From: an uncultured Gammaproteobacteria bacterium
GTDB taxonomy: Bacteria > Patescibacteriota > Microgenomatia > Levybacterales > UBA12049
Length of the DNA: 64,000 nt
Assembly (NCBI GenBank): GCA_964507055.1
Contig: CAZDOJ010000001.1
Coordinates: forward strand, 401,313 to 465,312
Direction of reading: 5' to 3'
In this document: piece by piece, positions 1 through 64,000 of the stretch
Position numbering within the stretch: the stretch's first letter is position 1
Layout: every line of letters starts with the position of its first letter
The notes under the pieces: model-generated
The model's input: only the letters and a program-made list of their open reading frames with translations
Database searches by the model: none
What the model was told of the DNA's origin: nothing
Program-made: the position numbers and the translations under genes

Positions 1-623
1 ATGATGTCCCGGTTCTAAGTCTTCATCAAGCACTTCGATTTTTTTCTAGTACACGAATTCCAGAAATTACCCGGCTCTTTGAATTTGCAAACCTGCTCAA
101 GGTGCGTTTGGTAGTCTTACATATGAATTCTGCACAGAAACAGATTTTTGATCCAGAGTATATAGAAGCTCTGCATATACTTGAAGATAAGTACAAGATT
201 AAAGTAACATTTGAAAATATGGAAAAGCATATAGGTTCACTTTTCTATGAACATCGATGGCATGATGTAAAGTTCTCAGAATTGGTTTATAAAACTAATT
301 TCCATATTACATTGGATACAGTGCATTTGGCACATTCAGGTGGAGATATCATCAAATTTTATAAAAAGTATAAAGATAGGATCATTAATATCCACTTGAG
401 TGATTATAAACATCATTTGTTTAATAGTAGTCTTCGTCCCCTTCGATACAAGCATATGCCTTTGGGTGAAGGAGAATTACCAATTGACGATTTCCTTAAA
501 ACTTTGAAAAAAGAAGGATATGATGGGTTGGTAACAATGGAAATTCATGGAAACCTCCATGATATATGTGAGGGTGCAAAGCAAATTAATAAAGCAAAAG
601 GGCATACTTTTAAACTCTTCTAG
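1..623 (+). CDS. sugar phosphate isomerase/epimerase-like (xylose-isomerase-type TIM barrel), 5'-truncated by window edge
   Basis: The frame is open from nt 3 through the annotated GTG at 102, so the gene starts upstream of the window. The C-terminal portion (HLAHSGGD, IHLSDY, TMEIHG) resembles AP-endonuclease-2/xylose-isomerase-like TIM barrels. Confidence 0.5.
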   Translation, partial: DVPVLSLHQALRFFSSTRIPEITRLFEFANLLKVRLVVLHMNSAQKQIFDPEYIEALHILEDKYKIKVTFENMEKHIGSLFYEHRWHDVKFSELVYKTNFHITLDTVHLAHSGGDIIKFYKKYKDRIINIHLSDYKHHLFNSSLRPLRYKHMPLGEGELPIDDFLKTLKKEGYDGLVTMEIHGNLHDICEGAKQINKAKGHTFKLF

Positions 624-762
624 ACTAAAAGCTGTATTTGATTGATATATTTTGCCACAGAATGATACAACTATAGGTTTAATTAGTCATTGCTATTTCA
701 CCTGTAAAATGATATTATAGATCCAGGTAGACCGCCTACGGGCGGTTTCTTTCTGTTTACAC

Positions 763-2580
763 ATGAATAAACTACGAAATATCGGTATTATAGCCCATGT
801 TGACCACGGTAAGACAACTTTGGTTGATGCTTTGTTGCGTCAATCTCAAACAAAACTCAATAAAGAGGCAGCTGGTGGAGACCTTATCATGGATAGCAAC
901 GAACTTGAGAGAGAACGAGGTATAACTATTTTTTCAAAGAACGCATCAGTTATGTGGGGCGACACCAAGATTAATATCATTGATACCCCAGGGCACGCAG
1001 ATTTCGGTGGTGAAGTAGAACGTGTTCTTTCGATGGCAGATGGATGCTTGCTCCTTGTTGATGCAAAAGAAGGACCGATGCCGCAAACACGTTTCGTGCT
1101 AAAGAAAGCACTCGAAAAGAAGATTAAGATCATCGTTGTTGTTAATAAGATAGACAAACCTGATGCTCGAATTCACCATGTACTTGATAAAACACTCGAT
1201 CTTTTCATCGAACTTGGTGCAGATGATGATACTGCAGACTTCCCTATTGTCTATGCTTCAGCAAAAGCTGGAAAAGCTGGACTTGAGCCTGATCTTGATG
1301 CAATGACAGATATCAATCCAATTTTTGATGCAATCATGCAACACATTCCCGCACCAACAGGCGATCCAGAAGCACCACTACAACTTCTTATGACGACTCT
1401 TGCACGTGATGATTATAAGGGAAGAATCGCTATCGGAAGAATTTACAATGGTACTATCAAAGCAGGACAGGAAGTTATGCATATTAATCGTGATGGCGAA
1501 CTGAAAAGAAATCGCTTAACATCACTGATGACATTTGAAGGTTTGGGACGTATGGATGCACAAGAAGTTGGTGCTGGAGATATTGTCGCTATTTCAGGTA
1601 TCCCTGATATCACTATTGGAGAAACGATCGCTGATCCCGCAAATCCAGTTGCAATGCCTCTCCTTGCAATCGAAGAACCTACTGTAAAGATGGCATTTAG
1701 CGTCAACGATTCACCATTTGCTGGACAAGAAGGTGAATTTAAAACTTCTAGACAAATCCGTGAACGATTGATGAAGGAGCTTGAAACAGACACAGCACTT
1801 CGTGTTGAAGATACAGAAGATGGTAAATGGATGGTAAGTGGACGTGGAGAATTGCATTTGGCAATTTTAATTGAACGTATGCGTCGTGAAGGATACGAAT
1901 TTGCAGTTGCACGACCACAAGTTATTGAAAAAATGATGGATGGCAAAAAAGTTGCACCTTTTGAACGAGTATTCCTCGAAGCTCCGCAAGATTATTCTGG
2001 AATCGTTATGCAAAAGATGGGTGCACGAAAAGCAATCCTTGAAGATATGACAACCGATGATAATGGCATAGTTTATTTCGAATTCGTTATGCCAACAAGC
2101 GCACTTTTTGGTTATAGAAGTGAATTTATCACTGATACTCGTGGTCTTGGTATTATCAATACTAATTTTGATAGATTTGATGAAGACAAAGGTGATCCGA
2201 TTAAGCGTGAACGAGGTTCACTTACCGCAAGTGAAAATGGTCAATCAAATCTTTATGGCTTAACAAACATCCAAGAACGTGGGACACTTTTTATCGGTCC
2301 TGGAATCCAAGTGTATAAAGGACAAGTTGTTGGAGAAAATTCACGACCAGAAGATATGTCAGTCAATGTTACCAAAGCGAAAGCACTTTCCAACATGCGT
2401 TCAAAAGGTGATGGCGGTATGGAGCATTTTAATGTGCCAAAGGTTATGGATCTTGAAGAATCACTCGAATTTGTAAATGATGATGAATTGGTTGAAGTTA
2501 CTCCAAAGAGTGTTAGAATCAGAAAGAAGATTCTTGATGAAGCACTCGCACGAAGAATGAAGTCACAAGGTCTCCTCTAA
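763..2580 (+). CDS. typA: translational GTPase TypA/BipA
   Basis: N-terminus IGIIAHVDHGKTTLVDALL shows G1, followed by DTPGHADFGGEVER and NKID motifs; the 605-aa length and EF-G-like C-terminus are typical of BipA. Confidence 0.93.
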   Translation: MNKLRNIGIIAHVDHGKTTLVDALLRQSQTKLNKEAAGGDLIMDSNELERERGITIFSKNASVMWGDTKINIIDTPGHADFGGEVERVLSMADGCLLLVDAKEGPMPQTRFVLKKALEKKIKIIVVVNKIDKPDARIHHVLDKTLDLFIELGADDDTADFPIVYASAKAGKAGLEPDLDAMTDINPIFDAIMQHIPAPTGDPEAPLQLLMTTLARDDYKGRIAIGRIYNGTIKAGQEVMHINRDGELKRNRLTSLMTFEGLGRMDAQEVGAGDIVAISGIPDITIGETIADPANPVAMPLLAIEEPTVKMAFSVNDSPFAGQEGEFKTSRQIRERLMKELETDTALRVEDTEDGKWMVSGRGELHLAILIERMRREGYEFAVARPQVIEKMMDGKKVAPFERVFLEAPQDYSGIVMQKMGARKAILEDMTTDDNGIVYFEFVMPTSALFGYRSEFITDTRGLGIINTNFDRFDEDKGDPIKRERGSLTASENGQSNLYGLTNIQERGTLFIGPGIQVYKGQVVGENSRPEDMSVNVTKAKALSNMRSKGDGGMEHFNVPKVMDLEESLEFVNDDELVEVTPKSVRIRKKILDEALARRMKSQGLL

Positions 2581-2581
2581 A

Positions 2582-3208
2582 CTACTTGTCAGGACAAAGA
2601 TCACCCAATGGACAATCTTTACAGTCATGTGGTCTTGCTGTACAGAAATGTCTTCCGTGAAGGATTAATCGTGCGGGAAAATCAATCCATAATTCCTTAG
2701 GAACAATTTTCATCAAATCCTGTTCAATCTTAACTGGGTCCTTTTGTGTGGTGAAGCCAAGTTTATTGGACATACGGATCATGTGTGTATCAATGACAAT
2801 ACCTTCTGGCTTATGGAATGCTTGTCCAAGAACGACGTTTGCAGTTTTACGAGCAACACCAGGTAAAGCATCAAGGTCCTCCATATTGTCAGGCACTTCG
2901 CCACCATGTTTTTCTACAATCATCTGTGCTGCTGCTTTAATATTTTTTGCTTTGTTCCCTGCGAAATTAACACCTTTGATGAGATTATAAATATCTTCGA
3001 CATCAGCATTTGCAAAATCTTTTGGTGTAGGATACTTTTTAAATAAAGCTGGTGTTAATGTATTTACAAGCTTATCGGTCGTTTGTGCGGCCATCATCGT
3101 CGCAATGAGAATTTCCAAGGGAGATTTGAAATCAAGTTCTATCTTTGGCTTTGGATAGATCTTTTCGAGGCGTTTATTTACTTCCAGCACCTTTTCTTCA
3201 AGTGTCAT
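2582..3208 (-). CDS. nth: endonuclease III (DNA glycosylase/AP lyase)
   Basis: HhH-GPD region (LPGVARKTANVVL) and C-terminal 4Fe-4S cluster motif CxxxxxxCxxCxxxxxC (CTARPHDCKDCPLGDLC). The start is placed at the internal ATG at 3208; the 88-aa Cys-rich extension of the raw ORF overlaps the neighbouring promoter and is rejected. Confidence 0.85.
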   Translation of the reverse strand: MTLEEKVLEVNKRLEKIYPKPKIELDFKSPLEILIATMMAAQTTDKLVNTLTPALFKKYPTPKDFANADVEDIYNLIKGVNFAGNKAKNIKAAAQMIVEKHGGEVPDNMEDLDALPGVARKTANVVLGQAFHKPEGIVIDTHMIRMSNKLGFTTQKDPVKIEQDLMKIVPKELWIDFPARLILHGRHFCTARPHDCKDCPLGDLCPDK

Positions 3209-3245
3209 GAACCGATTATAGCAACAAAACTTCTGTGTTACCAGT

Positions 3246-3274
3246 TTGACTTTAGCCTCAAATAAGCTTATAAT
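3246..3274 (+). promoter_or_regulatory. sigma70-like promoter (TTGACT-17-TATAAT) for the 3284 gene
   Basis: TTGACT at 3246-3251, a 17-nt spacer, and TATAAT at 3269-3274; the spacer contains the recurrent TTAGCCTCAAA 11-mer. Confidence 0.5.
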
Positions 3275-3283
3275 GTTTATCTT

Positions 3284-3811
3284 ATGGCTAGACTTGAATT
3301 TGAAACACATACAGAACTTCCTGGACGACTCCCAGTAATGGAAAGTAACGCACGCAAACTCGGTATGACTGATGCCGCAACTACAATTGCAGAAGAATCT
3401 CAAGCAATTTCTGGGCTTCAAGGTGATGAAATCTTGGCATTGCCACGTCAACACGATGACCCACAAGCACATATTCGTTACGCCGTTCGCTCATTAGGCT
3501 TTTGGGAAACAGCAGGAGCAATAGGTGCAATACGATTAACAGATCCAAAACTCGATGTAACTACACCAGAAGGCTTACAAAGCTTAACAGCTGTTGAAGC
3601 ACTTGTGACCGGTATCGATAACTCAAAAAGAGTAAAAAGAAACGGTAAAGTTTTCTCAACAGAAGAACAACCGCTCCCTTCGTCTTTGCCTGAAACGAAT
3701 GCTATCGGCCAAGGCAATGCGATATTGATATTTGATCCAAGTCGAAGAGCTGCTCAACCTTCTGGACCTGATAAAGCTCCACGAGTATTTCCAGGTCAAG
3801 GCCGCAGATAA
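3284..3811 (+). CDS. hypothetical protein
   Basis: 175-aa ORF directly downstream of a consensus promoter, with no recognizable domain. Its 3' end overlaps the alternative start of the next ORF. Confidence 0.45.
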   Translation: MARLEFETHTELPGRLPVMESNARKLGMTDAATTIAEESQAISGLQGDEILALPRQHDDPQAHIRYAVRSLGFWETAGAIGAIRLTDPKLDVTTPEGLQSLTAVEALVTGIDNSKRVKRNGKVFSTEEQPLPSSLPETNAIGQGNAILIFDPSRRAAQPSGPDKAPRVFPGQGRR

Positions 3812-3827
3812 TACGTCCTCATTTATT

Positions 3828-4361
3828 ATGACTGAACATGAAGCAAAAAGAATAGTTTCTGCTGAAGAAAATGGTGTTGTAACCGGTGCTTCTTTGATGG
3901 AAAGAATGGAATCAAACGCTAAGAGTTCTATTTTTCCGGAAATAGAGGAAGTACTTGCACAGCGAAAAAAACAATCAGGTGGATCAAAAATAAATGTTGA
4001 TGTCCCGGGATTTTCACATGTAGATCATGCCGTAGAACAAGTTATGTTATTTGAAGATCCAAATGTAACAGATGCGAGAATCCCCTCGTCATTGCTCCAG
4101 ACACCTTTGCCAAGTGAAGCAGAATCTACAGACGGTGTTGTATTCCGGGGGCCAATGGATATCGCGGACGAACGGGTACAAAAAAGAATCAATCATATTT
4201 TCGCACTTATTGGAGCTACTCGAAATGTTACTCCCCCAAAGCAAGAAGCATACCAAGTGCTGGAGTTAGAATCAAAAACCACCTTAGCTCCAGACATTTT
4301 TCTCATTGAAGAACGCTCTAAAAGAACAATTGCGTTGCGTTTACAACGTAAAATTACATAA
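3828..4361 (+). CDS. hypothetical protein (alternative upstream start 3732 would overlap the preceding gene)
   Basis: The ORF is open from 3732; the first ATG that does not overlap the upstream gene is at 3828 (MTEHEAK...). No recognizable domain. Confidence 0.4.
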   Translation: MTEHEAKRIVSAEENGVVTGASLMERMESNAKSSIFPEIEEVLAQRKKQSGGSKINVDVPGFSHVDHAVEQVMLFEDPNVTDARIPSSLLQTPLPSEAESTDGVVFRGPMDIADERVQKRINHIFALIGATRNVTPPKQEAYQVLELESKTTLAPDIFLIEERSKRTIALRLQRKIT

Positions 4362-4413
4362 TCATATTTTCCCCTCTTGCTTTTAACTCCTTATTTTTTG
4401 TATAGTAATTGTT

Positions 4414-4908
4414 ATGACATTTATTGACGAGCAAGATGATCAAGTAATAGTTGCAGAAGAAATTGATGAGGCAACAGATTCATCTTCAGATGATTCATTT
4501 TCTCAGCAAGCTTCAGGTGCAGCAACTATGCTTAATCTCGAAGAATTAATTAAAAACCACATTGATTCTATTGATAAACTCAAAGAAGAACTCAAAACAA
4601 CTCGTGAAATGTTTGAAGATTCTTTTAATAACAACCCTACATACAAAGAACATGTTGATCAGGTAAAAGATGTACAGCGAGCAAAGAATTCTGTTCGATC
4701 ACAAATTGCCAAACAACCATCTGTCGCGACACTTGAGCAAAAAGTAAAAGATGTTCGTTTTGATATAAGCGAAAAAAGTAAAACACTTTCAGACTTATTG
4801 CAAGATTATAAAGAACAGACAGGGGCAACATCAATTGAAACTCGAAACGGCCAAGTTCTTGAGATTGTAAGTACTTCAAAATTGGTCCGCAGTAAAGGTG
4901 CTAAGTAA
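4414..4908 (+). CDS. hypothetical acidic coiled-coil protein
   Basis: 164-aa ORF with an acidic N-terminus (DEATDSSSDD) and a Lys/Glu-rich, probably helical body. No recognizable domain. Confidence 0.45.
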   Translation: MTFIDEQDDQVIVAEEIDEATDSSSDDSFSQQASGAATMLNLEELIKNHIDSIDKLKEELKTTREMFEDSFNNNPTYKEHVDQVKDVQRAKNSVRSQIAKQPSVATLEQKVKDVRFDISEKSKTLSDLLQDYKEQTGATSIETRNGQVLEIVSTSKLVRSKGAK

Positions 4909-4913
4909 GCTTC

Positions 4914-5534
4914 ATGTCTTGGAAGCCACAATCTCCTCCGTTTAAGGATTTTAAGAAAAAGGTATTTATCAATGCTGCTGCTGTTTCTGCATTTATTTAC
5001 CAAATAGGCGAATCAGAAGCGTTACGTCAGCCATCAAAAGAAGTTCCACTTGAAGAAATACAATCAAAAGACTTTCAAGCAAAGATACAATTTGTTAAAG
5101 ATTGTTTACTCAAATACCGCCAACTCACTGGATACGGTCGAGGAATAACAGGAGTGCAAGCTGGAATTCCAGAACGATTCTCAATTATTTATACTGCAGA
5201 AACACTGCTTACGATAATAAATCCGACGATTACCAAACGATCTTCAACACTTTTAAGTTATCCTGAAATCTGCATGAGTGCAAATCCTATTATAGTTCCT
5301 ACTACCAGACCTGCCTGGATCGAATGTACATATTTTGATGTGAAAGGACAAAGACAATACTGGAAAACAAAGGATGATACCAATGCTGGTAAAATTATGA
5401 ATCGGGTTTTACAGCATGAAATTGACCATATGGAAGGTGTTATAAATATTGATCTTGTACAAGATGCAAGAAAACTCATACTAGAATCTGATCCAACATT
5501 TTATGAAAATGCTCACTTTGAAAAAGTAAAGTAA
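4914..5534 (+). CDS. def: peptide deformylase-like protein
   Basis: The three Def motifs are present in divergent form: GRGITGVQAG (G-x-G-x-AA-x-Q-like), EICMS (EGCLS-like) and QHEIDHMEG (HExxH metal site). It carries an N-terminal extension of about 30 aa. Confidence 0.65.
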   Translation: MSWKPQSPPFKDFKKKVFINAAAVSAFIYQIGESEALRQPSKEVPLEEIQSKDFQAKIQFVKDCLLKYRQLTGYGRGITGVQAGIPERFSIIYTAETLLTIINPTITKRSSTLLSYPEICMSANPIIVPTTRPAWIECTYFDVKGQRQYWKTKDDTNAGKIMNRVLQHEIDHMEGVINIDLVQDARKLILESDPTFYENAHFEKVK

Positions 5535-5560
5535 ACCTGAAGATATGGTATACTTTTTCC

Positions 5561-7027
5561 ATGAAGTTCATCAATAAAATACTCCCGCTTCTTCCCTTTC
5601 TCTTTGTCTTTATATTTTCACTTTATATCCCGACTGACCCAGATCTTGGATGGCATTTAAAATACGGCGAATATTTTTTCCAACATGGATCTATTCTTCG
5701 AGATAATATCTTTTCATCAATGATGCCTAATTATCACTGGGCAAATACCTCTTGGTTAACCGATATTCTCACCTATGCTGTATATCATTTAGGTGGATTC
5801 TTCGGTATTTCACTTTTAGGATCCTTCATTGTTGCACTTACTTTTTATTTTTTTTCAAAAGTGGCAAAGTTGCAAACATGGGATCAACTCTTTCTTTTCC
5901 CACTGATTCTTTATTTGGTGCAACCACTAAACGCAGTATCTTTTCGAGGACAACAAGTTTCAATGCTGTTTATTGGAATGTTATTCTACGTACTTAGTTT
6001 TTACCCACAAAAGAAAAAAGTAATGTACCTTTCCATTCCATTATTTCTTTTATGGGCAAATCTACATGGACAATTTATTTTGGGACTTGGACTATTTGCG
6101 ATATGGATTATTTTATTTATTGCTCAACATACTATTCTATCAACAAGGGATTCTAAGAAAAATATTTTAATAGCATTGGGAAATGGTTTGAAACAAGCAC
6201 AAACTGCAATTATAATCTTTGTTGTAAGTTTGCTTGCGACATTTATTAATCCTTTTGGCTGGGGTATTCATACAGCTGCAATCTCTCATGTGGGCAGTCC
6301 ATTATTACAGTACATTGCAGAATATCTTCCGTTTGAGATCTTGTCTGTTCCATGGTGGAATCAGGTTATTGCTGGATTATTATTATTTGTCTGCTTTGTT
6401 GCCCTTTTCTTTGGCGATAAAGTACGACAAAATTTACCTTTGCTTGGCTCTGGTTTGGCACTTTTTATTCTATCGTTTGGTGTACGAAGATATGCTTGGC
6501 CAGCATATTATTTAATCCTTCCACTGCTTACTCCGCTTTCTGCGTATCTAAAACCAGATAATAAAAAACTTACAAATATCCTTAGTACAGTATTTTTATT
6601 AATTCTCATCGCAATTGCTTTGGTTTCTAAATATCCTTTTACTAATTTCACAAACTACAATTGGCAATCCTATTGCAAAGAAACGAAATGTTCTCCATTT
6701 GCGGCAGACTATTTAGTTGAACGTAAGCTTACTGACAATGTCTATACGCTGTACGGTTGGGGTGGATGGCTCATTTGGAACTATCCTCAACTCAAACCAT
6801 CAATTGATGGACGTATGCACTTATGGCATGAGAACGGATATAGTGCTTTTGAGGACTACTATGCTGTTGAACAAAATAATAAAGATATTGATCAGACCAA
6901 ATATAATACAGTTCTTATATCTCCCGATAAGCCTGTCTATGAGAGGTTAATCAAATTAGAAAATGCTGGTAAATGGAAAATGATTTACAACGATCCTAAT
7001 GCTTCAATTTTTGTACGTGTTAACTAA
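5561..7027 (+). CDS. polytopic membrane protein, possible GT-C-fold glycosyltransferase
   Basis: More than 10 predicted TM helices, an early loop PTDPDLGWHLKYGE, and a C-terminal soluble domain; this architecture is typical of lipid-linked-sugar transferases. Confidence 0.4.
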   Translation: MKFINKILPLLPFLFVFIFSLYIPTDPDLGWHLKYGEYFFQHGSILRDNIFSSMMPNYHWANTSWLTDILTYAVYHLGGFFGISLLGSFIVALTFYFFSKVAKLQTWDQLFLFPLILYLVQPLNAVSFRGQQVSMLFIGMLFYVLSFYPQKKKVMYLSIPLFLLWANLHGQFILGLGLFAIWIILFIAQHTILSTRDSKKNILIALGNGLKQAQTAIIIFVVSLLATFINPFGWGIHTAAISHVGSPLLQYIAEYLPFEILSVPWWNQVIAGLLLFVCFVALFFGDKVRQNLPLLGSGLALFILSFGVRRYAWPAYYLILPLLTPLSAYLKPDNKKLTNILSTVFLLILIAIALVSKYPFTNFTNYNWQSYCKETKCSPFAADYLVERKLTDNVYTLYGWGGWLIWNYPQLKPSIDGRMHLWHENGYSAFEDYYAVEQNNKDIDQTKYNTVLISPDKPVYERLIKLENAGKWKMIYNDPNASIFVRVN

Positions 7028-7143
7028 TACTTTACTCAAGCCCTTCATTATGGTATCTTAGAGATATGATTAACGTAAATAATTCAGTTTGTTGTTGTGC
7101 ACCTCTCTCGTAGGGAGTTCGCACCGTGTTTTTAATTTTGCGA

Positions 7144-7167
7144 CCTCCCTCGATGGGAGGTTTTTTT
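7144..7167 (+). terminator. intrinsic terminator (CCTCCC-TCGAT-GGGAGG + T7); a degenerate upstream copy lies at 7101-7140
   Basis: Perfect 6-bp GC-rich stem followed by TTTTTTT, downstream of the gene ending at 7027. Confidence 0.7.
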
Positions 7168-7180
7168 GTGGTTTAAAAGT

Positions 7181-7924
7181 ATGAAAGAATTTGAAATTAG
7201 ATCAAAAGTTATTAATTCTGAAAAGAAGAAATTACCCCAAGTAATGTTTTTAGGTGGGCATACAGATGATGACGCGATGTTTAAGTTGTCGACTGAGCTA
7301 GGTAAAAGAAATATTGGAGTAACGATTGCAACACTTACCAATAGCGATGGCAGAAACCTTCCTCAGTATCAGCCAGAGGAACTTGCACAGGTGCGTTGGG
7401 ATGAAGCAATAAGTTCTGCACAAATGGGTGGGATTACAGAAGTACGCAGGATAGAAATCCAAGACGGTCATTTAGAGAACTATTTACAAGAAGGTATATC
7501 CTTTGCAGGAGATCTAGTTGACGAAGTAAATCCTATTGCGGTTGTGACCCCACATGCATTAGATCCTCATAAAGACCATGAGTCGGCATATAGAATAGGA
7601 TCTGCGATTGTTGGAGTGAGAACGCCTCACTACATGACTGATACAATAACAGGATTTAGTAGACATGGCAAATTACTTACGCCAGATTTTTATATTCCTA
7701 TTTCTGAAGATAGTGCTCAGGCAGAAAAAGCCATCTATTTAGCAAATACTAGTCAGGTTACAGATCTTCCAGATGATGAAATGGCTGATGTCGTGGCAGT
7801 GCTAGAAATGACTGAGCGTAGAGGAAAAACAATCAATGTGCCGCACGCTGCAGTACTATTTGAGGTAAATGTTCAAAAGAGTAATCCGTTATACGAACTT
7901 TTTGAAGATAGGATTGCTGCTTAA
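7181..7924 (+). CDS. PIG-L/LmbE-family deacetylase
   Basis: GGHTDDDAMF (HPDDE-like metal site) and HALDPHKDHES (HxDH) motifs. The start is placed at the ATG at 7181, after the terminator that overlaps the raw ORF start. Confidence 0.55.
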   Translation: MKEFEIRSKVINSEKKKLPQVMFLGGHTDDDAMFKLSTELGKRNIGVTIATLTNSDGRNLPQYQPEELAQVRWDEAISSAQMGGITEVRRIEIQDGHLENYLQEGISFAGDLVDEVNPIAVVTPHALDPHKDHESAYRIGSAIVGVRTPHYMTDTITGFSRHGKLLTPDFYIPISEDSAQAEKAIYLANTSQVTDLPDDEMADVVAVLEMTERRGKTINVPHAAVLFEVNVQKSNPLYELFEDRIAA

Positions 7925-8445
7925 AATACTTCCGGATGAAGAAATCTCCCTAGTGCACAAAATACAGCATCTTCATAAGCTCTTGTTCTCGTAATCGCAT
8001 CGTTTGTCATAAGGCCAAAATGACCATTGGCATGTTTAGAATTACTTTTTTTGAAAACAATATCATTTGCATGCCCCATTTCAACTCCACTCAAAATAAT
8101 CTCTAAAATTTTTGGTGGTACAGACATACTAATACTTGATCCCCTCCCCACAACTTGATCTTTATCAACGACTACTGCCCAACCACTAGTGAACCATTCA
8201 TCACCAATTTTTTGCATCCCTCCTTCTATTCCTACACCATAGTCTGCATCCAACTTCTTTAAAGCTCTTTTTGCTCTATTAGTGGAACCACGAATACTTT
8301 GTTTGTCACTCATTGGTTGATCAGGAACTCCGGATAGTACAGAAACTCCTTCTACTTCCCACTTTATTTTAGGAAATATTTTTTCAAAAGCAGATTTTAC
8401 TGCATTAATTTTTGTGGGATTAAGAGAGCCTACTGCGACTTTCAT
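7921..8445 (-). CDS. yjjX: inosine/xanthosine triphosphatase (YjjX/Maf-Ham1-like non-canonical NTPase)
   Basis: The N-terminus MKVAVGSLNPTKINAV, the ~174-aa length and a conserved acidic core are typical of the DUF84/YjjX family. Confidence 0.75.
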   Translation of the reverse strand: MKVAVGSLNPTKINAVKSAFEKIFPKIKWEVEGVSVLSGVPDQPMSDKQSIRGSTNRAKRALKKLDADYGVGIEGGMQKIGDEWFTSGWAVVVDKDQVVGRGSSISMSVPPKILEIILSGVEMGHANDIVFKKSNSKHANGHFGLMTNDAITRTRAYEDAVFCALGRFLHPEVF

Positions 8446-8450
8446 GAAGT

Positions 8451-9101
8451 TTATTTAGCGAGTGCTGCGTCAATTTTTTCTTTGAATTCATTGTATGGAA
8501 GGCCACCTTCTTGTTTCACTCCATTGATGAAAAATGTTGGTGTAGAATTGACTCCGACTGCGTAACCATCGCTTACATCTTTTTCGATTTTCTTAGCATA
8601 CTTCTTTCCTTCAACATCTGATTTGAATTTTGCTTCATCAAGCTTTAACTCTTTTGCATATTGAGTAAATTGGTCCAATGGATTTTTACTGTTTTCCCAT
8701 TCTTTTTGATTAGTGAAGAGCAAGTTATGCATCTCGAAGAACTTACCTTGAGCTCCAGCTGCTTCTGCCGCTTCTGCTGCCATTGGTGCATTTGGATGCA
8801 TAGGCAATGGGAAATTACGGAATACAAAAGTAACTTTCCCTTGATACTCTCTGAGGATTTGTGCAACAACTGGATGAGCAGCACCACATGCAGGACATTG
8901 AAAATCTCCGAATTCTACGATAGTAACCTTGTTTGTTTTTGCACCTTCTACATGGCTATCTGAGCGAACGAGGGCTTCTGTATTTGCGATTGGGGCTGCA
9001 TCTTCCGAAGGACTTTTGCCGCCAACGATGACTGATGCACCGATAACAATTGCTATTGTTGCGATACTTATTCCGATGAGTACTTTTGCTTCGTTAGACA
9101 T
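8451..9101 (-). CDS. DsbA/BdbD-family thiol:disulfide oxidoreductase (membrane anchored)
   Basis: N-terminal TM helix and a thioredoxin-fold CPAC active site (FGDFQCPACGAAHP), with the DsbA-like C-terminus TPTFFINGV. Confidence 0.8.
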   Translation of the reverse strand: MSNEAKVLIGISIATIAIVIGASVIVGGKSPSEDAAPIANTEALVRSDSHVEGAKTNKVTIVEFGDFQCPACGAAHPVVAQILREYQGKVTFVFRNFPLPMHPNAPMAAEAAEAAGAQGKFFEMHNLLFTNQKEWENSKNPLDQFTQYAKELKLDEAKFKSDVEGKKYAKKIEKDVSDGYAVGVNSTPTFFINGVKQEGGLPYNEFKEKIDAALAK

Positions 9102-9103
9102 AT

Positions 9104-9520
9104 CTACTTATGAAATCTTCTATATATTATCATAATCGCTGTAATAAGCGCAAAGGTCAACATTGACAATAAAGGAATTGTGATAAAGCCAAACCATTCA
9201 ATCTGCTTAGTCGTACAAGAGATGCCCTGTGTGCATGGAGCAACACTTTCTGGCAATATACTGTAGTACAAAAGATTATGATAAATAGAGATTCCCAATC
9301 CTACAATGCTTAAAGGTAAGACATAATCAGCAATAGCTTTATCTTTACGAAGAATTGAAACTGCACTTATCGCGATCAACGAATACATACAAATTCTCTG
9401 ATACCAGCAGAGTACGCAAGGAATAAGTTTCATAATCTCACTAAAATAAAGACTAATTAATGTCGCGGCAAGTGCAATGAGGAATGTTGCATATGGTATG
9501 TATTTGACGTACTTCTTCAT
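9104..9520 (-). CDS. disulfide bond formation protein B (DsbB/BdbC family)
   Basis: 4-TM membrane protein with the Cys pairs PCVLCWYQRICMY and CTQGISC, lying in an operon with the DsbA-like gene. Confidence 0.75.
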   Translation of the reverse strand: MKKYVKYIPYATFLIALAATLISLYFSEIMKLIPCVLCWYQRICMYSLIAISAVSILRKDKAIADYVLPLSIVGLGISIYHNLLYYSILPESVAPCTQGISCTTKQIEWFGFITIPLLSMLTFALITAIMIIYRRFHK

Positions 9521-9539
9521 CAGATTAATTATAGCAAAG

Positions 9540-9761
9540 TTATTTTACTTTTGTGAGCAATTTATAGACATTGTACATTCCGCCAAAAAATCCAATGACT
9601 CCCCCACCGATTAAAAGAATATGACCTGTATTAAATACAGTATCAAAAAAGAAGCCAGCACCCATGAGAATAATAACGGGAGTCACAAGAAGAATAGCTG
9701 TACTCATACCGACCAAAGTGAAATATACAATTTTTGATTTCTTTTTTGTTTGCTGTTCCAT
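9540..9761 (-). CDS. small two-TM membrane protein
   Basis: 73-aa ORF with two hydrophobic helices and a Gly-rich second helix (GGGVIGFFGGMY). No assignable family. Confidence 0.4.
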   Translation of the reverse strand: MEQQTKKKSKIVYFTLVGMSTAILLVTPVIILMGAGFFFDTVFNTGHILLIGGGVIGFFGGMYNVYKLLTKVK

Positions 9762-9799
9762 AATTTGATTCTAGTTAATTTAGACTGGGGAAACTAGTA

Positions 9800-11074
9800 T
9801 CAATATAAAATTCTAAATCGAATTGTATGTGGAATTGTTTTAAGTACTTTAAATACTTTTTTTTCATATGCCTTATCAACATCAATAATGACATATCCGT
9901 GACTTTCGTTTGTTTTTAAATATTGAGCTAAGACATTTATTTTATGATCAGCAAGAATCTTATTAATTTGAGCAAGCATTCCAGGGACATTTTTATGAAT
10001 ATGCAATAGTCGATGAGAATTTTTATATTGTGGCAAAGAAAGATTTGGTAGTGTTAATGATTGTGAAGTGCTACCTGAATTGATATATGAAACAATTTTT
10101 TGAGCAATATTCTTTTTTGCAAAAACCGCAATTCCATCTGCATGCAATTGATCGATTTGCATTACAGACTGAGAATATAATCCGACAGCAAGTGTTCGAT
10201 GTATATGCTCAAGCAACGGTAAAGTTTTTTCATCAACACAAATGATTGATGTATTATGAATATTCTCAATGGAATCAGTAATGATGTATCCTTCATTTTC
10301 AAAAACTATCCGATCTTCTTGAGGTATTGTTGCTAACAATAAAACATTAATTCGATTCTTGGGATATGAAAGCGATCTTGGAAGTTTATTTTCAAAAAGA
10401 AATTCATCAAAATTAGGAGCTATCTCATCAGCATGCTTTACAACGAGTGAGCGAGATATATTTTCTGTAAAGGCAATAAATTTTTTCGCGAGACCCAATT
10501 TTTTAAGCTCATAATCAGTGTAACCATCCCCTATTATATAGAGGTCATTTAGTAACTTAAGTGAACGAACAACTTTTACTTTTCCTTGGTTTTTACTCAT
10601 GAGGTTGGTTGCATCAACGCCAATTACATTTCCATTATTGTCGTAGGTAAACGTGTTTGCAAAAACATTTTTGTCAGGAATTTCAAAACTTTCAATCACG
10701 GGGAGAATCAATTCTTTAAAGCCTCCTGAGATAATATAAATATTATTTTTATGTTGTTGAAAGAAGTCTTTATTGCGAAGTATGGACTTAGAAATATTTT
10801 TTTTCAATTGCATAGCAGCTTTATTAATAAAAGCTCTATTACTTTGTAATAGCTCCACCCTCTCCTGCAAACTTTTCTCAAATGGCATTTTTCCATTCAT
10901 TCCTAATTGCGTTAAATGCTTAATTTCTTCAACTATCTTTTCTTTTTGCGAGTGGTTTACAAGTGATATTTCCGCAAGGACATCAAGTCCTTCACTTTGT
11001 ATAAATGTACTATCAAAATCGATAAGATAGCTTACTGGTTTCTTGTTCTGCATTGGCATTATTATACTCTTCAT
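9800..11074 (-). CDS. serB: phosphoserine phosphatase (HAD) fused to a SerA-type C-terminal ACT regulatory domain
   Basis: HAD motif I LIDFDSTFIQSEGLD and motif IV IGDGYTDYE match SerB. The C-terminal ~90 aa (HRLLHIHKNVPGMLAQINKILADHKINVLAQYLKTNESHGYVIIDVD...TIPHTIRFRILY) closely mirrors the ACT domain of D-3-phosphoglycerate dehydrogenase. The start is chosen at the ATG at 11074; the raw ORF runs to 11116. Confidence 0.7.
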   Translation of the reverse strand: MKSIIMPMQNKKPVSYLIDFDSTFIQSEGLDVLAEISLVNHSQKEKIVEEIKHLTQLGMNGKMPFEKSLQERVELLQSNRAFINKAAMQLKKNISKSILRNKDFFQQHKNNIYIISGGFKELILPVIESFEIPDKNVFANTFTYDNNGNVIGVDATNLMSKNQGKVKVVRSLKLLNDLYIIGDGYTDYELKKLGLAKKFIAFTENISRSLVVKHADEIAPNFDEFLFENKLPRSLSYPKNRINVLLLATIPQEDRIVFENEGYIITDSIENIHNTSIICVDEKTLPLLEHIHRTLAVGLYSQSVMQIDQLHADGIAVFAKKNIAQKIVSYINSGSTSQSLTLPNLSLPQYKNSHRLLHIHKNVPGMLAQINKILADHKINVLAQYLKTNESHGYVIIDVDKAYEKKVFKVLKTIPHTIRFRILY

Positions 11075-11156
11075 TACCAACTTTTGTGTGAATAAAACAA
11101 GCTCAAACGTGCCCAAAAATTGACGTGGTTTGTATATCTTTGATGAAGTTTGGTCC

Positions 11157-11185
11157 TTGACAGCACTATTTTCCTTTGATAATAT
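11157..11185 (+). promoter_or_regulatory. sigma70-like promoter TTGACA-17-TAATAT
   Basis: Hexamers lie at 11157-11162 and 11180-11185, upstream of the gene starting at 11219. Confidence 0.4.
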
Positions 11186-11218
11186 CGGTTCAATTGCTGC
11201 CCGCTAATTAACAAAATT

Positions 11219-11869
11219 ATGGCAGATTTTTCATCTCAATCATCTTTTAATCAACCATCATCGTTTTCAAATAACGCATCTCTCAACTCAAAGAAATCTA
11301 AAAAACTTATCAATAATAAATACTTTCCTTTCATTGCTGTAATCGTTGTCGTTGGATTTATCGGAGTATTTGCAATTAACAATGCTATGCAAAGTAGTGC
11401 ATCTGCACCATCAGTCCTTTCAGCGAATAAAAAGGTTGATATTGAAAAGCCTGTTGCACAACAAGTTCTTAATAGAAGTTTCAATTTTCCACTCCGAGAT
11501 GCACAAGGTAAAGAAGTGAGTCAGCTTAAATACGAAATTCAAAATGCTGAACTTCGTGATGAGATAGTTGTAAAAGGACAGAGAGCAACAGCTGTACAAG
11601 GAAGAACTTTTCTTATCCTTAATTTAAAGATTACAAATAACTACGATAAATCAATCCAGTTAAACTCAAAGGATTATATACGATTAATTGTTGGCGGTTC
11701 TCCTGAGCAATTAGCTGCAGATATTCATAATGACCCAGTCGATGTTCAAGCAATTTCTACAAAATATACTCGTCTCGGATTCCCCATCAACGATGACGAA
11801 AAGTCATTAACAATCCAGGTTGGTGAAATAACTGGAAAGAAAGAACAAATAAAGTTAGATCTTAAATAA
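11219..11869 (+). CDS. membrane-anchored DUF4352-like beta-sandwich protein
   Basis: Ser/Asn-rich N-terminus, one TM helix, then a ~120-aa domain (TFLILNLKITNNYDKSIQL...LTIQVGEI) resembling DUF4352. Confidence 0.5.
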   Translation: MADFSSQSSFNQPSSFSNNASLNSKKSKKLINNKYFPFIAVIVVVGFIGVFAINNAMQSSASAPSVLSANKKVDIEKPVAQQVLNRSFNFPLRDAQGKEVSQLKYEIQNAELRDEIVVKGQRATAVQGRTFLILNLKITNNYDKSIQLNSKDYIRLIVGGSPEQLAADIHNDPVDVQAISTKYTRLGFPINDDEKSLTIQVGEITGKKEQIKLDLK

Positions 11870-11934
11870 GTACTAGTGATTAGATATTAGTTTTTTAGGA
11901 AATTAAAAACTGACCACTAAAACTAACACTAAAT

Positions 11935-12117
11935 ATGCGAGACTATTCATCCAAACAAGTAAGTCCAAAACTCCTCGAAGAAATTGTTGATGCGTTAAAA
12001 AATATCCGCGGTTGGGGCAGTGTTGAAATTTTTGTCCAAGATCATAAAGTTGTACAAATCGTCGAACGAAATATTAAGAAGACAAATAACTTAGTGCAAA
12101 ATTCTGTTAAACAATAA
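11935..12117 (+). CDS. YezD/DUF2292-like small protein
   Basis: 60-aa ORF; the motif GWGSVEIFVQDHKVVQIVERNIKK resembles the YezD family signature (GxVxIxVxDGKVVQIE). Confidence 0.45.
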   Translation: MRDYSSKQVSPKLLEEIVDALKNIRGWGSVEIFVQDHKVVQIVERNIKKTNNLVQNSVKQ

Positions 12118-12130
12118 ATCTCTTCCATAT

Positions 12131-12158
12131 TGAACTTAATTTGAGTTCAATTTTCTGC
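12131..12158 (+). terminator. terminator-like hairpin TTGAACT-N7-AGTTCAA followed by TTTTCTG
   Basis: 7-bp perfect inverted repeat 14 nt after the stop at 12117, followed by a T-rich tract. Confidence 0.45.
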
Positions 12159-12209
12159 GTTCACAAATTCTACTCTATTTATATAAATTAGCCTCAAAAT
12201 TTTAGGGTA

Positions 12210-12239
12210 TTGACAAGGTAAAGATACGTAAGATATAGT
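12210..12239 (+). promoter_or_regulatory. sigma70-like promoter (TTGACA-18-TATAGT) inside the long leader
   Basis: TTGACA at 12210-12215 and TATAGT at 12234-12239; the TTAGCCTCAAA 11-mer lies 12 nt upstream of the -35 hexamer. Confidence 0.45.
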
Positions 12240-12618
12240 TAGATCTGTTACAAGGTTATACGGGTTACGTAAAGATTAATCAGACGCTGACCGCACACGG
12301 AGGCATCTATTCGTTATTAGGCTAAATACCTAATAAGGAACAGGTGTCTTTTTTTGTACGAATTTTTAGTAAATCTGATTAATTAATAAAGTTAAACTTT
12401 TAGGGTTTGTTACAAAATATCATGAAAAGAAACTATTCTTTAGCAAATTTTGCTGTACGATCAAATGAATCAAACCGTTTGGAAATAACGGAGATGTTTG
12501 CGTCTAAATAATTAGATGTGAGCATTTCCGTTTTTTTGGTCTTAGGGCTCAATCAGGCGGGATGAAGTGTTCCGATACAATCGGAGAACATTTATCAGGA
12601 AAGGAGGTGACAATATAT

Positions 12619-13866
12619 ATGACATACACAAAACGTATTACAACAGCTATCGCAACGGGCGCAGTCTTAGTCAATGCTTTAGCACCTGTCGCGTTCGCGC
12701 AGGAAGTAACTGTTAGTGGAAACGGTGCATTCTCAGATAGTGCAGTTAATGTTTCTAACAACAGTAGTACATCAGTTAACCAGACAAATAATGCTAATGT
12801 CGTGAACAAAGTTTCATCAAACGCAAACTCAGGTGGTAACTCTTCAAAGTTCAACACAGGAGGTTCAACAAACATTACAACTGGTAAAGCCGTAACAGAT
12901 ACAACAGTAAGTAATTCACTTAACTTGAACAGTGCAAGTGTAGCTAACTGTGGTACATGTACCGGTGGAGCTGATGTTACAGTCCAAGGTAACGGAGCCT
13001 ATTCTGACAATGGTGTCAGTCTTAACAATAATAAATCCGTAAGTTTGAACCAAAATAATAATGCTAATGTCAAAAATTTCATTGAAACTAATGCAAATTC
13101 AGGAAAGAACGATTCAAAGTTCAACACTGGTGGCAATAACTCTATTAATACAGGATTAGCAGGATCAGTCGTTAATGTTACAACAAATGCAAACGCAAAT
13201 GTTGCCACAATCGGCGGCGGTAATGGTAGTCTTGGTGGTTCAAGTGTTGTCATCGGTGGCCCTAGTGCAACTGATGGTAACGGAGCATTCAGTGATAATG
13301 GTGTAGCTTTGAATGGAAATTCAGCAGTTGTTCTTTCACAAGACAACTCAGCATACATCAAAAATATCGTTGATGCTAACTCCAACTCAGGTAAAAACGA
13401 CTCAAAGTTTAATACTGCTGGCGACAATAGTATTACAGCTGGACAAGCAATAACAGAAGTATCAGTAGATAATGCTGCAAACTTCAACTTTGCTTCAGTC
13501 GATTGTGACTGTGTTCTTGGAGATGATCTAGCGGTAACAATCGAAGGTAATGGTGCTAAATCTCTTAACGAGGTTGGTGCTTCATTAAACCACGCATTGG
13601 TAAACGCACAAGATAATAACGCTCATCTTTGGAATGAGGTTGATGGAAATGCTAAATCTGGTCACAACGACTCAGCATTTGGTACAGGTGGAGATAACGA
13701 TGTTACTGCAGGAGATTCATACTCAACTACAGCCGTTAACAACGCTGGTAACGCTAACTTCTTTAACAATGGTGATAGTATCGATCTTCCAGGAAATTGG
13801 GAAATGGACGTAGATTTTGATTTTTCTGATCTATGGTTAAGTCTCAACCACTGGTTAGTAGCGTAA
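12619..13866 (+). CDS. secreted Asn/Gly/Thr-rich repeat protein (four ~58-aa repeats)
   Basis: Strong RBS AAGGAGGTGA 8 nt upstream of the ATG at 12619, and a signal peptide MTYTKRITTAIATGAVLVNALAPVAFA. The unit (V/Q)TVxGNGA(F/Y)SDNGVxLNxNxSVxLNQxNNANVxNxxxxNANSGKNDSKFNTGGxNxIxTG occurs four times. The raw ORF starts at 12562. Confidence 0.8.
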   Translation: MTYTKRITTAIATGAVLVNALAPVAFAQEVTVSGNGAFSDSAVNVSNNSSTSVNQTNNANVVNKVSSNANSGGNSSKFNTGGSTNITTGKAVTDTTVSNSLNLNSASVANCGTCTGGADVTVQGNGAYSDNGVSLNNNKSVSLNQNNNANVKNFIETNANSGKNDSKFNTGGNNSINTGLAGSVVNVTTNANANVATIGGGNGSLGGSSVVIGGPSATDGNGAFSDNGVALNGNSAVVLSQDNSAYIKNIVDANSNSGKNDSKFNTAGDNSITAGQAITEVSVDNAANFNFASVDCDCVLGDDLAVTIEGNGAKSLNEVGASLNHALVNAQDNNAHLWNEVDGNAKSGHNDSAFGTGGDNDVTAGDSYSTTAVNNAGNANFFNNGDSIDLPGNWEMDVDFDFSDLWLSLNHWLVA

Positions 13867-13880
13867 CTTTGATTGGTAGT

Positions 13881-13910
13881 GGTGTCTTACTGGCACTTCG
13901 GTAAGACACC
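13881..13910 (+). other. perfect 10-bp inverted repeat (GGTGTCTTAC-N10-GTAAGACACC) between the two repeat-protein genes
   Basis: Visible in the sequence; no T-tract follows, so it may be an attenuator or RNA-processing hairpin rather than a simple terminator. Confidence 0.5.
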
Positions 13911-13950
13911 CTACCACAGAGTTTATAAATAGAAATTTTAAAAACAAAAT

Positions 13951-16203
13951 ATGAAACAAATACTTAAAAAAACATTCGCGATGATCATGGTTATTACAGT
14001 TATGTTCGTTCAGACAACACCAGTTATCGTTCGAGCAGAAGATGCCGTTGCTACACCCACAGTACAAGCAGAACCAACACAACAGCCTTCACCTACACAA
14101 CAGGTACAACCTTCAAATACACCACAAGTAACAGTATCTCCTAGTGCTGGACCAACTCCGACAGCAAAACCACTTACTGCTGAAGAACAAAAAGCAAAAG
14201 AACGAGAAGCTCGTGAAGCACAGAAAAAAGTAGCGGAAGAAGCTTGGGTGGCGAATTATAATGCGAACAAAAATAAAACTTCAGGTTCTGGAGCTGGAAC
14301 AACTTCAAATGGGAATAGTGGAAGTACTGCAATCAATACAGGAGACGCAAATAATACGAGCGCCGTTGTCACCAATGGAAACGCAAATGCCCTAGCATCA
14401 GGAAATGGTGCGGTTGTAGGATCCAACCCAACAGGTGCAACAATTGCAAACACAGGAAATGGTGCAGGATCACTTAATAATGGTTCATCTGCGGCAGTTG
14501 CAAACAATAATACCAACCAAAATAACAGTGCATCTGTAGTCAATGATTTAGATCAGTCTGCGACTACAGGTAATAATGAATCATCATTTAATAATGGAGA
14601 TACTAAAATAAAGACAGGAAATGCCAATGTCTCAGGAACAGCAATTACTGCAGTTAATACAAATGTCGATGGAGTCATGGTTTCTGAATTTAATATCGCG
14701 GACGATCATAAAGGTGATATTGTTCTAACGCAAGAAGCATTTGCACAAAATTGTACAATGGGATGCGGTGGATATCCATCAAGTGTTTCGAATTCAGGAA
14801 ATGGTGTAGATTCCAGTAATACAGCTACATCTTCATCACAAGCAAATACTACTACCAATCAAACAAATAACGCCAATGTCGGCAACAATATGGTTTTGTC
14901 TGCAAATACTGGGAACAATGCAGCGAACATGAATACTGGTGGCGACTCAGCTATTGAAACAGGCGATGCAAATATTAATGCAAATTCATTAACATTTGCT
15001 AATAATAATATCAGTGGTAATGTTACTTTTGGAGTCGTTAATATCTATGGAAATCTTGAAGGCGACATCATACTTCCTGAATTCTCAAACGGACCCGTCA
15101 GTGGCGGAAATACCGTGAACTCAAATAATGGAGCAGGCTCAAACAATGCAATTCTCTCAGATAGTAGTACAAACGGAAATACTTTCCAAGGAAACAATGT
15201 CACCATCAATAATGAACTTATACTCAATGGCACAACCGGCGATAACGATGCAAGTTATAATGCAGGCGGTAATTCGAATATAACAACAGGAAATACAAAT
15301 GTAGATGCAAATGTGCTCAATATCGCAAACAATAACCTAAGTGGTGGTAATTATTGGCTCGTATTTGTGAACAATGCAGGCAATTGGATAGGAAAATTGA
15401 TCGGTGCACCTGATGGAAGTACTGTCGCTGCATCAACTGGATTAGAATTTACGTATGGTCCAGATGGTCAGATAACTACAACAAATAATGGAGCTGTAAA
15501 TACAGATAATGGTGCAGGTTCAACAAATAATACAAATAGTTCTTCTCAGTCAAATAACAATACCAATCAAACAAATAATGGTGTTATTAATAATACAATG
15601 AACTTAAGTGCAAACACGGGTGGAAATAGTACAAGTTATAATACTGGCGGAAATAACAACATTGTTACAGGTGACGCAAATATCATCGCGAACATGGTAA
15701 ACTTCGTTAATAACAATATTGTAGGCAATGGTCACTTAAATGTTGTCTTTGTTAACTTATTCCAAGGTGCAACTTGGACTGGAGATTTCGTACTCCCAGG
15801 ACAACAGCCAAGAGCAAAGACGACACCAACACCAGTACCTAATCAAGGATCTATCGCAGTAAATAAAGAAACACAGTCGAATCAAAGTAATTCAGTTTCA
15901 AATCAACAAACTACAGATCAAACAAACGTAACTGTAGATCCTGTAACTGGTTCGACAGCAATCACAAAAAAATCAACATTTTCAGGCTCTAAAGCTTCAA
16001 GTAAGAGTATAGAAAATAAATCAGAAACAAAAGTAGCAGGGGCACAAATTACAAATGAAAACTTACTTGCAAAAGCATTACAAGGTGATGATGAGAGTAA
16101 AAAGAAATTATCACTTAACTTAGCATGGTTTGTTATTGCTCTACCTATCCTTGGATTCATGCTCTTTGGCAAAAAACTAATTGCCAGAAGGTTTATAAAA
16201 TAG
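13951..16203 (+). CDS. large surface protein: signal peptide, PT/Q-rich linker, Asn/Thr/Gly-rich beta-repeat body, C-terminal TM anchor with basic tail
   Basis: Signal peptide MKQILKKTFAMIMVITVMFVQTTPVIVRA, then repeats such as NTGGDSAIETGDANINANSLTFANNNISGNVTFGVVNIYGNLEGDIILPEF and a second similar copy. The C-terminus is LAWFVIALPILGFMLFGKKLIARRFIK. Confidence 0.8.
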   Translation: MKQILKKTFAMIMVITVMFVQTTPVIVRAEDAVATPTVQAEPTQQPSPTQQVQPSNTPQVTVSPSAGPTPTAKPLTAEEQKAKEREAREAQKKVAEEAWVANYNANKNKTSGSGAGTTSNGNSGSTAINTGDANNTSAVVTNGNANALASGNGAVVGSNPTGATIANTGNGAGSLNNGSSAAVANNNTNQNNSASVVNDLDQSATTGNNESSFNNGDTKIKTGNANVSGTAITAVNTNVDGVMVSEFNIADDHKGDIVLTQEAFAQNCTMGCGGYPSSVSNSGNGVDSSNTATSSSQANTTTNQTNNANVGNNMVLSANTGNNAANMNTGGDSAIETGDANINANSLTFANNNISGNVTFGVVNIYGNLEGDIILPEFSNGPVSGGNTVNSNNGAGSNNAILSDSSTNGNTFQGNNVTINNELILNGTTGDNDASYNAGGNSNITTGNTNVDANVLNIANNNLSGGNYWLVFVNNAGNWIGKLIGAPDGSTVAASTGLEFTYGPDGQITTTNNGAVNTDNGAGSTNNTNSSSQSNNNTNQTNNGVINNTMNLSANTGGNSTSYNTGGNNNIVTGDANIIANMVNFVNNNIVGNGHLNVVFVNLFQGATWTGDFVLPGQQPRAKTTPTPVPNQGSIAVNKETQSNQSNSVSNQQTTDQTNVTVDPVTGSTAITKKSTFSGSKASSKSIENKSETKVAGAQITNENLLAKALQGDDESKKKLSLNLAWFVIALPILGFMLFGKKLIARRFIK

Positions 16204-16281
16204 CATTACTGCCTCTGTAAGCTTCTGCCGATTTTGTACTTACTGAAATATAATTTAATTAGTTATAAAACATATACATAC

Positions 16282-16920
16282 ATGAATAATAAAAATACTA
16301 CATTATCTATCCTTAGCTTTTCAGTTCTATCATTAATGAGTTTTCTTTTTGCTCCTTCTGCTCATGCACAAGAAAGTAAAACAACTGTTTCGATAGTTGA
16401 AAATAGTACAAACATCCAAATATCAACTGCACCCGTTATTGATAACTCGACACAGTCAATTGAAATAGCTCCAGATGAAAATAGAAATCAATTTGAAAAT
16501 ATAAATGATTCAAGCATTGTCGAAACCACTGATGCAAAGAGTGAACAGAATAATTACATGGATGAAGGTTTTACTAATAGTGCAGCCTCTCCTATTCATA
16601 ACTTAGAATTTACAAATGCTCCTGTTTATTATTCATCTGATTGTGGATGTCAGCAAGAAGATACACCAGCAAAGCCATATGACGCTGCACCCATCGCTAC
16701 CCCATCCTCACCACTACTAACTGGGGGTCCAACTTTTGCACCTGTCATTGCTGATGTTATAGCTGGGGCAATTCTTCCAACGAATGGAATAAGCTTATTA
16801 GTTTTGGCTTTATTTGGAAACATAATGATGTTATTACTTCGCTCGTACTTAAGACTGCGATCCGGACGTTCTCCGGGAATCACTTACCCCCTTGTAACAA
16901 ACCCTCACTTTTCCTATTAA
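16282..16920 (+). CDS. secreted protein with a C-terminal sorting-signal-like tail
   Basis: Signal peptide MNNKNTTLSILSFSVLSLMSFLFAPSAHA. The C-terminus is ILPTNG + hydrophobic helix + RSYLRLRSGRS, i.e. LPxTG-like tripartite architecture with N at the G-1 position. The raw ORF starts at 16234. Confidence 0.55.
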   Translation: MNNKNTTLSILSFSVLSLMSFLFAPSAHAQESKTTVSIVENSTNIQISTAPVIDNSTQSIEIAPDENRNQFENINDSSIVETTDAKSEQNNYMDEGFTNSAASPIHNLEFTNAPVYYSSDCGCQQEDTPAKPYDAAPIATPSSPLLTGGPTFAPVIADVIAGAILPTNGISLLVLALFGNIMMLLLRSYLRLRSGRSPGITYPLVTNPHFSY

Positions 16921-16960
16921 CCTTTACTCCATATTAAAAAACATTGTATAATCAATCCTT

Positions 16961-17959
16961 ATGAGAACACCTGAACAAAGAAATTTTGCGGATGTTCGAA
17001 AACTACTGACAGATCCTTCAATTACAATAATTTTCAATGAAAAAGCTGGAATATATAAAAAGAATCCTATTCGTGCATTAAAATTTAGACATGAAATGCA
17101 TTCATTGGAAGCTTTAGGTAACCCTGAATTATTTGATCTCCATATGGAACTTAGGCCAACAAGAAATGCAACACATGCTGTGGATGAAGTTGGACGAGCT
17201 ATTGCAAAAGGACGCGGTGCTATAGCAGTTGTAGGTGGTGACGGCACAGTATCGCCAATTGCTCATCGTCTTGCTATGGAAGGAAATAGTCCCAAACCTG
17301 ATCTTATTGCACTCGGTGGAGGAACGCAAAATATTTTTCAACACGAACTTACTACAAAAAAGGATCCTTTTAAAGCAGCACTTGATCTTTTACAAAATGG
17401 TGAACAAATTTCAATGGATGTAGGCGTCATTGAAAATAACTCTCAAGAGTATCCTTTTGTGGCAAATGCTGGTTTAGGCATAGATGCACGTGTATTAGAT
17501 CGTTGGATAAAGGCTGGAAAGCATAATAGATTACAAGTCTTTCCGATCTTTTGGAATGAACGAAACAAATTTGATCCCTATAATCTCCAGGTTATTGATG
17601 CACAACAAGGTATAGATAAAACTTATGACAATATTATTGCAATGCCAATTATTAATTCTGGCAAATATGGAGGATTCTTTAAAGTAACCGATAGCGATAT
17701 GACAGATGGAGTACTTGAAGCAGTTGCATTACCGTCACACTTGAAAAATACTAAAGATTTTATACATATGCTTCCGAAAGTTTTATTTTCTGGAAAGCCA
17801 GTTAATGATGCTCATTATAATGAAATCACAAGAGCCGTGATAAGAGAGACACGAGGAGAAGAACTTATATTTCAGCATGACGGAGAACCAAAGAGTGCCG
17901 ATTCGTCAGAAGTGGTTGTTACAACATATCCGCAAGCAGTAACTGTTTGGGCGGCTTAA
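16961..17959 (+). CDS. diacylglycerol-kinase-catalytic-domain lipid kinase (YegS/BmrU/LCB5 family)
   Basis: The GGDGT motif (AVVGGDGTVSPIA) and the ~330-aa length are typical of the DAGK_cat family. Confidence 0.7.
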   Translation: MRTPEQRNFADVRKLLTDPSITIIFNEKAGIYKKNPIRALKFRHEMHSLEALGNPELFDLHMELRPTRNATHAVDEVGRAIAKGRGAIAVVGGDGTVSPIAHRLAMEGNSPKPDLIALGGGTQNIFQHELTTKKDPFKAALDLLQNGEQISMDVGVIENNSQEYPFVANAGLGIDARVLDRWIKAGKHNRLQVFPIFWNERNKFDPYNLQVIDAQQGIDKTYDNIIAMPIINSGKYGGFFKVTDSDMTDGVLEAVALPSHLKNTKDFIHMLPKVLFSGKPVNDAHYNEITRAVIRETRGEELIFQHDGEPKSADSSEVVVTTYPQAVTVWAA

Positions 17960-19720
17960 TTAATTGGAGGATAAAAGTTGTTTGATTGACTTATATCCCG
18001 CTCGTGGGAGCATATCTGTAGCGTATAGACCATCAATTCCGGGTAGAATACTACCACCGTCATCTTTCCAGAAGTTATATCGATCAGAAAGTATCCAAGT
18101 TCTCCAAGCAACACAATTTGATTCTTCGAGACAAGCTCGTAAAACTGCTGCGTATTGGTCTCCTTGAGCTTTTTCACCATCTCCACTATAGACATCCATT
18201 TCTGACACTTGTGAAATAAATCCAAGTTGCTTGAGTTGCTGCATATGATTTTTCAAAACTGTTGGATCAATTTTATCTTCTCTGTCATAAACATGTGCTT
18301 GGAAACCAACACCAATTTGATTTACTGGGATATTTCGTTCAACCAACTGTGGCTTTAATCGTGTCAATAATTCGACAAATGCATCCCATCTTTCTCCATC
18401 CTCTTCTAGACCAAATTCATTAATAAAAAGTGTAGCATTAGGATTTGTAGTATGTGCAACATCGAGTGCTTCGATGATATATTCCTCTCCCATTGCTTGA
18501 TACCATTTGTGGTTTCGTAAAATTTGTCCTTCTTCGAACTCATCGTAGTCAGCTAATGGTTCATTTACTACATCCCATGAATTAATCTTATTGCCAAAAT
18601 GTCCAACGACAGTTGCAATATGATCCTTCATTACGTCTTCGATAACTGCCTTTTCTTGAGGGGTAGTAACTGGGAGTTGATTGAACCACAACGGATTTGC
18701 TTCTCCAAAAACAAGCGTATGACCATGTACTTTTATGTTATTTTGTTCAGCAATTTGCACTAATGCATCTGCTTTTGCAAATGCATAAACACCTTGTTTT
18801 GGTTGAAGGTTTATCATCTTCATATCGTTTTCTGGTGTCATTCCACCGAAATCACTCAATGCAGCTTTTGCGTATTGTGGATCTGAGACGAGCGGACCTA
18901 ATGCTATTGCTGTTCCGAGTGTGAAGTTCGATCTTTTCTTTAATGCTAATTCTTGAAGTGTTTCATTTTCATTTCGTGCAACCTTTAATGTTGCCCCATT
19001 AGCAAGAACAAAAGAATTGTTTTTAAACTGAAGATCTTGTAGCTCCCATTCTTTATCTTGAGCGTCTAAACCAAACCAAATTTTGCCAGATTTAAAGATT
19101 CCAGGATCATTTGTTGTACCGATCTCCTTATCATTTACAATAAAGACAAACGTATTGGATTTTTTCTGTAGTGTAAACTCTACGGTATCCGCTGGGATAT
19201 ATTTAAATTCCCTTACTGCAATCGGATTTTGTGTTTTCCCATCCCATACTTTAACCACGATCGTACTTTTCGTAACAGCAATTTGCAAACTTTCGCGTTC
19301 TATCCTAAATTCATCAGCAATTATTGGAAGATTACCATAGAGTTGTATCGTTCCTGAAGCACTTGTTTTAAGATTTATTTTTGCTTGTAAGGAAAAATCA
19401 CCTTTTATGTTCTCAATATGTGTACCCGCAAAGTTAATTGGAGGATTTTTTTGCACAACACTTCCATCTTGATCAACTATTGCTAAATCCAAAGGTTGTA
19501 CAACTAATCCTGTTGCGTTTTTTTGCACACCAGGCATATATTCCCAATCTCCACGTAAGAGATTATCGTCATTTTTTACTGATTGTGTTTGGTAATTCAC
19601 AGTGGGACTTCCTTTCTTTTCAAATTGTGCGGTAATTATACCGGCTATTAAAAGAATAATTCCTGCAGTTAAGAGTAGGATGCGATATTTTGTATTATCG
19701 AGTTTTTGCTTCTTTTTCAT
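17960..19720 (-). CDS. membrane-anchored glycoside hydrolase family 10 (endo-beta-1,4-xylanase-like) with an N-terminal beta-sandwich domain
   Basis: N-terminal TM helix. The C-terminal (beta/alpha)8 region carries GH10 hallmarks WDVVNEP (acid/base) and ISQVSEMDV (nucleophile region, ITELD-like), plus HGHTLVF. Confidence 0.8.
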   Translation of the reverse strand: MKKKQKLDNTKYRILLLTAGIILLIAGIITAQFEKKGSPTVNYQTQSVKNDDNLLRGDWEYMPGVQKNATGLVVQPLDLAIVDQDGSVVQKNPPINFAGTHIENIKGDFSLQAKINLKTSASGTIQLYGNLPIIADEFRIERESLQIAVTKSTIVVKVWDGKTQNPIAVREFKYIPADTVEFTLQKKSNTFVFIVNDKEIGTTNDPGIFKSGKIWFGLDAQDKEWELQDLQFKNNSFVLANGATLKVARNENETLQELALKKRSNFTLGTAIALGPLVSDPQYAKAALSDFGGMTPENDMKMINLQPKQGVYAFAKADALVQIAEQNNIKVHGHTLVFGEANPLWFNQLPVTTPQEKAVIEDVMKDHIATVVGHFGNKINSWDVVNEPLADYDEFEEGQILRNHKWYQAMGEEYIIEALDVAHTTNPNATLFINEFGLEEDGERWDAFVELLTRLKPQLVERNIPVNQIGVGFQAHVYDREDKIDPTVLKNHMQQLKQLGFISQVSEMDVYSGDGEKAQGDQYAAVLRACLEESNCVAWRTWILSDRYNFWKDDGGSILPGIDGLYATDMLPRAGYKSIKQLLSSN

Positions 19721-19813
19721 AATTAAACTTTACTATTATTATTACGCGAGCGAAATATATAGTAAAGAGGACAGATACAATTTGGGACAAAAGCAGGTAT
19801 ATAGTATAACATA

Positions 19814-19833
19814 ATTAGCCTCAAAGAGCTAAT
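19814..19833 (-). other. hairpin ATTAGC-N8-GCTAAT containing the recurrent TTAGCCTCAAA motif, immediately 3' of the sortase gene
   Basis: 6-bp perfect inverted repeat seen directly in the sequence. Confidence 0.4.
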
Positions 19834-19847
19834 TTAGATACCTAAGA

Positions 19848-20468
19848 TTATTTATTTTCAATACTTACAAGCTCTGCACGGACCATGTGTCTATAAATAT
19901 CATTTGGACCATCGCATGTAATAAGTGTTACTGATGGCTTCTTTGTGGGGTAAAATACATCGACTTGTGTTGGCTTCACAGTACTAAGTTGTGTAACTTT
20001 ATATGTAGCTTTATAGTTTTTTCCATAAAGAACGATTGTTGCACCTTTCTTTATATCTTTAATAGGAAGAAATGCATTTGCCTGTGCATGACCAAAGATA
20101 CCGACATTTCCATCTTGTTGGTTTACCAAACTTGTACCTTCAGCGTAATTTCCAACTGCATCATTGACTGCCCATGTGCCATTTTTCAGTGGCACTGAAA
20201 CAACTTTCTTATCCAATGTAATACTCTTAACAACTATTCGATCTGGTTTAAATCCTTTATTCTTTATTTCATCTTCCGTTATTTCAGTGCCACAATCTGC
20301 TGTGCAGGCATCTGACGTGTTATTCCACGACAAACTCTGCACCCATTCTGAAATGTTACTTCCATTGAAGAAATCATTCTTCAAAGAACCTAGCTGTATC
20401 AGTGAAGCTAGGACTGTCATCATAACGATGATAGTAAACGTGTTCAGTTTAATGCGTAAAACTTTCAT
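19848..20468 (-). CDS. sortase (transpeptidase), catalytic triad intact
   Basis: N-terminal TM anchor; conserved His (VGIFGHAQ), TLITC active-site Cys motif and downstream Arg (YRHMVRAEL). Confidence 0.8.
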   Translation of the reverse strand: MKVLRIKLNTFTIIVMMTVLASLIQLGSLKNDFFNGSNISEWVQSLSWNNTSDACTADCGTEITEDEIKNKGFKPDRIVVKSITLDKKVVSVPLKNGTWAVNDAVGNYAEGTSLVNQQDGNVGIFGHAQANAFLPIKDIKKGATIVLYGKNYKATYKVTQLSTVKPTQVDVFYPTKKPSVTLITCDGPNDIYRHMVRAELVSIENK

Positions 20469-20474
20469 AACCTA

Positions 20475-20654
20475 TTATTTATTGAACATGTAACGTGTAA
20501 TGTGTCCAACTAACATAATAAGTAAAAGAGTGTTAACAACGACAAATCCAACTGCAACGAGTGGGTGTACTTTATCCGCAAGCATAAGACCTGCAGCTGA
20601 TGTAGCTGGTAATGTTGTTGCTGCTCCTACTAATCCTTTTCCATATTCGTTCAT
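20475..20654 (-). CDS. small (59 aa) membrane protein with a conserved LPATSAAG motif; IcaD/PgaD-position small subunit candidate
   Basis: RBS GGAGGTGAT lies 7 nt upstream of the ATG at 20654. Sequence: MNEYGKGLVGAATTLPATSAAGLMLADKVHPLVAVGFVVVNTLLLIMLVGHITRYMFNK. Its paralog is at 28130-28315. This ORF is absent from the supplied ORF track because it is under 60 aa. Confidence 0.6.
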   Translation of the reverse strand: MNEYGKGLVGAATTLPATSAAGLMLADKVHPLVAVGFVVVNTLLLIMLVGHITRYMFNK

Positions 20655-20682
20655 AATGTAATCACCTCCTTTGGTTCATAGA

Positions 20683-21981
20683 TTACCTGGTTCCCCAGGC
20701 TGTTGAATAACCAACTCTACGAAACGCAGAGTGGCCAAGCGAAATAATATAAGTAAGTGTCGAAAGTAAAAATTTAGTGATGAGATTATAGGAATAGAAT
20801 AGATATGAGCCAAAGAGAACTAGGCTTAAGAAGTTACTATAAATAAGTTCAGGTAAAATTGTAAGCTTAAGCATCCAATCTTTTTTGTCTCGATCAGCAT
20901 AAACACGCATCACAATAATGTTATAGATTGTAGATATCGCAAAACTTACCCATGCTAGAGCAATAAGTACAGGAATCATGCCTTGTGTCCGTGTATATGT
21001 ATCTGCGTAAACAAATGATAAACCGATCAAGACAAATAAACTTAAAAATGAAGCATGCCCAACAAAATCTTGGAAAACAGACGGAATCTGTCTCCAATAT
21101 TGTGCCAAAACATGTAATCCTCCACTTGTCCATCGAGCACGTTGCTTCCAAAGTGCTTCAACAGTTTCAGGGACTTCAGTCCATGCAATTGCTTTCTTAG
21201 CAATTTTTACTTCCCAACCTTTAATCTTTAATCTCGCAGTAATGTCATAGTCTTCAATTAAATGGCCTCTTGTAAAGCCATCAATAGCTTCAAGAACTTC
21301 CATTCTAAATGCAGTAAGCATTCCTTGCATAACAAGCGGACCTTTAAGGAATCCATTATCTGAGATCTTGGTGATATTAAACCCATGGTATTCGAGCCCT
21401 TGCAGACGAGTTACGATGTTTTTATTCTTATTACTAATTCGAACCTGTGAGCAGACAGCTCCGATGCGATAATTAGAGAATAAAGTATTTACCATACTCG
21501 GAATTGTGTCTTTATTAATGACCACATCATCATCAAATGTGAAGACCGCATCAGGCTTAATAGCCAGGGCTTGAAGATATTCGATACCATAATTTAAAGC
21601 TCCAGCCTTTAGCGTATTGGTTGGTGTTCGGAGTGAAACGACTTGAAGATTATTCTCAGCAAGCCAGTTGATTTTACTTAAAACAGGAGCAGTATCGACG
21701 TTAATTGGCGTACAATCATCGACAACAACCACAAGAACTTTAGGATGATATTTGACTATCGATTCAACAAGCTTTGCAGTCATGTCACTTGGACCATATG
21801 TAGGTATGATCACTGCTACATGCTTCTTAGAAAATACTGAGCGTATTGAAGTAGTTTGGGGCCTTTTAGGCACAAAGAAATAGCCCATCTGTGCGGCTGT
21901 TTCAGCTACTGAGTTGACTATATTTGTTCCACGCATAATACTATAAGTCATATTATAAACTATAAGCCTATGAAATGTCAA
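20683..21981 (-). CDS. processive family-2 glycosyltransferase (PgaC/IcaA/NodC/cellulose-synthase-like)
   Basis: DDCTP (DxD region), the QRARWTSGG (QxxRW) motif and C-terminal TM helices. Alternative starts are at 21951 and 21936. Confidence 0.8.
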   Translation of the reverse strand: MTFHRLIVYNMTYSIMRGTNIVNSVAETAAQMGYFFVPKRPQTTSIRSVFSKKHVAVIIPTYGPSDMTAKLVESIVKYHPKVLVVVVDDCTPINVDTAPVLSKINWLAENNLQVVSLRTPTNTLKAGALNYGIEYLQALAIKPDAVFTFDDDVVINKDTIPSMVNTLFSNYRIGAVCSQVRISNKNKNIVTRLQGLEYHGFNITKISDNGFLKGPLVMQGMLTAFRMEVLEAIDGFTRGHLIEDYDITARLKIKGWEVKIAKKAIAWTEVPETVEALWKQRARWTSGGLHVLAQYWRQIPSVFQDFVGHASFLSLFVLIGLSFVYADTYTRTQGMIPVLIALAWVSFAISTIYNIIVMRVYADRDKKDWMLKLTILPELIYSNFLSLVLFGSYLFYSYNLITKFLLSTLTYIISLGHSAFRRVGYSTAWGTR

Positions 21982-22084
21982 GTACTATGGGGCTAAATGA
22001 AGCAACCTATTCCTTCGGACAATACGAAAAGAACGTGGGAATTATGTATTAAAGAGGATTTATACCAAAACAATTAAGCTTGGC

Positions 22085-24430
22085 TTAGTTACTAAGGTTT
22101 ACAGAGTCTACGTACAAGTTGAATGTACTATTAGGTGTGGTGTAGTATTGCAATCGTACTTTATTTACATTCGCACTTGTTGGCTTGTATGTAAATGATT
22201 GTACTCCAGTTACTGGTCCAGTGATCATACCTTTCCACTGTCCTGAGAGCCATGTTCCTGCTGCATCGTATTCATCGATGTAGAACCCAAATTCACCTGT
22301 TCCAGTTAATGCACTTATGTATTGTGACCATGTGTATGTTGTTGCTGGGTTAACTGTGATCATACCTGTAAATGCGTGAGCATAAGCACTATTTGCAGCA
22401 ATCTTCAAACTATTAGTTCCAGCATTACCTTTTGAGGTCGTATCAACTGTAAAGTCTTGCGTATCTCGTGTCCAATTAGCTGCGAATCCACCTGTTACTG
22501 TTTCGAATCCACCGTTTACTACCAAGTTTGTTGTTGGTGCAGTCGAAGGTGTTGGTGTTACTGTTGGTGTTGCACTTGGTGTACTTGTAGGAGTACCAGT
22601 TGGTGTAACACTAGGTGTAGCAGATGGTGTTGCTGTTACCGTTGGAGTTACAGTAGTAGCTGCTGGGTTAGAAAGTGTGTAGTTATCAACTGTAGCACTT
22701 CCTGTTGCACCAGCAGTAAGGTATGTTTGGACTCGGATTGAATTAACCAATGTTGATGTTGCTTTGTAAGCTCGAGCAAATGTAGTTGTAACACCATTTG
22801 TTACTGCTCCGATCCATTGACCAGAAATCCAAGTTCCAGCTGCATTGTATTCATCGATGTAGAATCCAAGCTCGCCTGCTGTTAAGCCACCTGTATTTGC
22901 TACTGCACTGAAGTTATATGTAGCTGCTGTGTCGATTCCTGAAACAGTCTGGAATAAGTGAGTTGCTGTTGTTGTTCCATTAAATCGGATTGCTTGTGCT
23001 TGAACTGTTACGTTTGTTGCATTGTCAGTTGTCCAAGGTGTCAAACCATTTGTGAATGATCCATTAACAATAACATTGTTTGCTGCTGGAGTCGGAGTAA
23101 CACTTGGTGTGCCTGATGGTGTCGCTGTTGGAGTCACAACACTCGGTGTAGGTGTAACACTTGGTGCTCCATCAATATTGTTCAAGTTAACACTATCCAC
23201 ATATGCTGTTCCTGTAGCTCCACCTGTAAGATATGTTTGGATTCGAACTGAGTTAACCAATGTTGATGTTGCATTGTACAATTTAGTGAAGAATCCTATT
23301 GTACCGTTAGTGACCATACCCAACCATTGACCTGAGATCCAGTTACCGTTTGTGTCATATTCGTCGACGTAGAATCCAAGTTCACCAGAAGTCAAACCTG
23401 TTGCATTGTAGAATGCATCAAGAATATAACTTGAGTTAAATGAAACATTTGTTAAACCTGAGAATAAGTGAGTTGCTGAAGCTGCACCAGCCATACTAAC
23501 TGATTGTGTCGGTGAACCATAGTTACCGTGATTTGCATTGTCAGCTTTAACTGCAGCTGCATTATCTGTATTCCAACCATTTGCAAGTCCTGCTTCAAAT
23601 CCTGAATTCTGGATAACATTTGCTCCAGGAATAGTGATAGCTTTTTCGACTGATGTAACTTGGATTTGGCCTGCATTTACCTTTGTTTGGACATAGTTTG
23701 CCATTGTAGTAAGGTTTGCTGTTGTTACAGTGTATTCATATCCAGTGTTTGCTGTTGTAGATGTGTGATGAAAAACAAGGATTAACCACTGTTTGTTTGC
23801 GATTGCTTGATCAACCCATGCTTGTACTTGTGCGGGAGTTACATTCTGATTAACATCTTGTACTACTAAGATTGCTCTATTGTATGGTGCTGTATTTGCT
23901 CCAACATCTTGGAATGCTCGGTGAGATTTGTAGTATTTAAGGATTTCAGTAATAGTAGCGTTGTCATATGCACCAAATGGTGAAGCGAAATTAGTGACGT
24001 TTAAGCCATTTGCTTTGAAAGCTGTGTTTGACTGTGTTAATTGTGCTGCATTCTGTGTAGCTGTAATTGTTGGCATTTCAGGGTGATTAACAGTATGTCC
24101 ACCAATTTCCCATCCGTAGACATTTTGTAATTCTTTTACTTGTGCCCATGTAATTCCTGGGAGGTTATTATCAAGTGTCATTGTCCCATTAGGAACTCCT
24201 GATGAAAGATAAAGGACACCATCAATACCTCGTGCTTCAAGAATTGGAGCCGCGAGGGTTCGAGTTGATGCAAATCCATCATCGAAAGTAAATGAAACTT
24301 GTGCTTTATTAAGATCTGTGAGGTTAGCAATTTTAGCTGCTGATGCAACTGGAGCTTGTGCCAATACGAGTGCCGCCATCAATCCGAAAGCGGTCAAAGA
24401 CTTTACAACTTTGTTTACGAGTTTGTTCAT
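22085..24430 (-). CDS. secreted CE4 (NodB) polysaccharide deacetylase with three CBM4/9-like modules joined by Pro/Thr linkers
   Basis: Signal peptide. NodB motifs TFDDG, GGHTVNHPEM and SPFGAYD. Three modules begin N(L/V)(V/I)xN(G/S)GFE...W and contain GELGFYVDEYD(T/A)(N/A)GNWISGQW, separated by (P/T/S/V)-rich linkers. Confidence 0.85.
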   Translation of the reverse strand: MNKLVNKVVKSLTAFGLMAALVLAQAPVASAAKIANLTDLNKAQVSFTFDDGFASTRTLAAPILEARGIDGVLYLSSGVPNGTMTLDNNLPGITWAQVKELQNVYGWEIGGHTVNHPEMPTITATQNAAQLTQSNTAFKANGLNVTNFASPFGAYDNATITEILKYYKSHRAFQDVGANTAPYNRAILVVQDVNQNVTPAQVQAWVDQAIANKQWLILVFHHTSTTANTGYEYTVTTANLTTMANYVQTKVNAGQIQVTSVEKAITIPGANVIQNSGFEAGLANGWNTDNAAAVKADNANHGNYGSPTQSVSMAGAASATHLFSGLTNVSFNSSYILDAFYNATGLTSGELGFYVDEYDTNGNWISGQWLGMVTNGTIGFFTKLYNATSTLVNSVRIQTYLTGGATGTAYVDSVNLNNIDGAPSVTPTPSVVTPTATPSGTPSVTPTPAANNVIVNGSFTNGLTPWTTDNATNVTVQAQAIRFNGTTTATHLFQTVSGIDTAATYNFSAVANTGGLTAGELGFYIDEYNAAGTWISGQWIGAVTNGVTTTFARAYKATSTLVNSIRVQTYLTAGATGSATVDNYTLSNPAATTVTPTVTATPSATPSVTPTGTPTSTPSATPTVTPTPSTAPTTNLVVNGGFETVTGGFAANWTRDTQDFTVDTTSKGNAGTNSLKIAANSAYAHAFTGMITVNPATTYTWSQYISALTGTGEFGFYIDEYDAAGTWLSGQWKGMITGPVTGVQSFTYKPTSANVNKVRLQYYTTPNSTFNLYVDSVNLSN

Positions 24431-24490
24431 AATTGAAATTGGACAGTTTCATAGTGAGCAGATTACATCTTTTTATATAGATGAGAATCG

Positions 24491-24522
24491 GATAATATCA
24501 CATGTATCCAAAGTGTGTCAAC
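24491..24522 (-). promoter_or_regulatory. sigma70-like promoter (TTGACA-18-TATTAT) for the first CE4 deacetylase gene
   Basis: Minus-strand sequence GTTGACACACTTTGGATACATGTGATATTATCCG, upstream of the start at 24430. Confidence 0.4.
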
Positions 24523-24561
24523 AGTTAATGCCACAGAGAACTGAAAATTGAGGAGATTTTC

Positions 24562-27411
24562 TTAGTTACTAAGACTTACGGAGTCAACGTACAAGTTAAA
24601 TGTACTACTAGGTGTTGTGTAATATTGCAATCTAACTTGACTTACAGCTGTACTTGTTGGAACATATTGGAATGATTGGATACCAGTTGTCGGTCCAGTA
24701 ATCATACCTTTCCATTGTCCTGAAATCCAATTACCTGCTGTATCGTATTCATCGATATAGAACCCGAATTCACCTGTTCCTGTCAATGCACTTACAAATT
24801 GTGACCAAATGTATGTCGTTCCTGGAGTAACTGTGATGAAGTCACTAAATGCGTGTGAGCCAGTAGTACTTGCAAGAACTTGCAAACTGTTTGTACCTTC
24901 ATTTCCTTTTGAAGTAGTATCAATTGCAAAATCAGCTGTATCATGAGTCCAGTTGGCTGCGAAATCACCACTTACTGTTTCAAATCCACCATTTGTTACC
25001 AAGTTTGTTGCTGGTACACCTGTTGGTGTAGGAGTTACACTCGGTGTTTCAGTAGGTGTTGGTGTCACACTTGGTGTACTTGTCGGTTCAACAGTTGGAG
25101 TTACAGTTGGCACATTTGTAGGTTCTGGTGTTACACTTGGTGCATTTTCGTCAGCAATACTGATATTATCAACTGTAGCAGTACCTGTTGATCCCGCTGT
25201 AAGGAATGCATGAACTCGGATTGAGTTTACAAGGTTTGTTGACGCTGTGTATACTCTACTAATATTGTTTACAGCACCTCGCATGAAGCCCCAGAATTGA
25301 ACTGAAACCCAGTTACCGTTTGCATCATATTCATCGACATAATATCCGAGATCACCTGATGTCAAACCAGTTGTGTCAAAGTTTGCACTGACAATGTATC
25401 GAGCTGTGTTATCAAAGTTGTTAATGTGTTGATAAAGATATACTTGTCCAGCCATACCAGTCAACTTTGCTGTACCATTTTCAGCTGCAACGTGTTGTGT
25501 ATCAGTTGTACTCCATGAAGCCAAGCCACTATCAAATCCACTGTTTGCAACGATGTTACCAGCTACAGGTGTAGGTGTAACACTTGGTGTTGTTGTAGGA
25601 ACAACTGTAGGTGTTGGCGTTACATTTGCACCATTTTCATTTGCAATACTTACGTTATCAACTTTTGCTGTTCCTGTAGTTCCAGGAGTCAAGAATACGT
25701 GTACTCGGATAGATTGTACAAGATTTGTTGATGCTGTATAGACTCTATTGATACTGTTAATGCCGCCTCGCATGAAGCCCCAGAACTGTACTGAAACCCA
25801 GTTACCGTTTGCATCATATTCGTCGACGTAGTATCCAAGATCACCTGATGTCAAACCAGTTGTGTCAAAGTTTGCACTGACAATGTATCGAGCTGTGTTA
25901 TCAAAGTTAGTAATATGTTGATACAAATACATTTGTGCTGCATTACCAGTCATTGTGATTCCACCGCTTTCAGCAACGATATGTGTTGTATCAGTTGTAC
26001 TCCATGAAGCCAAACCGCTATCAAATCCACCGTTAACAACGATATTACCAGCTGCAGGTGTAGTTGTAGGAGTAACTGTTGGAGTTACACTTGGTGTACC
26101 TGTAGGCGTAACAGTTGGTGTTGTTGTAGGAGTTGGTGCAGGTGTACCATCCAAGTTATACACTTGAACACTATCAACATATGCTGTACCTGTTGCACCT
26201 GCTGTGAGGTATACTTGAACACGAATTGTGTTAACAAGTGTTGATGTTGCATTGTAAAGCTTGGTAAAGAAGCCTATTGTACCGTTAGTAGCCATACCCA
26301 TCCATTGTCCTGCGAGCCAAGTACCATTTACATCATATTCATCAACATAGAATCCAAGTTCGCCAGATGTTAAGTTTAATGAATTAACGAAAGCATCAAT
26401 AACATAACTTGAATTGTATGACACTTGTGCACCGGTATAGAAAAGATGCGCTTCAGTTGCTGTACCTGTTAAACTTACAGACTGCGTCGGTGAGCCATAA
26501 TTACCGTGATCTGCATTATCAGCTTTGATACTGTTGGCATTATCTGTTGTCCAACCATTGGCAATCCCCGCTTCGAAACCTGAATTTTGGAGAACATTTG
26601 TTCCTGGAATTGTGATTCCTTGTTCGGTTGTAACAACTTGAATTTGACCTGCTGCAACTTTGGTTTGCACATAATTTGCCATTGTAGTAAGGTTTGCTGT
26701 TGTTACTGTGTATTCATAGTTTGGATTCTTTGCTACAGCGGTATCATGGAATACGAGGATCAACCATCGCTTTTCAGTAATTGCCTGATCAACCCATGCT
26801 TGAACTTGTGCAGTTGTAGTCGCATCGTTTACATCTTGAACCATTAATATGTCTTTATGATAAGGTTGACTATTCAAAGCATCTCGATCTGCAAAACCAC
26901 GATGAGATTTGTATAATTTCAAGATTTCAGTCAAAGTCATATTGTCATATGCACCAAATGGTGAAGCGAAGTTCGTGACATTCAATCCGTTTGCTTTAAA
27001 TGCTGCATTTGAATTGGTAAGTTCGGCAACATTTTGTGCTTGTGTAATAGTAGGCATTTCAGCATGGTCTACAGTGTGTCCACCGATTTCCCATCCAAAA
27101 TCATTTTGGAGTTCTCGTACTTGATCCCATGTAATTCCTGGTTGGTTATCATCTAATGTAGCTGTACCATCTGGAACTCCTGATGTTAAATAAAGAACAC
27201 CATCGATACCTCGTGCTTCGAGAATTGGTGCGGCAAGTGTTCGGGTTGATGCAAATCCATCATCAAATGTGAATGAAACTCGTGGAGTATCAAGGTCAGA
27301 AATACTTGTTAAACGTGCAGCGTCAGCAAGAGGTGCTTGTGCCAGGAAGAAAACCGCACTCAAAAAGATTGCGGTTAAAGTTCGTACTATTTTGTTTGTT
27401 AATTTATTCAT
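24562..27411 (-). CDS. secreted CE4 (NodB) polysaccharide deacetylase with four CBM4/9-like modules (paralog of 22085-24430)
   Basis: Same architecture as its neighbour: TFDDG, GGHTVDHAEM, SPFGAYD; four modules with NGGF(D/E)SGLASW...GDLGYYVDEYDANGNWVS and PT linkers. The start is at the ATG at 27411 (MNKLTNKIVRTL signal peptide); the raw ORF runs to 27459. Confidence 0.85.
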   Translation of the reverse strand: MNKLTNKIVRTLTAIFLSAVFFLAQAPLADAARLTSISDLDTPRVSFTFDDGFASTRTLAAPILEARGIDGVLYLTSGVPDGTATLDDNQPGITWDQVRELQNDFGWEIGGHTVDHAEMPTITQAQNVAELTNSNAAFKANGLNVTNFASPFGAYDNMTLTEILKLYKSHRGFADRDALNSQPYHKDILMVQDVNDATTTAQVQAWVDQAITEKRWLILVFHDTAVAKNPNYEYTVTTANLTTMANYVQTKVAAGQIQVVTTEQGITIPGTNVLQNSGFEAGIANGWTTDNANSIKADNADHGNYGSPTQSVSLTGTATEAHLFYTGAQVSYNSSYVIDAFVNSLNLTSGELGFYVDEYDVNGTWLAGQWMGMATNGTIGFFTKLYNATSTLVNTIRVQVYLTAGATGTAYVDSVQVYNLDGTPAPTPTTTPTVTPTGTPSVTPTVTPTTTPAAGNIVVNGGFDSGLASWSTTDTTHIVAESGGITMTGNAAQMYLYQHITNFDNTARYIVSANFDTTGLTSGDLGYYVDEYDANGNWVSVQFWGFMRGGINSINRVYTASTNLVQSIRVHVFLTPGTTGTAKVDNVSIANENGANVTPTPTVVPTTTPSVTPTPVAGNIVANSGFDSGLASWSTTDTQHVAAENGTAKLTGMAGQVYLYQHINNFDNTARYIVSANFDTTGLTSGDLGYYVDEYDANGNWVSVQFWGFMRGAVNNISRVYTASTNLVNSIRVHAFLTAGSTGTATVDNISIADENAPSVTPEPTNVPTVTPTVEPTSTPSVTPTPTETPSVTPTPTGVPATNLVTNGGFETVSGDFAANWTHDTADFAIDTTSKGNEGTNSLQVLASTTGSHAFSDFITVTPGTTYIWSQFVSALTGTGEFGFYIDEYDTAGNWISGQWKGMITGPTTGIQSFQYVPTSTAVSQVRLQYYTTPSSTFNLYVDSVSLSN

Positions 27412-27459
27412 AATAAAATTTGAACAATTTATGTAATATTCAATTTTAATGAGACTCAT

Positions 27460-27492
27460 AGTATCATTAAATTAATCTTTTGTCAAGTCTAT
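27460..27492 (-). promoter_or_regulatory. sigma70-like promoter (TTGACA-17-TACTAT) for the second deacetylase gene
   Basis: Minus-strand sequence CTTGACAAAAGATTAATTTAATGATACTATGAG, upstream of the start at 27411. Confidence 0.4.
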
Positions 27493-27528
27493 AGGATAAC
27501 TCATAGTTATAAAATTGTAATGCTAATT

Positions 27529-28113
27529 TTAGTTAGCTGCTTCTATCTTTACTAACTCTGCTTTTACAATATGCTGTTTGTTAGAAAAGATTTCATCTGA
27601 CGTAACGAGTGTCAAAATAGGTGTTTTTGTTGGAGCAAAAACATTTGTATCAGTTGCAAGTGCATCCCGTGAAGAAGTCACTTTATATGTTGCTTTCTGG
27701 CCATTACCATAGACGATAATTGCAGCGTCATTATCTAATTGTTGGATTCGAGTGAATCCGTCCAATCGATCATTAGCAAATAGTCCAACATTTCCTTCTT
27801 GTGCATTAACCAAACTTGTACCTTCAGCAAAGTTTGCAACATGTGGAAGAACTTCCCAAGTTCCATCTTTCAATGGAACAGAAAATATTGGGAGATCAAT
27901 CTCTACAGATGATATAACTACTCTTTCAGGAGTGAATGCCGAAAGTGTTTTTACAGGTGTAATAGTAGGAGTAACTGGTGTGACAGGAGTTGCAGTTAAT
28001 TCTTGTGAGTTTGCAACAGTAGCAGAGAGCCCATTACCTAACGAACTGAGCTGAAAGATACTAGCGAATGCCGCCAAGACAAATATAGTTGTATAAATAC
28101 TAACTTTTTTCAT
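27529..28113 (-). CDS. sortase-fold paralog with substituted catalytic His, Cys and Arg (pseudo-sortase)
   Basis: Aligned to the 19848-20468 sortase it keeps the fold (EGTSLVN, NVGLF, KATYKVT, TLVT) but has FGH->FAN, TLITC->TLVTS and RxxVRAEL->KQHIVKAEL. It retains an N-terminal TM segment and a PT-rich linker. Confidence 0.7.
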   Translation of the reverse strand: MKKVSIYTTIFVLAAFASIFQLSSLGNGLSATVANSQELTATPVTPVTPTITPVKTLSAFTPERVVISSVEIDLPIFSVPLKDGTWEVLPHVANFAEGTSLVNAQEGNVGLFANDRLDGFTRIQQLDNDAAIIVYGNGQKATYKVTSSRDALATDTNVFAPTKTPILTLVTSDEIFSNKQHIVKAELVKIEAAN

Positions 28114-28129
28114 ATTATTATTAATTTAA

Positions 28130-28315
28130 TTATTTAGTACGATTTACTAAATAACGACTGATTTGACCTGCTAAGATAACAAGCCATACGACATTAAGTA
28201 CTATAAAACCTGCTAATACTATTGGGTTACTAAAGTCAGCAAAAAATGCTCCTGCTGCTGAAGTAGCCGGTAATACCGCTGCGCCTAATACTTGTCCTTT
28301 TCCGTAATCTGTCAT
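28130..28315 (-). CDS. small (61 aa) membrane protein with the LPATSAAG motif (paralog of 20475-20654)
   Basis: RBS AAAGGAGAAACT upstream of the ATG at 28315. Sequence: MTDYGKGQVLGAAVLPATSAAGAFFADFSNPIVLAGFIVLNVVWLVILAGQISRYLVNRTK. The raw ORF 28130-28471 carries an artifactual N-terminal extension that overlaps the GT2 gene. Confidence 0.6.
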   Translation of the reverse strand: MTDYGKGQVLGAAVLPATSAAGAFFADFSNPIVLAGFIVLNVVWLVILAGQISRYLVNRTK

Positions 28316-28328
28316 AGTTTCTCCTTTC

Positions 28329-29591
28329 TTAGTTTTTTGTTCCCCACTTTGTTGAGAATCCTGCCTTATTAAAGGCTGCGAGTCCCCAATTATATGGAGC
28401 ATTGAATAAAGATATTTTATTTGCGATGGGTTTAAAGATTTTGTTGTATACGATGAACAAATATGAGCCAAGTAAAATAAGACTCAATAAGTTACTGTAA
28501 ATAAGTTCAGGAAGAACTGTTAATTTCATCGCCCAATCTTTCTTATCACTGTCTTCGTAAAGTGCCAATGAAACGACATTGAAAATGAACGCAACTAAGA
28601 AGTTGAATAATGAAAGTCCAAATAAGATAAGCACTGTTTCAGGTTCACTCTTTCCTGTTCGAACAAAGAAGAATGAAAGGACAATCAATCCGAAAAGACT
28701 TAAGAAAAGAATATGACCGATAAGGTCTTGGTAGACGACATCAAATTTCTTCCAGAATTCTCCCAATACATGCAATCCACCACTTACCCATCGAACACGT
28801 TGTTTCCAAAGTGCTTCGATGGTTTCAGGAACTGTTGTCCATGCGATTGCTTTTTGTGCAATCTTTACATTCCAGCCTTCACTCTTCAATCGTGCAGTAA
28901 TGTCATAATCTTCAATTAAATGACCTTTGGTAAAACCATTGATTTCTTGAATTGCATCTGTTCTAAAAGCAGTCAACATACCATGCATAACAAGTGGTCC
29001 TTTTAAGAAACCGTTATCTGCAATCTTTGTAATGTTAAAGTTGTGATACTCAAGTGCTTGCAAACGCGTAAGGAAGTTTTTGTTCTTGTTAATGACACGA
29101 ACTTCTGAACAAACTGCACCGATTGTTTCATCAGAATATAATGTTGCAATCATTTTCGTTACAGTCTTTTTAGTAATAATGACATCATCATCAAAAGTGA
29201 AAATTACATCTGGTTTGGTATTAAGACTTAATACATATTCAATACCATGGTTTAATGCACCAGCTTTTAATTCATTCTTTGGAGTTCTCAAATATGCCAT
29301 GTTGTTATGTTCATTTGCGAGATCTTTAATCTTGTTCAAAATTCTAAGATTTTTTTCTGTTTCTGGAGTACAATCATCAATAACTACAAGGATAGCTTCT
29401 GGGTGCCATTCAAGAATAGACTTTATAAGATTATGGGTCATTTCAGATGGAGTGTGAGTTGGAACAAGAATTGCTGGAAGTTTACTATGTACAATAGCCT
29501 CATTTATTTCAATTCTTTCTTTTTTTGGAGCAAAGAAATGCACGGAGTTCTCCGCAATTACTTTGAATGTATTTCTTGGTTTTCTGTTCAT
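28329..29591 (-). CDS. processive family-2 glycosyltransferase (paralog of 20683-21981)
   Basis: VVIDDCTP, QRVRWVSGG and C-terminal TM helices; the catalytic core is similar to the 20683 protein. Confidence 0.85.
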   Translation of the reverse strand: MNRKPRNTFKVIAENSVHFFAPKKERIEINEAIVHSKLPAILVPTHTPSEMTHNLIKSILEWHPEAILVVIDDCTPETEKNLRILNKIKDLANEHNNMAYLRTPKNELKAGALNHGIEYVLSLNTKPDVIFTFDDDVIITKKTVTKMIATLYSDETIGAVCSEVRVINKNKNFLTRLQALEYHNFNITKIADNGFLKGPLVMHGMLTAFRTDAIQEINGFTKGHLIEDYDITARLKSEGWNVKIAQKAIAWTTVPETIEALWKQRVRWVSGGLHVLGEFWKKFDVVYQDLIGHILFLSLFGLIVLSFFFVRTGKSEPETVLILFGLSLFNFLVAFIFNVVSLALYEDSDKKDWAMKLTVLPELIYSNLLSLILLGSYLFIVYNKIFKPIANKISLFNAPYNWGLAAFNKAGFSTKWGTKN

Positions 29592-29646
29592 GAGTTGTGA
29601 TTATATAGGACGTCTTATAATATGTCAAGAGGTAATATTATGGGCT

Positions 29647-31089
29647 TTATGATGTTCGTTGCCGTCTATGGTTTTCTTGGACCAATGTGAACTTTCCTAC
29701 ACCACTGTCATCATATGCATTCATAAGCTGAATATGTGCCTCTGGATAGAATTGAGCCAAAGTATCTAAAACTTTTCTTTGAACCAGCATATTACCTTGA
29801 ATTACTCCTCCTGCAACGGGAAATGGTAAATGACCTTTACCGTCATATCCGCCCTGATGTAATGTAGCGGCTATCATAAGTCCCATAACCTGTCCAGCCT
29901 GTTCATATGCACGGTAGGTTATACCTTCAACCAGTTCCCGCTCTTGCGGTTCAAGCTTGAAATAAAGTCTATCGTAAAAGAGTTCAGCTGATTTAGGATC
30001 ACTTGGTCTACGAGGTCCATCAAAAAAATTGAATTTTTTCGTTTGCAAATATGTATTAATATCACGAAGATTTTCTGTACGTATAAGATTTGGATCATTT
30101 TCTGTCAGAAGCGAAACTGCACCAACCATCCTTTGTCTAATTCGGTCTCCTCCAGTAAGGTATTTTAAGGCATTTCCCAAAGGCATCTTTCCATTTTTTG
30201 TCATGTATTCTTGTAAAAGATTTCCAGGTAAGATATCTGTATATGAACTAATATCCAACGTCTCTCCATGTAATTCTGCACTTGTTCCAGTCCCTCCGAT
30301 AAAGCTTACTGGCACAGGATCACCATGAGCATCCCAATCTGAAACATCATTACCAGTCGCAATCGTATCATGGAGGAAGTAAACACGCTCCACACCAAGT
30401 CCATTAGCTTGTAAATGACTAATAAGTGCAGGACCAAGAGCTGGCTGTACTTCAGCAGGAACTTCTAAATCTATATCTGTAAGGTTCCAATTAGAAGGCT
30501 TTCCATTTGGACGAGCATCGATGCCATGATCTTCAACAGTATTTAAAATAGGAAAACCTAGAGATACCCCCATTGCTTTAACATGTTGATAATCCTCTTT
30601 GCGATGGTGTACTTCATCAAACCCTCCAAGTAAGTGATCACCAATCGCTTCTGCCAAACCATGTACTGTCATTGTTCTTGATTCTGTGTCTTTTGGAATA
30701 CGGTGGTGACTAAATGTTTCTCCTAGGAATCTGCCTGATTCTTTTGTAATTATTCCTGAACGCTGATTCGTTCCTCCCCATAAAGCCACGAATGCCTGTT
30801 CATCTACAGGAACTTCTGCTAAATCTCTCCATGTAATTCTTGGAATATCAAGGGCTGGTGATTTTTCTCGCGTATCGAGAGCTGCTGTAAGTGTTGCAAA
30901 AGCACGAGATAGTTCATCGGATGTATAAGGACGCAAGCCAATTTTGTCCAAACGTGTCCCCACTTCCCTTTCAGGCAACAAAGTAGATTCATGTTTTAAA
31001 ACATGGCTCAGTTTACGCGTCAATAGCATGGGTGGAAATTCACCCAATACCGATACATTAGAAAAATTTGGTCGAACAAATTCTGCCAT
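29647..31089 (-). CDS. hexokinase-family sugar kinase (putative)
   Basis: FVALWGGTNQRSG resembles the hexokinase phosphate-1 motif (DLGGTNFR). The length (480 aa) and a second glycine-rich motif FIGGTGTSAE also fit. Local GC (~43%) is higher than the flanks. Confidence 0.45.
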   Translation of the reverse strand: MAEFVRPNFSNVSVLGEFPPMLLTRKLSHVLKHESTLLPEREVGTRLDKIGLRPYTSDELSRAFATLTAALDTREKSPALDIPRITWRDLAEVPVDEQAFVALWGGTNQRSGIITKESGRFLGETFSHHRIPKDTESRTMTVHGLAEAIGDHLLGGFDEVHHRKEDYQHVKAMGVSLGFPILNTVEDHGIDARPNGKPSNWNLTDIDLEVPAEVQPALGPALISHLQANGLGVERVYFLHDTIATGNDVSDWDAHGDPVPVSFIGGTGTSAELHGETLDISSYTDILPGNLLQEYMTKNGKMPLGNALKYLTGGDRIRQRMVGAVSLLTENDPNLIRTENLRDINTYLQTKKFNFFDGPRRPSDPKSAELFYDRLYFKLEPQERELVEGITYRAYEQAGQVMGLMIAATLHQGGYDGKGHLPFPVAGGVIQGNMLVQRKVLDTLAQFYPEAHIQLMNAYDDSGVGKFTLVQENHRRQRTS

Positions 31090-31222
31090 ATTTAAGTCTT
31101 ATAATTTTATATGATAAATGTACATATATGTTTATTTATATACATTTTCCTATCATATTTAAGACCTATAATTATACACATTTATTGAAGAAATGCAAAT
31201 TTACAGCGAGGTACAAAATAAT

Positions 31223-32002
31223 TTATTTCTCGAGCCAGCGATTGAGGTGCAATTTAAGAGAATCTAAATGACTCTGCGATGAAAAAGTATGAGGTGCATC
31301 AACAATGATATGTAATTCTTTTTTACCAGGTAATTTCGTATAAAGCATTTTTTGATGCTCGACAGGTGTAGCATCATCCTTATCGCCTACTAGCATAAAA
31401 ACGGGCATAACTAACTTATGTGCATCCTGAAGAATATTGTATTTCAGTCTATCTTCCATGTGAGACCAAGGCAGCCTTCTTATATCTTTCCCATTTGAAG
31501 AAACTCTTGTAAACCAACCTGATTTTTTCCAATCATCAAGAGAATCTCTATATTTATTCGTTTTTATACTTAATTTACCAGAGATAACGGTTGAGAGAGG
31601 AAGAAGCCCTTTAATTTTTTCTGGGTGTGCTACTGCATATAACAAGGCTGCCACTCCTCCTAAACTATGCCCAGCCAAATAAAATGGTTCTGTGTACCAA
31701 GACTGCTTTGATGACCATTGGATAAGATCTTGCAAATCTTCATGATAATTTGTAATAGTAGCTTTTTCATACATACCATCACTTTCACCAATAGTGTTGG
31801 TTGTATCGAAACGAATTACAGTAAACCCTTTTTGACGAAATGTATCTGCAACAGTAGAGATATGTGGTTGTTCTTTATTGCCACCCAAACCATGAATGAT
31901 AAAAACCAATCCTTTTGCCTTAGCTTTTTCTTCAATAAGAACCGCTAGTTTTTGTCCTTTTCTATTTTTGATGAATACCTTCTGCATGATTTTATTATGC
32001 AT
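31223..32002 (-). CDS. alpha/beta-hydrolase (esterase/lipase-type)
   Basis: GHSLGG nucleophile elbow, an upstream HGLGG oxyanion region, and a C-terminal Asp/His (DAPHTF). Confidence 0.75.
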   Translation of the reverse strand: MHNKIMQKVFIKNRKGQKLAVLIEEKAKAKGLVFIIHGLGGNKEQPHISTVADTFRQKGFTVIRFDTTNTIGESDGMYEKATITNYHEDLQDLIQWSSKQSWYTEPFYLAGHSLGGVAALLYAVAHPEKIKGLLPLSTVISGKLSIKTNKYRDSLDDWKKSGWFTRVSSNGKDIRRLPWSHMEDRLKYNILQDAHKLVMPVFMLVGDKDDATPVEHQKMLYTKLPGKKELHIIVDAPHTFSSQSHLDSLKLHLNRWLEK

Positions 32003-33060
32003 TATTTTGCAAATTTTGCTACGTGGTTTTTATATGCCGTCGGATATGGCAGATCTTGGATTCCAGCTGCAATAGTTGAACGCATTTGATCAGAAAATGC
32101 TGACACTGGTTCACGTTTTCCATTTTGTACCCCATCGACAACTTCTTCTGGTATTTTGTATGTTCCTAAATAATCAAAACTCATTTGAGGATCAAGTAAC
32201 GATACTAGTGGTGACTGTGCAACTAAATGAACATGTGGTAAGCCCGCTTTTACAGCTAATACAACTGGACCTGTATTCCATTTTTCAAGAACTCGGAATC
32301 CACCTTCTGGTGAAAGTGTCGGTATTGCTCCAGCCGAAATGACAGCTTTCATTTGTTCAGCTACTTCATCTACGCCACCTTCAGATAAGATTACATTACC
32401 TAAGTCATCCATTACTCTTTGATAAAAATCACTTGGCTGCGGTGATCTTGTAAGTCGAGCAACTGATAACCCTTCTTCCGCAAGTGCTGCATCCATAGCA
32501 ATTCGTGTAACAACTGGACCTGTATCATGAACTACTTTTCCATTTTCCCAATCCATGACATCAATTTCGGGAGTATGTGTGTTATGAGTTCCAATAACAA
32601 GACCAGGACCATATGTTTGGAGGTCTGCTAAAAAGTCTTCCTTACCGTTGAAAACAGGCTGGAATGTTTGTGTTACAAATTCTCTAAGCGGATCAAGTCC
32701 AGACTTTCCATCCATATAGTTAGCCAACCTTATATGATATTCAGCAATTCGACCACCTGTAGGCTCACCTTCTGAGCGTTTAATAATAGCGGCGACATCA
32801 TCAACCATCCTTCGATCAGCATCAACGATTCGTGCATCTGTCCGAGGGATACCTTGGGCTTTTGCTATGCCAACACCCATAAGATCGGGTAAGAGTATAT
32901 TTTGTGCAAGTTCTCGCATACCAGCACTTCGTTGCTCATGCATTTGCTCTGCAGCTCCTGAAAATCTTTTTAAAGGCATATATTGCAGCGTGGTATCAGT
33001 CGACCAAGTATGTAGCCCACCTCTGGTTAATATTTCTGTTGAAACAAGTCTTTCTGCCAT
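32002..33060 (-). CDS. conserved hypothetical protein (possibly a GalT-like/DUF4921-4922-type partner)
   Basis: 352-aa soluble protein with no clear motif, translationally coupled to its neighbours. Confidence 0.4.
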   Translation of the reverse strand: MAERLVSTEILTRGGLHTWSTDTTLQYMPLKRFSGAAEQMHEQRSAGMRELAQNILLPDLMGVGIAKAQGIPRTDARIVDADRRMVDDVAAIIKRSEGEPTGGRIAEYHIRLANYMDGKSGLDPLREFVTQTFQPVFNGKEDFLADLQTYGPGLVIGTHNTHTPEIDVMDWENGKVVHDTGPVVTRIAMDAALAEEGLSVARLTRSPQPSDFYQRVMDDLGNVILSEGGVDEVAEQMKAVISAGAIPTLSPEGGFRVLEKWNTGPVVLAVKAGLPHVHLVAQSPLVSLLDPQMSFDYLGTYKIPEEVVDGVQNGKREPVSAFSDQMRSTIAAGIQDLPYPTAYKNHVAKFAK

Positions 33061-33064
33061 AGTA

Positions 33065-34111
33065 TTATGCTGCTTCAGCTAAATGCATATTTGAAAGTTT
33101 AGCATTACCAAATACTTTTTCTACAACAGTTCTTTGAGTCTGAGCTGCTTCATCTGCTGGAATTAAATGTTTGTAGTCAGGATTTCTTTTCGATTGAATT
33201 CCTGCAGATTCAAGGACACCAATTGGCCCAGCAAACGATGGAGAGACCGATATATGGCGATCACCCTTTTCATCGAGTTCAATATATAAGTTATATGCTG
33301 GCTGTTCTAATAGTTCAGCACCTCTTCTACCATAACGCTCACCTAAACTAGAAGCCACAGTTGTATAAGCTTCATGATGATCTCTCATATTAGTTGTGAA
33401 AATATCTATATCTGCTTCAGCAGGGATTCGGAAAGAATAACCATATGGCATAGCATCTCTTTGTTGAAGAAGTAATGTTGAAGATTCGCCTTTTCCAAGA
33501 GCCCTTTGAATTCGTGGCAGTACAGATGGTAATAATCTATTTGTTATTGCTCGTTCCTCTGTAAAACCCTGAATATCTTCAACTCCATTTTCAATATACG
33601 GTTGAAAGAAGTCTTTTCTTACTGCCATGATATGATCATGATGCAATCCTATTGTTCGTGCGTTTCTTTCTTTTTCGTTAGAATAGTTCCTCATCCAATT
33701 CCCACCTGAAAAGACTCGGTACTCAGGTCCAAGTAATTCTCGATAAGCTTCGAGTCCTTCATGGAGTAATTCCCAGTAAGCACTTTGTGTTTCATGAGGA
33801 TGGTCCGTTAGTAACTCTGCTTGAATAGGTTGATCCTTAGGACGTTGTTCAAAATCAGCTCCTTTTGCTATCATCATGTAATGATATGGTGTGTATGGAC
33901 CTGTTGCTACATGAAGTCGAACTTCACTACCATCTTTTAAAGGAGCAGTTAATAGGGTTCTTGGATTATTATCACCAAGAAATCTTGATTCAAGTTCTCC
34001 AGGTAGATTAAAAATTGCGGTTGTTCTTGCTACTTCTTCTTTCGGGGTAACTCCATTAAATCCTTGTCCGGGCATTCTTAAACTGCCTTGTGGTAAACTC
34101 TCTGCTTTCAT
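33065..34111 (-). CDS. HIT-like/GalT-like nucleotidyltransferase (putative)
   Basis: The GLHHDHIMAV motif resembles the GalT/HIT HxHxQ/H motif, and it lies in an operon with a sugar-1-P nucleotidyltransferase and a kinase. Confidence 0.35.
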   Translation of the reverse strand: MKAESLPQGSLRMPGQGFNGVTPKEEVARTTAIFNLPGELESRFLGDNNPRTLLTAPLKDGSEVRLHVATGPYTPYHYMMIAKGADFEQRPKDQPIQAELLTDHPHETQSAYWELLHEGLEAYRELLGPEYRVFSGGNWMRNYSNEKERNARTIGLHHDHIMAVRKDFFQPYIENGVEDIQGFTEERAITNRLLPSVLPRIQRALGKGESSTLLLQQRDAMPYGYSFRIPAEADIDIFTTNMRDHHEAYTTVASSLGERYGRRGAELLEQPAYNLYIELDEKGDRHISVSPSFAGPIGVLESAGIQSKRNPDYKHLIPADEAAQTQRTVVEKVFGNAKLSNMHLAEAA

Positions 34112-34113
34112 AA

Positions 34114-34860
34114 TTAAATATTTTTAACATTTGAGTAGAGCTCGTTTGCCGCCTGGACGTCTTCTTGGGTTGAAATACCCATGAACTCGATACTGTTCTC
34201 AAGAAGGAAAGTACCTACCTTTTTCTCGTTTTCTAGTGCCATATTGATAAGATCTGTTAAGTAATATTCACCAGTAACTTCAGACGGGACAACTTGTCCG
34301 ATATTTTCTTCAAAGAATTTACGATCGAAGATATAAACCCCATCATTCACTTCATTCACTTTCTTTTCACGAATAGTTGCATCTTTTTCTTCAACAATTT
34401 TTTGGAAGTTCCCTGCTTTATCATAGATAACTCGTCCAAATCCTGTTGGATTCTTTTTTAACAAAGTAATGAATGTGATTGTGTTGTTATCTTTCTTGTG
34501 CTTTGCAAGAACATCTTTAAAAGTTTTTGGTTCATAAAACATACTATCATCACCATTCACGATCATAACTGTATCGATTTCTGGATTAAGAACTGGAAGA
34601 CATGCTTCAGCTGCTTTAGCTGTTCCATAGGCTTCACCTTGATATGCGATATCTGCAAATGGTTTTGCAACGGGAGCAACTAATTCTGCTTGATGTTTTA
34701 CAACTGTGATGAGTTGAGAAAGCTTAATTGAAGTAAGTGTACGCAAAGACATAACGAGAAGTGGCTCGCCATTTACCAAATGCAAAACTTTCGGTAAGTC
34801 TGATTTCATGCGGCTGCCTCGACCTGCGGCCAAAACAACTGCTGCAACTTTATTCTTCAT
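34114..34860 (-). CDS. sugar-1-phosphate nucleotidyltransferase (GlmU-N/RmlA-like)
   Basis: N-terminal AAVVLAAGRGSRMKSDLPKVL (G-x-G-T/R-R-x signature) and a ~250-aa nucleotidyltransferase fold, with no acetyltransferase hexapeptide domain. Confidence 0.8.
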   Translation of the reverse strand: MKNKVAAVVLAAGRGSRMKSDLPKVLHLVNGEPLLVMSLRTLTSIKLSQLITVVKHQAELVAPVAKPFADIAYQGEAYGTAKAAEACLPVLNPEIDTVMIVNGDDSMFYEPKTFKDVLAKHKKDNNTITFITLLKKNPTGFGRVIYDKAGNFQKIVEEKDATIREKKVNEVNDGVYIFDRKFFEENIGQVVPSEVTGEYYLTDLINMALENEKKVGTFLLENSIEFMGISTQEDVQAANELYSNVKNI

Positions 34861-35074
34861 AAGGTGAGCAGTATAACATAGGCTTATAATATATGCAAGG
34901 GGTAATATTAAAGAAGCATATCTAGCTATAAATGAGATACTCTGTTCTTAATGCAATAACTAAGCCTATAACTTATACCAGCCTCATCTTATATATATAT
35001 TGTAGAGTTAATTCTAGTATGAGGTTTGTTTCTCCAAATAGACATTGTATGTTTTTATCAACTATAATAATGCA

Positions 35075-35758
35075 ATGAATAAACGGTCCGTCCCCCAAGC
35101 AATAATTATAGATTTTGACAGAACAATGAGTGACGTCCAAAAATCCGTGGAACATCTTTATGCAGTTGTTAAAGACTTTGGTATTGATGCACTTACTATC
35201 GAGACGGCACGGACCCAACTCGAAGACGATGGAGGAACTTTCGAGCCAATTACTTATCTACAAAGCGTTCTTTCTAAAGAACAGATGCAAGAATTTTATA
35301 AAAAGTTCTTAGAGGTAAAAATGGATTCACTCTTTTCAGATACTCAACCCTTTCTTAATCTTCTTAAAGAAAACCATATACCTTTTTATGTCCTGACATA
35401 TGGCGTAAGTTATAAATGGCAAGAATTAAAAGTCGGGGGGAGTAGTTATACTGGTCCAATGAAAGTGATGGAACATAGCGATAAAGGTGCGGAGATAAAA
35501 ACCTGGAAAAATAGCGAAGGAAAGTATGTACTGCCAATCCAACAAAATGATTCGACGGAATGGATCGCTGATACAATTTGTCTCATCGATGATAAAGCAT
35601 CAGCATTTAAGAGTTTACCTGATGATTGCACAGGATTTCTTATCCAACGAAATGAAACACTTCTTCCAAGCCAACAAGGTGAAATCCCCAATCACGTCCA
35701 ACTTATAAAATCATTCAATGAACTAACAATCAGAAATCAACTCCTCAAGTTACAATAG
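35075..35758 (+). CDS. HAD-superfamily hydrolase-like protein
   Basis: IIIDFDRTMSD (DxD motif I) and a later LIDDK (motif IV-like). The start is at the ATG at 35075; the raw ORF starts at 35045. Confidence 0.5.
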   Translation: MNKRSVPQAIIIDFDRTMSDVQKSVEHLYAVVKDFGIDALTIETARTQLEDDGGTFEPITYLQSVLSKEQMQEFYKKFLEVKMDSLFSDTQPFLNLLKENHIPFYVLTYGVSYKWQELKVGGSSYTGPMKVMEHSDKGAEIKTWKNSEGKYVLPIQQNDSTEWIADTICLIDDKASAFKSLPDDCTGFLIQRNETLLPSQQGEIPNHVQLIKSFNELTIRNQLLKLQ

Positions 35759-35836
35759 TTTAAGTAACATTTCGACAATTTGAGCACAACCTTGCCGAGA
35801 GCTTGTGTTACTTGGCGGCCCGAGTAGCAATAAAAT

Positions 35837-38476
35837 TTATTTCTTCGTCTTTAAGTTGGCATCAACCCACAGATTTGGTAAATCATTATTATAAAGAGCA
35901 GTTCCAAACCATGCCCAATTCTGTGTGTAATAACTCTTTGAATCTTCCCAATAACTTCCATCTTTATCTTCATAAAGCTTGTTAAGTACTTTGGTTTCGT
36001 AGATTTCTTTTGCAGCAGATTTATCTGTGACAACAAAGCTTGCGAGGTTTGCAGCATATGCACCAGCGGATTCATAATCTTCCCATGGTTTCCCATCATG
36101 TGTGTATGCAACACTGATCTTTTTATTATTTGCCCATTCTTTTCGCAGAAAGTCATTCTTTGTAAGATAGGACTTTGCTCGAGGTTCTTTGAACCATTGA
36201 TAGTCCAAAGCAATTCTCCATGGTGTACGGAAAGCGTCATAACTATATTCTGTTGAATCCAAACCTTTCTCTGGAGATTTAATAATTTTTCCACTACTAT
36301 CAACTGCACACCAATTTGGTGCAAGTCCAGCTGAAGTTTCTTTGTCTAAGTCGCTATCAGTACATGCATTCAAAACTTCATACGATGTGTCGACCAAACT
36401 CAACCAATTATGGGTTTTATCAATCTCAGCAAAAATCCTGTAACTACTTGGTGCGAGATATGATGGATTGATGATTGCTGTTGATTTTGGCTTCGCCCAA
36501 TCCCCTGCTACGAGATATGGTTTGCTTCGAACTACTTTTACTTCATTCTCCCAGATTGCTTGCATAATCGTCCGTGAATCGATGATGTAACCTGGATTAT
36601 TCCAACGCTTTCCAGCAAAAGCCAATGCTAAGGCAATATCTTCATCACCATCTGCAGCAGAACTTTTATCAATGATTCCCATTGTGCCATCTGGCTTCTT
36701 TCCCCATTTCCAAGCAATCAAATTGTTATCCTTTTGCATATTTCTTTTAGTGAATCCCCATGTCTTATCGAAGAGTTGTTTATCGTTCATCCATACTGCT
36801 CGTAACATGGTATATGATTGTCCTTCTGATGTTGTAGTATTATTTGCTGGATCGACAGTATCTCCATCATCTTTTACAAATGTATTTTTGTATGTTTCCC
36901 ATGTTGAGACAAGAATTCTTCGAGAATTCTTTACGGCCCAGATCTGGACGTACCAACCATCACCTGCGAAACTCGTAATCGGATTTGATTGTGCTAACGC
37001 ATTTCCCGTCATCGGAATTTCACCAGTTCCTAAGTCTCCGCCAATAAGTGGTGTAAATAAGACATAATCAATATTGTTGTAATCATTTTTTAATATCTTT
37101 TCTTTAATATCTTTGTCTCCATCCACTTTCCAATAATATTCAGCATTGGCGAAGTTGCCGTTATTTCTATAGTTCAAATCAAGATATGCATAGTTATCAA
37201 TCGCATAGAATGCATTTGGAGATTGTTTACTCAAAATCCAATTAACAGCTTCTATCTGAGCATTGGTTTCGTTGGATGTGTAGATATTGAAATTACCTGA
37301 ACGGACATTGCCTGAATAATTAAATACAAGTACTCCCATATATATAATGAATGCCATAATAGGAAAAATCGCATAAATTTGAAGCGGCCAGAATTTCATC
37401 CTTGTAAAGAAACTCGCAATTTTATGTGTGACGTACGCAGTTGTTAAAGCAACAAGCGGCACAAGCGGAATGATATAGAATTCAAGTACCAATCCTCCTC
37501 TTAGTAAGAACGCCCAATAAGAAATCGCAAGTCCTGCAATGATACGAGCAGCTACGCTTCTGATAGCAAATATCATTGTAATAATTGTAGATATTGCACC
37601 AACGATCATGAATGACGGATCATCATTTTTCCAGTTCCCTGTCATTTCCCAGAAACTTGAGCCAGGATTGAAGATACTGACGTTTCCGCGACTACCCTGG
37701 AATTGCAGTGTACCAAGTAAACTTACGTGCTCATTATTTCCTCCCAAAAGTGTTCCCGATGGGAAAAATTCGCCTTTAAACATACTAAATATAAAGTACA
37801 GTGAAATAATTGCTCCTGCTACTGCAATCCATTTAATTGCACCAAATAATCGATTGATCTTATGCAATTGAGAATACACAAGAACAGCCATAAATGGGAG
37901 AAAGAAAATCGCACTTTCTTTACTCAGGACTGCGATTCCAAAACTCACCGCACTGGCAATAATCCATCGCAATCTTTGTTTACTAAAGAGTACAAATGTC
38001 ACAGAAAGCAGAAGCCAAAATACCATTATGTTATCCAGCAATACACGTCGTTGGAAATAAATGGCCAGTGGCGAGAGTGAGAACATAAGCACAGCAAATG
38101 CTCCCACAAGCTTAGATCCGGTTATCTTCTTACCAATAAAATACAGTAATAATGCTGATCCGATATGGAGGAGCAGCATCAGTACACGACCAGAGTTAAT
38201 AGCAAACCCAAAGGTAAAAAGACCCCCGGTTATTTTTAACCATAAAGCAATGAGCATCCAACCTACAGGAGCATGATCATACCAATATGTGTACGGTGCA
38301 AGTTTTCCATCATTGATGATCGCCCATGCTTGAGACATGTACGTACCTTCATCAGATTCATAATATGGATAGCCCAACATGTTATATCCATGAGAAATAG
38401 CAGCAATTGCCAAAAGGCCGAATACCAAAAGATATTCCATTTTATGACTAGTAAATAATTCTTTTATCTTTTTCAT
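35837..38476 (-). CDS. fusion of a GT-C (PMT/ArnT-like, GT39/83) membrane glycosyltransferase with a C-terminal glycoside hydrolase family 8-like domain
   Basis: N-terminal half: multiple TM helices with the YYESDEGTY (DE loop) motif and HAPVGW. C-terminal ~400 aa: TTSEGQSYTM (GH8 SEGQSYGM-like) and AADGDEDIALALAFAGKRW (close to the GH8 signature A-[ST]-D-[AG]-D-x2-[IM]-A...). Confidence 0.7.
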   Translation of the reverse strand: MKKIKELFTSHKMEYLLVFGLLAIAAISHGYNMLGYPYYESDEGTYMSQAWAIINDGKLAPYTYWYDHAPVGWMLIALWLKITGGLFTFGFAINSGRVLMLLLHIGSALLLYFIGKKITGSKLVGAFAVLMFSLSPLAIYFQRRVLLDNIMVFWLLLSVTFVLFSKQRLRWIIASAVSFGIAVLSKESAIFFLPFMAVLVYSQLHKINRLFGAIKWIAVAGAIISLYFIFSMFKGEFFPSGTLLGGNNEHVSLLGTLQFQGSRGNVSIFNPGSSFWEMTGNWKNDDPSFMIVGAISTIITMIFAIRSVAARIIAGLAISYWAFLLRGGLVLEFYIIPLVPLVALTTAYVTHKIASFFTRMKFWPLQIYAIFPIMAFIIYMGVLVFNYSGNVRSGNFNIYTSNETNAQIEAVNWILSKQSPNAFYAIDNYAYLDLNYRNNGNFANAEYYWKVDGDKDIKEKILKNDYNNIDYVLFTPLIGGDLGTGEIPMTGNALAQSNPITSFAGDGWYVQIWAVKNSRRILVSTWETYKNTFVKDDGDTVDPANNTTTSEGQSYTMLRAVWMNDKQLFDKTWGFTKRNMQKDNNLIAWKWGKKPDGTMGIIDKSSAADGDEDIALALAFAGKRWNNPGYIIDSRTIMQAIWENEVKVVRSKPYLVAGDWAKPKSTAIINPSYLAPSSYRIFAEIDKTHNWLSLVDTSYEVLNACTDSDLDKETSAGLAPNWCAVDSSGKIIKSPEKGLDSTEYSYDAFRTPWRIALDYQWFKEPRAKSYLTKNDFLRKEWANNKKISVAYTHDGKPWEDYESAGAYAANLASFVVTDKSAAKEIYETKVLNKLYEDKDGSYWEDSKSYYTQNWAWFGTALYNNDLPNLWVDANLKTKK

Positions 38477-38479
38477 AGT

Positions 38480-40705
38480 TTATCTATTTACTGTAAAATA
38501 TCGAGCATTTACTTTTGCTGGTGACGGAACAGACTTCTCTGGTCGATGTGCATTAAGATGCAAAGTCTTTTCCCAACTATCTTGTCCGACAGCAAGTCGA
38601 TAAATCGCACGCATTGCACTAAAACCTAAAATAATTTGGAATGGATAGAATGTATACAAAACTTTTAACGGAATCCAGAAAGGATACTTTAAGCTATATC
38701 CTTTTGTGAATTCAAACAAACCGACATTGTATGCAATCAACTGAAGGATTAGAAGGAGTAACGGAACAATGGTAATCATCGCGAAGACAACAGGTAAATC
38801 AAGTACAAATGCCATAAAGATAGATACAGGCAACATCAAGAAAAAGAATGCCTGCAACTGAGGAATAAGTAAAATATATGCCGCAAGAAATCGCTGTGAT
38901 GCTTTTGGTAAGTTAAGCCATTCTCCCTTAAGAAAGATCTGAATAAATCCTTGATTCCATCGGGTTCGTTGCTTAATGAAACTTTCAAGACTATGTGGTG
39001 TTTCTTCCTGAGTGGTATGACGCTCATCATACACGACGCCAATTCTCGCACCGCGTGCACTTAATCGGATACCAATATCTGCATCCTCGGTCAGACAATC
39101 CTCGTCCCATCCTCCAATTTTATTTAATAAGTTTCTTTTGAAAAATACAGTATTTCCACCCAATGGAATAATTCCTTGTTTGGCAAAATAGTGAAGTGAT
39201 GATTTAAACCAAAAGAAATACTCAAGTACATTGAGTGATGAGAACCACTTTGATCGGAAGTTCATAAGTTGTACGCCGGACTGCAGAACATCAAACCCAC
39301 GAAGTGTCATTTCAGTATTCACAAGATTATAAATCCCGCGACTTGGTTGATCTTCCGCATCAAAAACGGTAACAACATCTTTCGTAGCATGACGAAGACC
39401 AATGTTCAAACTGTGCGGTTTGTTAATTGGCATATCACCAAAGATAAGTAATTTAACATTTGGTTTATTCAGACGTGCAATTGTTCGTTCAGCTTTTTCC
39501 CGCGTTTTGTGATCATCAGATCGTACAATTACTAATAGTTCTTTCAAGCTTTCAGGATAATCAATTGCTGCTATTGCTCGGATAGTATCCCCAATAACAT
39601 GCTCTTCATGTCGTACAGGAAGTAACGCAGTAAAAGAATATTTCGGTTTAAGAAATTTCTCTGGTGGCTTTTCTTTTTGGATTCGCTCAACATCTTCCCA
39701 TCCATAAATCATCAGATAAATACTGAAAACGCTTTGCCAGATCATCAATGCAGAAAGGCTCACAATTGCAACAGAAATCATGGATTGAGTATTTATCATC
39801 CCAGCATCACGCAAACCAAACAATGTTAAGGCTGCAAAATTCCCGAGAATAAATGCGGTAATTGCGATACATCCTGCCACAAATATCATCCCAATATGAG
39901 CCAAAAATGGAAATCGAATCAAGAAAGAATTGGCTATGAATTCGATAATATCTTGCTTTCTGAGCTTGGAATTCCCGAAAACTCGGTCGGTAAATTGTAT
40001 TGGAATTTCCTTAATACGTGCATTACTTTTTATAGCTTTATGGAGTAAATCAATCTGGAAAGCATACCCCTTAGACATAAGATTGTTAAGATTAATTCGT
40101 TTTAAGAGTGATGTACGAATAGCACGATATCCACTTGTACAATCCTTTATCTTGCCTAAGCCGGCCACGTGACGTGCAAAGAGGTTCCCCCACTGACTAT
40201 TGAGCTTACGAATAAGAGGCCAGTTACCAGGGATTGAACCTCCATCGATATATCGTGAACCGATGACAAAGTCACTACCTTTTTGAATTTCATAAACGAA
40301 GAATGAAATCATGGCTGGATCGTGAGATAAATCTGCATCCATTTCAAAGACTATATCCGCATGCATATATCGCATAGCATATTTAAATCCACGTATATAA
40401 GCATTTCCTAAGCCCTGTTTTCTTCCTCGTAGAAGGTACATGTTTTTGTATTTCTTGGCTAACTTCATAACTATTGAAGCAGTACCATCAGGAGAGCCAT
40501 CGTCTACGACAAGGATAGATAGCTTTGCATTATGGAGATATCGTACCTGAGATTGAATTTCGGTAATTAATTGTTCGATATTATCTTTTTCGTTATATGT
40601 GGGTACAACAATAACCACGTGATCCTTTTCGAGATCCGGGTTAATAGGCTGTGTTCTGTAAAACCGCTGGTACAGGTTTGTATATTTACTTCGTGCGCGA
40701 ATCAT
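38480..40705 (-). CDS. bifunctional membrane glycosyltransferase: DPM1-like polyprenol-phosphate sugar synthase GT2 fused to a processive (BcsA/chitin-synthase-like) GT2
   Basis: Domain 1: VVPTYNEKDNI, VVDDGSPDGT, DADLSHDP. A TM block follows. Domain 2: FDAEDQP, TEDADIG (TED) and QRTRWNQG (QxxRW), then further TM helices. Confidence 0.85.
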   Translation of the reverse strand: MIRARSKYTNLYQRFYRTQPINPDLEKDHVVIVVPTYNEKDNIEQLITEIQSQVRYLHNAKLSILVVDDGSPDGTASIVMKLAKKYKNMYLLRGRKQGLGNAYIRGFKYAMRYMHADIVFEMDADLSHDPAMISFFVYEIQKGSDFVIGSRYIDGGSIPGNWPLIRKLNSQWGNLFARHVAGLGKIKDCTSGYRAIRTSLLKRINLNNLMSKGYAFQIDLLHKAIKSNARIKEIPIQFTDRVFGNSKLRKQDIIEFIANSFLIRFPFLAHIGMIFVAGCIAITAFILGNFAALTLFGLRDAGMINTQSMISVAIVSLSALMIWQSVFSIYLMIYGWEDVERIQKEKPPEKFLKPKYSFTALLPVRHEEHVIGDTIRAIAAIDYPESLKELLVIVRSDDHKTREKAERTIARLNKPNVKLLIFGDMPINKPHSLNIGLRHATKDVVTVFDAEDQPSRGIYNLVNTEMTLRGFDVLQSGVQLMNFRSKWFSSLNVLEYFFWFKSSLHYFAKQGIIPLGGNTVFFKRNLLNKIGGWDEDCLTEDADIGIRLSARGARIGVVYDERHTTQEETPHSLESFIKQRTRWNQGFIQIFLKGEWLNLPKASQRFLAAYILLIPQLQAFFFLMLPVSIFMAFVLDLPVVFAMITIVPLLLLILQLIAYNVGLFEFTKGYSLKYPFWIPLKVLYTFYPFQIILGFSAMRAIYRLAVGQDSWEKTLHLNAHRPEKSVPSPAKVNARYFTVNR

Positions 40706-41055
40706 CGTACATTACGGGCAGTAAATGTGTGGGCAGCATTGATGAGCTTAATCGTATAGTTATATACTATAAGTCAACAAAAGCTGAGTATATTATAGTT
40801 GGAGGCATATGTCAAGCTACGCTATACTACTATATAGAGGGTTTTTCTGAAGAAATGTAATTTATCCAATTGACAGAAAAGAAAATAATATGGTATACAT
40901 GAAGTCTGCCAAGGTATTTAATACGATTAATAAAAAAGATTATCTACCTCTCATACTATAAGTTTTAATTAGGGATTGGAGACCCTGTACTTATTCATCA
41001 ACTATTTCGCTACGATTGCGTCTGTCTACTCATTGAAGCGAGCTTAGTATGGTAC

Positions 41056-41084
41056 TTGACAATTACATAAATATCCTATAATAT
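41056..41084 (+). promoter_or_regulatory. candidate sigma70-like promoter (TTGACA-17-TAATAT) for the 41140 gene, in a 434-nt divergent intergenic region
   Basis: TTGACA at 41056-41061 and TAATAT at 41079-41084; an overlapping TATAAT at 41077-41082 would imply a 15-nt spacer. Confidence 0.35.
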
Positions 41085-41139
41085 ACACATTAATTCGATA
41101 TTATGGGATATAAAAACGAGTATCGAAGACGTAACGAAT

Positions 41140-44100
41140 ATGCAAAATAATCAACAAATGATAAGTGTCGTAGTACCAGTTTATAATGAAATTGGTATCA
41201 TCATGCAATTCCATGAACAATTGCTTTTGACACTTTCTTCTTCTAATCGATCTTATGAGATCATCTATGTTGATGATAATTCTACAGACGGTACTTTCGA
41301 ATGGCTCCAAAGCATCACTAATGACTCTATTAAGGTTGTACGTAAAGTAGGCACAAAAGGTAAGGCATACTCTTTAATGCAAGGGTTTGAAATCGCTCAA
41401 GGCGAAATCCTCGCAATGATTGATGGAGATTTACAATACCCTCCTGCGAAAATTCCTGAGATGGCTGATGCATTGCAAAACGCTGATATTATTGTCGCAA
41501 ATAGAAAAGACTATAAGGACTCAAAAATGAGAAAACTTTTAAGCCGTGGATTTAGAAATATTTTTGGCAAAATGTTATTTGGTCTACAAACAGATATCCA
41601 ATCAGGACTTAAAGTATTTAAGAAAGAAGTTTATGATACTGTCAAATTTCAACCAGTGTCACCTTGGACTTTTGACCTAGAGTTTCTCCACCGAGCAAAG
41701 CAAGCAGGATATACATTAAAGAACGTAGAAATCGTTTTTGCACCACGCCGAAATGGTCAATCAAAAATGAATGTTGTAAAACAATCATACGAGATTGGTG
41801 CGAATGCATTAAATATCAAAATGAAACCTGTCACCTACTTCGCGATAAAACCTGAAGAAGGTACGATGCGTGGTGCAGGTGTACAAGCAAAGAATAAAAA
41901 ATACATTACTCATACAACTCTTCCATCTGCTCTTTCTGCTATTGAAACATTTACTTTTGGACAAAAGGTATTCTTTATCGGAGCACCAATCCTTTTATTA
42001 TTAGCATTCTTCTTAATCCCTTTACAAGCAGCTAGAATCACTGTCGGAGTTTTAAGTGTCCTGTACTTCATTGATGCACTATTCAATATATATGTTGTAG
42101 GAAAAAGTTTGCATAAGGAACAAGAAATTGATGTAACTGATGCAGAACTTGCAACAATTGATGAAGCAACGCTTCCAACATACACTATTCTTTGTCCTTT
42201 ATATAGAGAAGCCCACGTTGTTCCTCAGTTCTTGGAAGGTATTTCAAAAATCGATTGGCCAAAAGAAAAGCTTGATGTGATGTTTCTTCTTGAAGAAGAC
42301 GATAAAGAAACGATTGCAGAGTTTGAAAAAATGAACTTACCATTCTATGCCCGAACTGTTATCGTTCCTGATTCACAACCAAAGACAAAACCAAAGGCTT
42401 GTAACTATGGACTTTCATATGCCAAAGGTGAATACCTCGTTATCTTTGATGCCGAAGATGTACCAGATCCAAGACAGTTGAAAGTTGCATATCTTGGATT
42501 CAAAAAGGCACCAAGTGATGTGAAATGTCTGCAAGCGAAATTGAGTTATTACAACTCACGATATAACGTCTTAACTCGATTCTTTACTGCTGAATATGCA
42601 TTGTGGTTTGACGTCACATTGCCTGGTTTGCAGTCTTTAAACTCAGCACTTCCACTCGGTGGTACAAGTAACCATTTCTTAACTGAAAACTTGCGAGAAC
42701 TTCAAGGTTGGGATCCATTTAACGTGACTGAAGATGCTGACTTGGGTGTACGTTTATTCCAACACGGATATCGTACAGCGGTTATTAAATCAACAACATA
42801 TGAAGAAGCAACAAGTGTACGTAAAGTATGGTTGAAACAACGATCTCGATGGATCAAAGGATACATGCAAACCTATTTGGTACATATGCGAGATTTGCCT
42901 AAATTCGTAAAACAAGTTGGTTTGTGGCACAACTTTATCTTCCAATTAACTGTTGGAGGAAAGATTTTATTTGTCCTTTTGAATCCGTTCATGTGGGTTA
43001 TCACAGCTTTGTACTTCTTAGCAAATCCCGTATTTGGACCAATCATGGAAGCAATTTATCGCCCACCAGTATCATATATTGCGGTCTTCTCATGGATATT
43101 TGGTAACTTTATGTTCTTATATTGTTACATGATCGCTGTCGGTAAACGAAAAGATTGGGATCTTGCAAAGTATGTTCTTTTGATTCCTTTGTACTGGGTA
43201 ATGATGAGTACTGCAGCGATGATCGCGTTATACCAATTGATCTTGAAACCCCACTATTGGGAAAAGACATTGCATGGATTCCATCTTGGTCGAAAGGTTG
43301 AAGATGCCAAAGCACCTGCTCCGACACCAGCACCAATACCAGTTGTACAGCCAGCGTATGCACCAGCTGTAGTAAATAAACCAGGCGTTCAATTACCATC
43401 TCTATCATTCAAGATGCCAGCTATTACAATGCCTACGATCACATTGCCAAATGCCGGTAGTTTGTATGCAAAAGTACTGCATGTATTGCCTATCTTTGCA
43501 TTACTTAATGTCGACTTATTACTTGCTCATGCATTCTTAGCACCAGCTGAAGCACAAACATATTTAGTATTGTCACTTATCGGAAAAGCAAGTTTCATCG
43601 CGAGCCAAGTTGGATCAAATGTTATCGCTGGATTATTATCCCGAGGTAGATCTGCAACAAATCATTTCTTTAAATTAGTATTCTTTACATTCTTATTTAA
43701 CTGGATTGCATATATTGTGCTTGGACTTGAAGGTCAATACTTCATCCCTACCATCTTTGGTACAGGCTATGACGGAATCATCGCATATATGCCATTCTAT
43801 ATGTTTGCATTGCTTTGTTTCGCTATCGCAAACCGATTCAATGCATTCCATTTGCAGAAAAAGAATTATGCATACACAGGAATCTCACTTGCAACTATCT
43901 TAGCATTCGTTCCATTTATCTTAGTAAACAACGAAACAATTTCTGATTACGTTCGAACATTTGCATATCTCGGATCGATCAACTTGTTCTTCGTCGTCGT
44001 AATGCACTTGAGTAATCCATATATCCGAGTCATGGAAAACAACCTCGCAAGTTTTGTTGCTCTCTTTGACAAACAAAAATCTAAAAAAGTTTGGAAAGAC

Positions 44101-45270
44101 AATGGAATGAAAATCCTTATCTTCAACTGGAGAGATACCAAACATATCTATGCAGGAGGTGCTGAAGTATATATCAATGAATTAGCAAAACGATGGGTAA
44201 AAAATGGAAATAAAGTAACACTCTTTAGTGGTAACGATAATAGAAACTTATTCTACGAGAATGTTAATGGAGTTGAAGTATATCGAAGAGGTGGAACATA
44301 CACTGTGTACTTCTTTGCAGTCATGTACTATCTTTTGAAGTTCCGAGGTAAATATGATGTGATCATCGATTGTGAAAATGGTATTCCATTCTTTATGCCA
44401 CTTTTTGCAAAAGAACAAGTAATTTTACTCGTTCACCATGTTCATCAAGAAATCTTCCGAAAGTTCTTGAAGTTCCCGATGAGTATCGTTGCTGAAATGC
44501 TTGAAGGAAAAGTAATGCCATTTATTTACCAAAATAAAAATGTTGTTACTGTCTCCGCATCTTCACAAAGTGAGATATTTAATCTTGGTTTTACTAACTC
44601 CGGTAATATCGCAATTATTCCAAATGGTGTTGATGAGACACTGTACGTTGATTATCCAAAGACTGATCATCCTTCATATGTGTATCTTGGACGATTGAAA
44701 GAATACAAAAATATCGATGTTGCAATCAAAGCATTCTCTAAAGTTTTGAAAGTACATAAGAATGCTACATTATCTATTGTCGGTACAGGAGAAAGTTATT
44801 ACGAACTCAGACAATTAGTTGAAGAACTCGGAGTATCAAACGCTGTGACATTCCATGGTCGAGTAACTGAAAAAGAAAAAGCACGATTGCTTTCCCAAAG
44901 TTGGGCAGCATTGCAGCCATCACAAATGGAAGGCTGGGGAATAACTGTCATCGAAGCGAATGCAACTGGAACTCCAGTTATCGCATCACGAGTTAATGGA
45001 TTACAAGACTCTGTCATCGATAATCAAACAGGTATGCTTGTCCCAGCTGGTGATGTTGCGGCCTTTGCAATTGCGATGAGAAAATTAGCCGACAATGATT
45101 TACTCAGAGTCTCACTTGCAAATGAAGCTCGAAAATGGGCTCAAAACTTTAACTGGGATAAAAGTGCTGAACAGTTCTATACTTTAATTGGACGTAACTT
45201 TGGCCAAGGAGCAATCAGTCCTGCATATACCAATGTGGTTTTCAGTACTGAGAAAGGAGCAAACAATTAA
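41140..45270 (+). CDS. 1376-aa tri-domain glycosyltransferase: DPM1-like GT2 + processive GT2 + multi-TM block + C-terminal GT4
   Basis: Domain 1: VVPVYNE, VDDNSTDGT, DGDLQYPP. Domain 2: FDAEDVPD, VTEDADLG and QRSRWIKG. About 10 TM helices follow. Domain 3 carries the GT4 EX7E motif region EGWGITVIEANATGTPVIASRVNGLQDSV. Confidence 0.85.
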   Translation: MQNNQQMISVVVPVYNEIGIIMQFHEQLLLTLSSSNRSYEIIYVDDNSTDGTFEWLQSITNDSIKVVRKVGTKGKAYSLMQGFEIAQGEILAMIDGDLQYPPAKIPEMADALQNADIIVANRKDYKDSKMRKLLSRGFRNIFGKMLFGLQTDIQSGLKVFKKEVYDTVKFQPVSPWTFDLEFLHRAKQAGYTLKNVEIVFAPRRNGQSKMNVVKQSYEIGANALNIKMKPVTYFAIKPEEGTMRGAGVQAKNKKYITHTTLPSALSAIETFTFGQKVFFIGAPILLLLAFFLIPLQAARITVGVLSVLYFIDALFNIYVVGKSLHKEQEIDVTDAELATIDEATLPTYTILCPLYREAHVVPQFLEGISKIDWPKEKLDVMFLLEEDDKETIAEFEKMNLPFYARTVIVPDSQPKTKPKACNYGLSYAKGEYLVIFDAEDVPDPRQLKVAYLGFKKAPSDVKCLQAKLSYYNSRYNVLTRFFTAEYALWFDVTLPGLQSLNSALPLGGTSNHFLTENLRELQGWDPFNVTEDADLGVRLFQHGYRTAVIKSTTYEEATSVRKVWLKQRSRWIKGYMQTYLVHMRDLPKFVKQVGLWHNFIFQLTVGGKILFVLLNPFMWVITALYFLANPVFGPIMEAIYRPPVSYIAVFSWIFGNFMFLYCYMIAVGKRKDWDLAKYVLLIPLYWVMMSTAAMIALYQLILKPHYWEKTLHGFHLGRKVEDAKAPAPTPAPIPVVQPAYAPAVVNKPGVQLPSLSFKMPAITMPTITLPNAGSLYAKVLHVLPIFALLNVDLLLAHAFLAPAEAQTYLVLSLIGKASFIASQVGSNVIAGLLSRGRSATNHFFKLVFFTFLFNWIAYIVLGLEGQYFIPTIFGTGYDGIIAYMPFYMFALLCFAIANRFNAFHLQKKNYAYTGISLATILAFVPFILVNNETISDYVRTFAYLGSINLFFVVVMHLSNPYIRVMENNLASFVALFDKQKSKKVWKDNGMKILIFNWRDTKHIYAGGAEVYINELAKRWVKNGNKVTLFSGNDNRNLFYENVNGVEVYRRGGTYTVYFFAVMYYLLKFRGKYDVIIDCENGIPFFMPLFAKEQVILLVHHVHQEIFRKFLKFPMSIVAEMLEGKVMPFIYQNKNVVTVSASSQSEIFNLGFTNSGNIAIIPNGVDETLYVDYPKTDHPSYVYLGRLKEYKNIDVAIKAFSKVLKVHKNATLSIVGTGESYYELRQLVEELGVSNAVTFHGRVTEKEKARLLSQSWAALQPSQMEGWGITVIEANATGTPVIASRVNGLQDSVIDNQTGMLVPAGDVAAFAIAMRKLADNDLLRVSLANEARKWAQNFNWDKSAEQFYTLIGRNFGQGAISPAYTNVVFSTEKGANN

Positions 45271-46169
45271 TGAAACCAGTAACAGTATCAGTAGGAATTC
45301 CTGCATATAATGAAGGTAAGAACATTCAGCGATTGTTGTTATCTCTTCTTGCACAAAAAGAAAATGGTATCGTCTTGAAAGAAATTATTGTGGTATCTGA
45401 TGGCAGTAGTGATGACACAGCAAAGAAGGTAAAAGCAATTAAAGATAAAAGAATTGTATTTAAAAATGATGGCAAGCGTCTTGGTAAATCCGCACGCATG
45501 GATCAGATCTTTCGAATGATAAAAGGTGACGTCTTACTCCTTATGGATGCAGATATTGTGATCCATGATCAATCGCTTTTCTCCAAGGTTGTCCGACGAG
45601 CGAAGCTTGAGAAATCAGGTATTGCCGGAGTAAATGTCCTTCCATTAAAAGCTGAAGTGTTTTTTGAAGAGATTATTGAAACAGGTGTACTTATCATGAA
45701 AGATATTGCAAAGAATTGGAATGTTGGACGAAATTACCTTTCATTCAAAGGGGCTTTCTTAGCTCTCAATGGCGATTTCGCACGGTCTATTCATATTCCA
45801 GCAAGTATTGTAAACAATGACCCTTATTTGTATTTTGCGGCTGTTGAAAAGGGATTCAAGCCAACATATATCGCAAGTTGTGAAGTATACTATCGTTCAC
45901 CAATGACATTGAGTGATCATATTAAACAGTCCTCAAGATTTCAAGGATCGAGAGAAGAACTTTCAAAATACTTCACCTTAGATTGGGAGAAAGAATATAC
46001 GATGCCAGTTGCAATCGTCATAAAAAGTATCTTAAAATCAATTGGTACCCGTCCTTTCCATTTCGGCCTTTATAGCCTAGTTAACGTCATTTCTAAATTC
46101 AAAAGACAAACGAAACTTAAAAGCACCTGGAGTATCGCAAGCTCCACAAAAGGAAAAATCAGTATATGA
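45270..46169 (+). CDS. family-2 glycosyltransferase
   Basis: VGIPAYNEGKNI and VVSDGSSDDT. The start overlaps the previous stop (TAATG). Confidence 0.8.
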   Translation: MKPVTVSVGIPAYNEGKNIQRLLLSLLAQKENGIVLKEIIVVSDGSSDDTAKKVKAIKDKRIVFKNDGKRLGKSARMDQIFRMIKGDVLLLMDADIVIHDQSLFSKVVRRAKLEKSGIAGVNVLPLKAEVFFEEIIETGVLIMKDIAKNWNVGRNYLSFKGAFLALNGDFARSIHIPASIVNNDPYLYFAAVEKGFKPTYIASCEVYYRSPMTLSDHIKQSSRFQGSREELSKYFTLDWEKEYTMPVAIVIKSILKSIGTRPFHFGLYSLVNVISKFKRQTKLKSTWSIASSTKGKISI

Positions 46170-47257
46170 GCAGAGATAAATACGAAAGCCTTCCTATTCT
46201 TCATTTTGCGGAACAGATCAAAAAGAAACATGCTAAAAAATCCCTCAAATGCATTATCTTTGGTAATTTTGGTGCAATGAATCTCGGAGATGAGGCTATA
46301 CTTGCCGGCGAAATTACAGAATTGCAAAAAATACCAAACCTCAATATTACAGTTATTGGAAAGTTCCCGAAGGAAGTACATAAAATGCATAAAGTACCGG
46401 CCATTTCAATGTACGATTTATACAAAGTACGAAAAGAAATCAAGAAATCTGATTTCGTCGTTATAGGTGGTGGTGGACTTATCAATAAGATTGAGCGAAG
46501 TTTTAATGGCTTTTTGTTCCAGCTGTATATGATTTTTACCTTTTTCTTCCTTCCACGCTCATATAAGAAAAGACTTTATATAACTGGAATTGGTATTTAT
46601 AATAATGCCAATCCATTGATCGTCAAACTTGTCCTTCCTTTCTTTCGAGGAGCAACACTGCTTACAGTACGAGATGCACATTCACATGAGTTCCTAAAGC
46701 ATAAAAATGTACATGCTGGTCTTTATAAGGATAATAGTTTCCTCATGGAGCAAATTGCGAAAGATGATGTTTTGAAGCACGATTTCTTCAAAAAGCACTA
46801 TCAGAAGGCACGAATGAATATCGGTATTTCACTGGTCAAACCAGACAGTAAGAAAGATGAGAAGCGACTAATGGAAGAAGTCAAAAAATTCATTAAAGAG
46901 TATCACGAAAAAGCTGATTTCTGGCTCTATGCAACGGACGCAAATCCTGTCTATCATAATGATCTTATGATCGGCAACAAGTTGATTGAGGAACTGAAGA
47001 AGGAGTATGGTGAAGCTATAACCTTCCATATCGTTCCTACAAATCTTTCTCCAAAAGTATATTTTTCATCGTTTAAGTTGATGGATTTCATGATTGCTAT
47101 GCGTTTTCATGCTGCAGTATTTGCGTATAGAAACAAAATTGCCTTTGCAGGCATACCATATGACAAAAAATGTACCAGCTTTATTACGTCTGTAGGTAAG
47201 AAACCAATTAACCTCAAAACTATCACGCATGCAGATATCAGTAAAAACGTCTCATAG
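46166..47257 (+). CDS. polysaccharide pyruvyl transferase (CsaB/WcaK family)
   Basis: The GNFGAMNLGDEAILAGE (GxxNxGDxxI) signature, a GGGGL motif, and the family-typical length. Confidence 0.75.
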   Translation: MSRDKYESLPILHFAEQIKKKHAKKSLKCIIFGNFGAMNLGDEAILAGEITELQKIPNLNITVIGKFPKEVHKMHKVPAISMYDLYKVRKEIKKSDFVVIGGGGLINKIERSFNGFLFQLYMIFTFFFLPRSYKKRLYITGIGIYNNANPLIVKLVLPFFRGATLLTVRDAHSHEFLKHKNVHAGLYKDNSFLMEQIAKDDVLKHDFFKKHYQKARMNIGISLVKPDSKKDEKRLMEEVKKFIKEYHEKADFWLYATDANPVYHNDLMIGNKLIEELKKEYGEAITFHIVPTNLSPKVYFSSFKLMDFMIAMRFHAAVFAYRNKIAFAGIPYDKKCTSFITSVGKKPINLKTITHADISKNVS

Positions 47258-47325
47258 TTTGACTTCTGAGGCTAGAATGCGTATAATGTCATCAGTTCAT
47301 ATACATATGATTCAGGCAAAAAATT

Positions 47326-48141
47326 ATGAAAAAGCTTATCTTTACAGTACTAACAAAAGCTCGACAAATAGCATATAGATCACTTGCTCAGTTTGACCGC
47401 ACAATTACCAAGAGTACCAATCAGATATTTGTCCTTTCTTATCACAGTATCGCAAATGATGATTGGCGTTTTAGTGTCTCTGAAAAAGCACTCAAGCAAC
47501 AGATCGAATATCTTCAAAAACACTTTACTATCATCACACTGCAAGATCTTCAAAACCACATCACAGGAAAAAAGAGTATAACCTCCCCTTCAGTCGTCTT
47601 GACGTTTGATGACGGATATAGCGATATCTTAAAGTGGAAAGATTACTTCAAGAAGAAAAAAATTACTCCAGCGTTGTTTATCCTTTCAAATACCAAAACT
47701 CCTAACTGGAAAGAGCTCGGAACAAAAAGAAGATTCCTTACACCAGGCGAAATAAAGTCGCTGCTTACATTAGACTGGGAAATTGGCAGTCATAGTGCTA
47801 CACATGCTAACCTTGCTACATTGACCAATGACCAATTGCAAGAAGAAATTGTCGAAGCAAAGAAACAATTGGAGAAAGCTATTGGAAATAAGGTGAAGTA
47901 CTTTGCATATCCAAGAGGTAAATATGACCAAAATGTAGTACGCTATATAAAGAAAGCAAAATACTCTATGGCACTTACCATGGATGATGGCTTTATACAA
48001 CAAGATATGGATATGTTGAGAATTCCTCGAATCGGAATCGACAATACACATTCTTTTGAAGAGTTTAAAACAACATTTTCTCCTTCGGTTGTCCGACTGA
48101 GAAAAGTTATTAAAGAAAGTCCAGTAGGTAAATATTTATGA
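47326..48141 (+). CDS. polysaccharide deacetylase (CE4/NodB)
   Basis: VVLTFDDGY, GSHSATHANL and YFAYPRGKYD motifs. Confidence 0.85.
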   Translation: MKKLIFTVLTKARQIAYRSLAQFDRTITKSTNQIFVLSYHSIANDDWRFSVSEKALKQQIEYLQKHFTIITLQDLQNHITGKKSITSPSVVLTFDDGYSDILKWKDYFKKKKITPALFILSNTKTPNWKELGTKRRFLTPGEIKSLLTLDWEIGSHSATHANLATLTNDQLQEEIVEAKKQLEKAIGNKVKYFAYPRGKYDQNVVRYIKKAKYSMALTMDDGFIQQDMDMLRIPRIGIDNTHSFEEFKTTFSPSVVRLRKVIKESPVGKYL

Positions 48142-49736
48142 GAGATCTTTTTAATCAGAACATGCTAAAGGTTATTGGTCACGCGTTCCTCGCGATTTTT
48201 TGCGTTCTTGTACTCGCACTTTCTGTCAGAGGAATTGCAGGAAATCCTACAGCTCCAGAATTAAATAGATTGATTTGGAAAGATAATGGTCCTTTAGAAT
48301 TATCACCTGAGCGGGGAAGATTCGCTTTGATGTATGCAATTGCTGAGGAAAAATCATTTTCTTTCTCCCCAGATCTCGCACGATTTGCTGCACCTGACGT
48401 AGCATACACTGCTGGGAAGTATGTTTCTCTTTTTGCACCAGCTGTTTCTTATATTGCTGTCCCTGGTTATTTACTTGGAAAGATGTTTGGTCTAGCACAA
48501 GTCGGTGCTTTCGCAATTATCGCTTTATTTGCCTTAATAAACATGTACCTCATCCGAGCTATAGCAATTAAAGTAGGAGCACATCCTGTGGCAGCAACAC
48601 TTGGTGGATTAACCTTTCTCTTTGCAACTCCAGGGTTTGCATATGCAGTTACGTTATATCAACACCATATTTCAACATTTCTTATCTTGATGAGTATTTA
48701 TTTACTGATCAGATACAATACGATTTGGTCACTCATGGGTATTTGGCTTTTGTGTGCATTCTCAATTCCTGTAGATTATCCAAACCTTTTTATGATGCTT
48801 CCAATTGGTGTTGCTGCACTTGGAAAAGTGTTCATGACCAAACGTGAAGAAGGAAAAATTAACATTAGTATTCCAGTTCTTCGAGTTTTGTCAGTTGCAG
48901 TTATGGCGTTTCCATTAGCCTTCTTTTTATGGTTCAATGCCATGTCTTACGGAAATCCTTTCCAATTATCAGGTACTATCGAGCGTTCTATTGAAGTAAA
49001 AGCAGATGGTTCACCAGTTCTTGAAAGCCAGAAGATTATCGAAGAACTAAAGGCAGCGGGACAACCTATTCCACAAGGTGAATTTAGTAAAAGTAATTTC
49101 TTGGCCTTCTTCCAAACCAGGCAACTCATGAATGGTATGTACGAACATTTCATCAGCCAAGATCGCGGCATGTTGTACTTTACCCCAGTTATGATTCTCG
49201 GTTTCATTGGAATCATTTATGCTATCCGAAAAAGGATGCCGCATGTTGGTTTGTTTGTAGCAATTATTGGATTTAATATTTTGCTTTATTCTATGTGGAC
49301 TGACCCATATGGAGGATGGGCTTTTGGATCACGATATCTGATCCCTGCGTATGCAATTCTCTCGATTTTTATCGGATATCTTTTAACCAAATGGCATCGA
49401 TATAATCTATTTCTTTTATTTTTCTTTGCACTCTTTAGTTACTCAGTAGCGGTCAATACGCTTGGTGCAATTACCTCGAATAGAAATCCACCAAAGGTTG
49501 AAGCGGTTGCACTTTCTGAAATTACTAAGCAAGAAGAGCCATATACATACATGAGAAATGTTAATTTACTCAATCGTAATTTATCAAAGTCATATTTCTA
49601 TGAAACCCATGTTTCAAACGCTATGACAGCATGGCAATATTACACCTTCCTGACGGCATTTATTATTATTGTCTCTGCATTTTTACTAACTATCTTTAAA
49701 GTATTAGCGAAGGGAGGATCTCACCATGCGGTTTGA
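48138..49736 (+). CDS. GT-C-type polytopic membrane glycosyltransferase (putative)
   Basis: More than 10 TM helices and the first-loop motif ELSPERGRFALMYAIAEE. It is translationally coupled within the glycan operon. Confidence 0.5.
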   Translation: MRDLFNQNMLKVIGHAFLAIFCVLVLALSVRGIAGNPTAPELNRLIWKDNGPLELSPERGRFALMYAIAEEKSFSFSPDLARFAAPDVAYTAGKYVSLFAPAVSYIAVPGYLLGKMFGLAQVGAFAIIALFALINMYLIRAIAIKVGAHPVAATLGGLTFLFATPGFAYAVTLYQHHISTFLILMSIYLLIRYNTIWSLMGIWLLCAFSIPVDYPNLFMMLPIGVAALGKVFMTKREEGKINISIPVLRVLSVAVMAFPLAFFLWFNAMSYGNPFQLSGTIERSIEVKADGSPVLESQKIIEELKAAGQPIPQGEFSKSNFLAFFQTRQLMNGMYEHFISQDRGMLYFTPVMILGFIGIIYAIRKRMPHVGLFVAIIGFNILLYSMWTDPYGGWAFGSRYLIPAYAILSIFIGYLLTKWHRYNLFLLFFFALFSYSVAVNTLGAITSNRNPPKVEAVALSEITKQEEPYTYMRNVNLLNRNLSKSYFYETHVSNAMTAWQYYTFLTAFIIIVSAFLLTIFKVLAKGGSHHAV

Positions 49737-51357
49737 TTTGAAGTCATTATCTTTCAAGGTATCTCTTGATGATTCGATCATTAGCAAGACCAAACATTTC
49801 TTAGAGAAACGTGCATCAATCATCATCTTCTTTATTTTGTCGATGGTTTCGATTGCATACTTTATTTATTACTATGCAAATGGTCTAGGCGTCGCGTATA
49901 ACGATGCACGATCGCATTTGGATATCTCTCGCCGTGTTGTAGAGAACCTTACACCAGGTTTTGCACAGCTTGGAAGTGTATGGCTTCCTCTTCCCCATTT
50001 GCTTGCAACACTGACAATTTGGAATGACTTTATGTGGCATTCTGGCCTATCCGGTGCGATCCAATCAATGGTCGCTTTCGTGGCTACAGGGCTTATCATT
50101 TATAACATATTGAAAGTCTTTGGTGTGGGATTATTTGGTCGTTTTGTGGGAGTAATCGTCTTTGCTACAAATCTTAACATTCTCTATATGCAGTCCACTG
50201 CTATGACTGAATTGTTGCTTATTGGTACGATGACTGCTGGTGCATATCAATTATTGATGTGGCACAAAGAAGGTACAATGGTTCGCTTACTTCAAGCAGC
50301 ATTTTGGGTAATGCTTTCAACCCTTATTCGATACGATGGATGGTTCTTGCTCGCGTTCTCTTTTGCATTGATCTTTATTCATGCAATTCGGAAATGGGGT
50401 TACAAAACAACTGAAGGAACATTGGTACTATTTACAACGCTCGCAGCTTTTGGTATTGCACTTTGGCTATTCTGGAATTTGATGATTTTTAAAGATCCAT
50501 TGTACTTTGCTTTTGGTCCATTCTCAGCAAACGCACAACAATCACAACTTGAAGCAGCAGGTGTTCTTGAAACAAAGCATAATCTTGGATTCTCTTTCCA
50601 AACCTATATCTATGCTATGGTCTATAACTCAGGCTTGTTTACCTTTATCTTAGGCCTAATCGGTATGGCACTTTTCTGGTTTGATAAAAAAATCAAAGGA
50701 GATCTTCGTATCGCTGCTGTGGCTCTTATGGCTCCATTTGCGTTTAATATCGTTGCATTATTCCTGGGTCACTCAGTGCTTTATGTTCAGGGACTTCATG
50801 GTGAATCGTGGTTTAACGTCCGTTATGGATTGATGATGGTTCCTACACTTGCTATCTTTGTCGGATATCTTGCTCATAGATTAAAACCTGTTCGCGTTGT
50901 CTTACTTTCACTAATTCTTTTTGTTTCAGTATTCTCATTCTCTAACGCTGACGCTGTGACAATTGACGATGCAGTTGTTGGAGCAAGTGGTAAGAATGTA
51001 AAGGAAGTAAGTGGATGGTTGCAAGAAAATGTCACAGGAAAAGAAGGATTTGTGCTTATTTCAGCAGCTTCTCATGATGCGATCATCTTCTCTTCTCACC
51101 TTCCAATGAAACGATTTATCCATGAAGGTACCGGTGAATATTGGAAAGAAGCGACAGCACACCCAAGTCGATGGGCACGATGGATTGTGTTACGAACAAA
51201 TGATCAGAACGATTCGACCTTTAGAGAGATTGGAAAGAATCCAGAATTTAAAGAACGATATACGCTTGAACGTACCCTTCCATTTGCGGATATTTATCAA
51301 CTCAAACCAGAATATGTCGAAGACGTTCGAACGCAACCAAATCTAGAATTAAACTAG
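49726..51357 (+). CDS. GT-C-type (PMT/GT39-like) membrane glycosyltransferase (putative)
   Basis: N-terminal TM bundle with a YNDARSHLDISRRVVENL loop, multiple TM helices and a C-terminal soluble domain. Confidence 0.5.
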   Translation: MRFDLKSLSFKVSLDDSIISKTKHFLEKRASIIIFFILSMVSIAYFIYYYANGLGVAYNDARSHLDISRRVVENLTPGFAQLGSVWLPLPHLLATLTIWNDFMWHSGLSGAIQSMVAFVATGLIIYNILKVFGVGLFGRFVGVIVFATNLNILYMQSTAMTELLLIGTMTAGAYQLLMWHKEGTMVRLLQAAFWVMLSTLIRYDGWFLLAFSFALIFIHAIRKWGYKTTEGTLVLFTTLAAFGIALWLFWNLMIFKDPLYFAFGPFSANAQQSQLEAAGVLETKHNLGFSFQTYIYAMVYNSGLFTFILGLIGMALFWFDKKIKGDLRIAAVALMAPFAFNIVALFLGHSVLYVQGLHGESWFNVRYGLMMVPTLAIFVGYLAHRLKPVRVVLLSLILFVSVFSFSNADAVTIDDAVVGASGKNVKEVSGWLQENVTGKEGFVLISAASHDAIIFSSHLPMKRFIHEGTGEYWKEATAHPSRWARWIVLRTNDQNDSTFREIGKNPEFKERYTLERTLPFADIYQLKPEYVEDVRTQPNLELN

Positions 51358-51388
51358 CCGAAAACATAATACCTGCTATACTAAATCT

Positions 51389-52384
51389 ATGAAATTTCAT
51401 AAACTTGGACTCAAAGAAATTGTCATTATTATCTGTACTTTTCTTCTCGGTATGACAGCCTACGCCTTATTTAATCAGACTAAGATCGAAGAACCAGTAA
51501 AGAAAAAGCATTGGGAATTCCAGTCAATTGATACAATGAAAAATTCTCGTGACCTTGCACGTGAAGAACTACATGATACAAAATTTGCGGAAGAGGTTGA
51601 TAAGCAAGTAGCTGATATTGCGGCAACTGGTGCTACTCACATTGCAATCGGAACTCCTTATGATGATGAATTCCTTCCTGTTATCAAGCTTTGGGTGAGA
51701 ACAGCACGAAAGTATGATCTTAAAGTCTGGTATCGAGGAAATTGGTCTGGTTGGGAACAATGGTTTGGTTATGCAAAAATCGATGAAAAAACACATATAG
51801 AAAACACACGCCAGTTTATTCTCAATAATAGTAATCTTTTTGAGGATGGAGATGTCTTCACTTCATGCCCAGAATGTGAAAATGGAGCAAAGCTCGAAAC
51901 AGGTAATAGCTTCGCTGTGGTGCAATACCGTAAATTCTTGATCGATGAATATACTTCTACCAAAGGTGCTTTTGCTCAAATAGGTAAAAATGTAAAGAGT
52001 AACTACTACTCAATGAATGCCGACGTAGCCAAGACAGTCATGGATAAAGAAACTACTCGATCACTGGATGGAATTGTTGTTATAGATCATTATGTCAGAA
52101 CTCCACAACAATTAGCCAATGATGTATCACTTATCGCTCAACAAAGTGGCGGACAAATCGTTTTGGGCGAAATTGGTGTTCCAATCCCAGATATTCATGG
52201 CAAAATGAACGAAGAAGAACGTGCTCAATGGCTCGATGAAGCACTTTTACTCCTTTCGCAAAAAGATGAACTCATTGGTCTTAATTATTGGGTAAATTTG
52301 GGTGGATCAACTGCTCTTTGGGATAAAGATCGAAAACCGACAAAAACTCAAGAAGTTCTTATGAAATACTACAAAGGCCTCTAA
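51389..52384 (+). CDS. membrane-anchored glycoside hydrolase, clan GH-A-like (putative)
   Basis: N-terminal TM helix; LGEIGVP (nucleophile-like xGExG) and a SCPECENG/NW region. Family not assignable. Confidence 0.4.
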   Translation: MKFHKLGLKEIVIIICTFLLGMTAYALFNQTKIEEPVKKKHWEFQSIDTMKNSRDLAREELHDTKFAEEVDKQVADIAATGATHIAIGTPYDDEFLPVIKLWVRTARKYDLKVWYRGNWSGWEQWFGYAKIDEKTHIENTRQFILNNSNLFEDGDVFTSCPECENGAKLETGNSFAVVQYRKFLIDEYTSTKGAFAQIGKNVKSNYYSMNADVAKTVMDKETTRSLDGIVVIDHYVRTPQQLANDVSLIAQQSGGQIVLGEIGVPIPDIHGKMNEEERAQWLDEALLLLSQKDELIGLNYWVNLGGSTALWDKDRKPTKTQEVLMKYYKGL

Positions 52385-52516
52385 AATTATCTTCAATTTA
52401 ATTAGCAATCTAGTACTGAGCATTTAAAAATCATTAGAACTTTGGTACTTTGTCGATACAAAGTACAGCTAAAATCACATTAAACATCCCATATTTAATA
52501 CTCTTAATATAAACTA

Positions 52517-52589
52517 TTAGCCTCAAAATACTTTATTTTTATTGAGAATATAACTACCCCTTGACATCCCATAATATTTATAGTACAAT
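52517..52589 (+). promoter_or_regulatory. TTAGCCTCAAA motif followed by a sigma70-like promoter TTGACA-17-TACAAT
   Basis: Motif at 52517-52527; TTGACA at 52561-52566 and TACAAT at 52584-52589. Confidence 0.45.
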
Positions 52590-52636
52590 CCTATAACATT
52601 TAATATAGGCTTATTTAAATGCCTAGAAATAAATAT

Positions 52637-53251
52637 ATGAATAAGAAAATTTTACTTACAACTTTGGCGTCTACAGCACTGTTTTTAACAGCTGCTACTC
52701 CTGTACATGCAAATGCTGTACCTGATTTTAGTACATGCCTTAATCCACAATGGACAAAGACTCAACAAAACCTTGGATCAAATCATGGAGTAATCGGTAT
52801 TGGATCATTCTCAGGAACGGATACTATATACGAATCAAATGGTAATGTTTTGCAATGTCTCTGCACATCAGATGGTAAAGGATACCAAACAAACTGGTTG
52901 AAAGCAGACAATATGTCTACATCTCAAAAAGAAGAACTACAATCACAAGGTTGGATTTACGTAGCTTACGGTGAAGACTGGGGTTTGCATAAATCAGCGT
53001 ATATGGCGAAAAACTCTGAATACACATGTGCTGACTGCACACCTACACCGACAACACCAGTTACTCCAACAGTAACAAGTGTTCCAGGACCAACTGCGAC
53101 ACCAGCACCTACAACAAAGACTGAAGAAAAGACAGAAAACAATGTACTTGGTGGTCTCGCACCGACAGGAAATGCTTTGGCTATGTACCTAGCGATCCTC
53201 GCTGGAGTAGGCTCTCTCATCACAGGATTTGTATTACGCAAATCTAAATAA
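52637..53251 (+). CDS. sortase substrate: secreted Cys-rich protein with PT linker and C-terminal LAPTG sorting signal
   Basis: Signal peptide MNKKILLTTLASTALFLTAATPVHA. The C-terminus is LAPTG + hydrophobic helix + RKSK. An alternative start is at 52619. Confidence 0.75.
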   Translation: MNKKILLTTLASTALFLTAATPVHANAVPDFSTCLNPQWTKTQQNLGSNHGVIGIGSFSGTDTIYESNGNVLQCLCTSDGKGYQTNWLKADNMSTSQKEELQSQGWIYVAYGEDWGLHKSAYMAKNSEYTCADCTPTPTTPVTPTVTSVPGPTATPAPTTKTEEKTENNVLGGLAPTGNALAMYLAILAGVGSLITGFVLRKSK

Positions 53252-53263
53252 GGAGGTACTTCA

Positions 53264-53797
53264 ATGAAACTGCTCTCTACTCTATTTGTTATCATCGGAC
53301 TTCTTCTTATAATTTTTGGTGGATATCAACTCTATTTACGCGAAAATCCGCATAAGCTTTCATTTGATAATTACACATACGCTTCAAACCAAAAGGCTGA
53401 AGAGAAGCAATTGCCTGCACAAATTACGATTAGTGATGTTGATATTGATGTCCCAGTCTACCCTGCTACCGTCTCAAATGGCCAATGGCCAGTTATTGAG
53501 AATGGTGCGTCATATTTAGCAACTTCACCGGTTCCAGGAGAAAAAGGAAATAGTGTGATTTATGCACATAATTGGAAGAATTTATTCGGCAATCTCGTCA
53601 ATGCCAAAACCGGACAAGAAGTTCTTATCACATATAAAGATGGCAGTACAAAGACATTTGTAATTACGTACACAAGTACTGTGTCTCCAACTGAATCGAC
53701 TATTCTCGCTCCTTCAAAAGATAATAGAATTACATTGTATACCTGTACTGGATTTTTGGACTCCAAGCGATTTGTCGTAGTTGCTCTCCTCAAATAA
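53264..53797 (+). CDS. sortase (LAxTG-type, class E-like) with intact His/Cys/Arg
   Basis: N-terminal TM helix; VIYAHNW (His), TLYTCTG (TLxTC) and KRFVVVALL (Arg region). Located immediately downstream of the LAPTG substrate gene. Confidence 0.85.
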   Translation: MKLLSTLFVIIGLLLIIFGGYQLYLRENPHKLSFDNYTYASNQKAEEKQLPAQITISDVDIDVPVYPATVSNGQWPVIENGASYLATSPVPGEKGNSVIYAHNWKNLFGNLVNAKTGQEVLITYKDGSTKTFVITYTSTVSPTESTILAPSKDNRITLYTCTGFLDSKRFVVVALLK

Positions 53798-53800
53798 AAA

Positions 53801-53827
53801 GCCCTCTCTGGTGAGAAGGCTTTCCCG
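53801..53827 (+). terminator. intrinsic terminator-like hairpin (AGCCCTCTC-tggtg-GAGAAGGCT + TTTCC)
   Basis: 9-bp stem with one mismatch, directly after the sortase stop codon. Confidence 0.5.
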
Positions 53828-54016
53828 TAACGTGATTCGCAGTATATGGATTATACTTTTGCAGAAATAATATAATACGTACGTAAAGTCGCTGCAAGAG
53901 AGGACTAATAATTGGGTAAGAAGATTATAAGGAAGAAAATAAAAGTCTCAGTACTCAATCATAATACTTAGTTAACATACCATTTGGCCTGATTTTATAG
54001 TAAAATAAAAGTCTCT

Positions 54017-55567
54017 ATGAGATCTTCCAGATTTATATTCATCGCACTAGTAGTTTTCATTTTTGGTTTACTCGGAGCAACATTTTTTAGCTACTCTCAA
54101 AAAGCTCTACAGATTAAAGCAGATGAACAAAAAAGAGAAGCACTCTATTCACAAATTTTAGAAGGAGCAAATACAGCACCAGCATCATTTTTAATAAATT
54201 TTTCTAAACCTACTTCGACAGGTTCTCCCCTTATATTTGGAGGTTCGCATTCGCCTGATTTAAATCACCAGGATGCATGGAATAAAATTGCTGAAATCGG
54301 TGTAACTTCTATAAGAAAAGATTTTTATCCTGAGAATGCACTACCAAAGAATATAACTCTTGAAGAGTATAAAAATAATCTGGGACAAATTCAAAATCCT
54401 GAGAATTGGAATCAAGAAGAATTAGACAAAATAAATGGAATTTACAAAAATGCACATATACGTGGAATGAAAACGATTGGTATAGTATCTTTTTCTCCCG
54501 CCTGGTTGAATTACTCAAATACAATTTATGGAGTACCAAAAGACTGGGATGTCTATGAAGATATTGTTAGAAAAACTTATACGATATATCGGGACAATCT
54601 AGACTACGTAGAACTCTGGAACGAACCCAATTTTAATACTTTTCTTAATACAAAAGATAGCGGATTAACAAAAGATGAGGCTTATTCTAAAATATTTTTT
54701 CATGCCGCAAAAGCAATTAGACAAGTTGATGCTGAAGCGAATGATGGTAAGATTATCCCTATTGGAGGCCCAGCAGGATATGACCCTATTCAAACATCGA
54801 CATTAGAAACTATATTAGAGAACCCTGCAACTCGTGACAAATTAAACTTTGTAAGTTATCATAACTATGAAAGTAAGCACCTAATTGAACCTTCTTGGAC
54901 AAACTATATGCGTGTAATGGAAAAGTATGGTAAAGAGAATTTACCTATTTATATAACCGAATGGAATTACGAACCAGATAGTTCAGTCAAAAGTCCCTTT
55001 AACACTTCAAATTCCGCGATTCCATTTACTGGGAATAAATTTGTAAGTTTCTTAAGAATGGGATTAGCAGGTGCAAATTATCATGTTTTATGGCCATTAG
55101 ATCTTACAAGACCCGATAAAGGAGAAGGCTATATGGGTTTTTATAGATGGGAAAATGGAAAAGCAGAATTACTCCCACAAGCTAAAACATGGAGGCTTAT
55201 GAGCAATAAAATGGGCTTAGGTAAAGGAAAAAGTTCTATATATAACCCTACAAATAATAGTTTGGATTTAAATGGACTGGGATTTATAAATACAGCAAAA
55301 CAATACGGTGCTGTAGTAGTAAATAATGATGGTGTTTCTCATATGGCAAATATTACACTTCAGAATACTAATATCAATCACATTGCTACGGTTGCAGTAT
55401 ATTATGCGTCTGCTGATAATGATGCTACAAAGCCAATTTACGAAGGACATGTAAAGGCTGTAAAAGGCACTATAAATCTACAAGTATATTTACCAAAAGA
55501 GGCCGTTGTGGGTGTTATTGTTGAGCAAGATAAAGAATGGTTTGACTTCTTAAATTTACCGTATTGA
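54017..55567 (+). CDS. membrane-anchored clan GH-A glycoside hydrolase (GH39/GH5-like)
   Basis: N-terminal TM helix; VELWNEPN (acid/base NEP) and YITEWN (nucleophile TEW) in a (beta/alpha)8 context. Confidence 0.6.
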   Translation: MRSSRFIFIALVVFIFGLLGATFFSYSQKALQIKADEQKREALYSQILEGANTAPASFLINFSKPTSTGSPLIFGGSHSPDLNHQDAWNKIAEIGVTSIRKDFYPENALPKNITLEEYKNNLGQIQNPENWNQEELDKINGIYKNAHIRGMKTIGIVSFSPAWLNYSNTIYGVPKDWDVYEDIVRKTYTIYRDNLDYVELWNEPNFNTFLNTKDSGLTKDEAYSKIFFHAAKAIRQVDAEANDGKIIPIGGPAGYDPIQTSTLETILENPATRDKLNFVSYHNYESKHLIEPSWTNYMRVMEKYGKENLPIYITEWNYEPDSSVKSPFNTSNSAIPFTGNKFVSFLRMGLAGANYHVLWPLDLTRPDKGEGYMGFYRWENGKAELLPQAKTWRLMSNKMGLGKGKSSIYNPTNNSLDLNGLGFINTAKQYGAVVVNNDGVSHMANITLQNTNINHIATVAVYYASADNDATKPIYEGHVKAVKGTINLQVYLPKEAVVGVIVEQDKEWFDFLNLPY

Positions 55568-55623
55568 CAAAATAATCTATAAAGCGTATTCTAGTTTCAT
55601 AACTATTCTATAGGTTTATAAAG

Positions 55624-56082
55624 ATGAGTTTACTACCCAAAACCATAAGTCTTCTGAGTTTTTTAACACTTCTTTCTTTTATTTTTATTTCACCAGTCCA
55701 GGCACAAACAGCAAATATAACAACTATCCGAGGACAAATACTTGATGATGAGGGACAACCTTTCAAATTTGCAAAAGTTCAAGTTAATTGTGATGGAAAA
55801 ACTCAAAATTCCATTACAAGTGGTCAAGGAAAATATATTGCAATTTTTGCAGGAAATAATTGCGGGATAGGTGATCCAGTAACAGTAACTGCGACAAAGG
55901 ATGGGAAGTCTGGAAGTAGTACAGGAATTGTACAAAATAGAAGAGATGGTCGTATAGTAGATGTGAATTTCTCAGTAGTCAGTTTTAACATTAATGTTCC
56001 TGAATTTGGATTGCTTCCTGGTGCAATTGCAGCTTTGGGTTCAGCTGGTGCATTCCTCGCTATTCGAAGAAGAAAGATCTAA
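55624..56082 (+). CDS. secreted protein with a PEF/PEP-CTERM-like sorting signal
   Basis: Signal peptide; the C-terminus is VPEFGLLPGAIAALGSAGAFLAIRRRKI, i.e. a P-E-F/P motif, a Gly/Ala-rich TM helix and an RRRK tail. Confidence 0.6.
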   Translation: MSLLPKTISLLSFLTLLSFIFISPVQAQTANITTIRGQILDDEGQPFKFAKVQVNCDGKTQNSITSGQGKYIAIFAGNNCGIGDPVTVTATKDGKSGSSTGIVQNRRDGRIVDVNFSVVSFNINVPEFGLLPGAIAALGSAGAFLAIRRRKI

Positions 56083-56088
56083 GAAGCT

Positions 56089-57027
56089 ATGCTTCATGTG
56101 CTCCTCAAAAATAAACTCTTAATAAGACTATTAATATTTTGTATTTCTTTCATCATACTTTCAGGCTGGTATGGTCCTTGGATAATTGGAACGAAGCTTC
56201 TATACTCTTTTTACTTTTTTGTCTATGGAAACTTAGGAAAAGTTCTCTTATTTTCAGTCTTAGCTCTAGCAATAGTTATAGGTAAACGATATAAAGAAAT
56301 AAAAGTGCCGAACTATGATAAGCATGCATTTGTTTTTCTGTTGATAGCATGGATATTAGCTCCTTTGTTCTTTCCAATTGCATCCCTTCTACTTTTAGAA
56401 ATTTCATTTACAAGTAATCTTCCTTTAAGTATTCTTGCTCATTCTTTTATTATTGTAATACCTTTCCTCCTTGCTTTAGGTATATTTGGAATTAAATTTT
56501 GGATAAACTTTCTTAATATTTTTAAGAAAGAAATATATTTATGTGCAGGACTCGCATTATTCTTTTATTTCATGATTTTTTATATATGGACTTTTTGGCC
56601 TTATTTTAGTGATATTGTTTTAAGAAGTGTTCAATTTTTATTTAGTTTAAGTTTTGATAATGTAGTAGTTTTCGAACCTCGAACACTTTTTGTTGAATCA
56701 TTTGCTGTAACAATTGATCAAGCGTGTTCAGGACTAGAGTCTTTTCTACTATTTACTGGATTATGTAGTTTAATTGCTTATGTAGATCGTAGAAAAATTA
56801 ATTGGAAAAAGTTTATCATGTTCTATTTATTTGGCATTTTAGGAACATTTCTGGTAAATATACTACGTGTATACGGAATTATATGGGCTGGACTAATATT
56901 TTCCCCACAAATAGCAGCAGAACTTTTTCATACCTATCTTGGAATGATTTTCTTCCTTCTCTACTTCGTTTTTATCGTAAAGTATTTTTATAAGTACGTT
57001 ATTAATGAAAAGAATAAAAACATATAA
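56089..57027 (+). CDS. exosortase/archaeosortase-family membrane transpeptidase (putative)
   Basis: Eight or so TM helices with IDQACSGLESFLLFTG (conserved Cys-Ser-Gly) and NILRVYGI (Asn-x-x-Arg), placed as in EpsH/ArtA. The gene starts 7 nt after the PEF-CTERM gene. Confidence 0.6.
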   Translation: MLHVLLKNKLLIRLLIFCISFIILSGWYGPWIIGTKLLYSFYFFVYGNLGKVLLFSVLALAIVIGKRYKEIKVPNYDKHAFVFLLIAWILAPLFFPIASLLLLEISFTSNLPLSILAHSFIIVIPFLLALGIFGIKFWINFLNIFKKEIYLCAGLALFFYFMIFYIWTFWPYFSDIVLRSVQFLFSLSFDNVVVFEPRTLFVESFAVTIDQACSGLESFLLFTGLCSLIAYVDRRKINWKKFIMFYLFGILGTFLVNILRVYGIIWAGLIFSPQIAAELFHTYLGMIFFLLYFVFIVKYFYKYVINEKNKNI

Positions 57028-58066
57028 CTCCACAGTTGACCTAATAAGAGCGATAGCAATTATCTTTGTACTTGTAGTGCATGTTTTTAGTGAAATTCTA
57101 ACAAAAACTTCTCCTAATGCGTTGGATTGGCTTATTGCAACATTTTTTGTAACTTTTGGAAAAGTAGCTGTACCCCTTTTTATTATGCTGAGTGGATTTC
57201 TTCTACTTGAAGAACAAAAGAAATACACAATTAGCGAATTCTATAAGAAAAGAATACTTAGAATAGGTTTACCTTTACTTTTTTGGCCCTTTTTTTATTA
57301 TTTGGCCTATATAATTTTTAGCCCTAAGGAATTTAATTGGACGCTTTTTTTTAATGATTATATATTCCTCAATATGTACTATCACTTATACTTTCTTTTT
57401 ATAATCCTGGGCTTGTATTTTATTACCCCAATATTAAAGCCCTTTATTAATTCGTTAAATCTAGCGGAGAAAAAAATAACTATATGCTTAATGCTTCTAT
57501 TTTCTCTTATTATCACGAGTATTCATTACTATGCCCCAACACGGTTAAATTTTTGGACAATATTTACAGTATTCATTCCGTACATTTCTTTTTATGCGGC
57601 AGGCAACTATTTAAAATATATAAAAATATCTAAGAGGACACTAATTAATCTTCTACTATTTTCAGTAATTATTGTTTTAGTTACAGTATTTGCTAAATAT
57701 TTAATGCAAATATATATATATAGTAATTGGATTAACCAATACCCTGCAGATGGGCTAAGCATATTTGTTCTACCGTTATCTATACTTTCTTTTATTATAT
57801 TATTTAATGCTGAAAGAAACAGTAAAAATTTCTCAAACTTAGCAAAAAGTGGCCTTATTCGCAAACTTGCAGTAGCATCTTTTGGGATATATCTTATTCA
57901 TCCACTTTTTCTATATTTAATTAATAAATATACCTTAAATATTCATTTAAACGGACTATTATTAATATTATATTTATTTGTTAAAATTGTTATATTACTT
58001 ATACTTTCTTATTTATTTACATATATCCTAAGTAAAATACCAGTATTGAAGAAACTCATTTCATAG
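57005..58066 (+). CDS. acyltransferase-3 family membrane O-acyltransferase
   Basis: VDLIRAIAIIFVLVVHVF and about 10 TM helices; the OatA/WecH-like fold is commonly found in glycan clusters. Confidence 0.75.
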   Translation: MKRIKTYNSTVDLIRAIAIIFVLVVHVFSEILTKTSPNALDWLIATFFVTFGKVAVPLFIMLSGFLLLEEQKKYTISEFYKKRILRIGLPLLFWPFFYYLAYIIFSPKEFNWTLFFNDYIFLNMYYHLYFLFIILGLYFITPILKPFINSLNLAEKKITICLMLLFSLIITSIHYYAPTRLNFWTIFTVFIPYISFYAAGNYLKYIKISKRTLINLLLFSVIIVLVTVFAKYLMQIYIYSNWINQYPADGLSIFVLPLSILSFIILFNAERNSKNFSNLAKSGLIRKLAVASFGIYLIHPLFLYLINKYTLNIHLNGLLLILYLFVKIVILLILSYLFTYILSKIPVLKKLIS

Positions 58067-58133
58067 ATTTAGATTTTACAATCTTCCTAAATTCTTATTA
58101 AGCTGTTATTATATCTATTCTCAAACTGAACCT

Positions 58134-59393
58134 ATGATTAAAGTAAAAAAAATTATAAATAAATTCTATAATGACTCTTTATACAGAAATTCTATATTTC
58201 TAATGCTTACCACGTTTACAGGTGCACTTGCTGGAATGCTTTTCTGGACAATCAACACGAAATTATATACTCCAGAGGAAGTAGGAATTGCCACAGCAAT
58301 GATATCTTCTATGACTCTAATAACTGGGTTTAGCATGCTAGGATTAAATGTTGGGATTATTAGGTATCTGCCCAAGGCTAAAAATAAATCTGAAAATATA
58401 AATACTGTAATAACTACAGTACTTCTTTCTTCTTCTTTAATTTCATTGGTATTTCTATTAGGTCTAAATTATTTCTCTCCAAAGCTAGCATTTCTTCAAC
58501 AAAATTATATCTTTTTCATTATTTTTATCTTACTCGCTGTTATATTATCCATTGATAACATATTTAGTAATACTTTTATTGCAACTCGTAACTCTAAATA
58601 TGTATTTTATAAAAGCATTTTAGGCAATATTTTAAAAATACTTGCTCCCTTTGCACTTATTGGATTAGGTTCATATGCAATATATTTGTCATCTTCTTTA
58701 TCGTTTGTAGTAGCATTTATACTAGGCATTATAATTTTATATAAAACATTAAATTATAAAATAAGGTTCGCAATTAATAAAAATATACTTAAAAACATGT
58801 TTAAGTTATCATTTACCAATTACATTGCATCATTTTTAGCAAGCCTACCTTTGTCATTACTTCCGATTCTTATTGTTAATCAGCTTGGAAGTAAAGAAGC
58901 TGGCATATTCTATTTGGATTTAATGATAATCAACTTACTCAATACTATACAGTCATCAATAGGACAATCTTTATTTGCAGAAGGAAGTAATGATATAAAA
59001 GATTTGAAGAAACATGTATTAAAGGCAGTTAAATTTATCATATTAATCCTTGTCCCTGCAATATTAATTACGATATTTTTGGGACAATATATATTACTTA
59101 TTTTTGGAAAAGTTTACTCTGATGAAGGTATCTATCTTTTAAGATTATTGGCGATTTCTGTAATATTTACTTCTATTAATGGATTATTGAGTGCCATATT
59201 GAATATTAAAGCGAAGGTCAATCTTATATTGATAATGTGCATAATTGGCCCTATAATTCTACTTACGTTTATTTACTTTTTACTTCCGAGTGGGTTAATA
59301 GCATTAGGCTATGCATGGCTATTTGGAGAAGCTTTGATTTCGATTATATATATGAGTATGGTATACTTTAAAATTGTTAGAATAAAAACATGA
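58134..59393 (+). CDS. Wzx-like polysaccharide flippase (MOP superfamily)
   Basis: About 12 TM helices and the N-terminal N/K-rich helix-loop typical of Wzx. It lies in an operon with glycosyltransferases. Confidence 0.65.
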   Translation: MIKVKKIINKFYNDSLYRNSIFLMLTTFTGALAGMLFWTINTKLYTPEEVGIATAMISSMTLITGFSMLGLNVGIIRYLPKAKNKSENINTVITTVLLSSSLISLVFLLGLNYFSPKLAFLQQNYIFFIIFILLAVILSIDNIFSNTFIATRNSKYVFYKSILGNILKILAPFALIGLGSYAIYLSSSLSFVVAFILGIIILYKTLNYKIRFAINKNILKNMFKLSFTNYIASFLASLPLSLLPILIVNQLGSKEAGIFYLDLMIINLLNTIQSSIGQSLFAEGSNDIKDLKKHVLKAVKFIILILVPAILITIFLGQYILLIFGKVYSDEGIYLLRLLAISVIFTSINGLLSAILNIKAKVNLILIMCIIGPIILLTFIYFLLPSGLIALGYAWLFGEALISIIYMSMVYFKIVRIKT

Positions 59394-60295
59394 AAGAACC
59401 CTTAATTTATATAGTCCTCTTAAACTGGAATGGTTACAAAGATACAATAGAATGTGTTAAAACCTTGAGCAAAGTAAAATACAAGAATTTTAAAATTCTT
59501 ATAGTAGATAACGCTTCAGCGAATGAATCTGTAAAAGTATTAAAAAAAGAACTTCCTCAAATCAAGTTACTTGTGAACAAAGAGAATTTAGGTTTTTCTG
59601 GTGGATGTAATGTTGGAATTAAATACGCACTTAAAGATAAAGCAGATTATGTCTTATTGCTTAATAACGACACGCTCGTGGACAAAAATTTCCTTACGGA
59701 ATTGATTAAGGTATCAGAGAGTGATAAGAATATTGGGATAGTCAGCCCTTTTATTTTTTATGCGGATTCGCCAAAAAAAATATGGTCTGCAGGATTAAAC
59801 TTCCGCTACAAAAATGCATGGCCCTTTATTGATGAGAACAGAGAAACGCTTGATAAAGGACAATTTAAAAAACCTTTGAAAAATGAGTATCTAACTGGTT
59901 GCAGCATGTTAATAAAAAAAGACGTATTTAATAAGATTGGGTATTTTAAAGATGAATATTTCTTATATTTAGAAGACATGGATTTTAGTGTAAGAGCTAC
60001 CCGATGTAATCTCACTCTATATTCTGTACCTTCATCAAAAATTTGGCATAAGATCGGACAATCAAGTAAAGGAGGAAGCCACAAAGTAAAATACTTCTTT
60101 GTCCGAAATACATTACTTTTCTTTAAATATAATTTTACTCAAAAAGAAATATCAAAATATGTTTACTATTACATTAAAGAATATCTTTATCAATTTCTCC
60201 AATGCTTAAAGCAAAGAGATTTTATGCGAGCAAAAGCAATTCTAATTGGTTTTTATCATGGGATAACCGGCAAAACAGGTAATATTACCTTATAG
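59390..60295 (+). CDS. family-2 glycosyltransferase
   Basis: IVLLNWNGYKDT, ILIVDNASANES and NLGFSGGCN (rhamnosyl/galactofuranosyl-transferase-like GT2). Confidence 0.8.
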   Translation: MKEPLIYIVLLNWNGYKDTIECVKTLSKVKYKNFKILIVDNASANESVKVLKKELPQIKLLVNKENLGFSGGCNVGIKYALKDKADYVLLLNNDTLVDKNFLTELIKVSESDKNIGIVSPFIFYADSPKKIWSAGLNFRYKNAWPFIDENRETLDKGQFKKPLKNEYLTGCSMLIKKDVFNKIGYFKDEYFLYLEDMDFSVRATRCNLTLYSVPSSKIWHKIGQSSKGGSHKVKYFFVRNTLLFFKYNFTQKEISKYVYYYIKEYLYQFLQCLKQRDFMRAKAILIGFYHGITGKTGNITL

Positions 60296-60302
60296 AATTT
60301 TT

Positions 60303-61361
60303 CTAATAATTAATACACTCTTCATATACATCTTCAAATTCTTTACCTATCACCTTTATATCAAACTTTTTAATCCACTCCTTTGTCGATTTATTATATT
60401 TTTTCTTTGATTTAATAAGACTTATAATTTTTTCAGCTATATCTTCAGGATTTTCTGGCTCCGCATACACACCCGATATTCCTTCTTTAACCGCATCAAC
60501 TACCCCTCCAACAGCAGAGGCTACTACTGGAATACCATATGCATTTGCCTCCAGATAGACAATTCCAAAGCCTTCCACGCTATCATGAAGTTCTAAAACA
60601 GGTAACACAAAAATATCTAGCTTCGGATAAAAATTCTGTATTTTTTCTTTCTCTGTAATCTTTCCAAAATATTTCCACTTAAATTTAGCTTTTTTCAACT
60701 CATTTAAAATTAATTCTTTTTGATCACCGTCACCTGCTAAATAGTATTCAAAATCAAGATTAGTTTTTTCTTGTAATATATTCAAAGATTTTATAATATT
60801 TATGACGTTTTTTCTTTTCACTAATCTAGATAAAGTTCCAAGAATAATTTTTTTATTTTTAACTTTCCGGACGTTCTTCATTTTTGAGACATCAACACTT
60901 GGATAAATTATTCTTATTTTATCTGCATCTATATTAAAATTGTCTAATAATAACTTCTTTGTATATGAACTATCCGCTGTGATACCGAATGCATTTTCCA
61001 GCGTATGTTGATATTTTTTTTTAATGTATCCTCTCATATGAAATGGTAAGATTTCTAAACCGTGACATGTAACAATATATTTATTTTTTTTTAGATACAA
61101 AGCAGATTTTATATGCCAACTATGAATCACATCTGAATCATTTAGAATACGATTTAGATATGAAGCCCTTATAAGCATTAAGAAATCATAGACATACTCT
61201 ACTCTACTTAAGATGTTAAGGATAAATATATTAGGGTATCCATTTACAAAGTCCCTGTTATTAAATGTGTATCGGTTCTTCATTGTATCTTGCACAGAGA
61301 ATGCAAATTTCTGAATTCCACCTTTTACATTTATATCAGGAATAATATATGTTATTTTCAT
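60303..61361 (-). CDS. family-4 (GT-B) glycosyltransferase
   Basis: EGFGIVYLEANAYGIPVVASAVGGVVDAV (EX7E region). Confidence 0.85.
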   Translation of the reverse strand: MKITYIIPDINVKGGIQKFAFSVQDTMKNRYTFNNRDFVNGYPNIFILNILSRVEYVYDFLMLIRASYLNRILNDSDVIHSWHIKSALYLKKNKYIVTCHGLEILPFHMRGYIKKKYQHTLENAFGITADSSYTKKLLLDNFNIDADKIRIIYPSVDVSKMKNVRKVKNKKIILGTLSRLVKRKNVINIIKSLNILQEKTNLDFEYYLAGDGDQKELILNELKKAKFKWKYFGKITEKEKIQNFYPKLDIFVLPVLELHDSVEGFGIVYLEANAYGIPVVASAVGGVVDAVKEGISGVYAEPENPEDIAEKIISLIKSKKKYNKSTKEWIKKFDIKVIGKEFEDVYEECINY

Positions 61362-62548
61362 ATGCTCTTTATTAAATCTTTATATAAATTACCTCGCATT
61401 TTTGCGATATTCTCAGATTCAAACTTAGATCTATATTTTTTAAGATTCTCGATCATTTTAGAGTATAGATGCCTGTTACTTAATAAAGAACTAATAGCCT
61501 GTTCTAACGCTTTAGAATCATTGGGTCTAACTAGTAAACCTGTTTTATTATTTGTTATGCCTTCTGGTATTCCACCTGTATCAGTTGCTATACATGGTGT
61601 TAACGTAGCGTATGATTCTTGAATGAATCTACCGAATGGCTCTGGCCAGATAGAGGGAGCTGCTATTAAGTGACTTTTCTTATAGAGTTCGATAACTTCT
61701 TTATTTGTTAATTTTCCCAACAAGAAAATGTTTTTTACTTTGTTCTTGATAATGTACGCTTTTAATTTTTCTTTCTCTGGGCCATCGCCAGCTATATTTA
61801 GTTTTATACTATTATCATCAAGTTTCTGAAATGCCTCTACAAGGGTCCATATTCCTTTCTCAGAGGTTAATCTACCCGCAAAGGCTATAGACTTGTCGGT
61901 TATTTTTTTAGTAGTTACGTTGGGGATGTCAGGTAGTAGATTAGGAATTACTTCTATTCTTTCTGATTTAAAACCATGGGTAACAAGTTGTTTCTTTAAA
62001 TACTCACTTATCGTTATTATTCTGACCTTAGAATTTTTATGTGCTAATGAATGTTTGATACTATTCAGGTAGATCATAGATGATATTTTTTCATAAAGGT
62101 AAATTGGATACCTTGCTATACTTTTTTCAGTATATTTAATAGGTAATAGTACATAATCACGTACATCTATGACAACGGGTTTATTTGTATGAATTGCAGC
62201 AATGACGCTTGGTAAATAATAATGTCCTCCAAATACACACTGTATGAGATCTGGATCTAATTCTTTAAGTATAACTTTAGTTCTGAAGTAGTTCTTAAAA
62301 TGGTAGGTAATCATATCTAGGTAATGATTTATTTTTTTTGAAGAAGTCGATAAGTCTTTATACATATCTACTAATATTGGTATAACTTTATTATCTTCAT
62401 GTATCCATGGCTTTTTAGCATATTTACATGTGACTACGTTTATCTCAAAATCTTTCTTCATTGCCTTTACCATAAGAGCCGTAGATATTTCTGCACCACC
62501 TTTTATATAAGGAGGGTAATTTTGTGATAAGATAACTATTTTTTTCAT
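61358..62548 (-). CDS. family-4 (GT-B) glycosyltransferase
   Basis: EPFGRFIQESYATLTPCIATDTGGIPEGI motif. Overlaps both neighbours by 4 nt. Confidence 0.85.
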   Translation of the reverse strand: MKKIVILSQNYPPYIKGGAEISTALMVKAMKKDFEINVVTCKYAKKPWIHEDNKVIPILVDMYKDLSTSSKKINHYLDMITYHFKNYFRTKVILKELDPDLIQCVFGGHYYLPSVIAAIHTNKPVVIDVRDYVLLPIKYTEKSIARYPIYLYEKISSMIYLNSIKHSLAHKNSKVRIITISEYLKKQLVTHGFKSERIEVIPNLLPDIPNVTTKKITDKSIAFAGRLTSEKGIWTLVEAFQKLDDNSIKLNIAGDGPEKEKLKAYIIKNKVKNIFLLGKLTNKEVIELYKKSHLIAAPSIWPEPFGRFIQESYATLTPCIATDTGGIPEGITNNKTGLLVRPNDSKALEQAISSLLSNRHLYSKMIENLKKYRSKFESENIAKMRGNLYKDLIKSI

Positions 62549-63687
62549 GATGCAGTTTTAAGGTTTGTATATAACTTCTTTAAAAGATCTAAATTATGGG
62601 ACCACGAATAATTACTATCAATCACTTTTTTAGCATTTCTTCCTAAAAGGCTACTATACGTAGGTTTTTTAAACAATTTAATAATAAGCTCAGCAAAATT
62701 TACATTATCATCAGCTAATAAAATATTTTCTTTATCTTTTACAGATATTCCTTCAGCACCTTTTACCGTCGATACAATTGGTTTGCCCATACTCATATAC
62801 TCTAGTATTTTTAAGCGTGTACCTGAGCCGGATGATATTGGACATATACATACACCTGCATCAGAAATATACGGTCGAACATCTTCAACAAACCCCTTAA
62901 GATCTATTGAGGTATCATTTTCATAAAGTAATTTTAACCACTTAGGGGGATTCTTTCCAATGATAATTAATTTATAGTCTTTTATTTTAGATCTAACTTT
63001 TGGGTGTACAAATTCAATATAATTTTTTATTCCCTCTGCATTAGGAGCATATGAAAGTAATCCCATAAAGAGTACCGTATGAGATTTTCGCTTTCTATCA
63101 ATATTTACTTTAAATCGTGTCGTATCGACCGCATTTGAAATAATATGAACTTTTCTGTTAGAGACATACTTTGAAAAATATTCCTTTTCAATATTTGAAC
63201 AAACTATTACGGAATCCATTGTTTTAGCAATTCTTATTTCATCTCTTTTAAGCTTATTTGCCAATAATAGACCAATTAGTCTTTCAGTTAAATTCTTTTT
63301 TCCGATTTCAGAAGTAAATCGAACATAGTCAATATTATGTGTGTCTAAAACTAATTTTGCTTTAACATTTCGCAAGTGTTTATGCAAAGCAAAATAAGAA
63401 CTAAGTTCCTCAAATTGGATTACATCATATTTAGAGATCTTGGACAGAAATATTTTGTCAAAATTTGCTTCTTTTAGAACTTCAACATAAGGGATTCTGC
63501 CTAACAATAGAAAACGTATACGTGTTGATAACGATATCTCTCTATTACTCTTTCCATTTAAAAATGTTTTTGGATAGATTAAGTCTACTTCGTGCAACTT
63601 TCTTAAATTCTTATACATATAAAAATTTCTTGAATCAGCTCCACTATCTAAGCTAATAGGTCGTGTTGTTATTAATGCTATTTTCAT
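62545..63687 (-). CDS. family-4 (GT-B) glycosyltransferase
   Basis: SGSGTRLKILEYMSMGKPIVSTVKGAEGI motif. Confidence 0.85.
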   Translation of the reverse strand: MKIALITTRPISLDSGADSRNFYMYKNLRKLHEVDLIYPKTFLNGKSNREISLSTRIRFLLLGRIPYVEVLKEANFDKIFLSKISKYDVIQFEELSSYFALHKHLRNVKAKLVLDTHNIDYVRFTSEIGKKNLTERLIGLLLANKLKRDEIRIAKTMDSVIVCSNIEKEYFSKYVSNRKVHIISNAVDTTRFKVNIDRKRKSHTVLFMGLLSYAPNAEGIKNYIEFVHPKVRSKIKDYKLIIIGKNPPKWLKLLYENDTSIDLKGFVEDVRPYISDAGVCICPISSGSGTRLKILEYMSMGKPIVSTVKGAEGISVKDKENILLADDNVNFAELIIKLFKKPTYSSLLGRNAKKVIDSNYSWSHNLDLLKKLYTNLKTAS

Positions 63688-64000
63688 TTATATATTTTTG
63701 AGCTCCCATTATTATAAATAACATCTTTATTATCACTTAAAAATCCTTGAGGATATTCATATCTTAAAACATTACCGTTAAAACTTGCATATGTTCTGTT
63801 TTCAACAATATTCGTATAACTAGCATAAACGTATGAATTCTTATAGATGACTTGAGGCAAAATAGTTTTAGTAGTATCTGTCCAAGATGTATATCTTAAC
63901 CTTAAACTTGCATTACCATCAGCAAAAATTGCAGTATTTTTATATCGATGCTTTGCTAACCAATCGCCTGAAACAATTTCAGACTGATGCATATAAAATT
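63684..64000 (-). CDS. hypothetical protein, probably 5'-truncated by the window end
   Basis: The frame is open to the window edge beyond the ATG at 63992. The protein is Tyr/Asn-rich with no motif. Confidence 0.3.
   Translation of the reverse strand, partial: FYMHQSEIVSGDWLAKHRYKNTAIFADGNASLRLRYTSWTDTTKTILPQVIYKNSYVYASYTNIVENRTYASFNGNVLRYEYPQGFLSDNKDVIYNNGSSKIYK

Follow-up and report, generated by a model that had tools for sequence, protein, structure and literature searches.

A gene on the minus strand (9800..11053) of the 64-kb stretch of DNA analysed here (the window) encodes a 417-aa protein whose parts are, in order, a HAD phosphatase, a connector, the vestige of a SerA substrate-binding domain and an ACT domain of SerA type. 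The best reading, to which we assign a probability of about 55%, is that this is a phosphoserine phosphatase (PSP) with a recycled SerA ACT pair that senses serine or mediates oligomerisation. This reading joins what the comparisons below establish directly, i.e. the origin from a fusion enzyme, the anatomy, the recurrence of the architecture and the pattern of conservation, to regulation of the phosphatase, which we infer.

The gene and its product

The coding sequence comprises 417 codons and a TGA stop (9800-9802), and lies within an uninterrupted open reading frame on the minus strand that spans 9800..11116 in the ORF list and offers start candidates further upstream at 11074 (ATG) and 11116 (TTG). 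Because homologues begin in the alignment at MQNKKPVSY, equivalent to the ATG at 11053, this codon is the likely start of the protein; the first-pass annotation had begun the gene at 11074, in a reading frame that is real, but with seven residues (MKSIIMP) ahead of the likely start. The protein is 100% identical to a database entry (P0001), and its gene is present in two independent assemblies as well as on a 1.32-Mb contig of an NCBI genome; it is therefore no assembly artefact. An Rfam search of the window returned no matches. The nearest relatives are of two kinds, namely proteins of approximately 406-459 aa with identical architecture (the short forms) and fusions of approximately 630 aa with HAD, PF00389, PF02826 and ACT domains (the full-length fusions).

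An intact phosphatase domain

Pfam and NCBIfam profiles, PDB alignments, Foldseek and invariant alignment columns together identify residues 8-222 (10388..11032, minus strand) as an intact, human-PSPH-like HAD-IB phosphoserine phosphatase domain. The catalytic residues D12/D14 (DFDST), S109 (SGG), K158 (GK) and D176/D180 (GDGYTD) lie in motifs that are all present and are invariant across the family. Pfam assigns HAD and ACT_AHAS_ss to the protein; the NCBIfam HAD-SF-IB model TIGR01488 scores 61.9 bits, above its cutoff of 45, and the serB equivalog model TIGR00338 scores 79.4 bits, below its cutoff of 144. PDB entry 3kd3 and human PSPH match the domain with E values of 1e-23 to 1e-25, and the predicted fold, which has a C1-type cap, superposes upon 3kd3, 6hyj and 1nnl with TM scores of 0.82-0.85; for human PSPH (TM 0.85) and the Francisella 3kd3 type the scores are 0.84-0.85, with rmsd values of 2.3-2.5 Å. 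Motifs, PSPH-type residues and fold thus agree with the initial assignment, from the sequence, of an N-terminal SerB HAD phosphatase.

In the PDB alignment E21, M52, R65, T179 and R201 correspond to E29, M52, R65, T182 and R202 of human PSPH, which we take to be the phosphoserine-recognition residues of the PSPH structures, and these positions are invariant or nearly so in the short proteins. The recognition residues point to phosphoserine as the probable substrate, with the serB equivalog score under cutoff. The domain might alternatively work on some other phospho-amino acid, an alcohol phosphate or a protein, with the ACT domain sensing an amino acid relevant to that reaction; the loss of serC and of the dehydrogenase domain at this locus (see below) would fit such a role, as would the sub-cutoff serB score and the capacity of PSP-family enzymes to moonlight, SerB2 being known to affect host cells (PMC4270767) and certain proteins annotated as PSPs having been proposed, from fitness data, to be histidinol-phosphate phosphatases (PMC5764234). 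We consider a different substrate improbable, however, given that every equivalent of the PSPH phosphoserine contacts is retained, invariant or nearly so, in the short proteins, and that free-living Pedobacter has proteins of this architecture under the RefSeq and UniRef names HAD-IB or phosphoserine phosphatase.

Vestiges of a dehydrogenase

The phosphatase domain is followed by a connector, KLPRSLSYPKN (residues 223-233; 10355..10387, minus strand), which is the counterpart of SLEKDK at the N-terminus of E. coli SerA and is the best-conserved segment of the protein, with a mean pairwise identity of 86% in the short clade. Residues 234-311 (10121..10354, minus strand) are a vestige of the N-terminal half of the SerA substrate-binding domain, equivalent to approximately residues 10-103 of E. 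coli SerA, and residues 316-338 (10040..10108, minus strand) comprise the C-terminal helix of the same domain, together with the hinge to the ACT domain (E. coli SerA residues ~305-336); residues 316-326 are helical in the predicted model. Alignments show both halves to be collinear with the full-length fusions and with E. coli SerA, and BLASTP matches the remnant to residues 234-325 of the closest full-length relative, P0013, with 30% identity (E 9e-8). The suggestion that the middle ~105 residues (234-338) form a linker or an unrelated domain was rejected on the basis of these alignments.

Between the two halves lies a deletion scar of four codons (A312-K-K-N315; 10109..10120, minus strand), located by tblastn of P0013, gap mapping and junction alignment, which replaces some 205 residues of the NAD-binding/catalytic domain (P0013 residues 326-530; E. 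coli SerA ~104-304). The excised segment holds the GxGxxG motif and the residues equivalent to R240, E269 and H292 of E. coli SerA, and the anion-binding arginines R60 and R62 are replaced in the window protein by D and K, respectively. Pfam searches of the protein found no match to PF02826, the NAD-binding Rossmann domain, or to PF00389. Lacking both this ~205-aa segment and the arginine that binds substrate, the protein cannot, on these alignments, be a dehydrogenase. It had previously been described as lacking the dehydrogenase altogether, which holds for the NAD-binding/catalytic domain and does not for the substrate-binding domain, both halves of which persist.

Structure prediction for the whole protein gave a pLDDT of 91.5 and a pTM of 0.85, with a pLDDT of 89.9 when the alignment contained short sequences only. 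The N-terminal half of the remnant is modelled as a five-strand alpha/beta fold (pLDDT ~83-95), even with an alignment of short proteins alone.

A SerA-type ACT domain

Residues 339-417 (9803..10039, minus strand) form a SerA-type ACT domain, identified from profile, PDB and BLASTP matches, invariant columns and predicted secondary structure, which follows a beta-alpha-beta-beta-alpha-beta order in the model. The first-pass annotation had proposed a SerA-like ACT domain at the C-terminus, and the match to E. coli SerA is indeed specific, with 42% identity and 63% positives over 120 aa (BLASTP E 9e-29); PDB entries 1psd and 1yba match the same region at E values of about 2e-21. The SerA model NF008759 is matched at positions 307-410 of 410 (E 7e-39), with a total score of 133.6 bits, below its cutoff of 404, and the domain comparison places the protein as a derivative of the type II SerA family and not as a member of it. 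A generic or SerB2-type ACT domain was considered and rejected, mycobacterial SerB2 structures aligning over the HAD domain only.

The serine contacts were also followed through the E. coli SerA alignment, and all three ligands, H344, N346 and N364, are conserved in the window protein as H353 (9995-9997), N355 (9989-9991) and N373 (9935-9937). All 83 aligned family members have this triad without exception, and 13 of 14 representatives of the short lineages retain it; the remaining lineage, P0137, lacks the triad yet keeps the domain, indicating that the triad is dispensable for ACT folding. On residue identity the domain is thus predicted to carry an intact SerA-type L-serine site.

Conservation differs between domains. 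Within the short clade mean pairwise identity is 0.64 for the HAD domain, 0.65 for the ACT domain and 0.32 for the substrate-domain remnant, compared with 0.56, 0.66 and 0.56, respectively, in the full-length fusions. The fall from 56% to 32% signals relaxed selection upon the remnant, and the ACT values are consistent with selection upon that domain in the short forms. The triad is equally invariant in the full-length fusions, and part of the conservation in the short forms could be inertia, although their divergence to about 50% identity disfavours this explanation. Stand-alone PSPs of ~220 aa are abundant in the same subfamily, so that retention of some 190 extra residues needs a function.

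That function might be structural alone, the remnant and ACT domain serving as a scaffold for oligomerisation or stability with no ligand-dependent regulation. ACT domains form a major subunit interface in SerA, the 1psd family matches the window protein, the connector and ACT core are conserved, and P0137 keeps its domain with no serine triad, all of which would accord with a scaffold. We nevertheless regard this as unlikely, since the triad, dispensable for the fold, is kept in 13 of 14 short lineages and in forms with a dead dehydrogenase, and since stand-alone PSPs of the same subfamily manage with no such scaffold. That the gene is instead what is left of a dismantled serine operon, functionless and on its way to being lost, seems very improbable. 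The losses of serC and of the catalytic dehydrogenase domain and the degeneration of the substrate-domain remnant would fit such decay, but an intact reading frame is retained in at least 27 short sequences at 50-68% identity, a divergence at which synonymous sites are saturated; their HAD and ACT domains are conserved as well as in the full-length enzymes, the architecture arose repeatedly and persists in a 79-member cluster in Sphingobacteriaceae, and the predicted fold is confident.

Descent from a bifunctional fusion

Domain order and alignments identify the gene as a descendant of a bifunctional fusion of approximately 630 aa between PSP and D-3-phosphoglycerate dehydrogenase (PGDH), a form common in Patescibacteria and Bacteroidota. 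Relatives from Levybacteria are 54-62% identical to the window protein. The short forms fall into at least three to five groups, each of which has a nearer relative among the full-length proteins than in any other short group, and in a neighbour-joining analysis, the only phylogeny computed and one read as unrooted splits with bootstraps, clade A received 96% and clade B, which includes Roizmanbacteria, 98% support, with monophyly of all short forms recovered in 0 of 100 replicates. Midpoint rooting of the first tree was discarded as misleading, as it placed the root among fast-evolving short sequences.

Deletion junctions are unlike between short lineages, and clades A and B are each syntenic with their own full-length sister, with serC absent from both. 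Hosts of the short forms include Levybacteria and Roizmanbacteria (two Microgenomates clades), an archaeal contig and Pedobacter/Nubsella, amongst others. There are also full-length fusions in which the catalytic residues are dead but the ACT triad is intact, and these have no adjoining serC. Searched with the window protein, the GTDB representative genomes yielded a single distant locus, in Marinimicrobia, and our literature search found no account of the PSP-PGDH fusion or its truncation. The comparisons indicate that unrelated microbes lost the NAD domain on several occasions, and this recurrence suggests that the sensor now serves the phosphatase.

Gene neighbourhood and loss of serC

Downstream of the gene, after an intergenic gap of 38 bp (9762..9799, no strand), lie four genes on the same minus strand, encoding an ATPase_gene1-like protein (9540-9761), DsbB (9104-9520), a DsbA-like protein (8451-9101) and NTPase_I-T (7921-8445). 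This string (7921..9761) stays with the phosphatase gene across the clade and recurs in loci L004, L008, L010 and L011; we use it as a marker of synteny rather than as a demonstrated functional partner. The same string (ATPase_gene1, DsbA, NTPase_I-T) accompanies the gene for P0013, separated from it by serC, and at this locus (L004) a 354-aa class-V aminotransferase (serC) occupies the place of the 38-bp gap. No serA-like or serC-like sequence was detected by tblastn elsewhere in the 64-kb window, in keeping with the first-pass observation that the window has no serA. As the ancestral cluster's serC is missing too, the phosphoserine on which the enzyme acts may have a different origin.

Were a separate dehydrogenase and aminotransferase encoded elsewhere, completing the phosphorylated serine pathway, the ACT domain would be an instrument of classical end-product control over the last step, as the first-pass annotation had proposed. 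Such an arrangement is likely in free-living Pedobacter and Nubsella, the Nubsella gene being translationally coupled to one of the NAD-dependent SDR/epimerase family, and the inspected 64 kb are part of a 1.32-Mb genome. For the window organism we think it rather unlikely: among the 120 best SerC homologues, at least 20 share a contig with a full-length fusion, whereas none lies on a contig as long as that of the window genome or on one with a short protein, and two independent Microgenomates clades have each lost serC along with the NAD domain. The absence of close serC orthologues from the 1.32-Mb contig, judged from these 120 homologues, is weakly shown, and a divergent serC or a stand-alone dehydrogenase may be present elsewhere in the genome.

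Discussion

An in-frame deletion removed the NAD-binding/catalytic domain from a PSP-PGDH fusion, and the adjoining serC was lost as well; as the NAD domain is an insertion inside the substrate-binding domain, its excision left a small alpha/beta domain whole, and this degenerating domain may have become a structural adaptor. For the reading of the protein as a PSP with a recycled SerA ACT pair, we propose the following mechanism. Two ACT domains would pair as in SerA, and L-serine, the product of the phosphatase, would bind at their interface via H353, N355 and N373' of the partner subunit, causing an oligomeric or conformational change that damps the phosphatase when serine is plentiful. In a small-genome, Microgenomates-like host the enzyme would probably free serine from phosphoserine that does not come from a classical SerA/SerC route at the locus. 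That serine regulates the phosphatase in this way is plausible, and the comparative data lend support to the proposal.

Comparison with known systems places the PSP-PGDH fusions (~630 aa; HAD, 2-Hacid_dh, 2-Hacid_dh_C and ACT domains), which occur in Patescibacteria, Ignavibacteria and Bacteroidota and are annotated as 'phosphoglycerate dehydrogenase', as direct ancestors and sisters of the window protein. They are 45-60% identical to it over the HAD domain, connector, substrate-domain halves and ACT domain and have the same domain order, P0013 also sharing the gene neighbourhood, whereas the window protein lacks the ~205-aa NAD domain, the substrate-binding arginine and the adjoining serC. 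The likeness to E. coli SerA (type II D-3-phosphoglycerate dehydrogenase; PDB 1psd, 1yba, 2p9g), at 42% identity over the C-terminal 120 residues, covers the last substrate-binding helix and the ACT domain with its serine ligands; unlike SerA, the window protein has an N-terminal phosphatase, no NAD domain, none of R240, E269 and H292, and D/K at R60/R62. A SerA-like tetramer is unlikely, because the NAD-domain interface is gone.

Human PSPH and Francisella 3kd3-type enzymes share the fold of the phosphatase domain, all catalytic and substrate-binding residues and about 30% identity, but consist of one domain of ~220 aa and carry nothing regulatory. Mycobacterial SerB2 (ACT-ACT-PSP; PDB 5is2, 3p96) is alike in principle, joining a HAD PSP to ACT domains, and L-serine shifts its oligomeric equilibrium and activity in an ACT-dependent manner (PMC4270767, PMC10564941). 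However, the ACT domains of SerB2 are tandem and N-terminal, with no detectable sequence similarity to that of the window protein, and its PSP domain, from another subgroup that resembles E. coli SerB, aligns only over the HAD domain (E ~5e-3); the window protein, in contrast, has a single C-terminal ACT domain of SerA origin, attached via a vestigial dehydrogenase domain.

A wider proposal, which we put forward tentatively and with more doubt than conviction, is that the serine-sensing ACT domain of SerA, with the hollowed-out substrate domain as adaptor, has repeatedly been taken over as the allosteric module of a fused PSP once the dehydrogenase became dispensable. CPR bacteria, a DPANN-like archaeon and Sphingobacteriaceae would then have converged on one route, along which an enzyme turns first into a pseudoenzyme and then into a regulatory appendage; in symbiont-like lineages the module would gate release of serine from phosphoserine that is scavenged or otherwise made without SerA and SerC.

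The family provides a clean and datable example of a regulatory domain that outlives its own enzyme and is re-used by its fusion partner, with the intermediate stages (active fusion, catalytically dead fusion and domain-deleted form) all extant. The annotation problem that it exposes is widespread, the names D-3-phosphoglycerate dehydrogenase, HAD-IB phosphatase and phosphoserine phosphatase being used variously, and bears on whether Patescibacteria and Bacteroidota are predicted to be serine prototrophs. The 417-aa protein suggests itself as a simple, testable system for the question of how an ACT pair relays serine levels to a catalytic domain unrelated to it, and the window gene raises the question of the source of phosphoserine in symbionts with reduced genomes.

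Phosphoserine phosphatase with a SerA-type ACT domain

The open reading frame runs from 11116 to 9800 on the minus strand, and the ATG at 11053, where the start of its homologues maps (MQNKKPVSY...), yields a 417-aa protein whose residue numbering is used here. This form is identical to the database protein P0001, which is carried by two independent read-set assemblies and by a 1,318,932-bp NCBI contig. Pfam identifies a HAD and an ACT domain; residues ~7-200 score above the cutoff for the HAD-IB subfamily (TIGR01488), and the score for serB (TIGR00338) lies below its equivalog cutoff (NCBIfam). Among solved structures, Francisella 3kd3 and human PSPH match the N-terminal half (E 5e-25 to 7e-23), and the N-terminal domain of an AlphaFold2 model resembles PSPH (Foldseek, TM 0.85 on target). 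By motifs, predicted fold and subfamily score the protein is a member of the HAD-IB phosphoserine phosphatase (PSP) group. The HAD catalytic residues and the equivalents of those that hold phosphoserine in human PSPH are invariant or nearly so, and preservation of the latter argues against a phosphatase that has changed its substrate. Single-domain PSPs of ~220 aa from the same subfamily are abundant among 50%-identity representatives; the extra 190 residues are therefore dispensable for catalysis as such.

The first-pass annotation had proposed that this phosphatase carries a C-terminal ACT domain of SerA type. This observation is correct, and the likeness specific to SerA, since the last 104 residues align to positions 307-410 of 410 in NF008759 (E. 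coli-type SerA, NCBIfam, E 7e-39), the E. coli SerA structures 1psd and 1yba match the C-terminal 103 residues (E ~2e-21), and in BLASTP the C-terminal 197 residues align with E. coli SerA along 120 positions at 42% identity, with 63% positives (E 9e-29). Mycobacterial SerB2 structures, their own ACT domains included, align via the HAD domain only, which disposes of a generic SerB-type ACT domain. In E. coli SerA, L-serine is bound by H344 and N346 together with N364 from the adjacent subunit (numbering verified on the E. coli sequence); these serine contacts are kept as H353, N355 and N373, in columns invariant across 83/83 aligned sequences. The modelled ACT domain has the canonical beta-alpha-beta-beta-alpha-beta topology. 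The triad is present in 13 of 14 short-lineage representatives and, as the exception (P0137) illustrates, is not required for the fold. Preservation of these ligand residues argues against a C-terminal part that serves purely as scaffold and does not respond to ligand.

Excision of the NAD-binding domain

In the SerA fold the NAD-binding domain is an insertion inside the substrate-binding domain. Against E. coli SerA and ~630-aa relatives, residues 234-311 align collinearly to the first half of the substrate-binding domain (N-terminal; E. coli ~10-103), as residues 316-338 do to the helix at the C-terminal end of that domain (E. coli ~305-336). The segment that is absent coincides exactly with the NAD-binding/catalytic domain (E. 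coli ~104-304). By tblastn, residues 1-325 of P0013, the closest full-length relative (632 aa), map to 11053-10121 and residues 531-632 to 10108-9803, with four codons (AKKN) replacing 205 residues. The GxGxxG motif and catalytic R240, E269 and H292 are missing, and at the substrate-anion positions R60 and R62 the protein has D and K. The protein is not a phosphoglycerate dehydrogenase (PGDH), because it lacks three of the defining features tested. The earlier description of a fusion without the dehydrogenase accordingly holds for the NAD-binding/catalytic domain; both parts of the substrate-binding domain remain, and their collinearity with SerA rules out an unrelated middle domain.

The AlphaFold2 model (pLDDT 91.5, pTM 0.85) renders the remnant as a five-stranded alpha/beta domain, and Foldseek assigns everything beyond the N-terminal domain to the SerA/Ser33 family. 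With the alignment limited to 21 short homologues pLDDT is still 89.9 (83-95 in the remnant). In this protein a PSP-type phosphatase is joined to the vestige of a SerA substrate-binding domain and to a SerA-type ACT domain that is intact.

Origin and gene neighbourhood

Database searches place the nearest relatives in two classes. Short proteins (406-459 aa), from Levybacteria or Roizmanbacteria where named, share the architecture of the window protein; the same segment was missing in 21/21 from the first search. The second class is a large set of ~630-aa fusions (HAD, PF00389, PF02826 and ACT) from Patescibacteria, Ignavibacteria, KSB1 and Bacteroidota. At the P0013 locus the fusion is followed by a class-V aminotransferase (serC), ATPase_gene1, DsbA and NTPase_I-T; this gene string recurs without serC in the window and at three further short-clade loci, with 38 bp between the window gene and its ATPase_gene1 homologue. 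No serC-like or NAD-domain-like sequence was found across the 64 kb by tblastn, bearing out the remark that the window lacks serA. When the best 120 homologues of SerC from the sister lineage were compared with the fusion proteins by contig, at least 20 fell on contigs with full-length fusions. None fell on a contig as long as that of the window genome or of any short protein; the test is weak and would miss divergent enzymes. The window gene derives from a PSP-PGDH fusion whose NAD domain was excised, and serC was lost along with it. It is possible that replacement enzymes elsewhere in the genome complete the pathway; for Pedobacter, discussed below, this is likely.

The string common to window 7166-11053 and four loci on Microgenomates-like contigs (L004, L008, L010 and L011, the first being that of P0013) reads PSP(-PGDH), (serC), an ATPase_gene1-like small membrane protein, (DsbB), a DsbA-like thioredoxin and NTPase_I-T, and is closed by a divergently oriented PIG-L deacetylase. 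The remaining window genes encode mainly envelope-glycan enzymes, BipA, deformylase and similar. A 434-aa Asn/Ser/Gly-rich protein (12562-13866, plus strand) contains ~4 internal repeats (GNGAFSD...NNANV.N...NANSG.N.SKFNTGG) and matches nothing in Pfam; it has the look of a repeat protein that is secreted or displayed on the surface. At 35837-38476 (minus strand) a membrane glycosyltransferase of PMT_2 type and a glycoside hydrolase of family 8 are joined in one 879-aa product, and a similar gene lies close to the short gene at L011. A single 1376-aa frame (41140-45270, plus strand) is an unusually large triple glycosyltransferase fusion (two GT2, one GT4/GT1). Positions 56000-64000 (GC 0.28-0.30 against 0.36-0.40 elsewhere) form a low-GC polysaccharide-synthesis island, possibly acquired horizontally, with exosortase-like EpsH, Acyl_transf_3, a Polysacc_synt flippase, one GT2 and three GT4 glycosyltransferases.

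Recurrent loss and apparent inactivation

In a distance-based neighbour-joining tree (421 shared columns, 100 bootstrap replicates), 17 short sequences including the window protein form clade A (bootstrap 96; sister P0013, 76) and three form clade B (98; sister full-length P0090, 76), with P0089 a lone short sequence; all short proteins were monophyletic in 0/100 replicates and A+B in 9/100. The clade B loss is independent, since P0079 (Roizmanbacteria, clade B) is followed by a string of its own (purB, purA, IMPDH) which P0090 shares, with serC in between only in this full-length sister. The 290-kb P0089 contig carries archaeal flagellin, proteasome and KH/beta-CASP genes. At L005 (6448-9221), on an archaeal metagenome contig, a 511-aa APH-family kinase gene (aminoglycoside/choline/homoserine-kinase-like) lies 18 bp before the short gene; the two could conceivably form a kinase-phosphatase pair for a hydroxy-amino acid.

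Among 50%-identity representatives, searched exhaustively, six further short lineages turned up, all without the same domain and most nearer to a full-length protein than to other short groups. One of them, a cluster of 79 proteins from Pedobacter and Nubsella, is named 'HAD-IB family phosphatase' in RefSeq and 'phosphoserine phosphatase' or 'D-3-phosphoglycerate dehydrogenase' in UniRef. In free-living Nubsella zeaxanthinifaciens (L014, 9009-11299) the first base of the short gene coincides with the final base of the NAD-dependent epimerase/SDR-family gene upstream of it, and the two look translationally coupled. Deletion junctions differ between lineages: the clade A sequence is GIAVFAK|KNIAQK, while DAKANPRN is retained in the Pedobacter form, STAFRVTKN in P0132 and extra residues on both sides in P0135.

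Six full-length proteins (~610-630 aa; P0125, P0127, P0129, P0130, P0131 and P0133) have R60 and R240 replaced in 6/6, most with E269 and/or H292 also replaced (P0129 keeps both). All keep the NAD-motif glycine and the ACT triad, save N346D in P0125, and serC adjoins the fusion at neither locus examined (L015 6001-7896, L016 6001-7884). Annotated as D-3-phosphoglycerate dehydrogenase, they look, from their residues, like pseudo-dehydrogenases. Because such forms exist, active fusion, dead fusion and domain-deleted form are all extant.

Mean pairwise identity in clade A against the full-length fusions is 0.64 and 0.56 for HAD, 0.86 and 0.71 for the connector (223-233), 0.32 and 0.56 for the substrate-domain N-half, 0.45 and 0.63 for its C-terminal helix, and 0.65 and 0.66 for ACT. 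On these identities the substrate-domain remnant is drifting, and phosphatase and ACT domain are constrained as tightly as in the bifunctional enzymes. Conservation, recurrence and intact frames together argue strongly against a decaying relic.

Proposed regulation and implications

We propose that ACT domains from two subunits form a pair, as they do in SerA, and that L-serine, the reaction product, binds at their interface. The signal would reach the phosphatase via the remnant, as a rigid domain, and the connector, which is strongly conserved, or serine may instead shift the oligomeric state; by either route abundant serine would lower phosphatase activity. In mycobacterial SerB2, serine acts on PSP through ACT-dependent oligomer shifts (PMC4270767, PMC10564941). 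The window protein may resemble such an ACT-regulated PSP in its working, but is not of SerB2 type: the SerB2 ACT domains are N-terminal and without sequence kinship to that described here, whose module differs in origin and position and includes a pseudo-domain as adaptor.

In the literature we found no description of the PSP-PGDH fusion or of truncated derivatives, and many members stand in databases under generic or wrong names. The family may exemplify exaptation of a regulatory domain once a catalytic domain had been lost convergently, and it sets an annotation trap for reconstruction of the serine pathway in Patescibacteria and Bacteroidota.

Follow-up and report, generated by a model that had tools for sequence, protein, structure and literature searches.

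In the poly-beta-1,6-GlcNAc (PNAG) loci icaADBC and pgaABCD, a processive GT2 synthase is paired with a tiny membrane partner, encoded directly 3' of it, and the exported chain is deacetylated outside the cytoplasm by a CE4 enzyme. A comparable arrangement is found in an uncultured, ultra-small bacterium of the CPR/Patescibacteria, whose locus consists of two diverged polysaccharide-making gene sets (Table 1). The ica/pga parallel drawn in the original prediction holds architecturally, because a processive GT2, a conserved small partner and a syntenic CE4 protein with carbohydrate-binding modules (CE4-CBM) are present. It fails at the level of family membership: the GT2 was rejected as a PgaC/IcaA equivalog (NCBIfam PgaC_IcaA scores 125 bits, the cut-off being 422), the CE4 protein was rejected as a PgaB family member (17 bits against 322), and the peptide matches no PgaD or IcaD model of NCBIfam. 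Unlike PgaD and IcaD, which have two TM helices, the cassette peptide has one and shows no similarity to them; the cassette GT2 lacks N-terminal TM helices in its AF2 model, the CE4 proteins bear three to four CBM modules rather than a GH153 domain, and a sortase or pseudo-sortase belongs to the module. We read the locus as two diverged synthase-dependent exopolysaccharide modules with a sortase acting on the small subunit, and assign this reading a probability of roughly 0.7. Its new element is the peptide-sortase link, in which the small subunit of a synthase would double as a bare sorting signal; in the literature we found no description of a sortase coupled to polysaccharide synthesis.

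Table 1. Features of the locus. Positions refer to the window, that is, the whole 64,000-nucleotide stretch of DNA analysed.
Feature	Description	Position	Strand	Evidence
GlmU-type domain	Stand-alone uridylyltransferase domain, 248 aa	34114..34860	-	NCBIfam GlmU models, up to 203 bits
480-aa protein	Directly 5' of GT2a	29647..31089	-	Pfam Hexokinase_2, E = 0.28, not significant
Promoter-like match	Sigma-70-like, TTGACA-17-TATAAT, just 5' of GT2a	29600..29628	-	12/12, consensus match only
GT2a	Processive membrane GT2 synthase, 420 aa, cassette A	28329..29591	-	Pfam GT2, AF2, Foldseek
pepA	61-aa partner peptide, proposed sortase substrate	28130..28315	-	Shine-Dalgarno, synteny, sorting-signal scan
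srtA	Pseudo-sortase, 194 aa, N-terminal TM anchor	27529..28113	-	Pfam Sortase, 48 bits
Promoter-like match	At CE4a	27486-27458	-	Consensus comparison
CE4a	Secreted CE4 protein, four CBM4/9-type modules, Pro/Thr linkers	24562..27411	-	Pfam Polysacc_deac_1
Internal repeat	489-bp tandem duplication in CE4a	25117..26068	.	TRF: period 489, 1.9 copies, 82% matches
Promoter-like match	5' of CE4b	24521-24492	-	11/12
CE4b	Second CE4 deacetylase, three CBM modules	22085..24430	-	56% identity to CE4a
Promoter-like match	Over the TTG start of GT2b	21981-21952	-	12/12
GT2b	Processive GT2 synthase, cassette B	20683..21981	-	54% identity to GT2a
pepB	59-aa partner peptide: LPATS, TM helix, basic tail	20475..20654	-	Shine-Dalgarno, sorting-signal scan
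srtB	Active cassette sortase, 206 aa, N-terminal TM anchor	19848..20468	-	Pfam Sortase, 67 bits
GH10	Glycoside hydrolase, 586 aa, N-terminal TM anchor, plus a domain of ~250 aa	17960..19720	-	Pfam Glyco_hydro_10, 221 bits

All eight predicted open reading frames are present on the minus strand between the outer coordinates 19848 and 29591. They do not repeat one four-gene order head-to-tail, as had been proposed. The minus-strand order is GT2a-pepA-srtA(dead)-CE4a-CE4b-GT2b-pepB-srtB(active)-GH10; copy one thus reads GT2-pep-srt-CE4 and the second stretch CE4-GT2-pep-srt, and since the latter starts with its deacetylase gene, CE4a and CE4b stand side by side in the middle of the locus. The paralogues are 54% (GT2), 51% (peptide), 40% (sortase) and 56% (CE4) identical. 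Judged by the trees, A and B are two old cassette lineages: GT2b clusters with the GT2s of L005 and L007, and srtB is placed in a cassette-sortase clade with L001_10243, L005 and L007, a clade that also contains srtA. CE4b is the sister of the type-A CE4 proteins in the neighbor-joining tree, by which it is a later copy of CE4a, cassette B having lost its own original CE4.

The expected features of a processive GT2, QxxRW and C-terminal TM helices, are both there. The GT2s match Pfam Glyco_tranf_2_3 and Chitin_synth_2 and carry D72-D73, D134-D136, E227-D228 and Q264-R-V-R-W268, with DxD, ED and QRVRW invariant in the alignment. The AF2 model of GT2a (pLDDT 87.7) consists of a GT-A domain followed by three C-terminal TM helices, and Foldseek ranks hyaluronan synthases on top (TM 0.63-0.65 to Cv-HAS and Xl-HAS1); sequence matches in the PDB are hyaluronan, chitin and cellulose synthases. 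PgaC_IcaA is the best NCBIfam model for both GT2s, models of XrtG- and XrtP-associated GT2s are the second and third match types, and NodC is also among the matches. On these models, the GT2s are membrane-integrated processive synthases whose fold is nearest to that of hyaluronan, chitin and cellulose synthases. They share with class I HAS, chitin synthases and BcsA the GT-A domain with DxD, ED and QxxRW and, after it, interface and TM helices, and differ in having three TM helices and an identity of about 15%. Three helices are probably too few to make a channel on their own, which fits a need for the helices of the peptide and the sortase anchor. GT2b probably starts at M16 (21936) or later rather than at the TTG (21981), because a perfect -35/-10 match sits on that codon. 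From the sequence, the start of CE4a is most likely M17 (27411), though the reading frame extends to 27459.

The polymer itself can be assigned indirectly. The GlmU models match the uridylyltransferase over their N-terminal domain only; L001 and L002 have an NTP_transferase gene (Pfam NTP_transferase/IspD) one gene 5' of GT2, and in P0112 a GlmU-type domain is naturally fused to a GT2 of the cassette family. The uridylyltransferase probably supplies a UDP-HexNAc donor, and its proximity, together with the fusion elsewhere, points to a HexNAc-based polymer. The 480-aa protein may be a sugar kinase; the gene at its position in L069 gives the same weak Hexokinase_2 match. A PMT-type GT-C enzyme is also encoded close by (35837-38476).

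The deacetylases contain, as predicted, a Polysacc_deac_1 domain and three to four CBM4/9-like modules, four repeats in CE4a and three in CE4b by module alignment. TFDDG and HTVDH motifs can be read from the CE4a sequence, whose modules 2 and 3 arose from the 489-bp tandem duplication. The C-terminal module scores 27.2 bits with Pfam CBM_4_9, above the cut-off of 25.9, and in its AF2 model resembles CBM16/22/4 folds (TM about 0.7). GH10 enzymes and CBM4/9/16/22 modules are classically linked to xylan and glucan, a point against the HexNAc assignment, and the sole PDB sequence match of CE4a is a weak one (E = 0.005) to a CE4 domain that is entered there as 'endo-1,4-beta-xylanase'. The CE4-CBM proteins and GH10 might thus be ordinary secreted xylan degraders, acetylxylan esterases and a xylanase that lie beside GT2, peptide and sortase by chance, as their xylanase-typical folds would allow. 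We consider this extremely improbable. In 32 of the 52 peptide-bearing loci of the genome set, from many CPR lineages, GT2-pep(-srt) is immediately followed by a CE4-CBM gene, a synteny that speaks against stand-alone xylan esterases; in another lineage CE4 is fused to a sortase, and its best NCBIfam match is the holdfast polysaccharide deacetylase HfsH. GH10 is confined to the type-A sub-lineage, where L001, L002 and L069 have it at the equivalent position, and is likely an accessory hydrolase of the cassette.

The small membrane ORF lies directly 3' of GT2 in 52/52 CPR loci and is for that reason a true GT2 partner, as had been supposed. Both peptide genes have strong Shine-Dalgarno sites (AGGAG at pepA, AGGAGGTGAT at pepB), and pepA is under purifying selection (dN/dS 0.08-0.15). 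Its 14-aa stub leads into LPATS, a TM helix and the tail RYLVNRTK. Across the family the TM helix and the R[YF]xxN tail are conserved throughout, R54 and N58 are invariant, the N-terminus is conserved, and most cassette-type motifs end in S, T or A rather than G. In a sorting-signal scan of the 401 ORFs of the window, four pass, namely pepA, pepB, a classical LAPTG protein adjoining a third, housekeeping-type sortase, and one likely false positive. Besides these motif endings, two traits count against a substrate role: the peptide lacks a signal peptide and carries practically no cargo, and we know of no characterised sortase substrate that resembles it in this. In P0310 the peptide is fused to a pseudo-sortase, so that its tail would have to be cytoplasmic and its stub outside, on the side of the sortase domain.

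As foreseen, one sortase is active and one is dead. The triad H127, C185 and R193 of srtB is intact, and in the PDB it matches class A sortases, Cys and Arg being aligned; srtA has N, S and Q in place of His, Cys and Arg. Both fall below the cut-offs of every NCBIfam sortase class model. The dN/dS of srtA is 0.11 against L003, near the 0.07 of GT2a, and the gene is therefore maintained. Taken with its sequence, this makes srtA a putative non-catalytic sortase-fold subunit of cassette A, which probably remains a docking site for the peptide, the CE4 protein or both.

The sortase had been described as inserted between small subunit and deacetylase; it belongs with the peptide, whose motif co-occurs and degenerates with it. 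In the genome set a sortase homologue adjoins 23/23 motif-bearing peptides and 1/27 motif-less ones, that one being dead (Fisher 2e-13), and on metagenome contigs 9/11 peptides with the motif and 0/38 without it have an adjacent sortase (Fisher 3e-8); both tests ignore kinship, and much of the signal is one deep split between Microgenomates/WWE3/Dojkabacteria-type and Parcubacteria-type loci. In the genome set, the triad of His, Cys and Arg is intact in 20/20 active adjacent sortases. Motif and sortase activity were lost jointly in five lineages: the motif is deleted and the triad lost in L009/10, LPVMG occurs without a sortase in L012, LPAAS accompanies a sortase without His and Cys in L069 and a 35-aa sortase remnant in L070, and LPASG is fused to a dead sortase in L071. 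The outcomes in L069 and L070 were foretold from the peptide sequence before their gene contexts were examined. In a distant lineage (GT2 identity 29%), sortase and CE4 form a single fusion protein (10 protein clusters), and mini-ORFs 3' of GT2 encode canonical LPxTG peptides (MPYGEVALPSTGG, MSYGPSLPATGGG, MYGPDLPATG or ..GYLPPTGGG). The sortase domains of these fusions fall outside the cassette-sortase clade, and by this tree the pairing is an independent recruitment. Exceptions are L067, a CE4-sortase fusion locus with VITTGGG in place of LPxTG, and L074/L152 and L138, which keep LPATA with CE4 directly 3' of the peptide; in L152 the 6 kb downstream contain no sortase. No active sortase occurs in the 21 kb of locus sequence of L003. 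For cassette A, with LPATS beside a dead sortase, processing in trans has to be assumed.

These patterns bear on whether the peptide is only a structural subunit of the IcaD/PgaD kind, as first proposed, its LPATS incidental or structural and the sortase a mere neighbour or in the service of other LPXTG proteins. The peptide keeps its TM helix, R[YF]xxN tail and N-terminal motif in Parcubacteria-type loci that are sortase-less, and its core role is thus independent of the sortase; pseudo-sortases persist without the motif (L009/10), so the sortase fold has a further role for which the motif is not needed; and two lineages have the motif with no adjacent sortase. Even so, we regard a purely structural role as very unlikely, given the near-perfect co-occurrence in two data sets, the five joint degenerations, the independent origin of canonical LPxTG peptides alongside CE4-sortase fusions, and the separate sortase that this genome has beside its own classical LAPTG substrate. 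The peptide carries LPATS, TM helix and basic tail, co-varying with the sortase, and the sortase encoded beside the synthase probably cleaves its small subunit as a dedicated enzyme, as far as sequences can indicate.

In the reading that we favour, the HAS/chitin-synthase/PgaC-like GT2 would polymerise a UDP-HexNAc-derived chain and extrude it across the membrane, with the 60-aa single-pass peptide, made from the same transcript and with its tail in the cytoplasm, as obligatory small subunit. Secreted CE4-CBM proteins would bind and de-acetylate the emerging chain, and the membrane-anchored GH10 would probably trim it. The extracytoplasmic N-terminal part of the subunit would present the LPxT[S/T/A/G] motif of this CPR branch, which srtB would cut after Thr in pepB and, very probably, in trans also in pepA (GAATTLPATSAAG being a candidate substrate peptide). 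Cleavage would give a thioacyl intermediate bearing a stub of about 18 residues, which would then be handed to an amine. As acceptor we prefer, tentatively and by analogy with Nod factor synthesis, a glucosamine unit freshly unmasked by CE4 on the nascent chain; peptidoglycan or lipid II is a possible, if doubtful, alternative.

The sortase could instead be a processing protease or switch, in which loss of the stub turns the synthase complex on or off or releases it, and nothing is ligated. The stub is domain-free and just 5-18 residues long, the aromatic-Gly N-terminus is retained in sortase-less loci as well, so that its removal could alter synthase behaviour, SrtA-type sortases hydrolyse the acyl-enzyme if a nucleophile is absent, and dead sortases could serve as non-cleaving binders. 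We nevertheless consider a switch unlikely: sortases are transpeptidases, we know of no precedent for a dedicated protease role, a plain switch needs no intact His-Cys-Arg transpeptidase in 20 lineages, and the CE4-sortase fusions suggest that the amine-generating and sortase steps are coupled.

Slightly less likely still is a third use of the stub, as a carrier or primer that would hold the glycan covalently, for example on the conserved Tyr or on Ser/Thr, until the sortase moves the glycan-stub to peptidoglycan and so tethers the exopolysaccharide to the wall. It would explain the tight coupling of one peptide gene to each synthase gene and could draw on the Tyr-Gly near the N-terminus of cassette-type and fusion-type peptides and on the nearby PMT-type enzyme; Actinomyces oris GspA, an LPXTG protein glycosylated by LcpA, provides a precedent for a glycan on a wall-anchored protein of this type (PMC6381275). 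Against it, Phe replaces Tyr in Parcubacteria-type peptides, the sortase-linked peptides of L027, L045, L048 and L051 have no Tyr, we identified no glycan-peptide attachment enzyme, and the GT2 active site is cytoplasmic whereas the stub must finish outside.

Returning to dedicated cleavage of the small subunit, the cassette recalls dedicated sortase-substrate pairs (the class GN 'marine' sortase and its single LPQTG target; pilus sortases and pilins), in which the sortase gene adjoins that of a substrate whose LPxT-type motif comes with a TM helix and a basic tail. It differs from them in that the substrate doubles as a glycan synthase's conserved small subunit and has a stub of only 5-18 aa. 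The window also holds a conventional sortase-substrate pair, at 52619-53797. A. oris GspA is reportedly anchored to the wall by the housekeeping sortase SrtA. Its pathway, GspA-LcpA-SrtA (PMC6381275), likewise brings wall anchoring together with a glycopolymer and an LPXTG protein; GspA is, however, a normal secreted protein and the enzyme an LCP phosphotransferase, and the pathway is not known to include a GT2 synthase, CE4 or mini-peptide. Exosortase systems (PEP-CTERM/XrtG, XrtP) also tie a protein-sorting transpeptidase genetically to an EPS locus, with an unrelated enzyme fold and sorting motif and many full-size proteins sorted. By analogy, the chemistry would resemble that of NodC, NodB and NodA, which in this order polymerise HexNAc (GT2), unmask a sugar amine (CE4) and acylate it. 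The Nod enzymes are cytoplasmic, make short oligomers and, through NodA, transfer a fatty acid, whereas in the cassette the steps would be extracytoplasmic, the acyl donor a ribosomal peptide and the ligase a sortase.

The cassette region comprises two triplets of a GT2 synthase, a small membrane peptide and a sortase homologue, referred to here as cassette A (GT2a, pepA, srtA, followed by the deacetylase CE4a) and cassette B (GT2b, pepB, srtB), together with CE4b, a paralogue of CE4a. Pfam matches to GT2, Sortase, Polysacc_deac_1 and Glyco_hydro_10 and the positions of the ORFs bear out the domain calls and the outer coordinates of the original prediction. The gene order must be corrected, however: rather than the same four-gene order occurring twice head-to-tail, the two CE4 genes adjoin each other between the two triplets. 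Identity between the paralogues is 54% for the GT2s, 51% for the peptides, 40% for the sortases and 56% for the CE4s. Intergenic gaps are 13 and 16 nt in triplet A and 28 and 6 nt in triplet B, and the GT2 and peptide genes lie in different reading frames.

Coordinates of the cassette genes and of compact three-gene loci in relatives
Feature	Sequence	Coordinates	Strand	Length	Remark
GT2a	window	29591-28329	minus	420 aa	
pepA	window	28315-28130	minus	61 aa	
srtA	window	28113-27529	minus	194 aa	dead
CE4a	window	27411-24562	minus	949 aa	ORF extends to 27459
CE4b	window	24430-22085	minus	781 aa	
GT2b	window	21981-20683	minus		ORF as listed
pepB	window	20654-20475	minus	59 aa	
srtB	window	20468-19848	minus	206 aa	active
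GH10	window	19720-17960	minus	586 aa	
Compact version	L053	8612-11237			
Compact version	L054	48-2712			
Compact version	L066	4001-6609			
Compact version	L068	4001-6588			
Compact version	L067	4001-6559			

GT2a is directly preceded by a 12/12 sigma-70-type match (29628-29600), and a second such match coincides with the TTG annotated as the start of GT2b (21981-21952); weaker promoter-like matches lie upstream of CE4a and of CE4b. All are consensus matches only, and such matches are no more numerous overall than expected by chance. The pair of perfect matches would still fit four transcription units. Since a perfect -35/-10 match sits on the GT2b TTG, the true GT2b start should be further downstream.

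The window is glycan-rich on both sides of the cassette region. An 879-aa PMT/GT-C membrane glycosyltransferase fused to a BcsZ-like GH8 endoglucanase (140 bits; 35837-38476, minus), also present in the relative L002, adjoins a GT2-GT2 fusion of 741 aa, its second half again resembling PgaC and cellulose synthase (38480-40705, minus), and together these look like a second synthase-type glycan system. What appears to be another envelope glycan cluster (41140-48141, plus) encodes a GT2-GT2-GT4 triple glycosyltransferase of 1376 aa together with another GT2, a polysaccharide pyruvyl transferase and a small third CE4 of 271 aa; after these come two 530-540-aa proteins lacking a Pfam match. G+C drops to 28-30%, against about 37% before, over the last 8 kb (56000-64000), perhaps marking a segment that is foreign or evolves differently.

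The small ORFs are conserved in relatives, as the original prediction required. A genome scan with a pepA HMM recovered a homologue directly 3' of GT2 in 52/52 CPR loci, and the arrangement extends to distant loci; a CE4+CBM gene follows the GT2-peptide pair in 32 of the 52. The GT2 and peptide ORFs are mostly less than 100 nt apart, with 276 nt as the widest gap; where they overlap, this reflects mechanical ORFs that begin 5' of the true starts. The possibility that these ORFs are spurious was rejected given the strong Shine-Dalgarno sites before both pepA and pepB, dN/dS values of 0.08-0.15 and the invariant synteny. A word-indexed search returned 141 homologous proteins, and exhaustive HMMER against 1.84 billion representatives returned 73 clusters at 50% identity; lengths are 47-112 aa, save for one fusion to a pseudo-sortase. 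Their alignment shows a conserved N-terminus, M-x-[DN]-[YF]-x-x-G, and an invariant Arg and Asn in R[YF]xxN just past a single strong TM segment. Neither pepA nor pepB has a significant match to any Pfam or NCBIfam family, PgaD/IcaD included, even at E values up to 10, and the roughly 73 clusters carry no annotation.

Two loci in bins labelled Bipolaricaulota and Thermotogae (L055 9629-12147 and L059 3434-5819) pair a GT2 of about 30% identity with a 58-aa ORF and a 300-aa CE4. The 58-aa ORF begins MYCNVP[TA]LGLGQ, continues into a TM helix and has no sortase at its locus. This arrangement in Bipolaricaulota and others shows that the core trio of GT2, peptide and CE4 extends beyond the CPR and implies that it is older than that radiation.

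Catalytic elements of processive synthases are intact in the GT2s. D72-D73, D134-D136, E227-D228 and Q264-R-V-R-W268 are invariant in an alignment of 34 sequences. In an AF2 model (pLDDT 87.7) the protein lacks TM helices at its N-terminus and has just three at its C-terminus, besides an interface helix and the GT-A domain. The best Foldseek matches are hyaluronan synthases (TM 0.63-0.65), followed in rank by an archaeal mannosyltransferase, BcsA and chitin synthases; PDB sequence matches are consistent with this. PgaC_IcaA is the highest-scoring NCBIfam model, but its scores of 125.6 bits (GT2a) and 125.0 bits (GT2b) fall far below the curated cut-off of the PgaC/IcaA equivalog TIGR03937 (422.3 bits). 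Motifs, modelled fold and PDB matches thus point to an enzyme predicted to work like the HAS/BcsA/chitin-synthase-type synthases, outside the PgaC/IcaA equivalog. Every GT2-family member (P0001-P0120) ends in G[YF]Sxx-W-G-T-[RK] at its C-terminal extreme, and distant versions also end in W; this conserved terminus may contact the peptide tail. All 120 GT2 matches end WGT[RK], and no natural GT2-peptide fusion occurs among them. A lookup for contigs encoding P0022, probably GT2b itself, gave no match.

Judging by neighboring and fused genes, the donor sugar is probably UDP-GlcNAc or a closely related UDP-HexNAc. The gene at 34114-34860 (248 aa) matches GlmU over its uridylyltransferase half alone (up to 203 bits), and an NTP_transferase gene lies one gene upstream of GT2 in two relatives' loci, L001 and L002. 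In P0112, a 690-aa JGI metagenome protein, a GlmU-type UDP-GlcNAc diphosphorylase domain is fused to a GT2 of the GT2a family that is 41% identical to GT2a. Four genes lie between the GlmU-like gene and GT2a (29647-34111, minus): two without Pfam or NCBIfam match (348 and 352 aa), an alpha/beta hydrolase and a protein of 480 aa that weakly resembles hexokinases. An unknown 345-aa protein and a hexokinase-like gene recur upstream of GT2 in L001 and L069, and from this recurrence they may supply the sugar precursor.

Both CE4s score well above the Pfam PF01522 cut-off (55.5 and 53.3 bits versus 23.1) and carry the metal-binding and catalytic motifs FTFDDGF and GGHTVDH or GGHTVNH. The top NCBIfam model is the holdfast deacetylase HfsH (68 bits against a cut-off of 400); the PgaB model yields 17.3 and 16.2 bits against 321.9. 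When the synthases and deacetylases are compared with Pga and Ica models, then, PgaC_IcaA is the leading model for the polymerase, and membership fails for polymerase and deacetylase alike. A PDB sequence search with CE4a gave a single weak match. CE4a and CE4b together carry seven repeat modules, which share 24 invariant positions. The C-terminal CE4a module reaches 27.2 bits against Pfam CBM_4_9 (PF02018; cut-off 25.9), module 1 only 15.3, and an AF2 model of the C-terminal module (pLDDT 79) matches CBM16, CBM22 and CBM4-2 at TM about 0.7; the C-terminal module is therefore best described as a predicted CBM4/9-type carbohydrate-binding module. A 489-bp tandem duplication within CE4a (25117-26068, 82% matches) produces two near-identical CBM modules and is the recent source of the fourth module. 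Public short-read assemblies of the source organism break exactly in the CE4 repeats, where contigs L062-L065 end.

The two sortase homologues exceed the Pfam Sortase cut-off (PF04203; srtA 48.4 and srtB 67.4 bits versus 26.6) and differ in their active sites, in agreement with the original prediction that one is active and one dead. srtB aligns with class A sortases and retains the triad H127, C185 and R193; srtA has N, S and Q at the His, Cys and Arg positions. All active sortases, and none of the dead ones, retain the catalytic Arg, which lies at Cys+8. Both proteins fall under the cut-offs of all NCBIfam sortase class models, with top scores of 39.6 bits (srtB, class E) and 20.1 bits (srtA, class C) against class-specific cut-offs of about 160, and in a neighbor-joining (NJ) tree the cassette sortases form a clade of their own. 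Relative to the closest genome locus, L003, dN/dS is 0.11 for srtA, 0.07 for GT2a and 0.075 for CE4a; by this measure srtA is a maintained pseudo-enzyme.

The peptides have the layout of a three-part cell-wall sorting signal: an LPxTG-type motif and spacer, a hydrophobic helix and a basic tail. pepA reads MTDYGKGQVLGAAV-LPATS-AAGAFFADFSN-(22-residue TM helix)-SRYLVNRTK. The TM segment is 22 aa long (KD 2.7), and the pepB tail is TRYMFNK. Signal peptide and passenger domain are absent, with only 14 residues ahead of the motif. Among 401 window ORFs of at least 35 aa, a sorting-signal scan found four matches: pepA, pepB, one likely false positive and a 210-aa LAPTG protein. The LPXTG_anchor HMM (TIGR01167) is uninformative here, as it also misses that classical protein. 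The window also holds a conventional sortase pair: the Pro/Thr-rich 210-aa protein, which ends in LAPTG, a TM helix and RKSK (52619-53251, plus), adjoins a third sortase of 177 aa from a different clade (housekeeping, TCTP-type; 53264-53797, plus). By its gene order this pair is an internal control for substrate-sortase adjacency in the source genome.

If the peptide is a sortase substrate, its motif should travel with a sortase, and judging from the loci of relatives the motif does co-vary with its cognate enzyme. We scored [LIVMF]Px[TS][GASTN] at the aligned peptide position; the last residue is S, T, A or G, with canonical LPATG in P0299, P0311, L083 and most fusion-type loci. Among genome loci, a sortase homologue is the very next gene for 23 of 23 assessable motif peptides (20 keep His, Cys and Arg; three are type-A dead sortases) and for one of 27 motif-less peptides, that one dead (Fisher 2e-13, ignoring phylogeny). 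An independent scan of metagenome contigs found sortases at 9/11 loci with the motif versus 0/38 without (Fisher 3e-8, likewise ignoring phylogeny). Because much of this contrast separates Microgenomates/WWE3/Dojkabacteria-type from Parcubacteria-type loci, independent joint losses weigh more than the raw counts. Five such co-degenerations were found. The motif is deleted and the triad lost in L009/L010; LPVMG accompanies an absent sortase gene in L012; LPAAS occurs in L069 with a sortase lacking His and Cys, and in L070 with a 35-aa remnant; and LPASG occurs in L071, where a catalytically dead cassette-type sortase is fused to the peptide (P0310, 293 aa; 379-1260). L069 and L070 were picked by peptide sequence before their gene context was seen and hence served as predictions. 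The P0310 fusion also implies an orientation for the peptide: the joined protein could be accommodated in the membrane only with the peptide tail in the cytoplasm and the stub, the short stretch N-terminal to the motif, on the outer face along with the sortase domain.

Exceptions exist. LPATA is kept in L074/L152 and L138, yet CE4 directly follows the peptide, and L152 has no sortase within 6 kb downstream; the fusion locus L067 has VITTGGG at the LPxTG position. In cassette A, LPATS is retained beside the dead srtA, and here we assume that pepA is processed by srtB in trans; for the window and for L001 this is plausible. The persistence of pseudo-sortases once the motif is lost argues that the sortase fold also has a motif-independent role, probably a structural one.

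In a more divergent form of the module, whose GT2 is 29% identical, the sortase is fused to the C-terminus of a TM-anchored CE4. Ten protein clusters carry PF01522 with PF04203, and the sortase signature is intact in all those inspected. Mini-ORFs after GT2 at these loci begin MPYGEVA-LPSTG-G, MSYGPS-LPATG-GG or MYGPD-LPATG-T, or contain MGY-LPPTG-GG. Compact three-gene loci, from Nealsonbacteria, WWE3 and one bin labelled archaeon, run from the TM-CE4-sortase fusion through a GT2 of about 355 aa to a 52-60-aa LPxTG mini-peptide. The NJ tree separates the sortase domains of these fusions from the cassette-sortase clade, so a sortase and an LPxTG motif joined the module at least twice.

GT2a homologues come nearly all from Patescibacteria/CPR bins (WWE3, Woesebacteria, Levybacteria, Dojkabacteria, Kaiserbacteria and other Parcubacteria). 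The GT2 of L003 (OZ246394.1) is 89% identical to GT2a, and that record's "Gammaproteobacteria" label is evidently an automatic mislabel. CPR-type loci titled 'uncultured Gammaproteobacteria' or 'Pseudomonadales' also include L005, L007, L009, L014, L021, L028 and L034, and the taxonomic labels of these MAG records look unreliable.

In NJ trees GT2a, srtA and CE4a group with L003 and L001 (type A), and GT2b and srtB with L005, L007 and an orphan active sortase of L001 (type B). CE4b is sister to the type-A CE4s; the 418-aa CE4 of L001 is type B. The gene order in L001 and L002 is GT2, peptide, dead sortase, CE4 (A), active sortase, CE4 (B), GH10. A simple recent tandem duplication was rejected, as the A and B lineages are old (their GT2s 54% identical) and have different relatives. 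The simplest history read from these trees would begin with two old cassettes in tandem, [GT2-pep-srt-CE4]A and then [GT2-pep-srt-CE4]B, from which L001 would have lost GT2b and pepB and the window lineage would have lost its type-B CE4 and duplicated the type-A gene.

Module composition, synteny, motif-sortase co-variation and selection are all features of the sequences themselves, and they suggest a mechanism. The synthase itself contributes just three TM helices, and the TM helix of the peptide would complete it, leaving the stub extracytoplasmic. srtB would cleave after the motif Thr and pass the stub on; GAATTLPATSAAGL is a candidate peptide substrate for the srtB ectodomain. With a stub of only 5-18 residues, the purpose of the reaction cannot be display of a protein domain. 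By analogy with NodC/NodB/NodA-type logic, the stub might be transferred to the GlcN amine made by CE4, a tentative proposal that the CE4-sortase fusions favor. Transfer onto peptidoglycan appears more doubtful. In a further possible variant, the stub passed to peptidoglycan would bear the glycan; the nearest precedent for this is A. oris GspA/LcpA (PMC6381275). It is unlikely that cleavage is purely hydrolytic, processing the peptide as a switch with no ligation at all. The boldest reading, at a rough probability of 0.4, is one in which the small subunit of the synthase donates its N-terminal peptide, via a sortase thioester, to a CE4-unmasked glucosamine amine or to peptidoglycan with a glycan-bearing stub.

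Should this reading be correct, a sortase would serve glycan chemistry instead of protein display, and a natural sortase substrate would for the first time be a cargo-less subunit of a biosynthetic machine. With glucosamine as acceptor the product would be a ribosomal-peptide-N-acylated polysaccharide. Monoderm-like CPR bacteria would have a previously unknown way to cap, tether or wall-anchor exopolysaccharide. Cleavage and ligation would more generally imply a new class of peptide-glycan conjugate or a new wall-anchoring mechanism, and a natural sortase of unusual donor specificity (LPAT-S/T/A), perhaps with a sugar-amine acceptor, that could be of use in sortagging. Maintained pseudo-sortases and CE4-sortase fusions suggest further that a glycan machine spanning the envelope uses the sortase fold as a structural adaptor. 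On the most conservative reading, what is defined is a module of several phyla, so far uncharacterised, that consists of GT2, mini-peptide and CE4.

CPR organisms live attached to other cells, and to our knowledge almost nothing is known of their envelope biology. Searches of the full-text literature, a body in which subscription journals are mostly missing, for sortases with CPR/Patescibacteria, GT2, deacetylase or dedicated substrate, and for PgaCD structures, returned no description of this system, nor one of a sugar-amine nucleophile used in it. Sortases display proteins or build pili, and we know of no synthase-dependent exopolysaccharide system, Pga, Ica, Bcs and HAS included, that uses one. 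In the loci compared here, a sortase and its apparent substrate form part of a synthase module that occurs widely across the Candidate Phyla Radiation, and the likelihood that the underlying chemistry is new is substantial. The parallel with ica and pga that was originally drawn survives as one of architecture, a GT2 followed by a tiny membrane partner and then an extracytoplasmic CE4; the proteins themselves fail the membership scores for PgaC/IcaA, PgaD/IcaD and PgaB. With HAS, CHS, BcsA and NodC the GT2s share the GT-A fold, DxD, the catalytic ED and QxxRW. As a functional unit the module is similar to ica/pga and NodBC, with a polymerase similar to the hyaluronan and chitin synthases.

Follow-up and report, generated by a model that had tools for sequence, protein, structure and literature searches.

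Two genes in the 64-kb stretch of Levybacteria (CPR) DNA analysed here (the window), pepA and pepB, are genuine paralogues encoding small membrane proteins. They belong to a conserved ~60-amino-acid family that has neither a name nor a family assignment in Pfam, NCBIfam or the source names of the protein collection; length cut-offs or longer overlapping ORFs can hide genes of this kind. The peptide is the fixed partner of one clade of family-2 glycosyltransferase (GT2) synthases, with which it shows obligate synteny, and retention of the threonine in its LPxT motif co-varies with sortase activity. On balance, we lean slightly towards the view that it is a two-module protein, whose transmembrane (TM) helix and RYxxN tail form a synthase partner whilst its outward-facing LPxT motif is the substrate or ligand of a dedicated sortase.

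Sortases attach folded surface proteins and pili to the Gram-positive wall and, to our knowledge, synthase-dependent exopolysaccharide systems (ica, pga, bcs, pel) do not use them. In the operon described here, which also encodes a dedicated sortase and CE4 deacetylases, the probable small subunit of a glycan synthase bears a putative sorting signal, and divergent CPR (Levybacteria-type) genomes share this arrangement. The cell envelope of CPR bacteria is almost unstudied.

Organisation of the locus

The genes discussed below are listed in Table 1. As the original prediction had claimed, each peptide gene is flanked by a GT2 gene upstream (PF13641/PF00535) and a gene for a sortase-fold protein downstream (PF04203), and neither was correctly sized in the supplied ORF track: pepA falls just below the 60-amino-acid cut-off and pepB lies inside a 113-amino-acid ORF with a TTG start (28130-28471), overlapping the GT2b gene at its 3' end.

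Table 1 Features of the peptide-encoding locus, with positions in the window
Feature	Position	Strand	Product	Details
GH10 gene	17960..19720	-	membrane-anchored GH10 glycanase, 586 aa, closes the locus	PF00331 E = 2e-65
Dedicated sortase (cassette A)	19848..20468	-	sortase, 206 aa, N-terminal TM anchor	PF04203 E = 1e-18; GH.., TLITC, YRHMV
pepA	20475..20654	-	small membrane protein, 59 aa	MNEYGKGLVGAATTLPATSAAG, then TM helix, then ITRYMFNK
GT2a	20683..21981	-	cassette A synthase, 432-aa ORF	54% identical to GT2b
Second CE4 gene	22085..24430	-	second secreted CE4 deacetylase, 781 aa, paralogue of 24562..27459	PF01522 E = 3e-14; signal peptide ending ...APVASA, followed by AK
First CE4 gene	24562..27459	-	secreted CE4 polysaccharide deacetylase, 965-aa ORF	PF01522 E = 7e-15
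Pseudo-sortase (cassette B)	27529..28113	-	pseudo-sortase, 194 aa, N-terminal TM anchor and sortase fold	PF04203 E = 9e-13
pepB	28130..28315	-	small membrane protein, 61 aa	MTDYGKGQVLGAAVLPATSAAG, then TM helix, then ISRYLVNRTK
GT2b	28329..29591	-	processive membrane-embedded family-2 glycosyltransferase, 420 aa, cassette B	Pfam PF13641/PF13632/PF00535
Upstream gene	29647..31089	-	conserved protein, 480 aa	34% identical over 439 aa to a 453-aa protein of locus L030

The longer of the two CE4 proteins, the true start of which is probably at 27411, has a signal peptide and tandem beta-rich repeat modules with Pro/Thr linkers between them. It gave weak HfsH and NTTRR-F1 matches, and a PDB sequence search with the 965-amino-acid protein found nothing. 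In the loci seen, sortase and CE4 genes are either both present or both absent, and a GH10 gene also adjoins the cassette in L001, L008/L009 and L031. The 480-amino-acid upstream protein has no match of its own in Pfam, NCBIfam or the PDB, and its L030 relative matches Hexokinase_2 weakly. By this resemblance it is possibly a sugar kinase, and together with an NTP-transferase (34114-34860) it may supply precursor.

No LPxT[GSA] signal was found in the other proteins of the locus. The CE4, GH10 and GT2 proteins and the sortases themselves were considered as alternative sortase substrates and rejected, as none has such a signal followed by a tail.

A conserved family of small membrane proteins

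The pepA and pepB products share 30 of 59 residues (51%, E = 5e-22 by BLASTP), and their translations agree with the predicted common plan of an (M)xxYGKG start, LPATSAAG, one hydrophobic helix and a basic tail. The predicted Shine-Dalgarno sites were also found, AGGAGGTGAT for pepA (20670-20661, 6 nt 5' of the ATG) and AAGGAG for pepB (28326-28321, 5 nt 5' of the ATG), with SD-like sites upstream of 19 of the 21 homologues checked. Values of dN/dS are 0.07-0.17 for pepA and, against its orthologues, 0.08-0.15 for pepB, an identical copy of which is present, nameless, in public collections. At E <= 0.01, neither Pfam nor NCBIfam has a family for the two proteins, bar a spurious CrcB match (0.008), and Rfam gave no match anywhere in the window. 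The short length of the ORFs and this lack of a name or family would fit non-coding GT2-sortase spacers that happen to stay open, but the similarity of the paralogues, the number of homologous clusters (see below), the dN/dS values and the retained SD sites make the probability of this negligible, and the conservation data refute it.

A word-indexed search identified 27 homologues, and a full HMMER search of 1.84 billion representatives extended the family to about 48 clusters at 50% identity, so far seen only in Patescibacteria-type contigs. A locus search seeded with the two-sequence alignment of pepA and pepB added one related genome only. Homologues thus exist, their ribosome-binding sites are kept and the motif is kept far outside the duplication in the window. 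We found no prior description of the family, or of the GT2-peptide-sortase arrangement, in the literature searched on sortases, EPS loci, pseudo-sortases, IcaD and the CPR envelope; a preprint on a CPR pilus is unrelated.

Family members follow the pattern M-x-D-Y-G-K-G-x-V-L-G-A-A-T-x-LPxT[S/A/T/G]-A, one TM helix and R-[Y/F]-x-x-N-[R/K]. The most conserved columns among 50 sequences are those of the motif (L15 and P16 in 46/50, T18 in 43/50) and of the tail (R54 and [YF]55 in 49/50 each, N58 in 48/50). LPxT followed by S, A, T or G is held by 42/50, the P1' position across the family being S21/A13/T8/G3, and both pepA and pepB carry LPATS. The helix is a 22-residue segment without charge. 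Ahead of it, the N-terminal segment has a mean content of 1.06 K+R vs 1.48 D+E, and the 10-residue C-terminal tail after it has 3.3 K+R vs 0.14 D+E. Only 14 residues precede LPATS, and neither pepA nor pepB has a Sec signal peptide or a folded passenger domain. The suggested likeness to a miniature sorting signal is borne out by the retention of LPxT with a small P1' residue, the TM helix and the basic tail, by the sortase being the next gene and by the way in which the threonine tracks an intact sortase.

The conservation of the N-terminal segment, and the superficial resemblance of YGKG to the YPKN pilin motif, could also be read as signs of a peptide product, mini-pilin- or RiPP-like, that the sortase would make by polymerising or cyclising the N-terminal 18-mer, with Lys6 or the amino terminus as nucleophile, and that the GT2 would then glycosylate or export. 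We think this highly improbable: position 6 is Lys in only 19/50 sequences (Arg in 12/50, Thr in 5 and Gln in 3), the N-terminal segment persists in loci without a sortase, and the window's sortase-fold proteins do not reach the class C sortase model (35 and 20 bits vs a cut-off of 160). A pilin-like Lys6 nucleophile was rejected outright because the lysine is not conserved. Since the G-x-[VI]-L-G part of the N-terminal segment is still present in sortase-less variants, it must have some role besides that of cargo.

Active and inactive sortases

The His-Cys-Arg triad is intact in the cassette-A sortase, whereas in the cassette-B protein the three residues are replaced by Asn/Ser/Gln. The two score 67.4 and 48.4 bits against PF04203 (cut-off 26.6). 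Amongst the NCBIfam class-specific sortase models, those for classes C, D, E, F and GN all fall far under their cut-offs (the best being class E at 39.6 vs 160 bits), class A is absent from the hit list, and the generic sortase_fam model TIGR01076 is narrowly missed by the cassette-A enzyme (38.8 vs 39.35 bits). The subfamily itself is well delimited, with 81 clusters scoring 159-312 bits before a gap down to 73 bits, and most members have the full triad. By these scores, the sortases here are an unclassified clade outside the curated classes. An AF2 model of one family member matches SrtA and SrtC structures in Foldseek, PDB 7s4o among them; streptococcal class A enzymes give the best TM-scores and class C is equally good by E-value. 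The window's classical LAPTG substrate has a separate sortase of its own, at 53264-53797.

The pseudo-sortase gives a dN/dS of 0.11 against its equally dead orthologue in L007 and 0.11-0.25 overall, values which indicate that the window's dead sortase is still under purifying selection. In all 11 LPxT loci found through the peptide the sortase lies 2-19 nt downstream, and a sortase-first metagenome search yielded 12 loci, with the peptide just upstream in 11/11 of those having upstream sequence.

The motif follows the state of the sortase

Wherever a distinct locus has an intact His-Cys-Arg sortase in its vicinity, the motif threonine is present (18/18). These loci contrast with five that lack an intact sortase, where it is retained in 0/5. 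The losses are few: they occurred independently in about four lineages, and for three of these the contigs measure 1.8-2.7 kb. An intact sortase may lie off-contig in such cases, and the counts ignore phylogeny. At L030/31 the motif reads LPAAS and the sortase triad D/Y/R, and no further sortase is present in the 8.8-kb L031 contig or in the part of the L030 contig that was read (9.4 of 11.9 kb). In L028, LPASG is fused to a D/A/Q sortase. No sortase is found on the contigs of L014 and L015, from which the motif is deleted, or on that of L029, where it reads LPAVS. Retention of the threonine thus co-varies with sortase activity. The original prediction had the motif conserved even beside a dead sortase, which holds for cassette B of the window, L007 and L008/9, in each of which an intact paralogous sortase is present as well; it does not hold for the two lineages with a dead sortase only, both of which have lost the threonine.

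Leucine and proline do remain beside dead sortases (LPAAS in L030, LPASG in L028), and this raises the alternative that LPxT is a docking ligand only, left uncleaved and recruiting a sortase-fold scaffold, active or dead, to the GT2-peptide complex. The purifying selection on pseudo-sortases next to the peptide would fit such a role, as would a natural single-ORF fusion of the peptide to a dead sortase (P0067). The scaffold might, for example, place the secreted CE4 deacetylases at the synthase exit, in keeping with the shared presence or absence of sortase and CE4 genes. We judge docking alone unlikely: the full triad in most family sortases is unexplained without catalysis, the scissile threonine is invariant only in the presence of an intact enzyme, and the small residues at P1' are typical of a cleavage site. 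AF2 does not support docking either, as the LPAS region of the P0067 fusion has a pLDDT < 50 (31-sequence alignment) and the motif is left undocked.

A fixed partner of one GT2 clade

By direct reading, GT2b contains the motifs DDC, DDD, ED and QRxRW, and the processive GT2 signature D, D, D, QxxRW is present. A TM scan showed three C-terminal TM helices and no N-terminal ones. The best NCBIfam match of GT2b is PgaC_IcaA (TIGR03937 equivalog), at 125.6 bits against a cut-off of 422. An AF2 model of GT2a from a two-sequence alignment had a pLDDT of 46.8, too low to be of use. The promoter and terminator scan as a whole showed no enrichment over shuffles, and its only features worth noting are the two 12/12 sites upstream of GT2a and GT2b, the latter a perfect sigma70-like site at 29628-29600. 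Because the former covers the TTG start of the GT2a ORF, translation probably begins at an internal ATG, at 21936 or 21888.

Wherever a contig holds the upstream sequence, a GT2 gene directly precedes the peptide gene; the contigs of L019 and L026 begin just before the peptide, and that of L016 begins within the sortase gene and has no peptide on it. Spacing is close, often a 1-4 nt overlap or a short gap, and stop and start codons often overlap. The peptide-linked GT2s are 46-84% identical to GT2a (41% in L029 and 40% for a fragment in L028), whereas other GT2s of the same loci are at most 28% identical and have no peptide. The peptide still follows its GT2 in L014, L015 and L029, the three loci without a sortase. 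It is therefore the fixed partner of one GT2 clade, in obligate synteny. The claim that it occupies an IcaD/PgaD-like position was right as to its place directly behind the synthase, but the likeness does not extend to the protein itself, which has no sequence similarity to IcaD or PgaD and one TM helix rather than two.

This adjacency, sortase-less loci included, together with conservation of the TM helix and RYxxN tail beyond the needs of a disposable sorting signal, would also be expected of a plain IcaD/PgaD-like GT2 helper, the likeness of LPATS to a sorting signal then being meaningless and the sortase serving LPXTG proteins encoded elsewhere. We give this little credence. The sortase is the next gene wherever the motif is present, the 11/11 result of the sortase-first search points the same way, the state of the motif co-varies with that of the sortase, and the classical LAPTG substrate in the window is served by another enzyme.

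A proposed two-module model

In the two-module reading that we favour, the first module would consist of the TM helix and the cytoplasmic R-[Y/F]-x-x-N-[R/K] tail, bound to the one GT2 clade, and would probably act as a stoichiometric accessory subunit in the role that IcaD/PgaD play for IcaA/PgaC. The second would be the ~30-residue N-terminal segment, predicted to lie outside the cell because of the positive-inside rule and presenting LPxT[S/A/T/G] about 12 residues ahead of the membrane, as a cell-wall sorting signal in miniature, to be recognised by the membrane-anchored sortase of the next gene. An intact sortase would cut at the putative site Thr18/Ser19, within the candidate substrate segment ...GAATTLPATSAAG..., hold the 18-residue N-terminal piece as a thioester and then hand it to an amine, leaving the TM fragment from S19 to the C-terminus at the synthase. 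The sortase next to pepB would now be a selected pseudoenzyme that probably still binds the LP motif, and pepB, if processed at all, would depend for catalysis on the cassette-A enzyme at a distance of 8 kb. The acceptor is a matter for speculation: peptidoglycan or lipid II leads, though short of an even chance, followed by amines of a CE4-deacetylated polymer, then, slightly behind, by water (processing only), and last by something else.

Several observations sit less easily with the two-module reading: the strong conservation of the TM helix and tail, a 'cargo' of about 14 residues with no Sec signal peptide, the low pLDDT of LPAS in the P0067 model, the lack of similarity to IcaD or PgaD and the persistence of G-x-[VI]-L-G in the absence of a sortase.

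The motif survives only close to the gene for a functional sortase, and sortase chemistry thus seems to be an integral part of polysaccharide export. It is conceivable, though doubtful, that the sortase, by acting on a synthase subunit, couples peptide transfer mechanically to the export of the glycan. The synthase-tethered LPxT peptide might, for example, be ligated to amines of the nascent polymer unmasked by the co-encoded CE4 deacetylases; alternatively, peptide-linked polymer might be moved from a membrane anchor (in sortase-less loci) to the cell wall (in sortase loci), rather as lipoteichoic acids compare with wall teichoic acids. Pseudo-sortases would, on such coupling, have evolved to read the LP motif without catalysis. 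If true, this would be a new route of exopolysaccharide anchoring or decoration, and the sortase would be the first to be integrated into a biosynthetic complex. Cleavage, if real, would in itself connect the chemistry of protein sorting with the export or anchoring of polysaccharides in a directly testable way. Loci with an intact sortase, a pseudo-sortase or none at all, each with a corresponding state of the motif, form a natural series that should be useful for studying pseudoenzyme origins.

Comparison with known systems

The closest parallel for the first module is IcaD/PgaD, the partner of the PNAG synthases IcaA/PgaC in the icaADBC and pgaABCD loci. This, too, is a small membrane protein whose gene directly succeeds, and frequently overlaps, that of a processive GT2, and the operon here resembles icaA-icaD-icaB in its succession of GT2, small TM protein and CE4 deacetylase. 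IcaD and PgaD each have two predicted TM helices, whereas pepA and pepB have one and show no sequence similarity to them detectable with Pfam or NCBIfam. The synthases differ too, lacking the N-terminal TM helices of IcaA/PgaC and scoring 125 bits against the 422 required. We know of no sortase motif on IcaD or PgaD, and of no sortase in ica or pga loci.

For the second module, the comparison is with LPXTG sorting signals (e.g. SrtB-IsdC, or streptococcal SrtA acting on LPXTA/LPXTS), with which it shares LPxT and a small residue, a helix, a basic tail and an adjacent cognate sortase. LPATS itself is a substrate of S. pyogenes SrtA, as defined by the crystal structure of the complex (PMC9520033). 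Unlike classical LPXTG substrates, the peptide is little more than the signal: its 'cargo' is ~14 residues long, it lacks a Sec signal peptide, and its TM helix and tail are conserved in sequence and tied to another enzyme. The sortases also depart from LPXTG systems in fitting no curated class and in that some of the partners are pseudoenzymes.

Two further systems bear on the link to polysaccharides. PEP-CTERM/exosortase (EpsH) sorts proteins by means of a transpeptidase, and its occurrence in genomes correlates with that of exopolysaccharide loci (PMC1569441); its signal has the same three parts, a motif, a TM helix and a basic stretch. The exosortase is, however, polytopic and unrelated to the sortase fold, the motif is PEP, and the system serves many diverse cargos with signal peptides in diderm hosts, its targets not being synthase subunits. 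PorU of the T9SS carries out a sortase-like attachment of a cleaved protein C-terminus to an amine on anionic LPS (PMC4560394). Although it is not a sortase homologue, acts in the Bacteroidota outer membrane and involves no synthase subunit, PorU provides a precedent for a transpeptidase joining a protein to a polysaccharide amine, as would be the case here were a polymer amine the acceptor.

Organisation of the duplicated cassette

On the minus strand of the window, a cassette is duplicated in tandem (see table). In both copies a small membrane peptide is encoded between a family-2 glycosyltransferase (GT2) and a sortase-fold protein, as the original prediction had it, and every checked detail of its two paralogous ~60 amino acid ORFs (pepA and pepB) proved accurate. 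The two peptides have 30 of 59 residues in common (E = 5e-22). At 59 amino acids, pepA is missed by a 60 amino acid ORF cut-off, and pepB is masked by a 113 amino acid TTG-started ORF that overlaps GT2b. The strong Shine–Dalgarno sites claimed for both are present (AGGAGGTGAT for pepA and AAGGAG for pepB).

Features of the duplicated cassette and of other parts of the window
Feature	Coordinates	Strand	Remarks
Promoter-like site of GT2b	29628-29600	-	12/12
GT2b	29591-28329	-	cassette B
pepB	28315-28130	-	61 aa
Sortase-fold gene after pepB	28113-27529	-	Asn, Ser, Gln at triad positions
CE4 deacetylase	27459-24562	-	
Second CE4 deacetylase	24430-22085	-	
Promoter-like site of GT2a	21981-21952	-	12/12
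GT2a	21981-20683	-	cassette A, 432-aa ORF
pepA	20654-20475	-	59 aa
Sortase after pepA	20468-19848	-	His, Cys, Arg kept
TM anchor of this sortase	20468-20380	-	
GH10 glycanase	19720-17960	-	
PMT-type GT-C fused to GH8	within 35837-45270		879 aa
Double GT2	within 35837-45270		741 aa
GT2-GT2-GT4 fusion	within 35837-45270		1376 aa
Conventional substrate–sortase pair	52619-53797	+	210 aa and 177 aa
Low-GC segment	56000-64000		

Perfect TTGACA-N17/18-TATAAT sites lie directly 5' of both GT2 genes. That of cassette A spans the TTG start of the 432 amino acid ORF, which makes an internal ATG (21936 or 21888) the probable start of GT2a. Each CE4 gene is preceded by a weaker promoter-like site (10–11 of 12, with TG), and these sites suggest that GT2–peptide–sortase and CE4 form separate transcription units.

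Both CE4 proteins (22085-27459) contain three or four tandem beta-rich modules of ~150–190 amino acids with Pro/Thr linkers between them and the pattern N-x-V-x-N-G-[GS]-F-[ED] ... Y-[VI]-D-E-Y-D. The modules gave only weak NTTRR-F1 matches and no sequence match in the PDB; they are probably uncharacterised carbohydrate-binding modules. Elsewhere in the window, unusual fused glycan enzymes are clustered. One of these, the PMT–GH8 fusion, recurs 5' of the cassette at L008/L009 and L030 (homologous loci on public contigs), as do an NTP-transferase and an unknown protein of ~345–400 amino acids. Towards the end of the window GC content falls from 0.36–0.40 to 0.28–0.30, and this segment may have been laterally acquired. 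The TypA protein encoded in the window shares 90% identity with a 'Candidatus Levyibacteriota' protein and 82% with one from the 'Patescibacteria group', which marks the host as a Levybacteria-type CPR bacterium.

A family of small membrane peptides

Homologues exist outside this duplication. A profile built from pepA and pepB retrieved 27 proteins of 57–63 amino acids with the same pattern, plus one 86 amino acid ORF call, and HMMER, run in full over 1.84 billion cluster representatives, identified 48 clusters at E ≤ 1e-3, nearly all of 50–86 amino acids. Neither pepA nor pepB matched any family in Pfam or NCBIfam, and the source databases give family members no name. Orthologue comparisons gave dN/dS values of 0.07–0.17 for both peptide types, and the ribosome-binding site is conserved, with a GGAGG-type site 5–10 nt before the start codon at 19 of 21 loci.

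Alignment of 50 sequences gives the consensus M-[TN]-[DE]-Y-G-[KR]-G-x-[VI]-L-G-A-A-T-x-L-P-A-T-[SATG]-[AG], followed by ~10 residues, P31, a helix and I-S-R-[YF]-x-x-N-[RK]. The helix comprises 22 uncharged residues with Asn or Ser at its middle. The most conserved columns are R54 and [YF]55 (49/50 each), N58 (48/50), L15 and P16 (46/50 each) and T18 (43/50), so the motif is conserved beyond the window's own pair; Lys at position 6 is found in only 19 of the 50. The residue after Thr is invariably small (Ser 21, Ala 13, Thr 8, Gly 3).

Charge is strongly asymmetric, with 1.06 Lys + Arg versus 1.48 Asp + Glu in the 30-residue N-terminal segment and 3.3 versus 0.14 in the 10-residue C-terminal tail. 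We infer that the N-terminus lies outside and the C-terminus inside, in which case LPxT and the catalytic domain of a sortase anchored by its N-terminus would share one side of the membrane. Besides the conserved mid-helix Asn/Ser of the peptide, the TM anchor of the sortase has invariant Ser22 and Gln25 (A-S-x-x-Q-L-x-x-L) in 10 aligned members, and these polar residues could mediate TM–TM pairing.

Association with the glycosyltransferase

A GT2 gene directly precedes the peptide gene wherever the contig includes upstream sequence, commonly with an overlap of 1–4 nt; the adjacency is not visible at L019 and L026 only, where contigs start shortly before the peptide. The peptide-linked GT2s form one clade and are 46–84% identical to GT2a; identity is 51% at L030, 41% at L029 and 40% for the L028 fragment. 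The remaining GT2 genes on the same contigs are at most 28% identical and are without a peptide.

When read directly, the GT2 sequence shows the motifs D, D, D and QxxRW that mark processive synthases. A TM scan gave no N-terminal helix and three, perhaps four, C-terminal ones. By sequence, the GT2 is related to hyaluronan and chitin synthases among PDB entries and to PgaC/IcaA in NCBIfam, the latter at 125 bits, well short of the 422-bit cut-off. Judging from its conserved CE4 and GH10 neighbours, it may make an acetylated beta-glycan.

Association with the sortase

The sortase-fold gene begins 2–19 nt after the peptide in all 11 distinct loci found via the peptide and carrying LPxT. A reverse search with a sortase profile identified 12 metagenome loci, and the peptide was present in 11 of the 11 having upstream sequence. 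The subfamily is sharply bounded (81 clusters at 159–312 bits, next match 73 bits), and one member is labelled Patescibacteria in its source record. The cassette sortases score well below every curated sortase class model. An AF2 model of one subfamily member gave its best TM-scores to streptococcal class A sortases, with class C at similar E-values, and the S. pyogenes SrtA–LPATS complex is among its structure matches (PMC9520033).

The sortase of cassette B is dead, that is, without the His-Cys-Arg triad. Compared with its orthologue at L007, on the 1.61 Mb chromosome OZ246394.1 (the closest public genome found), it gave a dN/dS of 0.11, against 0.16–0.21 for intact copies, indicating that dead sortases are not decaying.

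This genome has another sortase besides those of the cassettes, as the window also encodes a separate conventional pair: a protein ending in LAPTG (a class-E-like LAxTG motif), a TM helix and RKSK, followed by a sortase (PF04203, E = 1e-22).

Co-variation of motif and enzyme

The most informative result of the analysis is that motif and enzyme co-vary (see table).

State of the sortase and of the peptide motif, by grade (letters separated by strokes are residues at the triad positions)
Grade	Sortase	Loci	Motif
1	intact, adjacent	15 distinct loci, including L013 (YCR) and L024 (sortase cut off by contig end)	LPxT in all
2	dead, adjacent; intact paralogue within 3-12 kb	window B, L007, L008/9	LPATS without exception
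3	dead (D/Y/R); no intact one seen	L030 (6001-6781), L031 (5088-5868)	LPAAS
3	dead (D/A/Q), fused in one ORF; no intact one seen	L028 (379-1260)	LPASG
4	none in any contig frame	L014, L015	removed by five-residue deletion
4	none in any contig frame	L029	LPAVS

Conservation of the motif beside a dead sortase, as originally claimed, holds with one refinement: it is seen where there is an intact paralogue too (grade 2), whilst the grade 3 motifs retain Leu and Pro and have lost Thr. At L030 and L031, where none of the hexokinase-like, NTP-transferase, CE4 and GH10 genes is missing, the scissile Thr is replaced by Ala; no second sortase was found on the L031 contig (8.8 kb) or in the part of the L030 contig that was read (9.4 of 11.9 kb). 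At L028 the peptide, a basic cytoplasmic loop and the dead sortase make up a single 293 amino acid ORF (P0067), the topology of which is consistent with a TM hairpin; the fusion is possibly a sequencing frameshift, since it is seen on one 2.3-kb contig only. In grade 4 the GT2 still precedes the peptide, and the TM helix and SRY..N tail are kept.

All 18 loci with an intact sortase nearby have Thr, versus 0 of 5 without, a count that leaves out the motif-variant members P0057 (LPAAS) and P0070 (motif deleted). This co-variation is suggestive rather than proven, as the losses represent ~4 independent lineages, three of them on contigs of 1.8–2.7 kb.

A possible mechanism

Everything said here of function, beyond synteny and conservation, is what we infer. 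Judged by its sequences, the family appears to behave as a small protein with two modules: a TM helix with RYxxN tail, retained without any sortase, that would be the partner of the GT2, and an extracellular LPxT module that would be the partner of the sortase. In the simplest mechanism, the peptide would serve the synthase as accessory subunit, in the place of IcaD in icaADB, with an outward segment that would be cut after Thr18 by the dedicated sortase (GAATTLPATSAAGL is the stretch put forward as substrate for the cassette A enzyme). An amine would then receive the short N-terminal piece from the sortase, and pseudo-sortases would keep LP-motif binding. At the comparative level, GT2 adjacency, sortase adjacency and motif co-variation support both the accessory-subunit place and the likeness to a sorting signal that had been proposed.

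Peptidoglycan, the default acceptor for sortases, is one candidate acceptor. Polymer amines made by the co-encoded CE4 enzymes are another; PorU in T9SS joins proteins to polysaccharide by a comparable reaction (PMC4560394). Alternatively, cleavage might be no more than proteolytic processing. Sortase-less variants keep the N-terminal G-x-[VI]-L-G segment, which probably therefore has its own function within the synthase complex. In a more radical model, this segment would hold the polymer and the sortase would shift it from membrane to wall. That sortase chemistry is coupled to polysaccharide export or anchoring strikes us as possible, if rather unlikely.

Relationship to known systems

The peptide has no sequence similarity to IcaD or PgaD and has one TM helix versus their two, and is not a member of that group. 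Nor is it a canonical sorting-signal protein, for it lacks a signal peptide and carries hardly any cargo, and the cassette sortases are members of none of the curated classes. Our literature search found no account of a synthase subunit that carries a sortase motif, nor of this peptide family. Conceptually, the PEP-CTERM/exosortase system comes closest, its sorting transpeptidase being correlated with exopolysaccharide loci (PMC1569441), but that enzyme is unrelated and the system's cargo proteins are many. The peptide–GT2–sortase arrangement combines two known kinds of system.
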